Assembly: GCA_965644265.1 (NCBI GenBank)
Contig: OZ286463.1
Location: 10,726,001 to 10,790,000, forward strand
Direction of reading: 5' to 3'
DNA from: Glycera tridactyla
Lineage: Eukaryota
DNA length: 64,000 bases
In this document: positions 1-64,000 of the stretch, piece by piece
Position numbering within the stretch: position 1 is the first letter of the stretch
Layout: each line of letters begins with the position of its first letter
Program-made: the position numbers and the translations under genes
The notes under the pieces: generated by a model
The model's input: the letters and a program-made list of their open reading frames with translations, nothing else
Told to the model about the DNA's origin: nothing
The model's database searches: none

Positions 1-15009: not shown

Positions 15010-18000
15010 GTAAGTCTCCGCTTGATTTTTCATCTTTGCATTTCGGTGAATGATTCATATCATAAATTTGTTGAGAGAGCTATTGTTGAAATTTCCTGTG
15101 GAAAGATTTGACTAAGAAGTTGGTGTGCAAGCTATATTCTGAGCAGGATTATGAAATTGGTCATAGCCATTAGCAGCACCTCATTTTGTTGACAGTCCCG
15201 GGCTCTCAAACCCCGATTCGGCCATCAGTATCTCCTATCATGGGTTCATAGGTCCAGCATTTTTATCCCCATCAAATGGACCATTGTTTTGAGTCAAGGC
15301 CCATGTAATTTCTCATTCATGGGCCACAGGGACCCAATGACCTGTTGATGGTCTGAATTTCTATCAGTCCTGGAAGTATTAAGTCCTCATATATGGAGGT
15401 ACCATTTGGTGAAAAGTTGAGAAATGGTTGAAATTTTGCTGGGTGATTCAGTCTTTGCATACACTACATGTTTCAAAAAAATCACCCATATTTCTGAAAT
15501 TATGTTATCTTAGGAATCAGTTTTGTTTTTGTTTTGTTTTGATTCAGTTCCATTTCTGTCTTCACCACAAATTTCAGCGTATACTCCAAATATTGTATAG
15601 ACAAGCAAACATTCAGTCGTCCATATCATAGAAGATGCTCGCATCTGGAAGTATCTTGAAGCAACGGAAACACGTCAAATTTTGTGTGCATTTATATTTC
15701 AGTGAAATGTATGGCTGCATGATTTTTATTCACAAGTGATAGTCACTGGCTGCATTAGCGATGTCTGAGTACCGTATCCGCAGAATGAATCTTATTGGAC
15801 GTGATTAGCGTGGCGCGTATTTACTCAGTAGAACTCGCCCAGCATGCTAATTTAAAAGTTCGCTCATGTGATTTACGAGCACTGGTTCATTTCATAAAAG
15901 CCGTCATTATGGATTGTGAAGTTGCTTTTACGATTGCAAGACGAGATCGTTCATTGAGGATATTGTTTGTCGTTAGCTCTCGGTGCGAGTGTTGAACCTT
16001 ATACTTCAGTTGCCAAAAATTAGTTCCCGTGGGCCTTGCAAACCTGAAATGGCACTGTGGCCGTAGACCATCTATTTGATTCCGGGAAAATGCCTGGAAA
16101 TGTGCAAATCAATTCATCCTGCCAGAGACATTTGTATAATCATAGGAAGTTGGTGCTTATTGGGAGACATAAAGAGTAGATTAATGGGTGTTTTCCCAGG
16201 TTTCATTGTACACTAGTGATTGCCATTTTCAATCTGGATAGAATACAGTCTGTATGTACATTAACGGAATCCAGAGGAGTGAGAACCCTTAGTAAATGGC
16301 TGGTGATGCATACTGGAGTAGGAAGAGTGTGAGGCCTGGGGCGTGCCATGTCACTTTCCTGACATTTGTTGCTACTCCCACATGTGCAGATATTTGAACT
16401 AATTGCCTTTGCACTCCACTCATCTCTCCACCGAAGATTAGTTTCATCCTCTCGTCGGGGAGATAGTTCATCAGACTTGAGGATGTGAAAGTTAGGGTAG
16501 ATTCTCCCCTTATGGAATTTCTCTGATGCTCCCATTAGGTATGGTTTGCTGAGCAATTCGCAGCGCCTAATCGAGTTTTAAGTATTTTCATCGAAACTGG
16601 AGTGAAGAGGTGTCCAATCTCATTTGTCTGAATATTGCCATGCTTTGTGGCTCATTCCCATCGTCAAATTTCAGTTAGATTATTCTGAGGTCATTATAGT
16701 GAGATCAATTATGGTAGACAACTGTAATGAAGTCATCGTCGCAGGGGAACCAATTTGGGCCTCATCGGGGTTGTGGTAACTCGCAGTGTGTATTTCACAA
16801 GGACGACCGCGTGAGTGGCGTCATCGGTAGTTGATCCACCTGATTGCCGTCATGGCGGTAATCATGTTAGGCGAGCGCAATTATTTGCAGGTGCGCAGGC
16901 GTGCGGTGATGAACTGTGTATGATGTGTAACTTGCTCTTGTTCTATTATTCACTCATGACATTTAGCCGTATGTGTCGGCGGCGTGGTTTGCAGCATTCG
17001 CAATGTGCTTTATAACCGAGCGACGCGGGTCGTGACGCCAACGCGACTTGACTTGCTGGCTATATATCAGTGGTAGATGTTCTGTTGTCTGAGCCATATC
17101 AGTTAGAAATGGACCCAACCTTCCTCGCTTAAGTTTCTGCTTGACCAGTTCCTCCTCTGCAATAAGTATAAAATTGTCCACTATCCTACGTTGGCCTCAA
17201 CTTGTCTTTTGGGAAATGCATTTCGGATGATGCCGAATTTTTTGTGCAGCAGATTGATTTCACTTGCAAGAGGGAGGTGTTATGTCCGTGCGCGACGAGG
17301 ATGAGTAAGATAATTCCGCTAGTCGGATGATCGCGTGCTGTCCAGCTGCGGTGAACTGCATTAATCTTTCATTAGAGCGTTTAACCGGGTTTCGCATACC
17401 GCCGTAGTGTATGATATCCCCACGAGATTGATGGTGAGCCAATCAGACATCGACAAGGATTCGCTCGCTCTTATCGCCATGTGTTACGCTGTCATGTGCT
17501 CCTCCTGATCAGATTATCACTGGTTGTTGTACGCCAGGCTTGTCCTAATAGCGATCGCCATTTGACATGATCAACCCTTCCATTATTGAACACATATTAT
17601 TCCATAGGCACCTTGAGAAATCCTGCAGTCAATCATCAATAATGTATCTTTCAGGAATTAGTATTCCATGATTTGGCTTGGTCAGAAGGAATTGTAATTC
17701 CCGGAAAGGTCACACTCTTTATCTACTCTGTACAAAAGTTGAATTTCATGAACATTGCCTCGTATTTTGGCATTTGACATAAAAAAATAGGACCGTCCAA
17801 CATCAAAATTTTTTGCTTTCATAACTGTATGACTGGAGGGCTAGAGAAAAAGTCACTTTGATCACTAGGTACAGAATGAGTACCAGTGAGATTTGAACTG
17901 GTTCTATGCAACAAAATCATTGTAGAGATTGTGTTGTGATTAATAGGTGCTCTAAGTGTTGCCCAGCACGAAATGATATGTCATCCTCAGGAGCATCATA

Positions 18001-18171
18001 GACTGGATTGTGAATGTGCAAACATGTAATGTAGTTTCATGATTTTCCCTCATTTGCCATTTGTTGCTGACGGCGGTCTTTCACAACCCCTCCCAAAATA
18101 TGCAAATGTGCAGTGTGAACTATGAACGTTAATGTAGAGCAATGTGGGTGCATCCATTTTTCAAACTCACA

Positions 18172-18420
18172 NNNNNNNNNNNNNNNNNNNNNNNNNNNNN
18201 NNNNNNNNNNNNNNNNNNNNNNNNNNNNNNNNNNNNNNNNNNNNNNNNNNNNNNNNNNNNNNNNNNNNNNNNNNNNNNNNNNNNNNNNNNNNNNNNNNNN
18301 NNNNNNNNNNNNNNNNNNNNNNNNNNNNNNNNNNNNNNNNNNNNNNNNNNNNNNNNNNNNNNNNNNNNNNNNNNNNNNNNNNNNNNNNNNNNNNNNNNNN
18401 NNNNNNNNNNNNNNNNNNNN
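18172..18420. other. N gap (249 nt)
   Basis: Run of N. Confidence 0.99.
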
Positions 18421-18650
18421 CACTTGTGTCTGTCGCTCTTGACAGAGTTCTGGCGCGTCCGAGAAGTCAGCAGCCAGTATAGAGGCAGCAGTATACATCA
18501 ACATGTTTTTCCTCTGGTCACCTCCTACTAGATCACCAAGGAATGTGGGCTCTACTTGAGGCACTGCAGAGAGCTATTGATTCGCACAAGATCACTGGCA
18601 TTCTGGTCACCTCCAGTGCTATCCAAACCCGCCATTGTTGACAACCAATA

Positions 18651-18816
18651 TACAGTCGAACCTCCCTGTAAAGACCACCCTCGGTCGCATAAAAAAAGTG
18701 GCCTTTATAGGGAGGTGGTCTTTATAGAGAGGTCATTTACTGTAGAAAATACTACCACGGTCGCAGTTCAAGGCGGTCTTTATAGGGAGATGGTCTTTAG
18801 AGGAGGTTCGACTGTA
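18651..18816. mobile_element. MITE (TA TSD) with internal GACCAC/GTGGTC motifs, family 2
   Basis: Perfect 15-bp inverted ends TACAGTCGAACCTCC / GGAGGTTCGACTGTA. Degenerate relatives near 2762-2857, 3770-3855, 25795-25975 and 34677-35030. Confidence 0.85.
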
Positions 18817-20598
18817 GTCAAACCTGGTGAGGCTTCTTAGACAGCTGACCTTTGTATAGAGGTGATCTCGGACCCCTGATCCTGGGTCTATTGTTCTTGA
18901 ATGGCTTGCAACACACTTACATGCCTAATGGTCTGTTCCCATTATCTTGCATAGAAATTGGTTGAGAATATTGGTGAAAGAAGAACCAGCGATGTGATTG
19001 TTCAGAGGATTCTAACACGCAAATTCCTCATTTTAGATTGTCCCTGACCATTTTGAAGGCTCCCGTCATATTTCTTCATCCCTGAAACAGGAATGTTTTC
19101 AGATACTTTGTCAAGGTCGAGACAAAGTAGGTCAACAAAGTAGACCAGGCCTGTCAAAGTAGATCAGTGGGATGAGGATGACATGATATCAGTGGAGAGG
19201 TTTGGCAAGTGTGGCCAGCTGCGGGATTTATGCTGACTGCAATGGGAAAGGTGGTTTACAGGGTTGTCAAGTGTCAAAAATGACTCTATAGGGGCCTGCA
19301 GTACAAGGGGATAGAGGGGAACGGTGTGAGCTGGCTTGATCTTTCAGCACCACTGTTCCTGCAAGTGGGACTCTGAGAGAGGTACATGATCTATCAGCTT
19401 GCTCTCTCTTTCTCTCTTGGTCTGGAAGAATTTTTCTCCCCTGCTTGGGTTGTGCTTGATAGGCGATGCCGCCTGTTGCCTGTTACTGTCCATCATCTGT
19501 CCAGGTGGGCTTCCCTCCATCCACACCTGAGCCCCAGAAGAAGACTGCCTTCCCCTCCTCTAATTCACTATAGTCTGTTCATTCAATGCAAGAAAAAAAA
19601 AGCAGGCTATAGGTGACTTCAGTCAATGTGGTATTTTCCCTTTGAGATGCCTTCTCAAACTGTTGTGTAGGTCGAGGTGTGTCTGAACTGTCAGCCACTT
19701 CCACTTGACAACCTTTCAGGTTGTCATCATCTTGTGTTCAAGATTCGTGTAAATGATACCCGCAGGGGACAGAACATCTAGCCTTCATTGGTCTGGGGAA
19801 CCCTCAGTCTGAGCTGGTTACAACATATTGAAAATACCGTTTCACTCTCATCTAAGGTCTTATCAGTTCCAACCACTGTTGCCATGGTAATTTCCATAGC
19901 AACCAAGCATCACCAACTTTGTTTCGCTTTCTGTTGCCATGGATTTTTCTTTACAATTTTGAAGCATCTTTAATGTTGTGTTTTTATTAGCGTGCCCCTC
20001 CACCTCTTCTCCCACTATTGCATCTTTGTTTGTGTGCTGTAAGTAATTCTGCTATCGATCTGTGGGTGGAAATGAAGTGTGCTCTGTTGAAGATGAAAAA
20101 AAGAAGAGAGAGGGGAGTGCAGTGAAGGTATGCATGCAGTATGTGATGGCATGGTGTGTGTATAAGAGCTACTACATGTAGACACGGAGGCTGGCTCGGG
20201 AAGCCGCATGTGGGGTTGGTTGGTGGGTGCTGTGTACCATGCTCTGTTGATAAATGATGATGCCACCATGTTACCAGCCAAACATGCATAACTGCCGATA
20301 ACTTGCAGTTATTGCTCTTGCTCCTCCGCAAAATACCTCCTGCAAAATAACCTCCTACCAGTCAGTAGAAAAATGTGAAAGAAGAAAATACTCTCCTGTG
20401 CCTGCCCCTGCTGTGGTTCCTCCTCCTGCTCCTCCTCCTATGATTTTGCAATAATGACTATGCTTTCCTACTTTTCAAATTTTCTCATTATTCCATTGCG
20501 AATATTGACAGTGCTATGCTTTAACATTAGTATTGCTACTATTTTTTCCTTTTCCCCCGGGCCCTCGACTCCCCCTGCTCTTCCTCGTACCCCTCTTT

Positions 20599-20742
20599 CA
20601 GTGATGAAAGTTTTCAGATAATTATCTGAATTCAGATATTTTGGCATAGATAGCCCACATTTTCAGATATTTTGATCATAATGAAAATTTCGAGACGACG
20701 ACTGATTTCAGATATTTTTCATGATAATGACTTTCATCCCTA
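20599..20742. mobile_element. 144-bp hAT-like MITE with a 6-bp TSD (CTCTTT), copy 2
   Basis: Same element as 7440-7583, ending CTTTCATCCCTA, with its own different 6-bp direct flank. Confidence 0.88.
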
Positions 20743-21180
20743 CTCTTTTATGTATCATATGTCTTGTATATCACTCCTTTCTCCAGGTCTTCCTCACTGA
20801 ATAAGAAGTTGAGCTCTGCTATTGGCAAAACCTCTGAATTTGATGGATATGCTCTCATGAGTCGGTCAGTCAGACTACTGTTTGTTGTAGTATTCCATGT
20901 CACATTTGAGGAGTTTTGCCATGTGTAGGTGTGTTCACCCTTGTGACCGTTGACCTGCTAGCAAGCTGACTTGCCTATCCTCACTCTGTCCAGGTATATT
21001 ACTTTCCCTCCTTTACTTTTCTATCTTGACAGCTAAGGGACCAATTCACTGAAATATGCAATTGGCATAGGTGTGGTGGTTTGCAATGTTGGACCATGAC
21101 CTAGAAACCAAGAGTACCCATTCCAGTTCTGGGAACACCATCACTGGGGTGAAATTGCCCCCTCTCTCCGTCCTTTGGTG

Positions 21181-21229
21181 CTCCTCCTCCTCCTCCTCCT
21201 CCTCCTCCTCCTCCTCCTCCTCCTCCTCC
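21181..21229. repeat. (CCT)16 microsatellite
   Basis: Read directly. Confidence 0.95.
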
Positions 21230-24200
21230 ATCATGGCCATCATAACATCATCTCCGTTGTCATCTCATCTCGCCTGCATCACCCCCACAAGATGCTTCAC
21301 TTCATCATCCCACACTCATCACATGTAACTCTGATCATATCTCTGGTGCCTATCCTCCCATGTGCTTCATGCAGTTCCATCCCCATCATTTTGTGTTCAG
21401 GGTTTGTGTAAGTGTTGCCTGCAGGGGATAGAACATCTCACTTTCGTTGACCAGAAATCTCTAGGTTGATGCTGGGTGGATACTTTTTCTCTTCCTTGTG
21501 TCAGAGTCAATACTGCTTTGTCTCATTGACTGGATTGGAATGTCAAAATTCCATCAGATCCAAGCTCTCAGGGGTCATTTCTGATTTTGTCTGAAGGTGT
21601 TGAATGACGTTGAACAAAGAAGGGGACAGGCACTGACAGTTGCCAGTTTTGGCCTCCTATTTATTTTTCATCAGATTGTCGATGATGGGTGATCTTTTTT
21701 GTGAGTCAGGGCTAATCTGAAAGAGAGAAAGAGGCTGAGAGGGGAGGGGGGTAAGAGGTTAGCCGGCGATGTCTAGCATATGGTTTGAGGCAACTCTGGC
21801 CAACAGAAAGAACGCGGTTTCCTCTCTCTCATCATTTTGAGCTTCTTCACCCTTGCCTGCAATCAAAGCTGCTCAATGCTTCCGCTTGCTCCAGGCCAAT
21901 TGTACTCGATTGCTCGACTCCCCCATGAATAAGGAAAGGGTTCCCTAGCGGAATCGGATTGGTCTATCTGTTGAGAGCCTGGGGCCATCCCCTCAGATAT
22001 CTGCAGAGTGATCCCCAATGATATCTTTGGAGCATGGTGGGAGGGAACTCTGGAAGCACAGATCTTTGCCATGTGGCGATTCTGAATTGGAAAGTGATGC
22101 CACCTTGCAATGAAATTGTGCACATTTAGGATAATTTTTTGAGTGAATTTTGAGAACCAAAATTTTCCGGGTGTGGGCCAAAAGTTAAAAATTGGGTGGT
22201 TTGTCAGTATTATTGATCTACCACAGTCAAGTGACATAATGGTCCATATGTGGAAATTTGAAAAAAACCTAGGTGGATGTTGGCGTGCTGGCAATCCAGA
22301 TTCAAATCCACAACAAGAAATCAATGATTTCTAAGAATGTAATTTGAACATTCCAACGGTCTATTTTGAAATATATCTCATTTTGAGCTCCATCAGGCAC
22401 TTGGGAAGCCATCGACATCGAAGCCATTGCCATCGTTTGCCTTTGACTGACGACTTCAGTTGCTGCCTGCTATTGGGTGGGCCTGGTAAATCGGTTTGAC
22501 ATATTATCTGTTGACATATGACATGTTTTATGTATTATTTGCTTTCAAATTCCAGCTGAATAATCCACGTCTGCGTTTGATGCCACTTGATGTCTGGTCG
22601 GGTTGGCTGATGTATAATGTGCATACTTGTATGCAGTATATTAATCATGGGGGGGGGAGATATGTGTGTGTGTATACACATACTTGTCAGAAGTGGCCCA
22701 GCAGCCATCTTAGATGCATGTTTTCTTAGCTTTGTTTACAGTCGACACCTTCCTGACATGCCCACCCCCCAGCGCTGAAGTTTCTAGGCAATACAGCCTC
22801 AATCATTCACATCATAGCTGCCTATGTTGGTTTGAGTGACCTCATGCCGCCCAAGGAGAACATGCATGTGCCAACAGAAGGTCATTCTAGGGTGCCTTGC
22901 AATGATTCATGCTCGGGGTTGGGGGTTGTGCGTACTACCCCCCCCCCCCCCCCCCACACACGCGCGCGCACACACATCTCGTAGATGCTCATTCCTCCTC
23001 CAGCTGCTCATCTGATGCCCGTCCACCCAGCCCTCCTACTCTCCTCACCCCATTCTTACCTCACTGTTACCATGGCAACATAATATCTCTCCTGGAGAAA
23101 TATCGACTGGTATCATTTATTTACAGCCTGGGTGGTGGCTGTGATGTTATCTAGGTGAGGGTTGATAGCTTTATCTGACTGGAGCAGTAGTGATGGGCAG
23201 GTACCGAGTGGGTCCCGCTAGAAATTGAGATTATTATCAGTAATTCTGAAAGAAAATGTGCTGAAACTTTATTCCAATATCATGTTGTGGATATGTTGAG
23301 GAAAAAATATCTCAGTACAGTATGACTGGACTATAAAAAGAGGCATGTGAACTGGGAATGCACATGGTTTACGATATAAGATATATGTCCTCTTTTGGGC
23401 CCTCAAATAGCCCAACATATTATGCAATGGCTATGGCAATTTCACAACAACGCAAGTTTTTCGGGTGAATATCCGAAATTGAATATTTCGGCTCCAGCTT
23501 TCCACATTTACAAATGTGATGAATATTTGGAACGTTCCTGGATGGGGATTTTCATCCCTGCTTTTAAAGGTGAGATTATCCCAGTATTGAAGTGGATGTG
23601 ATGACTGAGGGTTGAATTGATGAATGGGGTTTCAATAATGAGGGGGTTAAGATGTGATGAATGATAATCCAGATTGATTGGAAGTCCCGGCAGTTTAATT
23701 GTTGTACAAAGTCTAATTCATCAGGAAGGCAGCAATAGGTAACATGACTTACAACATTTCTCGCAGCTGTCAAAAGACGCTTGATTGAGAGCAATCAGAT
23801 CTAATGGTGAAGTTACATTCCAATCAGCGTCAGCGGCTGCGAATTTGTGAGAGCGCAAAGGTGCAGTAATGCGGTGTCGAGCCGATCGTACATGGCGCTC
23901 CACAAACGACAAGTCTAGATGTCACTTCGTGAGTTGTCACTGTAAATAATGCTTGAAAGAAATGTCAATAGTAATTGTATGTGGGTCAGATCACGGCCGC
24001 CGTCGCTTTTCTCCACGTTCGTTTGCCTGCATTAGAGGCGCGCAGTGTACGTAGATCGACCAACAAACATTGTCTGTGTACCGTGACGCTGGTGAGAAAA
24101 CCTGATGGGATTAGACGCTCAAAAACGATGACGACAACGAGAGCATAAGATGCGAGCGAGCGAGTGAGCGGAGAAGAAGCTCCTCGCCAGAAGAAAATGA

Positions 24201-27200
24201 ATGTCAATATGTTTGATGACTCGTGTATCGCAGAATCGACCGATATTGGCCGCAGATATTGTGTTCCTCCATATCGGCCAACAACTTCCCAATATTGTGA
24301 TTCATCGGAAATGAAGCTCGATCTAGTTGATGGAAGGTGCACATTATGGCAATTTGCCGATCTTCTCCGTATTCTTCCGCACTCTAATCTCATATGTGCC
24401 AATGAAAGAGACATGGACAGTTAAACACCGATGTCTTGATGCAACCGGGCAAGTTCCATTGTTGAACGCATAAATCATACATGGGTTATTGACCTTGACA
24501 ATATGCTATGGTATCTACAGAATACAGACCCCTGGTTCATCCATTGAGATGCAATTTAGAACCTGTCAATATTGGGTACTTTTCATTTCAACCACTTATT
24601 TTATTCACCTCAAATGTGGCCCTTGTAATGTCAAATTACAAATCTCCAAAAAAATTCAGAATTCTTTAGGTTAGATGAGATATTGTATTTGGAAAATCGT
24701 TAACAATCTGCCTGGAAGTTTCAGGACTTGTACTTTCAAAGGGATGTGGGGATCTTCGAAAAAAAATTCTGAAATTTGGCTTCATCTCATTGACACCGCT
24801 GCTAATATCTAGCCAACGGGATGGATGGATTATTGCATGAATGTGGGACGAGTATTGTTGCAGTCACTTGGCGTTCGGCTTGAGTAACTTCATCTCCGTG
24901 TGAACTAGAGCCCGGTGATCATGTGTGAACAGTACAGATTGACTCACGGACGGCGTATGTGGCATCACGCCAGTGTTTGCTCACCACTCTATCTCAAGTG
25001 ACGTTTTCTAGAAGCCCCTGGCAAGCCCAGTCCATGGCGACATCATCGGCGGCGGCGGCGGCGGCGGCAACTTGAGACAAATGTTGCCATGTTTGCCACT
25101 CTCATCTCCGCCGAGGTGACCCACTTGTGATGTGTGGAAGAAGAGAAGGTGGTAAAAATCCACTATCTCCTGGATATGTAGTCAAACCTGCTCAAGGGAC
25201 TATCTCTAGAAAATCTCAAATAATCCAGCAAGGGTTGAAGAGACTAAGCCCTACTCAAGCAATCAGTCAACCACCTGCCTGCAAAATCCACCCTGACCTG
25301 AAAATATGATAGTACTACCAACTCGAAACCACCTTGCTACAAAGGCCTTCTGCCTACAAAGACCACATATTCATGCAACCAAGGCTAATCACCATAGAAA
25401 GATTTGAGTAAACTCTGTATCTGTTGGAAAGTTTGCATTTTATGACATAGTCTGTCTCCGGCCAGCCTGTTTGGTGGCCATTTTGAACCAATTTTGTGGA
25501 TCCTAAAAATGTAAAGTTGCTATTTTGCTGAAAGCGATGTTTCTGTATTTTCCGTATCAAAGTAACCATGTCGTTATGTGCTGAGTTTCTGCTCAAGCGT
25601 GCATGACCATGGTTCGGCATGATCATATCTCCGAACATGATACCTGAAATAAGTTAATTGCAGTCATAAGTCATAATTCCCTCTTGTGCCTTGTGACAGT
25701 GTTTCCCCTTCGCTTGACACGTGGTATTCATTAGTCACCGGGGGAACTCCGCAACGAGTTCAGTTCACAACTGTTTACCTGAAGCAAACCATCTACTGTC
25801 AGAGCCGCCTATGAAGACCACTCTAGTCACATATGAAGAGTGGTATTTGAAGAGAGATGGCCTATGTAGAGAGGTCATTTACTGTAAATTATGGTATAAT
25901 TGCATGCTCGCACTTTATGGTGTCCTATTAGTAGGCATGTGGCATTTGTATAGAGGTGGTCTGTAGAGCAGCCTTGTCTATTTCACCCAAACCCGTTTTC
26001 ATATTGAATTCAGGTCATCGTCAGATCCAAAATTTGAAGCATTTGCAAGCTTCCTTGAGAACGTAATGAAATATGACACTGAGTTCATTCACTTCAAACT
26101 AGCAGTGACATTTGTATTGGTTGATATCCACTTCAAAGCCTCCAGTCAAAATATACCAAGCTTGGAGAAGTGGAAATCAAATGAATGCAGGACTCGGAAT
26201 GGTTATTGCTGATGAATTATGGGAATCGTGGGGCGTATTGCACTTGCGGCATGCAATCTTTCGGAGAACATGATGGTTGTAAAGCCGTCGTCGTCTAGCG
26301 CTTCCAGTCCCACCATCGTCATGCAAGCTTCATAAATGATCCGCTGCTGCGTCTTCTCACCTATACCTAATGTACATCATCATCTCTACACAACGTGTAA
26401 CCCCTGCCTCCTGTGTGAGCCTCTAATTCATGAGAACAACAAACATTCAGTGACAATAACATTGGAACAATTTTCACGGATGGATTATCTGTGTTTATTC
26501 CATGTATTTGGCAACTAGAGTTTTCCTGGATGTCAAAATCTGCATTTGTTGGACCTGAATCTTGTGTAAGCTCATTTGTTTGTCCAAAGTGGGCATTTGG
26601 GGTTTTCACTGCGTATTTGTGGATGTCTTGAGTGTTGCCCAAAATACAGTGAAATCTGCGACAATAGACCGCCCTATGTTATATAGAAAAGATGCCCTGC
26701 AAAGTGGTCTCCCATCAAATTGATCTCCTGCTGGTGTGAGGTCTCTTGTCGCCGGTCTTACTGTATAAATGCAGGAAAATTTTCATTTGTGAGTATAGGG
26801 AGCAAAAAAGAGAGAGATAAAATTGACTTGCAATAATTGGAGAAAGGTCCCACTTGTGTTGAATGTTTGACCAACGGTGTTTTTCATTTGAACGAACACT
26901 TGTGTATGTGGGGGAAAGAGGTTAGGCACCTGGGAATGACAGACTGGATGTTGGGGGAGGACAAAGGCTGCCGTTCTTCCGACAAAGGCTGCCGTTCTTC
27001 TCTCCTGTATTGAGATAAGTAGCCCGCTGGTGATGAATGTTTGCCACCAGTTTTTTGGCAGGATTTTTTCGACTCTCTGTTGTTGCCAATTGTGGGATTG
27101 CTTAGAAGCTAGTGTATTGGGCGTGCAGTGAAAAATAGATTTTGACAGGCGACTTCAATGGCACAGGGATGAGGTATGAGGTGATTTTCTCTGGAGGAAA

Positions 27201-28308
27201 GCATTTTTATATGCGCTTCGCTTGTGTGTACATGCCTCAGCTTTAGAATATGCTGCACATCTCAGAAATGATTCCTAGACATTTACTCATTTAATCATTT
27301 CAGTCCCTCTCATCTGAGAATGCAGTATTGAAAGGGTGGAAGTTAAAGATCATTTTACAAGCTAGGGTAACTTATTGCTAGCATAAACATTTACATGAAG
27401 ACAAAACTACCCTCTGGTGATAAGTACAACATGTCATGTAAATTTGTACGATGTAATTGGCCGGAGCTTGTTGTCACGCATTCCTATTCAACTGCTTCCA
27501 AAAGTCACCCGCAGCATCTTGCAGATGCTAAGATGTATATCCAGTGTCATTTTTGAAGAAATCACAACTCACGCAAGCTGCACCTGTACTCCTGATATTG
27601 GATTTGGTAGGATTTCTTGTGCTCCCCGCCCCTCCCTTCCCGTGGATTGGGGCCGTGTAATTGAAGGCATCTTTCATCACGGTTTGTCATTTCCATCGGG
27701 GTTTCGTATGATCGGTGACGCGGCTTCATGGTTCTGCCGTGTCATCCACTTGACCTCTCGGAGTCAGTCGACCGTAGGGATGTCGCCATCGCTGTTTTCG
27801 GTGTCATCGTCGCTCATCCGCGACATTCTGATGCAGCGAGCGTGACAGTCTAATAGCGTTGCCTATCACAACATCGAACTTCCCATCTTTTTTCTTGCCG
27901 TGCTCGGTCGCTCACAGTGTTTATAGCTGTTTTATTTCATTCTTGGGTCGTGTTTAATGCCTTACATTCTGGTGCTGGCTAGAGATCGAAATAAAAAAGG
28001 CGGTCATATATTTGAATTGCTGAACTACTTAATTGATGGCAGATATTGACCTCACTCGAGTGATTATGTACTTTTCTGCGTTGCTGGGAAACCACTCATC
28101 CAATGAGATCTTAACTTCTTGCACACCTTTTCCAATTAGTTAGCAAGGCTTTTCAAGGAGCTTTCAGGACACTGCTATCTTCTTTCATCAGCTTGTAGAG
28201 CTGTATAAGTAGGTGTTGGGAGCTTTGTCACCTTTGTCTTTGCCTAGAAAGTGCTGACCCTGTCCTGGTTATTGTTGGAATAGCAAATCCATCCATGCCA
28301 AATTGTAT

Positions 28309-28490
28309 TACAGTCAAACTTGTCCTAAGCATGAAGCCATGAGAAGTGAAAAAAGTGTGTGCTCAGGGCAAGTTCATGCTTGAAACAGGTCAATTATAGT
28401 GAAAAATATTCAGACGGGATAAACAAAATCCTGTTGCTTAGGGCAAGTTCTTGCTTAGTCCAAGTCTTGCTTAGGACAAGTTTGACTGTA
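28309..28490 (+). mobile_element. MITE family 1 copy b (diverged)
   Basis: TA-CAGTCAAACTTGTCCTAAGCA ... TGCTTAGGACAAGTTTGACTG-TA. Internal CAATTATAGTGA as in copy a; same length (~182 bp). Confidence 0.82.
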
Positions 28491-29544
28491 CATTGGTTGC
28501 AATAGTTTTGATGTGTGATGTTGGCAAGAATTTCAAAGGAATTCAGTTGAGCTATTGTTCACCCTCTTGGTCAACATTTAAGGAGGTTGCATCGAATAAG
28601 AAAAAACCAACTCTCGATCCTAATTTTTTGTGTGCTTCACAATTACTATACGTAGTGTTGGGAAATGGAAGAAAAATGATATGTCATGGTTGTATTTTCC
28701 AAGTTATGACCATATGATCCGATGGCAAAATTTGACAAAGTGAGATTTGTTCTTTCTTTATAAATCTCTTGATTTTTGACACTTTTTGTCTCAGTTTTCT
28801 GTTTAACAACCAGGTGATGGTTGAAAAGGCTTATCCCTTGGACATGGTGATCAGTGGATCCAGAAACATATGATTTTTAGTGAAAATTTGTTGCCTAATC
28901 AAAACCACTGTTGAGAAATCACACAATTTTCATGCATATATCTCTGTATAACACTTGGAAAAACCCAACTCTAAGAGTTTAAATTTACATGGTGGGTTTC
29001 GCTATGAAGTTATCTTTCAGAAAAAATCGAACAAATCAGGGGTCATGGTTTAAATGAATTGTCCACAAGACATTGTATTCCTGATTATCCAACTCCAAGG
29101 CAAGAAAAGATCCTGAAGACCCTGTGACTTACTCGTTGACAACAGGTGTTATCTATCAGTGGGGGCGGTTGATGGATATATAATGAGTTTTATGGCATCT
29201 AGGCTACCCTCACTGACCTTTGAACCCCACTAAAGCTGCGCAGTCTGGCTGTGCACTGGCAATACGCTGCATCCTTCTTAAAGATATAACTTCGAATTTG
29301 CAGTCAGCTGTAGTTTTAACCGATTTATGACGCAGTTTGCTTCGCTTAGTTGTGTGTATTTTTTGTTTGACCTGGAGTGTACACATTAATATACCTCTGG
29401 TCCGAGAGTTAGAGGTTTGGCTGGCAATTTTGAGTTTGGATTGTTCACTGGAGTGTGACTGATAGAAGGGATTCGAAATTGGAGGGGGCGCGCAGGTCAA
29501 GTGTGAAAGATTTACTGTGGAGCGTTGCGTTCATCCTCCTTCAG

Positions 29545-29652
29545 ATCATATCTCCTCCTCTCCCTCAAGCTGCAGCCACTGTACCCCATCCTGTGCTTGT
29601 TCAATCCTTTTGCTACTCCCTTCGGAGAACTGCAAATTCAGAAATTTCTCAG
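29545..29652 (+). CDS. Candidate in-frame cassette exon IISPPLPQAAATVPHPVLVQSFCYSLRRTANSEISQ (108 nt, phase 0-0) between KH and QUA2
   Basis: Acceptor ttcatcctccttcag|ATC, strong donor CAG|gtaaga, length divisible by 3, no stop in the required frame. No homology support. Confidence 0.35.
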
Positions 29653-32012
29653 GTAAGATGCATACAAACAAGACTCAAGAGGTTATTGGTTTGATGCTCT
29701 CGTTCAAAGGATGCTATCTGGTCTTAAAAGTCACAATATCCGTTGGTGACTCTGGTGGTGTTTGTGGATGAATGTGTTGTTCAAGTCTACCTGTTGGTAG
29801 TACCCTCAGCTGAAGTTACCCCCTCCCCCTCCCCCTCCAGCGACTTCTACAAAGATGCGCTTTCCCAGGTCCTTATCTCCAGGGCTGCCTTGCGTGGCTT
29901 TGGTGTGAAAGTATCCAGTTTGTACATACGTGTATGCATGTGAAGGTCATAGCCTGAACTCAGGGTAACTAACTCCTCCAGTGATTAATTGTTCCACTTC
30001 TTTACCCTGTCCATGTCTTACAAGTAAAAGATGAGCTGTCTGAACTTTCAAACGTCATCTCGCTTTGAACTTTTTGCCCACCTTTCTGGTGTTTCCTGCC
30101 CAGTTTGAAGCATGTTGAGATGAAAAGGAGAAAGTGATATGAGATCTGAAGTGTGAATTCCAGGTGTATAAGCAGCATATTATAACCAATGAATCATCAG
30201 ATTGGTTTTAGTATCATGAAAAATAAATGGATGCCCAGGTCCTGGTTCATAGCTGTTCTCCATTATGAAAAATGGTCTGCCATCAATGGGGTGAACCCAC
30301 TGGGTTTTGGGGAATTATACAGGGCCTACCATGTCATCAGTCAATCAACCAATCAGTTAACTGAAATCAAATATTTCAGATGTATAGGGTGATGGATAAG
30401 GTGGTTAGCCACAGGCTGGCGATCAGAAGCCGATTGCACTGAATGGCAGAAATACTCGCGAAGATTAGAGGAGGTATTTCCAGTGTTTGGACATTTCCCG
30501 GAACACTGTGGCTACGTGCACCACCAACATGTGTTTTCTGGACACACCTATGTGTTTGTGAAAATGATTTTGAAAGTCGAGTGGCGAAGAGGTAAATGAA
30601 ATAGATGAGGATTGATGCGCTATCAGGGGATCTCGGGGCTTAGGTGCGAGATTCGAGCCGACATTGGGGATTTCTCGGACATCCTGTATGTGCTGCGATA
30701 TGCCCCGCCATTATTCCCGCCGGTTCTGTATCACTTAGCGCCTAACCACAGTGGGAAATGGGCCTCCTGTCTTTCGTATGTTGCTAGACATGCACCCTAC
30801 CTTTCTTACGTAAGTAGGAATGTTCTTTTTTCAAAAATGCTGACCATTACCAATTTGGAGTGATAATAACTCTTTTTTTTTTTCCTTTTTTTTTTAGTCA
30901 AAACTTACACGAGGCATTGCTCCCGAGAAATTGAGGTTCCTCTTATTTGAGCATTGCAGATATTGCTATCATCATTCTGGAAGTTAGCATTGATTCCGCT
31001 CATCAAAAGTTGACATCCCTGTTTTCCCCATTTTTAGTTTCCGTCCTATTAATTTGAGATAAAAACAAAAGTGGAGAATTACTGCATGTGTTTTTTTGAC
31101 TGGCTGTGCTCTGGCCCACTAGACATTCAGATTAACGCCAGAGTTTTGGTGAGATGACACCTCAGGATCTGAGAAAGGACCAGAGAGACACCCTCGGGGT
31201 TGAAGGCTGTCCACCAACAATGGTCATCATCATGGTGGCTTTGTCCATTCATCAGCGTACTTTGTTGGTGGCATTGACCCCCATCTGCCCATGCCAACCC
31301 ACACCAACTCCTGAGTGTAACTCTGTAACTGGTTACTTAATGCATTCTTCAGGGATACTGGGCAAGATTATTCTGATCCTTGGGTTGTTTTTTGTAATAC
31401 TTTCCATGTTCGGTATGTAGCTGCGCATCCCGGTGGATTATCAGGGACATGATTCTTCTGGAGATCCGTAGATATCTCTCATGTCTGATGAAAAAGTAGC
31501 AATCCCTGGATATAACAGAAAAGACCATTCTATGCTCTTTTATCACAGAAATCGGACGAGCATCAGTGGATAGTGCAGAGTTGGTATGCAGATAAAGTAG
31601 CCATTTTACCTAGCTATTGTTGCAGGTTCTCGGTCCACAAAATCTTTGTGAAAAACAGGGTCTTGTTTATTGTTGGTCTCAGTCTCCTCCTAGGCATTGG
31701 TTTTTTCTCCCCATTCATGAGCAACCCCCCCCCCCCCCCCCCCCCCCGTCCAAAAAAGTAAGAAAGAGAAAGAACACAGTGGATAGCTGTGGAAGATTTG
31801 CAGCTCTTGCTGTATGGGGGTACTGCAATCCTCTCTCCCCTCGCCCTTCATGGATGCTTTATGTACTGGTGGTATTCTGGGTGACTTATGGATTGAATAG
31901 TGGAATGTTGAAAATGGCAGGAGGCTCCAGGACATGGGGCTACCTGGAACTACTGCCTGTTAAATGTTGCCTTGCTCTACTATGGCTGAGCTGGCAGGTC
32001 ACAGGCACTGCC

Positions 32013-32209
32013 AAGAGTTGCCAACCATTGTGATTTAGTGGTAATGATTACTCTTCATCAGTCTAAAGAAAAATGGCATTCCCTGCTCAACATTACTCCT
32101 GGAAATTTATGATCTTTTTTATTTGCTCATTGCAAAAAGTGCCATCATTACTCTGGGAAATGAAATGGCATCATTACTAATTTTGGCTCATTAAAGGTTG
32201 GCAATCGTG
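32013..32209. mobile_element. Degenerate MITE (GTTGCCAACC / GGTTGGCAA ends, internal CATTACT repeats), copy 1
   Basis: Shares ends and internal motifs with 48543-48729. Confidence 0.7.
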
Positions 32210-33234
32210 ATCAGTATTAGCCTAATTAGTGTGAGCCTTCAGCCAATTAGCCAAGGGCTGGGCCTTCCATTATATTGACATTCAACTTTGAGCACCAAAA
32301 TGATGCTTTGAACACACTTGAAGGAGATTTGGAAAAAAAGATGTGTGGACTTTTCAGGTGAGATGAACAAAAGAGTGTATGACTGGAACTGATGGTGGGG
32401 AGGGGGGGGGGGGGGGGGCGGTAAGTTTAAGAGTGGTATGTCGACATGAGTGTTGGTGCTGTATGTTGTCTCTCAAATCTGACCGAAGAGCCCCAAGGGA
32501 CACCAATGAGCCACCGCCTGCCTGGATGATGCGCTGCATTCAGCAACCCCATCCTCTCATCAGCTTCCCATCCCAATCCCCACCCCAATCCCAATCCCCA
32601 TCCCCATCCACAGCCACTATCCAACTCTTCTGCCTGGGTGGATCTGGAATGTTCCTCACTTTGGGTACTCAAATCTGACCTGAATTGTTAATCAGACCAA
32701 ATTTCTCCCAATCACGACCGACCCGCATTTGTAAACTACCGGACTGGAGTCCAGGGTTAATCCTATTTAGATTTACACTCAGTGAAATTGTCATAAAAAT
32801 GTAAATGCAACATCTTCACTAGAGTACCATTTAAGCCTTAGATACCTGCCCTGTCTCTACAAAATTATATTCCTGTCAGTAAATAGGTTACATATCTGTC
32901 TCTGTGGAAGTATCATTCATCTGCCCAAAAAAATCATCGCTGATTCCAGTTAAGTTTAATTGTTCAGTCCATCATCGAAATGTTTGATTATGGTAGAGAG
33001 AGGGTTACTGTATGTAGGTGTATCTCATTAGGGGTTATTTGAGAATTAACATGGAGAATCCATCAGCATCCTCAGCATATCGTGGACTCTGCTGGACTCT
33101 GCATCTTTGCAAATGGTGATATGAAGATTAGGAGTAAGTCATTGAATGCTGAGATGCCTCTTGGCCGGTGTTATCCGTGTTCGATCTGTGAGTCACTCAT
33201 GGAAATTCCAACTTTGGGTGGAGAACTGTTCATG

Positions 33235-33391
33235 NNNNNNNNNNNNNNNNNNNNNNNNNNNNNNNNNNNNNNNNNNNNNNNNNNNNNNNNNNNNNNNNNN
33301 NNNNNNNNNNNNNNNNNNNNNNNNNNNNNNNNNNNNNNNNNNNNNNNNNNNNNNNNNNNNNNNNNNNNNNNNNNNNNNNNNNNNNNNNNNN
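33235..33391. other. N gap (157 nt)
   Basis: Run of N. Confidence 0.99.
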
Positions 33392-34007
33392 TCCTCCCTC
33401 ACTGCCATTCTGGTATGAACTTGAAGACCAGCTTCACCAAGGTTCGTTCCCCTGAGTCAGTTGTGCCTTTTGATCTGAGGCCTGTTTATTAGCTAAGCAC
33501 ATGATGAAGATCCAATTAGATCAGGAGGAGATGAGATATGGCTAACATAAGGCTAGGATGATTGACAGGTGTGATTGACAGCTCTCGGTCCCTTATCCAA
33601 TCATCAGAATGCCTGATGTCCTTGTGCTGAAATTGTAATCCATCGAAATCTGCCATTCAGTCTGTCATTTGGCCAGATTATCATCATCATCATCCTTAAT
33701 GTGTATTTTTAATCCACCATTTCCCTTATTATCTCCATATTGTCTCTGTATTGTCACACTTTTGGCCCATATTGTCATCTTCGTTTTGGTCCATGTTGTT
33801 TCATTATTGGATCGTATCTTTCCAATTTCAGGCCATATTGCCTCAGTTTTGGTTCATCTTGTCTCAGCCAGATGAAAGTTTGTTTCATCAGTGCATGATC
33901 TGTTCACTCTAGGAAGACCAGTGGACTCAAAATGAAACTGACTATAAGTTTGCTATCCATGGGCCATTTGCTTTAGTCTTGGATACAGTTATCTTGATGA
34001 AAACTGG

Positions 34008-34022
34008 ACGCACACACACACA

Positions 34023-34094
<72 letters not shown>
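34008..34094. repeat. Compound (CA)n/(GCAC)n microsatellite
   Basis: Read directly. Confidence 0.95.
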
Positions 34095-34095
<1 letters not shown>

Positions 34096-37000
34096 GCTTC
34101 ACTTTACATGTTGGCTACAGTGCACACTCGTAGCACAGCTCTCCATTTTGATAGCCATTTTCGCTGGGGGGGTCAAGATTTCGGGCGTGAATCCACTTTA
34201 CTTGTGGATCATATGTACATTTTTCTTTTCACTCACCTTCATACTTTATTTTCCTCTGCAAGGACAGAAACTCTGCAGCACACCTGTACTCCAGTCGGAG
34301 TGGAGCTGACCTTTTGTAAAGAGCCACAAGGGTACTGGTGTCAAAGTGAATTTATGCTGCGGTGGTACTCGTGCCCCACAATGGGATGAAAACATGGTGG
34401 TTCTGGTGTTTAGTGGTGGGGGGGGGGGCTGTTGAATGAGAGTTTGGTGTGGAAATACAGGTTAGAAGTGTATTTGTTGGTTTATCGGGAGTCCATGCTC
34501 GGGATGCTTATTGTTGAACTGGTGGGGAATGTAGCAGAGAATCGAGTCCCATCTGACACATTGAGCAGATAGTGCATGAATCTGATACAGTTGAACTTGC
34601 TTGAGATCACCTTCAAATATAGGCCACCTGCCTATAGGGGCCACTCAGCAAAGCAGTGACCATGAGGGTATTCTCTACAGTAGATGAGCTCTCCACAAAG
34701 AACACCGGTCTACAAAGACCACTGAATGATGTGACCAAGGGTGGTCTGTGTAGACAGGTCCATTTGTACAGTCGAACCAGGCTGCAGAGACCACTCTAGG
34801 TTGCGTGTGAAGTAATATTGGAATTCAAGTGGCTTTGTCGAAAACTTATATACTGAGTTAAATATTATCACGGTCACTTTTCGTGATGGCCTCTGTACCA
34901 GGACCATTCTTGGTTCCTTCAAAAGTGATCTTTGGAGGCAAAGTTGTTCTTTGTACAGAGCTGGTCTCAAGTAAGTTGATCCGGACATGGTTATATATTT
35001 GCCTTGGCAAAGTGGTAAGACTGTCCTTGAAGTAGGGTGAGGAAGGCGGGGCAGACCAAGGTGGATTTGACAAGAGTTGGTGACATCCTGTTGGCTGATC
35101 TCTATATTTGTGGTTCCGAGCTCAACTCTGCATTGAATCTTCGTGGGTGCCCCCTTTGTACATGGACACACATATGAGTTGCCCATGGATATCCTGGGAC
35201 TGATTACAATCTGGGTGAGAGACCGACAGAGGCACAGACAGACAGACAGACAGACAGAGACGTTTGTTGTCTATCTCTCCAGATGTAAGTTCTCAACTTT
35301 GGCACCTCTCTTTACGAGAGCGGCGTTTATATGTGCAAGAGTGGGTGGAGTCATTCATTTAAGGATGTTGTTAGAACAGTTAGTTTAGTTAGACAATTCC
35401 CGACTCTATGTATGGGAGTTCACCCACCAGTTTTGGACTGTATGAAGGGGGAGGGGTCTCTTGAGATTTGCTATCCCTGGTGACTCTGGCTTCCATCATT
35501 TCCCATTGGATTCCATTGTAGAATGAGGCCTTCTTTAGAGTGAGGAACACAATCTATTTCAAGCATCTACTGCTATTTTACTCAGCTTGTAGTGTGGAAT
35601 TGCGGCACTGAGTGATTTGTGGAGTGTAGCTGATGTTTCCTTCTCAGAATGTAACCTGAGGACGTGTACCTCAGCAGGGCATGGACGGATGGACCTTCCT
35701 TTGACTGCATTACCCTTTGAAACTGCCAAGGTCATTGCAAGGACACCTACTGGGCCCTGGTTTCTGTCTAGTTATATCTACTGCCCCATCCATCCTTGAC
35801 TACAAGTGTAAACATCCTAATTAACGTGCTCTCAGCATGATCCAGAAGGCCTGTCCTTATGATGCAACGGTGTACATTGACCAGCAGATCCATCAACCTC
35901 CTGTGGCAATTCCCGAAAAACATTTTGGTGTGGAGTGTGATGGTGTAGCCTGAAAGAAATAATGTGTGTAGGTATTTTTGCGGCCGTTTTGGCTTGTTGA
36001 GGGCAGGAGAATGTGTGGCGAATGCTACAAATGACCTGCCTTGCTTACTGTAAACAATGGCAAGGAGAAGTACAGAAAGACAAATGACTTGTCACTAGGA
36101 AAACAAGAAAAAACTGGCCCCGTTCTTCTGCTATTGACATTCGGACAAAAATCCGCCCAGTTGGAGGGTGATGATAATAATGTTAATGAGTGTGAAAAAG
36201 TCTGGCTACTGGTCGTAGTTTCTGCTATCTCAATACTGGGTTGAGGTGAGACTTATATCGATTTGTTTCTACCAGTAAATTGTGATGGATCACTTCGGAC
36301 TGTTGCTGACCTACCAAGAGATCCCCTGCTCAAGGAGACCACCTTACTGGAGTGCACTTGCTACTGTACATTCAGTTCCTCTCCTCTATGGTGACCACTG
36401 CTTACTTGTGACCCCAGGTGATTTCTTAGAGCAGGTGTGACTACATATAGCCAATAGTGGTCTGTTCATGAGGAAACTGATAGTAGGAATGGAATGAGGA
36501 AAGTGATGGTACTGTGAAGGAGGGAGGTCTACCCAGAATCTCGCTGCAGTTTTACACTGGTTGATTTATCCGTGATTACTGTTCTTATCTTAAGGCTGGC
36601 CATGTTGAATAACAAGTAGGGTAACAAGTAGGGTTCAATGAACTGGAGTGATAGATAGTGCAAACCCACCTAGTGGGTGTCTTGAATCAGTCATTTGTAA
36701 TTCGATTGTTTCAAGCTCAGGTAGGGGTCATGGTGTTTGTAATCCGTTGGTAAACTGACAAGATCAGAGTTGCAAAATGGATCTCCCCGTTTCCGTTTAC
36801 TGTATGCTCTTGTTCCCAGGTGTGATTGAAACTACATCAGTAGAGCTGAAGTTACCACCAAGCTAATGGCCGATCCCTTTGATGGTGGTTTGTGGGCTCT
36901 AAAATGGCTGACCCACCCCCCTCCCCCCTCATCTAAATTGCTTCTTCTGGATCCCGGACAGGCACTTATTCTAGGGCCCACTTCACTTGAATTTGGGTGT

Positions 37001-37775
37001 ACTCAGGTATTGCAGCAGGTGGTTGCAATTGCCACGGTTTCCAAAGAGAGCTGTTACAGCTGGGAGTACTAGACTTCAGTGAAACGGCACCCCAGTCTGG
37101 ATGTCCTAATCAAACCCATGTGTATGCCATAGATCTAATCTCTCGTCACAGAGTTAGGGGCAAGTAGAGAAGCGTACCTCTCTGGCTAGTAGCCCTGCAG
37201 ATGTCAACACTTGGCTTCAGCTAAGTGCCATTAAAGTTGTTGGCTTTTGTATGTTCAGGGCAGCTATGGTGCTTGAAATAGCAGCAGTAAACTGGGCGAG
37301 TTTTGCAGAGGTATTTATACTGGAGTAAAAACTGCCCACCTGCTTTGCATGGCGCCTGGAATCCATCTGTGGCGCAGACATGATGTGGGGGGGGGGGATG
37401 TTGCATAGTGTTTATACTTCCAAACTGTGGAGTAGTGTTTACGTACAAGCATGCTCACATTTCGAGAATAGTATTCACTTGCGCTGGTCATTCAGCATTT
37501 TGTCTGTCTGTCTGTCCGCCCGTGTCGTTGCATTTGTGTACATTCATTCTACTGTGCATACATGCATGTGGTGTGTTGAATGGTTCCAATTTTCCGAAAT
37601 CTTTCGGAAATCTGAAAATTGGGTGAAAATATCAACTTCAGAGATTGCTAAAATCTTGTTGGGTGTTTCAGAACAAATACCTCTGATGATATGTCGTGGT
37701 AGTTTCAGAAAATGTTTCCATAATTCGAGAATTCTGCCTCATCTCATCGACATCATTGTGTGTGCATATCCATTG

Positions 37776-37852
37776 TGTGCGTGCGTGCGTGCGTGCTTGC
37801 GTGCGTGCGTGCGTGCGTGCATGCGTGCATGCGTGCATGCGTGCGTGCGTGT
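37776..37852. repeat. (GCGT)n/(GCAT)n microsatellite
   Basis: Read directly. Confidence 0.92.
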
Positions 37853-37887
37853 ACACATTGAATTGCTCCCCTCTTTCCATATCATGA

Positions 37888-38156
37888 NNNNNNNNNNNNN
37901 NNNNNNNNNNNNNNNNNNNNNNNNNNNNNNNNNNNNNNNNNNNNNNNNNNNNNNNNNNNNNNNNNNNNNNNNNNNNNNNNNNNNNNNNNNNNNNNNNNNN
38001 NNNNNNNNNNNNNNNNNNNNNNNNNNNNNNNNNNNNNNNNNNNNNNNNNNNNNNNNNNNNNNNNNNNNNNNNNNNNNNNNNNNNNNNNNNNNNNNNNNNN
38101 NNNNNNNNNNNNNNNNNNNNNNNNNNNNNNNNNNNNNNNNNNNNNNNNNNNNNNNN
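37888..38156. other. N gap (269 nt), probably an unresolved or masked tandem repeat
   Basis: CTCCCCTCTTTCCATATCATGA occurs on both sides of the gap. Confidence 0.9.
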
Positions 38157-40004
38157 TTCCTCCCCTCTTTCCATATCATGAAGTGATCCTAGGCTGTTTA
38201 CAGTATGTTTTCAATCAGGACGTGGATGCCACTTCCAACCCCAGGATACAGATTCTCTCCAGGACCTGGCACCTTCTAGAATATTGCTTCACCTAATACT
38301 CTACTCCACAATAGTCATCCATCCTTCCATACACTGGCCTCAGCCCCATGAATAAAGCTCTGTCAGATGTGTCAGAATCACCCCCAGATATTGTGTCTTT
38401 CATGGCCTCCATGAGAAGGTGTAGGTGGGCTGGAGAGGGTGAAGACTTGTCATCACTCTCTGACAAAAGCCCGAGTAGTGCTCCATCACCTTGCAGCTTT
38501 GGAGTTCTGGATTTCTGTTTCCAATGTTCAGTTCCATGTTTTTCATAGAGGAATCACAGGTACAGATCGAATATTGAATCTCCCTTCATTGGATCATAGT
38601 GGTAAATTTGAAAGTTTATCCCAGGTAGAAGTTATGGTTCTTTTGCGCATATTTTGAGACAATGAAAGATAAGAGTAAGATAGGATGAAGACTGGGAAAC
38701 CCGATCAAGGAACCGGCACCGGCACCAGATGATCCATATCAGGCAGTGGGTGGGTTGCTACTGTACTTATCCCGATCACTCTCTCACTCAGACCCCCCCC
38801 CCCCCCCCCACCAACCAACCACTACAGGATCATGGTGTCAGTCGGCATGTGCTTTCCATCAACCTGTACATTATATACTATAACATTCCTTCTTCACTGC
38901 CCTATTTATTTCTTTGTCTGCTACAGGATCTGGGTTGTTGCTATCGTATTTGTGGAAGCAGGCCTAAAAAATCACTGCCCTCTCAGAGATATGGTGACTG
39001 CCCTGGGTTCCAATTTATCCTGTCAATTTTAAAAGCACCGTCAGTATCCGGACCTATCATCATTGATCTAGGGCAATGATTGGCTTGCTAAATTGAACAA
39101 TTTATATGTCTGGCCCTTGAATTCATTGGCCATTTCCAAGGCTTCCTCACACTTTCTTTCAATGTCAGATTTGTTTGGTTAGAGTGAGGGGTGCAGAGAT
39201 TGTAAACTGCATTTCATCTGTAGGGATTCCAAATGTTGGAGATGACTTGAGATATTGTGCCTATGAAAGAATTATTCATGGGGTTGGGGGTGTTACCTAA
39301 CCGGTTTTGGGTTGGGGTCTCCAAATCCATCACTAGATAGTCACTTATGAATGGATGATAAGATGAATGGATGACTAACTTGTATGCATGAGTAGACAGG
39401 GGGGGGGAGGATAAGGGGTGAATGTTTGATGGATGCTAATTGTCCCCCATGTCAGAGATTATACTCATTGTTATCTGATTTTGAATCTTTTGATTATCCC
39501 GATTTATAGAGTAGAATCTGGTTTTAGGTCTATCCAGAGAGGTTTGACGGTAACTTTTTGAGACAGTTTTGTGGTGATGATGAAGGTGGTCTCTCATTCG
39601 AGGTATACATGTTGCCTGCATGCATATACTTGGTGTGGTGTGATTGTGTTGCCTCCATGCATCCCTACCTCAAGTCACGGTTGGTATGCTGGCATTCCCC
39701 CTTGACCCCGTTCACCTGGGGGGCTTTGGCTGCCTTATGTGACCTTCCAATGACCTGAAGGAGCATCTCTCTTCCCTCCACTGATGATCCATCTACATTT
39801 GATGTACACCCTCACCTGTAGATTGTTTTCTCATCAGCTTGTCGACCCCTCTAAATATTCACTCGTGAATGGGTACATTTGAAGAAGAAGTAAACCATGT
39901 TCTGGGCTGCTTGATTTATCTGAGAAGAGCGATCTCATTGAAAGGAAAAATACGTCAGCTGTCACAATAAAACATTTGGCATCGAGAACATAATTATTTT
40001 TATT

Positions 40005-41208
40005 GAATTATTAGGATTAGTTTCTAGTTTGGGTGCACTTGTCAGTTTGTCAGAATAATTAGGATTGGTTTCTAGTTTGGGTGCACTTGTCAGTTTGTAG
40101 GAATAATTAGGTTTAGTTTCTAGTTTGGGTGCACTTGTCAGTTTGTAGGAATAATAACGATTGGTTTCTAGTTTGGGTGCACTTGTCAGTTTGTCGGAAT
40201 AATTAGGATTGGTTTCTAGTTTGGGTGCACTTGTCAGTTTGTCAGAATAATTAGGATTGGTTTCTAGTTTGGGTGCACTTGTCAGTTTGTAGGAATAATT
40301 AGGATTTGTCCCTAGTTTGGGTGCACTTGTCAGTTTGTCGGAATAATTAGGATTGGTTTCTAGTTTGGGTGCACTTGTCAGTTTGTAGGAATAATTAGGA
40401 TTGGTTTGCTAGTTTTGGTGCACTTGTCAGTTTGTAGGAATAATTAGGATCGGTTTCTAGTTTGGGTGCACTTGTCAGTTTGTCGGAATAATTAGGATTG
40501 GTTTCTAGTTTGGGTGCACTTGTCAGTTTGTAGGAATAATTAGGTTTAGTTTCTAGTTTGGGTGCACTTGTCAGTTTGTAGGAATAATAACGATTGGTTT
40601 CTAGTTTGGGTGCACTTGTCAGTTTGTCGGAATAATTAGGATTGGTTTCTAGTTTGGGTGCACTTGTCAGTTTGTCAGAATAATTAGGATTGGTTTCTAG
40701 TTTGGGTGCACTTGTCAGTTTGTAGGAATAATTAGGATTTGTCCCTAGTTTGGGTGCACTTGTCAGTTTGTCGGAATAATTAGGATTGGTTTCTAGTTTG
40801 GGTGCACTTGTCAGTTTGTAGGAATAATTAGGATTGGTTTGCTAGTTTTGGTGCACTTGTCAGTTTGTAGGAATAATTAGGATCGGTTTCTAGTTTGGGT
40901 GCACTTGTCAGTTTGTCGGAATAATTAGGATTGGTTTCTAGTTTGGGTGCACTTGTCAGTTTGTAGGAATAATTAGGATTGGTTTGCTAGTTTTGGTGCA
41001 CTTGTCAGTTTGTAGGAATAATTAGGATCGGTTTCTAGTTTGGGTGCACTTGTCAGTTTGTCGGAATAATTAGGATTGGTTTCTAGTTTGGGTGCACTTG
41101 TCAGTTTGTCGGAATAATTAGGATTGGTTCTAGTTAGGGTGCACTTGGCAGTTTGTAGGAATAATTAGGTTTGGTTTCTAGTTTGGGTGCACTTGTCAGT
41201 TTGTAGGA
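40005..41208. repeat. Minisatellite: about 25 copies of a 48-bp unit (GAATAATTAGGATTGGTTTCTAGTTTGGGTGCACTTGTCAGTTTGTAG) with a 9-unit, 433-bp higher-order repeat
   Basis: Diagnostic variants (GGTTTAG, TAATAACG, TTTGTCCC, TTTGCTAGTTTTGG, GATCGG) recur in the same order at 40101 and 40534. Confidence 0.95.
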
Positions 41209-42849
41209 GCGCGGAGTAATTCTGATCACATTCTCTCACCAACCATCACCTTGTTGGCTTGGTGACTTTGAAGTGGCAGTGGTGATAGATTATTTTCAGG
41301 AAGCCCCGAGACACCCGTGAAATATCTAGAGAAAAGTAAATCAACGAGCCTTCGGTATTTCATGGCTTGGGTGTCAAATATGCTGTGGATGCTCCTGCTG
41401 AATGATCTCCTCTATTGGCCCATGGGCTACAACCCACATAGCATCTTGCCACAAAATCAATACCATGTTCTCATTCAAATAGTGTTGTAATAGTAGACAT
41501 TTTTCCAAGTCACCGAAATCAAAAGAAAGCGGCTCGCCCTTGGATGTATTGTGAGCTGGAGATACTATTTCTGCTTCCTGTCACTGATGAATGATGGTGG
41601 GGGAGGCTTTTGACGGGCGTCCCCACTGGGTTGCGATCCTAGGTGAGAGGTTTGGGGATCCCCTGTTGCCATGCAGAAAGTAATTAAAAGCCAGCCGAAG
41701 GTGACGGCAATGTAGTAGAGAACAAGTTGACCTTGAGACACCCAAGTGCATGTCTGATGTATGAGGCTGTGACATGTAAGCATATAGGGTGTATCACCAG
41801 CCAAATAGGAGAAGAGTGCCTCCATGCAATGAACATGTACTTTCTGTACTCATTTCTTCAAAGTTTTACCATCCCACTTTTGTGCCAACAGTCACTGTAT
41901 CAAATGCTCTTTTGTACAAAAAAAAAAAATTGTTTTCTTTGTCTGATTATCTGAGAAATGTGGCACACTCACAAAAAAGTCAAAATTGCTTTCATCATCA
42001 TAATTATTTGAGAAATGTGGCACATAAGATTACAGATGACATGAGCACAAGGATACAGGTAGCTATTGTCCTTGTTGCTTGCATCTGAGTCGCGCTCCTC
42101 CTGTGAGACATGTCATCCACAGTCTGCATGCACTGGGGGCTTCAAGTTCTCTTTTGACAGTTAGTTGTTTGAAGTAACAAAAGTGAAAAGAAATGTCTGA
42201 CGCACGCCAGGTAGAGAGCATATAGAGTGCTTGTGTAGATTCGGCCTGTCATACAAAAATATGCTCTGCTTCAAGTTTGAAGTGGGATGGAATGCAAACC
42301 ACGGGCGACTAGAGAGACAGCGAGTTGACAAATACTTAGCCTAAGTCAATAGAGGATGGAAAAAGTGGTCTTCCCTCAAATAACAGTTGAATGGAAGGAA
42401 AACATAGTCTGTGTGTCATCAGTGCATCTGTTTTTGTTCCCGGGTCACCAACCCTGCCTGCCTCCATGGCTGCTTGGTCTGCCACCACGTATGGATGTAT
42501 GGTGTGGATGACCATAACATCAACCCTCGACATTCTCTCAACTACAGATGATGTAAATATTGTTGATGATGGGGTTGAAACCTCTAGCCTGACTGAGTAC
42601 TTATATCAGACAGGGTGGTAGCCACTTCTCTATGGTACGAGGTCGGACAAGAACGTTCTTTAGATACCGATGGATTCTACCAATTGATAGGATCAAAAAT
42701 GGGTATTTTAGACCCTGATGTCTCATTGGTGTATTTTGGAAAGTATTCAATTTTCAAATTCATGTGTTTGATCATAGCATGATAGCATATCTATACTTTA
42801 TAGAATTATCCATGATGCTGTGGTTCATTTCTTTTGATATCAATTTAAG

Positions 42850-43031
42850 TACAGTAAAACCTGCTCGAGAGTAAACCTGTGCTAGGCAAAATCCTGTCTT
42901 AAGCACATACCCCACGGTCTGCCCTTATGTTTTTTTTTTCACTATAATTGTCCTGCGCTAAGCAAAATCCTGTCTTAAGTGGAAGAAAAATTTGGTCCCA
43001 TGACTTTTCACTTGAGACAGGTTTCACTGTA
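42850..43031 (-). mobile_element. MITE family 1 copy c, inverted relative to copies a and b
   Basis: Reverse complement of 1401-1581 at roughly 90% identity by eye; TA flanks. Confidence 0.88.
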
Positions 43032-43205
43032 TCAGGCATGGGAACTCAGCTGATACTGGGAAGCATGCTGGAGAATCGAGGGGAACCAGTTTGTACAATG
43101 GAGTGAGAGTAGGTTGCAGTGCAGGCTGTACCATATTGAGGACGTCACGTTTTGCTTTGTGGGGAATGTTTGTGCTGATTTTGCATGATGATATTCTGGT
43201 TCCAG

Positions 43206-43302
43206 CCGGAGGGAGAGGATGAGCTGAAGAAAATGCAGTTGATGGAGCTCGCCATTATCAACGGGACATACCGTGACGCCAAAACTGCCGCAAGTCTAGC
43301 CC
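43206..43302 (+). CDS. qki: QUA2 exon copy A: [32 protein letters not shown] (97 nt, phase 0-1)
   Basis: Acceptor ctggttccag|CCG and donor GCCC|gtaagt. Carries the QUA2 signature EGED.LKK.QLMELAI.NGTYRD. Confidence 0.95.
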
Positions 43303-43350
43303 GTAAGTGTGCTGCTCAGTCACGCCAGTGGCCACGTCGTCACACCCAAA

Positions 43351-43404
43351 ACTCATACCGACTCATACGCCACTAACCCATGCTCGTGTAACACCAGTTT
43401 TAAC
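43351..43404 (+). promoter_or_regulatory. Candidate Quaking response element cluster downstream of QUA2 exon A
   Basis: ACTCAT (43351, 43361), ACTAAC (43372), and TAAC half-sites (43389, 43401). This is the bipartite ACUAAY-N(1-20)-UAAY QKI consensus. It also reads as a branch point for the AG at 43424/43430. Confidence 0.55.
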
Positions 43405-43946
43405 CTCTTCTCGTACATTTCTAGCCATAGGTGACGATGTAATCTATGCTGCCGTGCTGACTGCTGCCACGTCGTGACGCCCTGATGCACCTGCTATGGT
43501 GGCGTCGTCTTGTGAGGTAGCACCTTGACTCGAACCACAAACGTAGAGATATGCCATGTCATGCCAATAGAACAAGATTGTGCTTCCTTTTCTGTGATAA
43601 CTATTCAGATTGCTTTGTTCCATACATTCCATCATTTCTATATTCATTTGTTCATTCAGAAGCCACATCATGACCTTTGAGGTGTGCAAAGTATTCTGAT
43701 ATTTTGGTTTTGGCTTTGACCTGTTGAGGTTCTTTCATGCGTTAAAGAACCTTTGATACGTTGAGATTTCAACCATGTTCCACAGACCGGACAGAGATGA
43801 GATTTTCAGATAGAGCATTCGATATTCACTTTTGGATTTCATGCTTTGGTATGTTGAAAGTTCTCACTTTGTCCAATCTTGTTGCAAGAAAGGAAGGAAG
43901 GCATTGTTCATTGGTTGGACATGGTTTGATATGTTTGGGTTCCAAC

Positions 43947-43987
43947 ACTAACCTTGTTTCTGTATAACAGTGTAACATGGACTCAAT
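43947..43987 (+). promoter_or_regulatory. Candidate QRE / branch point upstream of QUA2 exon B
   Basis: ACTAAC (43947), TAAC (43965, 43973) and ACTCAA (43981), 30-70 nt upstream of the exon B acceptor. Confidence 0.55.
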
Positions 43988-44016
43988 GTGTCTTCTTTAT
44001 GATGCGATGTTTACAG

Positions 44017-44134
44017 CCCGAGGGAGAGGATGACCTCAAGAAACGGCAACTCATGGAACTAGCAATAATAAACGGCACATACCGTGACACCAAGGCGGCG
44101 TCGCAACCCAGCGTGACCGCCACCACAGCAACTC
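44017..44134 (+). CDS. qki: QUA2 exon copy B: [39 protein letters not shown] (118 nt, phase 0-1)
   Basis: Acceptor gatgtttacag|CCC and donor ACTC|gtaagt. Second complete QUA2 signature, with many synonymous differences from copy A. Confidence 0.95.
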
Positions 44135-44144
44135 GTAAGTGACG

Positions 44145-44154
44145 GCATGGCATG
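44145..44154 (+). promoter_or_regulatory. Tandem GCATG (RBFOX-type) motifs just downstream of exon B; a TGCATG also lies at 43182-43187, just upstream of exon A
   Basis: gtaagtgacgGCATGGCATGcaac; ttTGCATGatgatattctggttccag. Confidence 0.45.
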
Positions 44155-44241
44155 CAACTACGACCCTTGGAACCGATCATGGTGCCTGCTTGCTGTTACC
44201 CTCCACTCTTCCCTCTTCCCATCTCTGTGTCCTCTCTGCAG

Positions 44242-44271
44242 GGCTTGCAACCCGACTCTTGACTCACACAG
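44242..44271 (+). CDS. Candidate 30-nt microexon (R)LATRLLTHT, phase 1-1; a second in-frame donor at 44280 gives 39 nt
   Basis: About 40-nt pyrimidine-rich tract ending ctctctgcag|. Donors CAG|gtgccc (44272) and TAA|gtgaat (44281) both preserve frame, with no stop. Confidence 0.5.
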
Positions 44272-44356
44272 GTGCCCTAAGTGAATCCTCAAATTTTGAC
44301 AATTGAATGACATTCTGAGGACCTTCATTAGTTAGCAATGATTTAACTCTTCAAAT

Positions 44357-44556
44357 GACATTATCAAAGTACTTTACATATCACATCATCAAAGTACTTC
44401 TACAGATCACATTAACAGAGCACTTCCAAAGATCACATAGTGAAAGAACTTCTACGGATCACATTGTCAAAGTACTTCTACAAGTCACATTATCAGAGTA
44501 CCTCTACAATCACATTATCAGAGTACTTTAAGAATCACATTGTCGAAGTACTTCTT
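44357..44556. repeat. Degenerate tandem repeat, about 8 copies of a ~26-bp unit (TCACATTATCAAAGTACTTCTACAGA)
   Basis: Repeated cacatt.tca.agtact motif. Confidence 0.8.
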
Positions 44557-46773
44557 TGGGTCATACCCATGGGACAAGTGATGACTTTTGATGCTGCGCT
44601 TTGTTGAAATTGACGTGTTTTACCGTGTTCAGATTGCAAGTATTTATGTCATCGCCTATCCCACTATGGCAGTCAGTAGTGTTCCAGCAACCATGAATTC
44701 AAAATTTGAATTTTCGTTGTGTAGAATGAAGATTGGATCGAAATATTAAGCTTCATGTTGAATATTGTCACATGCCCTGTGAGAGTTAAGTAAGTCTGTG
44801 TCATATGTGGTTGGTATTGACCATCTTCTTCCACCCGTTCTTTACTGTCTTTAGTTGAGTTCTTAGTAGATGACTTGGTTCAAATTCGATTCTGTTTTGC
44901 TTCTATCACAATTTTTCTCACTTGTTGTTTCTGTTGACTTCCGTAATTATTGCCGTGGATTACACTGCTTGCTGTGGTTGCCGTTTGCATTTTTTGTGTG
45001 TCATTGCACCAAATTCACCGTGTGTAGTACTTTTTGTGATCAAGCTCTGCGTATTGATCGAGTATGCTTGTAGTTTTGAGTTTTTGCATTTTTGTAGTTC
45101 AGAGGACTTGTGTGTCACCAACTAAAAATTCCATTCGCAGGATCAGATATAGGATGCATGGAAAATTAGCATTGCAATAGAATGTGGGAATTTCTGTTTT
45201 ACTTAATTTGGTTGTGAATTGTCCCATTTCGTCTTCTGAAGTTCATATCACCTATATGAATAATGCAAGGTATGAATATTGAAAAAATCAAACTCATCAG
45301 GTTCAGAGATATAGCGAGGAATTCTAATGCAGTTTGATAAGTAAACCGTAGATGGTACTTAGCAGATGCTATCTATCAGCTGGCCGTTTATACCAATTTA
45401 CTACCAGCTCATATTCAGTTACCACAAATTCACCTGTGGACATTCAAGTCCAGCTGTAGTTTCTAAGCTTCTTGTCGGAAAGCTTCTGTCCAGGCTATCG
45501 TGATAGAAATATTCAAGTCACATCTCATTGAAAGATTTGAAGTCGAAACTAGTTCAGCCATTTCAGTGTACATACACTCAAGCTAGTATTTGATAGATCG
45601 TCCTACATGGACGTATCCGCGATGGTATGCGAATATAGCGAAAAGGGTTGATATATGATATTCGTTGTCGGAAAAAATAAACGCAAGGTTGTCATGAGTG
45701 AAGTGGTTGATGTACTCATAATGTCGGCGAGTAGAATATTAATTAAGGTGTCATGTTGATAGGACGAGATGTATGTCACCTGCTGTTTGCTTGTGATTTC
45801 ATTTCTTCTTCTTCTTCGGCTGCCGCGTCAGTTCTTTGTCTCCTCATCCGGGTCCCCTCCTCGCTCAGGACATGCCACTCATGATTCACTAGTTATACCA
45901 CATACAACAAAATTCAACATTTGTAATTGCCTTGTGACCTCTCGTTCATTACATTTCCAGTTTGACTATTTGGGCTAAGATTGATAATTGTATTGTTGCC
46001 AATCATTTTAGGACACAAATTCTTAATCTGGCTGAATTTTTCCATGGTACACCATAATCTAGGGAGCTTTTCAAAGTTCAAGACTAACCTGTATCAAGAT
46101 GAGTTTCTTGTCCCCTCTGAATCAAGAAGTCCGTCTCAAATTTTCACCAACAATTGGAACTAGCGAGTTTTGACCATACTCTGTATAGAGGAAGCTGTGG
46201 CGGGCTATGAGCTACAAACATTAATAGATTTTTTTGCAAGATGTATCATGTTTGAGTTGATATCTTGTAAATTAGGTGAACTAGACAATTTTCATGCGAG
46301 TGAGAAGCGATCATCCAGTCTGATGCATGACTGCAATAGAAATAAATATAGGAGTGAAAAAAGGAGAACGCCTAGAAGAGAAAGTGTGATATTTGTCGTA
46401 GGTGAACCTGCATAACTTGTACTTCATTTAGGACCTGGATATCAAATACAGATTTCAGCCCGTTAGTGTGCTACCCGAGACTGTGCAAACTCAGAAAGAG
46501 AACTGAAGTCAGTCAACAGCATCACTCAGTGGTTGCCAGCAGCACTAGCTGTTTCCATCTGAATACGTTGTGAAGTGAACCATCGCTTTGTGACACAAGT
46601 ATAGATTAATTAGTTTCATTGTGTGGAGTATTTGCACAAAAATTTCCCAGGTTCATGCAAATTCATGATTTTTGTTCCCATTCCAACCGAAGTTGAACAT
46701 GACATTGACAAGACTTTTATTCATGGTAGTATTTTAGGCATTTATCTTTGGTTGGTAATGTCCACCCTGCTAG

Positions 46774-46803
46774 CTGGTGCGATAATTAGTAAAAACTTGT
46801 CAG
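46774..46803 (+). CDS. Candidate 30-nt microexon (x)GAIISKNLS, phase 1-1
   Basis: Strong donor CAG|gtatgt, moderate acceptor gtccaccctgctag|, frame-preserving and stop-free. Confidence 0.35.
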
Positions 46804-48542
46804 GTATGTGGTATAAATTGTGAACATGTGTGATTTAGCAGGGTCTTTTTTTCTCCAGCATTCACCATATTTGGGGTCAACATGTATTGGCTTTTCTTTC
46901 ACTATCGCTGCCTTGAAATGAACTCTTGTCACTCTTTTCCCCCATTGTATAGCGGCTCATTCTTCATGCCTACTTTCACCCCCATAGTTGTCACCGCTTC
47001 TCCCCAAACCCTAGCCTTTCTTCACAGTAGTCAATGGACTCCAGAATGGTATGCTAGAAACGATCCATCCTTTCCCACATGTTGGTCTCTAGTCGTTCAG
47101 GAATGTAGATCTCTTGTGTAGTATGGGATGTGATTAGGCAAGAACTTGGCATGGAGTATTCCTGGCAAGCTATTATCACATTTGTAGAATCACCTGCTCT
47201 CGGCTTCACCAGCTTGAGATTAGTCATTTGGTCTAATGCTAGTCATGTAAGTACACTGTACAGTAGTTGGTTGCATCACAACTGGTTGCAGTTGAGCGCC
47301 ACATGCTGGCTGATCTGCTGTAGTCCTGTGAGCATCATATAGAGGGCGGCAGCTGCCTTGCGTTGCAAGGTCTGCTGGTTTATTTGCCGTGCCACCAGAT
47401 GGTAGTTCACATTGGTTGCATTGTTCACCACCAGATGGTAGTTTTCTTTGGTTGCATTGATCACCACAAGGTGGCAGTGTTCAGGAACTGCTTTTCTCTT
47501 ACAGCGTCCCCACTCTTTCTGTGCCTGTTCTTGCATGTTCCACCTTTGTGGGATGTTCAGATCACCCCGCCATCTCTTGGAATGCTTTTATGCCCAAATA
47601 AGAATCTATAGGAGGGGGAAACAGAATGCTTTTGATGCCAGAGTTAAGTCTCTCTAGGTATTTAACAACCCCAGACCTGCTGATATTGAGGTTTGTAGCA
47701 TGATCCCTGGGCCTAATTTCACCAGGAACCCATGTAAATTCCTGTTAATTCTACCTCTGCTGGAATATTAATTGTATTTATCACATTCACTGGCCCCAAG
47801 CCAGTTTTGTAGAACTTGCATAAGCCCCCCCCCCCCCCCAAAAAAAAAAAAGAATAATGAAGAAATTCACTTTTCTTCCCTGAATGGGCGAGGTCCACTT
47901 TTGACAATGGAGGGGAGAGGGAAAAATATTGTTGATGAAAATTTTCATTCATCGAAATTCGGCTCCCAACTCAATAGGAAAGGGGTTGTTAATGAGCCCT
48001 ATGACGCTCAGGGTCTATGGCAATACAGGGTTGCATCCAGAGGGGGGCATGGGGGCATTTCGTCGACTATGGGCCTCTCTTCCCCACAATCAGCGGCCAC
48101 AATGCCCCATAAATCAACAAGGAGGTTGCACATTCTGATGTTACGTGAACCCATATTGAGAAATGTGGTGGAGAAATGCTCTCTTTTCTCAAATTCAAGA
48201 GGGAAATGATCCCAATTTTGGAAATCCTGGATGCAAACCTGGGAATATGCTGATGGAAGGCTACAACCTCAGTGATGCCAATTTTCTGGAAATTTTCAGA
48301 ATTCCGATGATTGGATGAAAAACCTGATTTGGAAATTGCAGCAAAATGGCTGGAAAAGGATACACCTGAAGATATGTTCTACTAGTATAAGAAAACTCAA
48401 CAATATTTCCCAAAATTCAGCTTTAGGTCATTGGCATCACTGTTCCTTGTACATACATTTTGGTTGATTGCAGTATTATATATGTGGAATAATTGATAGT
48501 TTGTGGTTTGCATTATATTCACAGCATCATCATCACTCCCCG

Positions 48543-48729
48543 CAGAGATGCCAACCTTTGTGATTTTTGAGTAATGATTACTCATTTTGGACCAGAATTT
48601 TAGTGCCTACGTACATCATTACTCCGAGAAATTCCACCTCTTTTTTTTCAATTTTGGCAATTACTGCCATCATTACTTCATAAAAATTACATCATTACTA
48701 TTTTTGCTCATTAAAGGTTGGCAACCCTG
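48543..48729. mobile_element. MITE of the same family as 32013-32209, copy 2
   Basis: CAGAGATGCCAACC ... GGTTGGCAACCCTG; shared GTAATGATTACTC and GCTCATTAAAGGTTGGCAA. Confidence 0.7.
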
Positions 48730-49732
48730 TTTTCAGGTTCTGTGCTTGAAATTGATTCATTATGATCTACTAACCCACTCACCGACCCTAAATTTTTAAT
48801 CCACTTTGCACTGAAAATGTATGAACTATCATGTACTGTATTTTCGTGCGTTTGATTGCATTTGATTGCCACACCTGCTATTTATAGTAACCCTGTTTTA
48901 GCAATTCAGATATATAATGATAATTGTAATGACTAGGTAGTTATGAAAATATCATGCATTTTAACAATCACAGCTGATTTTAGATTTCATTGTTCAGGCC
49001 GGTGTGTTCTAATACTCTGGATTTGTATTGTATGTGCACGGCTTGCTATGTCTGATATCGTAACACACACATGTACACAAGTTAGCCTTTTGGAATCATA
49101 TTCAAGCTCTTGATATTGATGAGCAGGCAAATAAATATCCAGCATAATGAACTCTTATTCTGGGCCAAAACTTTGGTACAGTATTTCTCACACAATGTCA
49201 CCATGTGAGTTCCGTTGATTGAACACAAATACACTCCTGAAAATTGACGTCATTGCTTTTAGTATGTTATTTACTGGTTTGCTCCTCTGTGTTGGGCTTC
49301 CTCACAAGTGTATCAGTACACTTCGAAAATCCCATACTAGCCCCAGATGAGTTCGGTGTTGAAATTTGCGTTATTGATTGATATGAAATTGCCTGCAAAT
49401 GGACGATAAGCTGGTGTTTCTTTGGGTATTCAAAACTTGAAAATAATGGATTTCAAAGTACCCACATTCAAAATTATTTCATTGTGAGCAAGTCTGCTTT
49501 ACCACCACCACTCCACTAAACCGTTACTTTTTTGGCGATGCAATACTTCCCTTGTATCGTAATTCTACATGCAAATCTTGTGGTGTCTGCCCCCAGCACC
49601 CAGCCCCACCGCTCACCCCCAGGTCAGATTGCTCGATTTTTGCATGTGTGATCATGGGATGTTTTTCTTCTCTCCAAGCTATGCTAGTTCTGTGAAAATA
49701 AAATGTTGGTGATTGCTTTCTGTCCGTTTCAG

Positions 49733-49750
49733 AGATGCAGTGTAATCTGC
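49733..49750 (+). CDS. qki: 18-nt microexon copy 1: (Q)MQCNL, phase 1-1
   Basis: tttctgtccgtttcag|AGATGCAGTGTAATCTGC|gtaagt. A near-identical copy with the same splice sites is at 50262. Confidence 0.75.
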
Positions 49751-50261
49751 GTAAGTGGAGTGTTGTATTTTCGGGGGACATCTCTCTGCCGCGGGTCACC
49801 CTGTGCGTAAATGCAGCCTTCGCCCTGCACCATTCCACATTCCGAATCACGTGGCATCGCCGTACAAACGGCAGTGGCTCTCCAACTTCCGGTAGACACT
49901 TGAAGGAGACTGTGGAATGGATGGGGAAGGCTGTGTTTTCCGCGAGAGCATACCCGAGGTAGACGCGTCCCCTCAACCTGCATCTTTAACGTAAATTAAT
50001 CATGATTAACAATTAACATAAAACATGTACATATGTTGTAAATTTCGACCTTGACTGCCCCGTTGACTGTTGGGACCAATTTTAGCCGATGTCCCATTCA
50101 ATTTTTTATTCGTGAAGAATTTAATCTTGTCATGCCCCAGTGATGAAAAGATGGTTATTGTGTGACATTCCATTTAATTGGGACACATGCCACTTTTAAA
50201 TGTATTGATTGATTACAAAATATCTCGCATCGATACATGGTAGTTTTTCTACATATTTCAG

Positions 50262-50279
50262 AGATGCAGTGTGGTCTGC
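50262..50279 (+). CDS. qki: 18-nt microexon copy 2: (Q)MQCGL, phase 1-1
   Basis: tttttctacatatttcag|AGATGCAGTGTGGTCTGC|gtaagt. 16/18 identical to copy 1. Confidence 0.75.
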
Positions 50280-51826
50280 GTAAGTGAAAGTTTCCTTTCT
50301 GACAGGATATTGCCTGGCCTTGTCTTTTTTGCCTTCCATGACTGATCATCAATTTTACTCCAACTAGCACTCAATCGAGATGATATAATCGTCTCATGAA
50401 TGCCCATACCTACAGTAAAATATGTCTTTAATAATAATATATATAGATGGGAAAACATGCAGTCTTGGCGAGTGAAAGGCCAGATGATATGCCCTTATCT
50501 TGTTAAGACTATTCTAAAGATAAATAGTTAAGAATCTGAGATATATGGGCACCAATTGGACTTCCAATGGTGACATAGATCTTTGATGTGGTTTTGATTT
50601 CTATTCTGATTATCAACTACAAGTAATGTAGAGTGAAGAGAAATAGTAAAGCATTGTTTATTAAATCAGCAAGATTGGTTCATATCAGCTTCAAACATCA
50701 TAGACCTCGACATTGACTGGTAATCTTGTTTTCCGATGGATGATCCTACAAAGAAAATTGTGACTTTGAACCCCCTGCTTCAGGGACTACAGTTCCCCAT
50801 AAGATTACTAAATGTAGTTAACCGGTAGCTCATAAGCTGCCCAATAACCTGGGAAACTTTGTCAGACTGAAAATCCGTAACAGTCGCCAAAAAAGAGCAA
50901 ATAAACTCGCCTAAGGGGTACCAATAATGCCTGTGTGCTAGCGCATTCATATCATCTCCCGCCGATGCCACTAGGTGGCAGTGCAGTGCTTGCATTACCC
51001 ACTAGATGGCTCCCAATGATAATATCACAAAATTGAATAAATCTCTCATATTATGCCACCCCCCTATAATCAGATTGGCAATATTTGTGTGGAGTTTGAG
51101 TGAAACACTTGCTGACTTGAAAGTCCTCTTTTTCAAGAGCAAAAACGTGTCCCATCTTACGCCATGTCGGGAAGTTAGTTAACCACACTTATCCACTAAG
51201 CTACCATAAAGAGCTGGGGGGCAAGCTTTGCTGGAATGGTGCACTTGGAATTTGGGATATCCACAACCATTTTGGTTGTTATTTCTTGCATGGAAGGGTG
51301 CATGATTTCAGTGAACTTTTGCCCCAGGTGTTAACCGATAGCAGTCTAACACAAGCATTTCAAGAAAGTTTTAAGTTGATTGTATTCCATCATCTCTATT
51401 TTTAGCAGTAATTGTATCATCAGTGAAAGTAGTCTTTTAAGATTAAAAAATGATGACTAGATCCTAAAGTTGAAAAAGTATTGTATCGGATATGCTTCCC
51501 TCCCAAATCAAAAAAGAAGTCGCTACAAATGTTTCATATGTGTTAGACATTTCTCACATTTTAAGCTTGACCAAATTTGTAATGTGTATTTGTGTGTATT
51601 TTCTGTCTGGTTCTGACCAGGTCACCGATGTGTTGATTTGTTTGGTTTTTTTATTCCTCGGCCCCCTTTGTTTTAGTTCCCATCTGCACCTCTCCACTTA
51701 CTCAAGTTGCACTTTGTTGCAAAAGAATTGAATAATTTTTTCAGTAATCATAAGAGTATTTTATTTGTCATCTTTTTCTCTCAAAAAATGAATAATATTT
51801 TATGTTGTGCTGAACTTCTGACAATG

Positions 51827-51913
51827 TAATAATAATAATGATATAATAATAGTAATAATAATAACAATAATAATAATAATAATAATAATGATAATAGCAA
51901 TAGTAATAATGAT
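51827..51913. repeat. Imperfect (AAT)n microsatellite
   Basis: Read directly. Confidence 0.9.
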
Positions 51914-52856
51914 ATGGTAAAACAATTAAATGGATGTAAATCATCAGTTACTGTGGTGTTAAGTTGAGTAGTTTTAAGGAATATTTCTTGCGTTATTGTG
52001 AATCAATCGAGTTATTGCCTAAAATCATTTGAAACCATTTCCTCCTCTGCAACTTGGTATATTGCAAGAGGTCCAGTATTCACACCCAAGAAATTAATCC
52101 CATTTCATTTTCCTGAAATCGGAAAAATATGCAAATAGATAAGGGAAGTAGATGCTGCCGCTTGAATATGATTACGCAATAAGAATCATTTACTTGAAAT
52201 TCCCACGTATTGAAACTAGCTTATTAATGCCAAAATACTGGTTACAGCCATATTGGTCATATTGATCGATAGTTAATGTCACGACCCAAGAAATATTGTG
52301 AACTGTAGGTGGCCTGTTTTTGTAGATATTTAACGCCCCACTATTTGATTTGTGTACTTGACTACTACTCTTTTCACATATATGTATAATGCTTAAATCA
52401 TATATTCACTGTTTATCATGTCATTTGCAAGATGCCAACCACTTCGTTAATTGTATGGAATAATTATTTTGAAATTATTCTGTCAAAAAGTGAGCATGTT
52501 ACATCATGAAGATTGATTAATTTACAGGTGTTTAGGATTTGTGGGAGTGATGCCTGTATGGGGAATGGGTATCCAGCTTCCATAGACCTGAAATACACTC
52601 ACACATACAATCCTTTTGGTTGATACATGCCATTAAATGTTATCAATCAATCAATCAAGGCCTACATATTCTGCAAGAGCTGTGGAATTGTACTCATAGT
52701 CCTAGATAATATTCAGTAATTTTGGTGCTCACTCATTCCACTGTTCCAAATTAATTTGGGAAAGTGTGCTGGAATGTAACTAGAAATGTATTCTGTACAA
52801 TTTGTTGCGATATAGTTGTCATCTTGTAGGCTGCATGCTGTGTGAGAAGCGTGTGA

Positions 52857-52868
52857 ACTAATCATAAC
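52857..52868 (+). promoter_or_regulatory. ACTAAT-ca-TAAC branch point/QRE before the 90-nt exon; TGCATG at 52832
   Basis: Motifs read directly, 22-33 nt upstream of the acceptor at 52889. Confidence 0.45.
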
Positions 52869-52889
52869 CTGTTGTTTCCGCTCCTACAG

Positions 52890-52979
52890 TGCAAGGGGGG
52901 TTGATGTCGCCATTCGCCACCGCCGAAACTATGCAAGCCTACTTCTCGGGGGTTAACGGAAAAACACCTACCACATCTA
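52890..52979 (+). CDS. qki: 90-nt exon (x)QGGLMSPFATAETMQAYFSGVNGKTPTTS, phase 1-1
   Basis: Branch-like ACTAAT at 52857, pyrimidine tract, ctcctacag| acceptor, TCTA|gtgagt donor. Open only in the expected phase; coding-like composition. Confidence 0.75.
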
Positions 52980-55900
52980 GTGAGTGCCACCCTATGTCGC
53001 TATGCAACACCCTCCTGTCTAGCGTCATCTGTCTGCAGATGAGATAACTACAGTGCGGCCGATCGAATACGGTCCCGCTTTGTGGTTCTGTCATTGGCAG
53101 TTTTCTCTATAGATTTGTGCGATTTTGTCCTCCCTTTAGCAATAATGGTGGAATGGTCCCAACTGCAGCACTTTGTAAAAGCACAATTATGCAGAATGAT
53201 CACGAAGATATGGAAAATTGGAATGTTTCGATACCCTGGGTTCTCTCATCAAATATGTTAACTGCACAGATTGCGCATGATTATGCTGTAAATCGCACTG
53301 AATATATTAACAATATATTCATACTATTTTAAAAAACTAATGATATTCTTGATAACCATATTTATTCAACAGAAAACGAATACATGATTGTGATATCAAT
53401 CGTCCTATCATCAGCGTCAATCAAACTGTCATCAAAATAGCTCTGTCGATATGGTTAATGTCCTTCCACGGTAATTTGATGTATGATGATTATACTGGGA
53501 ATATAGTAGTCATAAACGAACCATTGCTGGATGCCTGAGGCTCCTAGAGTCCTGTTTCTGCATCTTCGTTGATGCCAATTTTTTATTTTGAGAAAGAAAA
53601 TTTGAAGGAAAAGAAATTCAATCGAGAAGTCACGGCTATCTGGATGAAAATTCAGACCACATACTTCTGAGAATATTTTACCTTATTTCATTGAAAATGC
53701 TGAATGATTATATTTCTTATCCATAAAAGCAATGGTTACTCTGGGGAAATGATTCCTGCATGTTGATAATGTCAACTTATATTTATTAGCCCACCTTTTG
53801 AAGAATATTGAGATGAGTGTGGATAAAGTCCTTAGTATATCACTCAGGAACTGACGAACATATATGAATTATTATTTAAAAAAAAAAAGAATTCAGTTGA
53901 TTATGATCTCTGATGTAGTGCTGGCTGATAACTGAAATATCCCATGTCTTTTATAATTTCAAAAACCGTTATTAATTGCTTTTGGTGGATTTTGTCAATT
54001 TGGTATCATTTGAAATATGATTAGGTCTAATGCGGCTAACGAAACTTGATCTCTGCTAATAGCTGCACTAGTTTCTCCTCGGTTTGATCCACATTCATGA
54101 TGCATGCTCTCTGTTCTTGCCTGCTAGAATTGGTTCATTGTTGTTTGTATTTGTAGATGTTTTGAGCTTTTCAGTGTGTATGCCGCTGCCGCTGCTGCTG
54201 CCTCTTGTGTTCCTGCCGTCTCATTCTGCATTTATTCCCTCTTGTCTTGCTTGCCATATTATCGCCACTATGTAATTGACCATCCCCCCCGTCAATATCC
54301 AGTTCATCATGAAGGGTTCCTCAAACAGATGTGATACCTTGGTTGGTATTTCTCTGTTCAGTCTTCAGACATCTTTAGTTTGTGAGTAATTTCTTCATGA
54401 TCAGCTGACTATCAAAAATTGAGATGAACCTTATAGTTGATTCTCTTAAGATCTGAGGATACAAATGCTAGTTCTTTTCATTGCAAAACTTGCTCACTCC
54501 ATGTAGAACTTGGGATGAGTTATTGCATCCAAATACACCGAGGAGTGTGAAGCAGGTCCCAGTTATATTTGATACAGGAACCAACGCTGATTGCCATCAG
54601 GCACTCTGGTTTTTTGCACCTGCTACCAAATATTCCTCAGGGACTGATATGCGGGGCAAGTTTTTGTCATGATTGCATTTCCTACGTCTCATTTTTGCCT
54701 GTGTTTGTATATTCTCCCCCCTGTCGAGACTGACTGGCGACCTCATCATTAGTTTTGTCTGAGCTACGAGCCTTGATTGACTGCTCCAGTCTGTCCTTCA
54801 CTGTTCCTTCAGATGACATCCCTGGCTGGTTCATTATGCATCCATTGCCGCTGTTCTCCGGTGCTCCGACAACCTCACACTTGCTCCCGTCTTGTCCATG
54901 GGTCACTAGTCATGCCAATTCAGGAATGAGAAAATTTGGTGAAAATATTTTAATGTGAAATGTCGCCATACTACATGTAGTCATACTACATGTAGTATCC
55001 AGCTGGATGTTTCGGAAAAGATACATTGACTATATTCCCCCAAATTTCCCTTCATTTCAATCACATCACTGAGTTGGACATTAACGAAAATGGTTGTATT
55101 CCACATCCTGTTACAACACATTTTGACGATTTCCTCGAATTGATCAATTTGGAAATGAAGTCTGAAAAAATCCTGAAGACCAATTGATATTCATTATTTG
55201 AACAGCTAGATCATTCCTATTCATCGCATGTGTGGAGCTACTGGGTAGAACTATGGCAGACATTGCTTTTGTTGTCATCAGCCTTGAATGTCATCTGAAA
55301 TACCACATCACTCACCACTGCTTGTGACACGTCATTGCCTCATTGTTGTCTTCCTTCAACTTCTCCACTCACCATTCCCCCTTCCCACCGCTGCCGCCCC
55401 CTGCCAATGCCGCTGCCGTCCCCTGCCACGTCTCCCGGCAGCACCTCCCCCCTCACTCCCCCCAGCTTGTACTAATTCTGAGTGTCCACCTACAGCCCCT
55501 CTACACTACTCTCAGAACCCCTGCCTGATATCCCCTTAAGATAAGTGAGTGAAACACTTTATCAGTAGCTTGCATATTGCAGTTGTTCATCCTTTGCTGG
55601 CCAGTACATTAGTATGAAAAGTAGGTCATGCATGAAAATCTTATTGGAAATCAGTTACTGGGCATTTGTAATTCTTGTTATCGTGAAATCGATTAATGAT
55701 AAGTACTTCATATTATAGTAATTTTGAATGATGCATAGTATATATTTAATAATACTCATGAAGGATGAGTAATATACATTACAAAGTAGTTTTGAATAAT
55801 AGATATACTTCAAGATGCACATTTGTTCAGAGTTTTGCCCGGATGATGTAAATATTTTACGAGAAAAAATTAAGATTTTGAAGAACAGATATTTTTGTAG

Positions 55901-56909
55901 ATTGTAAATCATGAATAATTTCTTGAATCAGATCTTATGTAAAAGCAATACAATGCCCATCTTCCTATCATATTTAAAAGCAGGATTGTATAATTCAATA
56001 TGAAATGATGTTTTATCATGCATTTATTTCACTCCTCCCTCATGCCCACTGCCCCGACTCCTTTCTTTCACGGTTCTTTTCTCGTTCCAACCTCCCAGTT
56101 TCTCACCTTGTTTTGTCCTCTTGACTCCCGCCTAACTTATTCCCTCCCTCTGTTCTCCCCTTCCTCCTGAGGACATCAGACTTGCCACAATGGACATAAA
56201 GTCACACAGTACACGAGAGGCTCTTTTCTGGTGCTCCGCATTTATCGGGTACCAACACGGCTCAGTCAGAATTTTGGATCGCCCGCAAAGTTTTCGGCAG
56301 GCTGATTTTTTTTAAAAATCCAAATGGCTTCACAAGCAAACAGCTCGAGGTGACTCGCTCAGCCAAAATGAGCTTCCGCGATCTGAACACCAAGTAATAT
56401 CTTCCATATTGTTCCCATGTGACCATACTCCTTAATTGCAAACTTGTAGTATGGCTGCATATTCCATTCTGTTTGAGTTTAGCTTTTTCAGAAATTTGAA
56501 AGCTAATTTTCCGAGAGGCAGCCAGCGCTATGATATGTTGAAGTTCTCTTATTGAAGGAATAAATCACACACTGGGAGCAACATGGATAATCTTGTGGTA
56601 TCAGATTCACCCAGATGCTTGACATTCGCTATCAAAATTGTTCAAATTGAAGACGGAATTCCAGGGACTCAACTAGCCCTGATATATGTTTTATACAAGT
56701 TTGACAGGAGCATCATTTGCAGGCTGCAGACAGCTGGATTCTACGTCAACAGTGATGATGATGATATTCATGTCGTCTTGTATTCAACTGTTGCGTGCGA
56801 CCTTGTACTGGATTTATTTGGCAGTTTGACTGATTCTGTTGCCCTCTGGCCCTTATTTTCTCCCTAGGTGAGGTCTTCTCTCAAGGCCCATGGCGTATGT
56901 CTTTTCCAG

Positions 56910-57170
56910 AAGGGCCGCGTCTGATTGCACCGCAGCTCTCGATGGCACCACAGTTGCGTTCACCGACTTCGGCCGGACCGCCGCTGATCCTGGCGCAGCG
57001 CATGCAGCCGATGACGCCGACATCACAAGCGGGCATGCTGAACGGCGGCCCACCCCCACTGGTGTCGCCCGCCGACGCAGGACTTATTTACCCCTATGAG
57101 TACCCATTCACACCTCACCCGTACTCCTCCTTGTTGGAATACCCAACGAGCATCGATCAAAGTGGCGCTG
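56910..57170 (+). CDS. qki: Pro/Tyr-rich exon GPRLIAPQLS...AGLIYPYEYPF...SLLEYPTSIDQSGA (261 nt, phase 1-1); an alternative in-frame acceptor at 56868 adds 14 aa
   Basis: AGLIY.PYEYP and LLEYP motifs match the QKI tyrosine-rich region. Acceptor tcttttccag|AA and donor GCTG|gtacgt. Confidence 0.93.
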
Positions 57171-60100
57171 GTACGTCTTATGGAGTCCGGTAGATTTTGG
57201 CTATCGTGACTGCACATCATACATTCATATTCCCTCTGTGCTGCTTGCAGATCGCCCTTGTAATTCTCAATTCAAAATCATCTTATTATCTTTTGTCAAT
57301 TATTTTCCACTCATCTACATTTAAGTTAGTTTCAATGCATGTGAAAGGTAGCTCTGACCCACTGACTGCCCTGTGCAAGTGTAGAAGACTTGACTTATGA
57401 ATCGACTGAAGGGGTATTCCGGATCAAAGACCGTTTCAGGAGCCCTGATGAACTGTTTATATTTTAGTGCCTTGAATGAGTCAATTAGAACCCATAGTGG
57501 ATGTAGCTTCAGGTGTGAGTAGACTATGATTTCACGTTCGGAGAGGGTTGACAATCATGTGAATCTGCAAACATTCGGAGTGGATATATGTCGAGTAGTT
57601 TTGGGGTTAGGCAATTCATGAGATGGAGTCTAGCAAGATTAGTTCATACAGATGTATTTTTTTGTATTGGTGAGTGTGCATTTGAAAGGAGGAAGCCAAT
57701 GGGGAGCCCTTCCACTTAGTTGTCAGGATTGGGCAAGATGCTATGCTCTACTGAGAATTCTACACAAAATCCATAACAGAAGATAGCACCAACGTCGGTA
57801 GCTTGTACGACAAACGTGGTGGGAGGGCCCCATTGCATTTAGCTTAGAGATGCCGAGTTTCGAGTTTTTGTAGAAGTGTAATGTGTACATAAGTTGCTTT
57901 ACCATATCGTAGTCATAGTACAGCAGAATGTAGATAGATATATATTCGTTCACATCTTGAGTTTGTTCGAAGGCGTAAAAAACAGGAAAGACCTGCAAAA
58001 TTTGGACTATTTGTTCCAGCCAATTTCCAGTGAGTGATGCTCTTTTCTGGAGAGCCAACCTGATTCGAAAATGTCAATTTAGCTTGTTTCTGCCTTCTGT
58101 TGTACTTTCCATCTCAGTTTTGTCACAGTTAAGACAGATCACATTCAAACCATCGGAGTATCACTGCCAATCAAGTCCAATGGTCATGAGTTCTTCATTC
58201 TGAATTCTTGATAAATTCTCCATTCCACTGAAAATTTCATAGATCTGTTTCGTTCTCGATTTAGAAGAACAGTTTTTGGATTTTGAAGAATCTCAAATGA
58301 TGATTGTTAAATCTTAAAGAATCTCACAGAAAGTTTGATTTACATATATTCAAGGAAGTGGTTGTTCATTTTTGTTTTCCCTTTTTTTTTTAATGGATTG
58401 TCATATGTATTGAGTGACGCATCTGTCTCATTTGGAAATTGAATCTCAAGCAGCACAGAATTTTTTGCAGCTGTGTGTCAACATGTGATTTTGTGTGGAA
58501 CTTGTCACGGTCAGGTTCCATACCACTCTCCTGCTATGAACTTTGTTTCACAGCTCGCTGCAGAAACTCTCGTCACTGCAAAAATCACTCGTCTAAACAC
58601 TATCATCTCTTATGGGGATGAAAGCTTTCTGGTTCTAAATTCAGCTCATTGACAGTTTGTCGGTTCGATCCACACTTGAACAGCCTGCGTTCAGTATACA
58701 CTGTATTGGAGCGTTGTTCCACGTTTTGAAGCCATTGCAATTGTCATCCCGGGTCCTTCACCCTTTTCTTGTGCATTACTGACTATCAGAATTGATCGCC
58801 TTGTGAAATTCCCAGCGTTGAATTCTGTGGATCAGTTTTGGGCATAGGATATGATAATTTGGATAAGGGGTTAGTTGATATTGTTCGTGGCGCTCGATGA
58901 CTGCAGTGACGAGCGTCTCTCCGCGAGGTTTGAGCTGCGATGTCTGTGAAGCAATTGATTTGTCGTCGTCATGCTTGCAATTCTAGGTTTTGGGATTCCG
59001 ATGCAATATCTATATAAATGTTTTTTTTTTGCAGTATAGTCCCACATTTAAAGAGACATTAGTAGTTGTGTATTCACTTGCTGAAGATGAATGATGTTGA
59101 TGATTATTGTTAGGTATGATGAACAAGGTGAAGATGTTATATAGGCATATATTTTGTGGGTACATACATGTACAACTGCAGCAAGTAGCTTGTTCCGATG
59201 TGGTTGTTTATCGTATTTTGGTTTAGCGGGTGTTGGTTTATATTTCTTCCACGCAGGGCGGATAAGAGTGGCGCACTGCAATGGCGTGCGATAAATGTAG
59301 GTGGCGCCTCCACCACTGCGGGCACAACTGCCTCCCCAATACAACCACTTAAAGCCAGGCCAGGTCGGAATCTTGGAAACGGAGTAATCGAGTCCTGCTT
59401 GCTCCTCCGTCAGCCAATCATATTGCTAGAACGTAATGTTGCTCATCACTCATTGGCTGTTTTAATTTTTCACTGTGGCCCTTAACCAGGAATATTAATC
59501 AAGGCTCCTTTTTGTGTGTTAACGAAATTAACCAGGTTTGATCGTGGCCGGCATCATTAAAAATGTTTTAATTTTAGACCCTGGCGTGATTGACAAGCAT
59601 AATACATTTTTTTCATGGTAAAAATGTTGATTCCCTCCAATTGTGCAATGTTTAGGATGACGATGATCATTATTTATTGTAATTGGACATAGTGAAGTAG
59701 TCGGATGGAAGCGTCACCATAACACAAGTGTGCGTCTTTGTTGTCATGTCATTTTGTCTGGTATAACTGCCATGTGTGCTCCACTGCCACGCAGCGGCCG
59801 CCACTCGTAATCTTCATCATATATCCATCTCGTTAGTCTGTCATGCAGACATCCTAGACTAGCCGATATAATTGCACCCTCAATGTTCCATATATAATAC
59901 ACATAACACGCAAGAAAGTGACGAAATGCAATGAGCAGATACCAGAAATTTGCCTTCGATGAAATCGACTAGGTACATCGGGATACTCTAACTTGATATA
60001 CGGCCAAAATTACTTGTGATTTTGAGGATTGCGACAATGGGATTGTGATATCAACCAGTAGCTCATGCAGATTCGTCACACTCTTGCTGGGTACTAAGAT

Positions 60101-62640
60101 GTTTGATTCAAATTATAACATTTAAAATCATTAGCAGGCCCATCAAACACAGCCATTGTACTGACGATACTTTGCGTAGCAAATCGCCAACCTGCGCGGG
60201 TGCGGCACTTATGAAGTTGAAGGTGGCTGTCGATTGCCAGTTTCTCAGGAAATCGTCGTAACCAATATTCTCACCTGGCTTTAAGTGGAAGTTTGATGTG
60301 ATCAGCCACCATCCTGCAATATTGTTTGATGAATGTTTATGTGTAACTGCTCATTTCTTCATGAACTTGAGCTAAATCATGCTGCCACAAGCTCAATACG
60401 GGGTGATTTTGCCCTAGTTTTATGGCTACCTGCAGCATTGCTGGCGATATGTCGAAACTTGATGTACACGAGGAGCAGTGTTCCCTGTAATATTATCAGT
60501 TTGGCGGGAAAGTATGAATTGTAAGCTTTTAGATTTGTAGTATATCTCGAGATGATAAGAATCTCATTGATCGGAGGAGGATGCACATTCTCAATACTTC
60601 AAAACATTCCATTTTTTTGTAAGTTATTTCCATATTGATTGTGATCAAATGCAACAAACAGCAGTCATGTGATTCGTAATACTTTGTATGACTTAAATGT
60701 GCAATTTTCTCTGGATATTCATCCATTGAAGAGGAGCATTCGCTCTAGCAGTTTTATTGGCTAACCTTTTTGGCCAGCTGAAAAATGTGGCCACTGTGAT
60801 TGGTTAAGTTATCAGACCCTTGATTGGCTGGTTTGTTTGACCTCCCCTGATTGGTTAATCAACTTGGCCAGTGATTGGTGAATTAGTTGTTGATTCTCAA
60901 GTGTGCCTAGATGGTGCGCAGTCATCAGTCGAAACTAATTTAATAGTCGCTAACCTCAGTATATCTTTAACACAACTGAATGGTCAGTCCACACCAGCTT
61001 CAAGTTGTTAAATCACCATTTTCTAATAATTGTGTACCGGCATCATTTGATCCACATTTATCCTTGATAAGGCTATGCATGTATCATCAACATACGCAGT
61101 TGTGTACCTCATGATGCCAGTGCGTGTTTACGGTATTGGAGAGCATTCAGCTCATTGGACGGTGTTGGTATAATGTAATATTACCAAGTTTTTTCACACG
61201 ATGCAGCACTATTGAAAGCAACGTAACTTGTGGTAGCACATCATGTTCCACTTGTGTCTCTGTACTCATCGTTCCACAGTATTTAGTATTTGATCCACCC
61301 GCATGTCATTCATGCTCAGTGATTCTCCTGTATTGAGCCACTTCAGGATGGCCAGAGGTAAAATTGCACCCTCATTTTATAAGTGCTTAGCGGTCTCATC
61401 AAACTACTGTTTACAAATGCAAATATACCAACTTTCTGAAGAACTGATTTGTTATACTCAGACATTCCACTGCACGAAATGCGGTCTATATATATAGCTT
61501 ATGTGATTCTACATGAAGGAGAATATTCAGCTGTTTCATAACTTTCAGACTTATTTTTGTGGGCACAAATTAATTGCACATGCCGTTGTGGTCATGAAAC
61601 ATTGTCAATCACTTGGCTGATGTTTTTCAGAAGCACAGTTCTCTTCACTCATTGTTTTCATGATTGATCGGATGAATCGGGCACATCAAATGTCACCTGT
61701 TCTACCGGAACTCGCCTCGCCATTGTGCATTAACCACATCTACCAGCCCGCCGGGCAACCAGTGATAACCTAAAAATCATAGTAACCGACTAAAAACCAA
61801 GCGTCCGGTAACGCATGCTGAATGTGCAATGTGTACAGAAAATATTGAATAACCAAATAGAGAAAGTAAAATTGGAATAACCTCCCTAGTTGAGTAGTGC
61901 AGAGTCTGTGGTATAAAACTACAGAGGTGCATAGTGGTCTGGTCGGATTTTGTAACCATCATAGAGACCAGTACTTGTGACAAGTCTCTCATCTTTTTAT
62001 TGACTCATTCCATGGGTTGATGCTTCAACCAGCTCCTTTTTTTGTGCTAACATCAGCACCGTGACAACATCCTTAGCTGAGTTTGTCGGTTTTTATTTCC
62101 GTTTTGGCCATCGATCTCTTCTCCACCACAGAAATGACACTACTGATCTTACTCACATAACCAGAAACCCGTTCAACCCTAGTGAAAGCGTACAGGCTCA
62201 TGCACCCAATATCGTCATGTTCTGGATGTTCGAATCTACCTCATGAAGACGGTGGGTACATTTGCTTATGCTGACGCTTCTATATATTGTAGAACGGTGG
62301 ACAGGAATTGGGACGAATAGTGCATAGTTCGATGTAAAGGGATGGAGGGGTTAGCTCATGCTATATGTAGACACGAACAGTTTCTTTTATTATGATTTTC
62401 ATGTCATGACATTTTGTTGACTTATTTCGAACTTTATCCCAGAACCCGTTGGTTGACTGTGGTCACGTGGTTCAATATTTAGTTGTCAATTGTAATATTA
62501 GGAATGTTATGACCAAGTTATACTGGTTTATTTGTTTGAGCGCTTGAAGTTAGGGCCTTATTTTTGCCTGAGTTGTATGTTACCATTGTGTATTTTTGCT
62601 CTGATGTTGTTGATGTAAAGTCCGCCTATTTTTATACCAG

Positions 62641-62711
62641 GTGCCGTACCGAAAGTACGCCGAGTGGGACAAGTGCGGGAACACCCTTACACACGGGTGT
62701 CTCTTGCCTAA
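62641..62711 (+). CDS. qki: Terminal coding exon (G)AVPKVRRVGQVREHPYTRVSLA*, QKI-5/How(L)-type nuclear localisation tail
   Basis: Acceptor tttttataccag|GT in phase 1. GAV..KVRR....R.HPY.R matches the QKI-5 tail (GAVATKVRRHDMRVHPYQR). TAA at 62709-62711. Confidence 0.92.
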
Positions 62712-64000
62712 TAATATGAAAATACCCAGGTTAGTTACCGTTGGCAACCTGCTCTATTTTTCATCCTTGTTTGTTGTCATGCTTTGATGTATTGTAGTGA
62801 GTGGACACAGCAGGTTTCAGTTCGCAATCTACTGCATTACACGATTGGTTTGGCCTCTGAAGTCATGCCGATGATTCGGCGAGGAGTTCATGACGAATTC
62901 TCAAATGGTTTTGATGAATGCGTTAGCTTGTGAAGTGAAACCTCGTTGCTCTGATCATTTGTAGACATTTGATGGGCACTTAAACTTGGTGATGTTCGAA
63001 GAAATACCTCATTATTCTCAGCCATTTTACAGAGTATATCACCTAATTGTTGCTATAATATTGAATGCGCCGTGTTATCGGAGGAAACAAATGTCGTCAT
63101 GACGATCACCATTAGGTGCTTTGTGATTGCATCCTATTTCCAGTGTCATCTGCTCACAGTCGTGAAAGGGCATCTCTCCCAAGATGTAGTTTCACGATTG
63201 CCCCCAGATGGCGGTTATGTCTTTCACCGATGCGATCAATGTCTGATGCAGGACTGATAACATTGCACATGACATTTCGGTCTGTCTCAGCACAATTGCT
63301 AACATTTATACAACTGCGTGTATCTGCTGGTTTAGTGCCCGTCTAGCTCTCCCCTCATGTGAAGTGAGCCGCAATATACAATTGTGATATTTTTTCGTTA
63401 CCATATACCTTGTTATTATTTAAGAGTGAGACATTTTTAATTGTAAAATAGAATGATACACCCGCATTCGGGACAACAGGCAGCTATGTCCACCCGATAA
63501 AAGTTGATGATTCACTAAAATGAATTCGTCCAAATATTGTAAATGACCATAACATGGTAATTAAACAGCTAATCTTTTGAGTAACAGGTGATTCCTCTTT
63601 GTGCCATTGGAGGACAAGTGTTGATTTCTGTAAATAGTAGGGTTGGATGATCTAACAAGGCAGTTTCCATCAAGCTCGCCTCCTAGGTGAGAGAAAAAAA
63701 GTGGAGGGCTTGCACTCGCAAGTTCCTGTGCTCCTTTGTGCACAAGCACAATGGTGGTCATCAATGGAATCATGGCATCTAAATGATGATCTTCATTTGC
63801 CACTAGTTATCATGATTAATATCGTGATATTCCACTAGGTGGCTGGTATATCTCAGTGCATTGCAGTCCTAGTATGCATGAGTTATTAATACTTTGCCAG
63901 CTCTACTCAGCGACTGTAGTCGAGGCAGGGATCGCCAAGACCATAGTTGAGTGGGCGGTGTGACCTCAATCAAATTTGCACATTTTAATTGCCTAACCTA

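Follow-up and report, generated by a model that had tools for sequence, protein, structure and literature searches.

Two tandem QUA2 exons, with comparative evidence for either/or use, in a Quaking/How gene of Glycera tridactyla

Proteins of the Quaking/How group act as major regulators in muscle, glia and germ cells, where they control splicing, the stability of mRNA and translation. To our knowledge, all of the structural and binding work carried out so far has used proteins that have one QUA2 only. Vertebrate QKI, Drosophila How and C. elegans GLD-1 (structures 4JVH, 4JVY and 2MJH) share with a gene of Glycera tridactyla the KH exons, the QUA2 contact residues, the Tyr-rich region and the HPYxR-type tail, and the alternative C-termini known as QKI-5/6/7 and How(L)/(S) have their likeness in the Glycera gene as well. 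The difference lies in QUA2: in the QKI, How and GLD-1 lineages each retrieved protein has a single QUA2 type, with one QUA2 exon at a scorpion how locus, whereas the Glycera gene has two alternatives.

Adjacent alternative exons of the FGFR2 IIIb/IIIc type are those in which taking both exons, or leaving both out, breaks the frame and leads to an early stop and decay. The Glycera pair resembles FGFR2 IIIb/IIIc in this frame logic, but differs from it in that its exons are clear tandem duplicates of the same helix and in that decay is what the frames predict. Tandem-duplicated, mutually exclusive exons form a well-known class (Kondrashov and Koonin; Letunic), and the QUA2 pair shares with that class homologous neighbours of the same phase, deep conservation and, going by its relatives, a probable use as alternatives. 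Substitutions derived from tandem exon duplication have been reviewed for human genes (PMC8373072). Our literature search found no STAR family member among the cases of tandem-duplicated exons, and among the full texts searched, a collection that covers few of the subscription journals, no paper described QUA2 exons used as alternatives in a STAR gene. Isoforms of the two types, which we call A and B, are already public in the automatic RefSeq annotation of molluscs but, as far as we can tell, have gone unremarked.

The explanation that we prefer for this arrangement, and to which we assign a probability of roughly 0.8, is an ancient tandem pair of QUA2 exons confined to either/or use by the reading frame, with both copies under constraint and with a switch that mainly changes the linker. 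Under this explanation, a tandem exon duplication before the split between the Glycera lineage and the molluscs would have made the pair, and both copies would then have been held under strong purifying selection. Each exon would supply the QUA2 helix together with the start of the following linker, and one of them would be chosen after the second KH exon; an mRNA taking both or neither would meet an early stop upstream of later junctions and would be expected to enter nonsense-mediated decay. The choice would mainly alter the linker beside the helix, for example its phosphorylation sites or the binding of partners, and perhaps also the stability of the helix and hence affinity.

The gene and its two QUA2 exons

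Judged by its sequence, the gene is a Quaking/How (STAR/GSG family) orthologue, and the window (the whole 64-kb stretch of DNA that was analysed) carries most of it. Its features, with positions counted within the window, are as follows.

1641..1757, plus strand: KH-domain exon, phase 0 to 0; Pfam PF22675 (KH-I_KHDC4-BBP), E 7.9e-13; tblastn 95-100% against relatives
14866..15009, plus strand: second KH exon, phase 0 to 0, ending ...KLLVPA; a whole number of codons; supplies the donor for whichever QUA2 exon is chosen
43206..43302, plus strand: QUA2 exon A, 97 nt, phase 0 to 1; acceptor ttccAG, donor GTAAGT
43303..44016, plus strand: A-B intron, 714 nt; two ACTAAC inside; nearest AG 5' of the exon B acceptor at 43969-43970
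44017..44134, plus strand: QUA2 exon B, 118 nt, phase 0 to 1; acceptor tttacAG, donor GTAAGT
56910..57170, plus strand: next exon, phase 1 to 1, Q-GPRLIAPQ...YPYEYPF...SGAG; matches P0245, P0274 and P0186
62641..62711, plus strand: last coding exon, AVPKVRRVGQVREHPYTRVSLA then stop, a QKI-5-type tail; matches the C-terminus of P0193 and P0245

The exon at 1641-1757 carries the GPRG and NFVGR motifs and its match to PF22675 is above the cutoff, which identifies it as an extended KH with a GPRG loop, while the second KH exon (14866-15009) matched 520 representative proteins at E<=0.001. The QUA1 region should lie upstream of the window; its Pfam domain, PF16544, is present in P0274 and P0245, the transcripts closest to the gene. 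Among structures, 4JVH, a crystal structure of QKI STAR with RNA, is matched by the nearest full-length relatives with an E value of 3.7e-86. At the other end of the gene, exon 56910-57170, which is common to the transcripts of relatives, carries the Tyr-rich YPYEYPF segment, and an HPYxR-type C-terminal tail is present in exon 62641-62711 (REHPYTRVSLA). Alternative C-termini can be read there: read-through past the donor at 57170 (57171-57194) gives GTSYGVR*, and splicing to 62641 gives AVPKVRRVGQVREHPYTRVSLA with its HPYTR motif. Endings like GTSYGVR* occur in transcripts P0186, P0274 and P0280, and tails like AVPKVRRVGQVREHPYTRVSLA in P0193 and P0245.

Some further features of the locus were seen along the way. 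Additional cassettes vary between QUA2 and the Tyr-rich exon in isoforms of molluscs and others, for example QCELSWDKGAYAGL in P0302 and P0307 (Octopus-like transcripts), and the corresponding interval of the window is 44242-57170. A short-period repeat with the unit (C)AAAGTACTT occupies 44340-44560, in the intron just 3' of exon B, and is the source of most inverted-repeat matches. There is also a G-run, gggggggggagggggggggggg, at 14760-14780, about 90 nt 5' of the second KH exon.

A pattern scan of the 64-kb window found exactly two QUA2-like reading frames. An earlier note on this DNA had placed two QUA2 exons 714 nt apart, both running from phase 0 to phase 1, and all of its coordinates and frames were confirmed by direct reading and by script. 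Both exons have a length of 1 mod 3; the KH exon before them closes in phase 0, exon 56910 opens in phase 1, and joining either A or B to exon 56910 leaves an open frame (...SLA-Q-GPRLIAPQ... with A, ...TAT-Q-GPRLIAPQ... with B). Inclusion of both gives ...SLAPRGRG*, with the TGA at 44031-44033 after 5 codons of B, and skipping of both gives ...LLVPAKGRV*, with a TGA after four codons; the same note had called a TGA at 44031-44033 for the first case and a broken frame for the second, and each was reproduced in the joined sequences. Since both exons go from phase 0 to phase 1, a productive mRNA must hold exactly one of them. Like mutually exclusive exons, the two are adjacent and homologous, have the same phases and splice sites of their own, and give nothing productive when both or neither are used. 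The mRNAs with double inclusion or double skipping should undergo nonsense-mediated decay, as their stops lie upstream of at least one later junction.

The pair in molluscs, its constraint and its age

In order to compare QUA2 across relatives, proteins with identical upstream sequence but differing QUA2 were collected into isoform groups from homology searches with full-length relatives, which covered hundreds of Quaking/How proteins. There were 14 mollusc groups in which one isoform was A-type and another B-type, all of them RefSeq automatic models. They come from scallops (Ylistrum, Argopecten and Mizuhopecten), other bivalves (Mya, Crassostrea virginica, C. angulata, Ostrea and Mytilus), gastropods (Gigantopelta, Littorina, Babylonia and Biomphalaria) and cephalopods (Octopus sinensis and O. 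bimaculoides); example pairs of isoforms are X2/X3 of Ylistrum balloti, X4/X5 of Argopecten irradians, X14/X12 of Octopus sinensis and X8/X9 of Crassostrea virginica. In molluscs, the A type follows the consensus KK[M/K/R]Q...AI[L/M]NGTYR, usually continued by D-x-K and then by a short hydrophobic tail, and the B type is near-invariant and ends in [S/T]KP before a tail rich in Ser, Thr and Pro. Two mollusc loci contain the pair in their DNA, as follows.

Crassostrea angulata (oyster), locus L002: A at 21065-21158 (94 nt), intron of 98 nt (21159-21256) with TACTAAC, B at 21257-21383 (127 nt)
Haliotis asinina (abalone), locus L003: A at 16916-17024 (109 nt), intron of 66 nt (17025-17090) with TCTAAC, B at 17091-17208 (118 nt, as long as B in the window)

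In both loci, A stands upstream of B and both exons go from phase 0 to phase 1, matching the window.

The best protein matches of the gene were to transcript assemblies first and to molluscs next, and the closest transcript, P0211 (run SRR26183954), had only 69-82% DNA identity. Exact look-ups of the read-through reading frames and three homology searches gave no protein of the gene itself, and the ESM Atlas yielded generic Quaking clusters only. Three transcript-derived proteins, P0274 and P0356 with an A-type exon and P0245 with a B-type one, share 86-88% identity among themselves and are similar to the window gene in its C-terminal region. P0274 and P0356 have an A-type tail (...ASIA-Q-SARILGPP) and P0245 a B-type tail (...TSTQ-SARILGPP), and their junctions are those predicted for the window. 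Splicing of one copy per mRNA, as claimed before, is supported by the frames and by the mollusc isoforms and loci that carry A or B, and either/or splicing in Glycera tridactyla, which we read from its relatives, can be regarded as well supported on this comparison.

Some mollusc models, from oysters, Mytilus coruscus and Biomphalaria pfeifferi, hold both QUA2 copies in tandem (P0229, P0343, P0197, P0196, P0348 and P0299). The P0229 model (Crassostrea angulata, L002) reads 40 nt into the A-B intron and uses a GTAACA donor, leaving an intron of 58 nt. Models of this kind are probably annotation artefacts, though a rare in-frame form with a double QUA2 could exist. Repeated KH exons were encountered separately in two sequences: P0001, a 111-residue open reading frame, contains two consecutive copies of the second KH exon, and in P0161, a 'LOW QUALITY' model of Amphiura filiformis, each KH exon was matched twice; in either case, exon duplication or an assembly problem could be the source.

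The cores of exons A and B are 80% identical over 75 nt. The stretch that can be aligned between the copies comprises only the 86 nt around the exon cores, and the flanking introns are unalignable beyond about 9 nt of the acceptor. Two versions of one exon, set in series by an assembly error or a haplotype duplication, would be near-identical and would have alignable flanks. The similarity of the exon cores, and nothing more, speaks for such an origin, whereas the tails and lengths of the copies differ, their introns do not align, and both types stand in tandem in the independent oyster and abalone assemblies; the chance that the pair is an artefact of this kind is, in our judgement, close to nil, as the earlier note had argued.

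Over the first 25 codons, A and B differ by 12 synonymous changes and 3 replacements (E/D, M/R and A/T), and over 26 core codons by a dN of 0.077 and a dS of about 2.2 (Nei-Gojobori), so that dN/dS between them is about 0.03. A dS of 2.2 with a dN of 0.077 indicates that synonymous sites are saturated while the protein has been held, and the previous suggestion that both copies are under purifying selection is borne out by these figures. They also bear on whether one of the exons might be a silent relic in Glycera, with the gene making one form only. The A-B intron, which measures 714 nt here and 66-98 nt in mollusc Quaking (two loci), has grown in a way that would suit a relic, but a dead duplicate would have gathered replacement changes, and both copies have instead kept an open frame, GTAAGT donors, AG acceptors and a length of 1 mod 3. 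In addition, each of the two types is used in related transcripts, and 23-24 of 26 residues are as in oyster, in A and in B alike, each compared with its own oyster counterpart. We therefore consider it very improbable that either exon is a relic, and return to the reading of two constrained, working alternatives.

In order to place the duplication in time, distances between species were compared with distances between types. Between species, dN was 0.07-0.10 for A against A and 0.05-0.07 for B against B, as compared with 0.10-0.20 for A against B. As the orthologous dN is lower than the paralogous dN, the duplication is older than the split of the Glycera lineage from the molluscs. If the Glycera lineage falls outside Mollusca, which its distance from every mollusc sequence suggests, the split would date from about the Cambrian or earlier. 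When the 31-residue peptides of the exons (31 columns) were placed in a maximum-likelihood tree, the A copy of the window fell with the A types and the B copy with the B types; this clustering is partly circular, as the A/B labels beyond the three sequenced loci were given by sequence resemblance, and most forks of the tree are unresolved, with poor support.

Other lineages had one type each among the retrieved proteins. All arthropod How proteins had KKRQ only and vertebrate QKI had KKMQ only, while tunicates had KKKQ and amphioxus KKRQ. A second QUA2-like exon was absent from the 57-kb scorpion how locus, even at very loose thresholds. The statement in the earlier note that vertebrate QKI has KKMQ and Drosophila How has KKRQ, each from a single exon, agrees with the single type found in each of these groups of proteins and with the one QUA2 exon of the scorpion locus.

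What differs between the two protein forms

We examined where the differences between A and B fall with respect to RNA contacts, using QKI numbering. The reported RNA-contact residues of QKI in this region are K190, Q193, L194, L197, A198, T203 and Y204 (PMC6847458), and all seven are identical in exons A and B. In an NMR and ITC study of GLD-1, the sole RNA-binding residue that was not conserved among GLD-1, QK1 and HOW was the equivalent of QKI 191, and position 192 was not included (PMC4081071). The helix differences between A and B, at 188 (E/D) and 192 (M/R), fall on the side that makes no contact, separated by one turn of the helix; these two positions adjoin the Asp that bridges QUA2 to KH (PMC4081071).

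One way of understanding the switch is that it retunes RNA recognition, with a QKI-like helix in A and a How-like helix in B that differ in affinity or specificity for ACUAAY-type sites. The positions at 188 and 192 belong to the first helical turn of QUA2, beside K190, Q193 and the loop of the 5' uracil pocket, and neighbouring K/R swaps altered the affinity of GLD-1 by 11-fold (PMC4081071). Moreover, the mollusc A type shares L200 with vertebrates and the mollusc B type shares I200 with arthropods. Against this, every residue reported to touch RNA is the same in A and B, 192 is outside the GLD-1 list, and position 192 of the A type varies between M, K and R with the mollusc lineage (and is L in transcripts that are possibly A-type), while the B type is invariant at this position. 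Mollusc A types, with M/K/R at 192, have L or M at 200, whereas Glycera A has M192 and I200, and A and B of the window are both I200. The drift at 192 and the I200 shared by both window copies mean that the helix differences are not the conserved feature, and we consider retuning of this kind unlikely, if still worth weighing. Two statements of the earlier note are not supported as they stand: that the switch changes the RNA-recognition surface, given that the contact residues are identical and that the list of the GLD-1 study leaves 192 aside, and that the two forms divide into 'QKI-like' and 'How-like', as position 192 drifts in the A type and the conserved distinction is the tail.

The tail is the consistent separator of the two types, being short and hydrophobic in A but more extended in B, with many Ser, Thr and Pro residues. 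In the AlphaFold models made for one A and one B isoform from relatives, which are of low confidence overall (mean pLDDT 57 and 63), the QUA2 helix ends at about 193-194 and pLDDT is below 50 after about 200. Going by the tails and these models, we think that the conserved role of the switch would sit in a disordered linker beside the RNA-binding helix, in keeping with the explanation that we prefer. The B linker is possibly a site of phosphorylation or of partner binding. If RNA binding is affected, affinity is a likelier target than specificity, and we do not think that sequence specificity is changed. The acidic-Arg pair in B could make the first turn more stable, in a helix that takes shape only when RNA is bound.

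Control of the choice and its meaning

We propose that exclusivity in the Glycera gene is enforced by the reading frame and not by the crowding of splice sites. Steric exclusion applies where the intron, or the distance from donor to branch point, is below about 50-60 nt; here the intron is 714 nt long and an AG lies 46 nt upstream of exon B. This AG leaves only the last ~45 nt of the intron for the branch point, far from the donor of exon A. With regard to RNA structure, a scan for inverted repeats over 42700-44700 gave arms of 12-21 nt with 71-93% complementarity, as expected by chance, and pairing of the docking/selector (Dscam) type is unsupported. The idea that such RNA structure, or steric hindrance between splice sites, keeps the exons apart in place of the frame draws on the mollusc A-B introns, which at 66 and 98 nt are short enough for steric effects there. 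With a long intron here, a branch point near B and inverted repeats that are short and imperfect, we find this idea quite improbable for the gene. A steric component may operate in molluscs, and the abalone intron possibly falls within the steric range. Frame enforcement is thus the account that we retain for Glycera.

Two copies of ACTAAC, a motif that serves as Quaking response element and as branch-point consensus, lie in the A-B intron, at 43372-43377 (70 nt 3' of exon A) and at 43947-43952 (65-70 nt 5' of exon B), so that 2 of the 6 plus-strand copies in the 64-kb window sit in these 714 nt, a count made post hoc. Quaking usually follows a position rule, by which a site bound 3' of an exon activates that exon and a site bound 5' of it has the opposite effect. 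By this rule, both ACTAAC sites would favour A over B, which would amount to an autoregulatory bias, and the ACUAAC elements could in this way let Quaking-type proteins bias the choice between A and B. Competition of Quaking at branch points has been described (PMC13004596). The motif in the mollusc introns (TACTAAC or TCTAAC) may simply be the branch point. Motifs of the Rbfox type were considered as well: TGCATG occurs at 43183-43188 (18-23 nt upstream of A) and two overlapping GCATG at 44146-44156, just 3' of B. Rbfox-type motifs are absent at the matching places of the oyster and abalone loci, and control of the pair by Rbfox is unsupported beyond Glycera.

A deeper history of the switch can also be imagined, in which the two exons were already present in the protostome or bilaterian ancestor, QKI kept an A-like form (M192, L200) and How a B-like form (R192, I200) by reciprocal loss, and the surviving switch is autoregulated by Quaking-type proteins through the ACUAAC of the A-B intron. 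We regard this as a long shot; if it were true, a master splicing regulator would make an autoregulated choice between two forms of itself.

The interest of the pair as we read it lies in its being very old and in its location in the RNA-binding module of a master regulator. Molluscs and the Glycera lineage, a large share of the animals, have kept two versions of a helix plus linker, most likely since before their split, which would be a natural experiment on the role of the region beside an RNA-binding helix. The pair would offer defined constructs for comparing affinity, specificity, phosphorylation and partners, and a clean case in which to study how a regulator's own isoform choice is controlled. 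It also flags the oyster, mussel and snail gene models in which both copies are, probably wrongly, held together.
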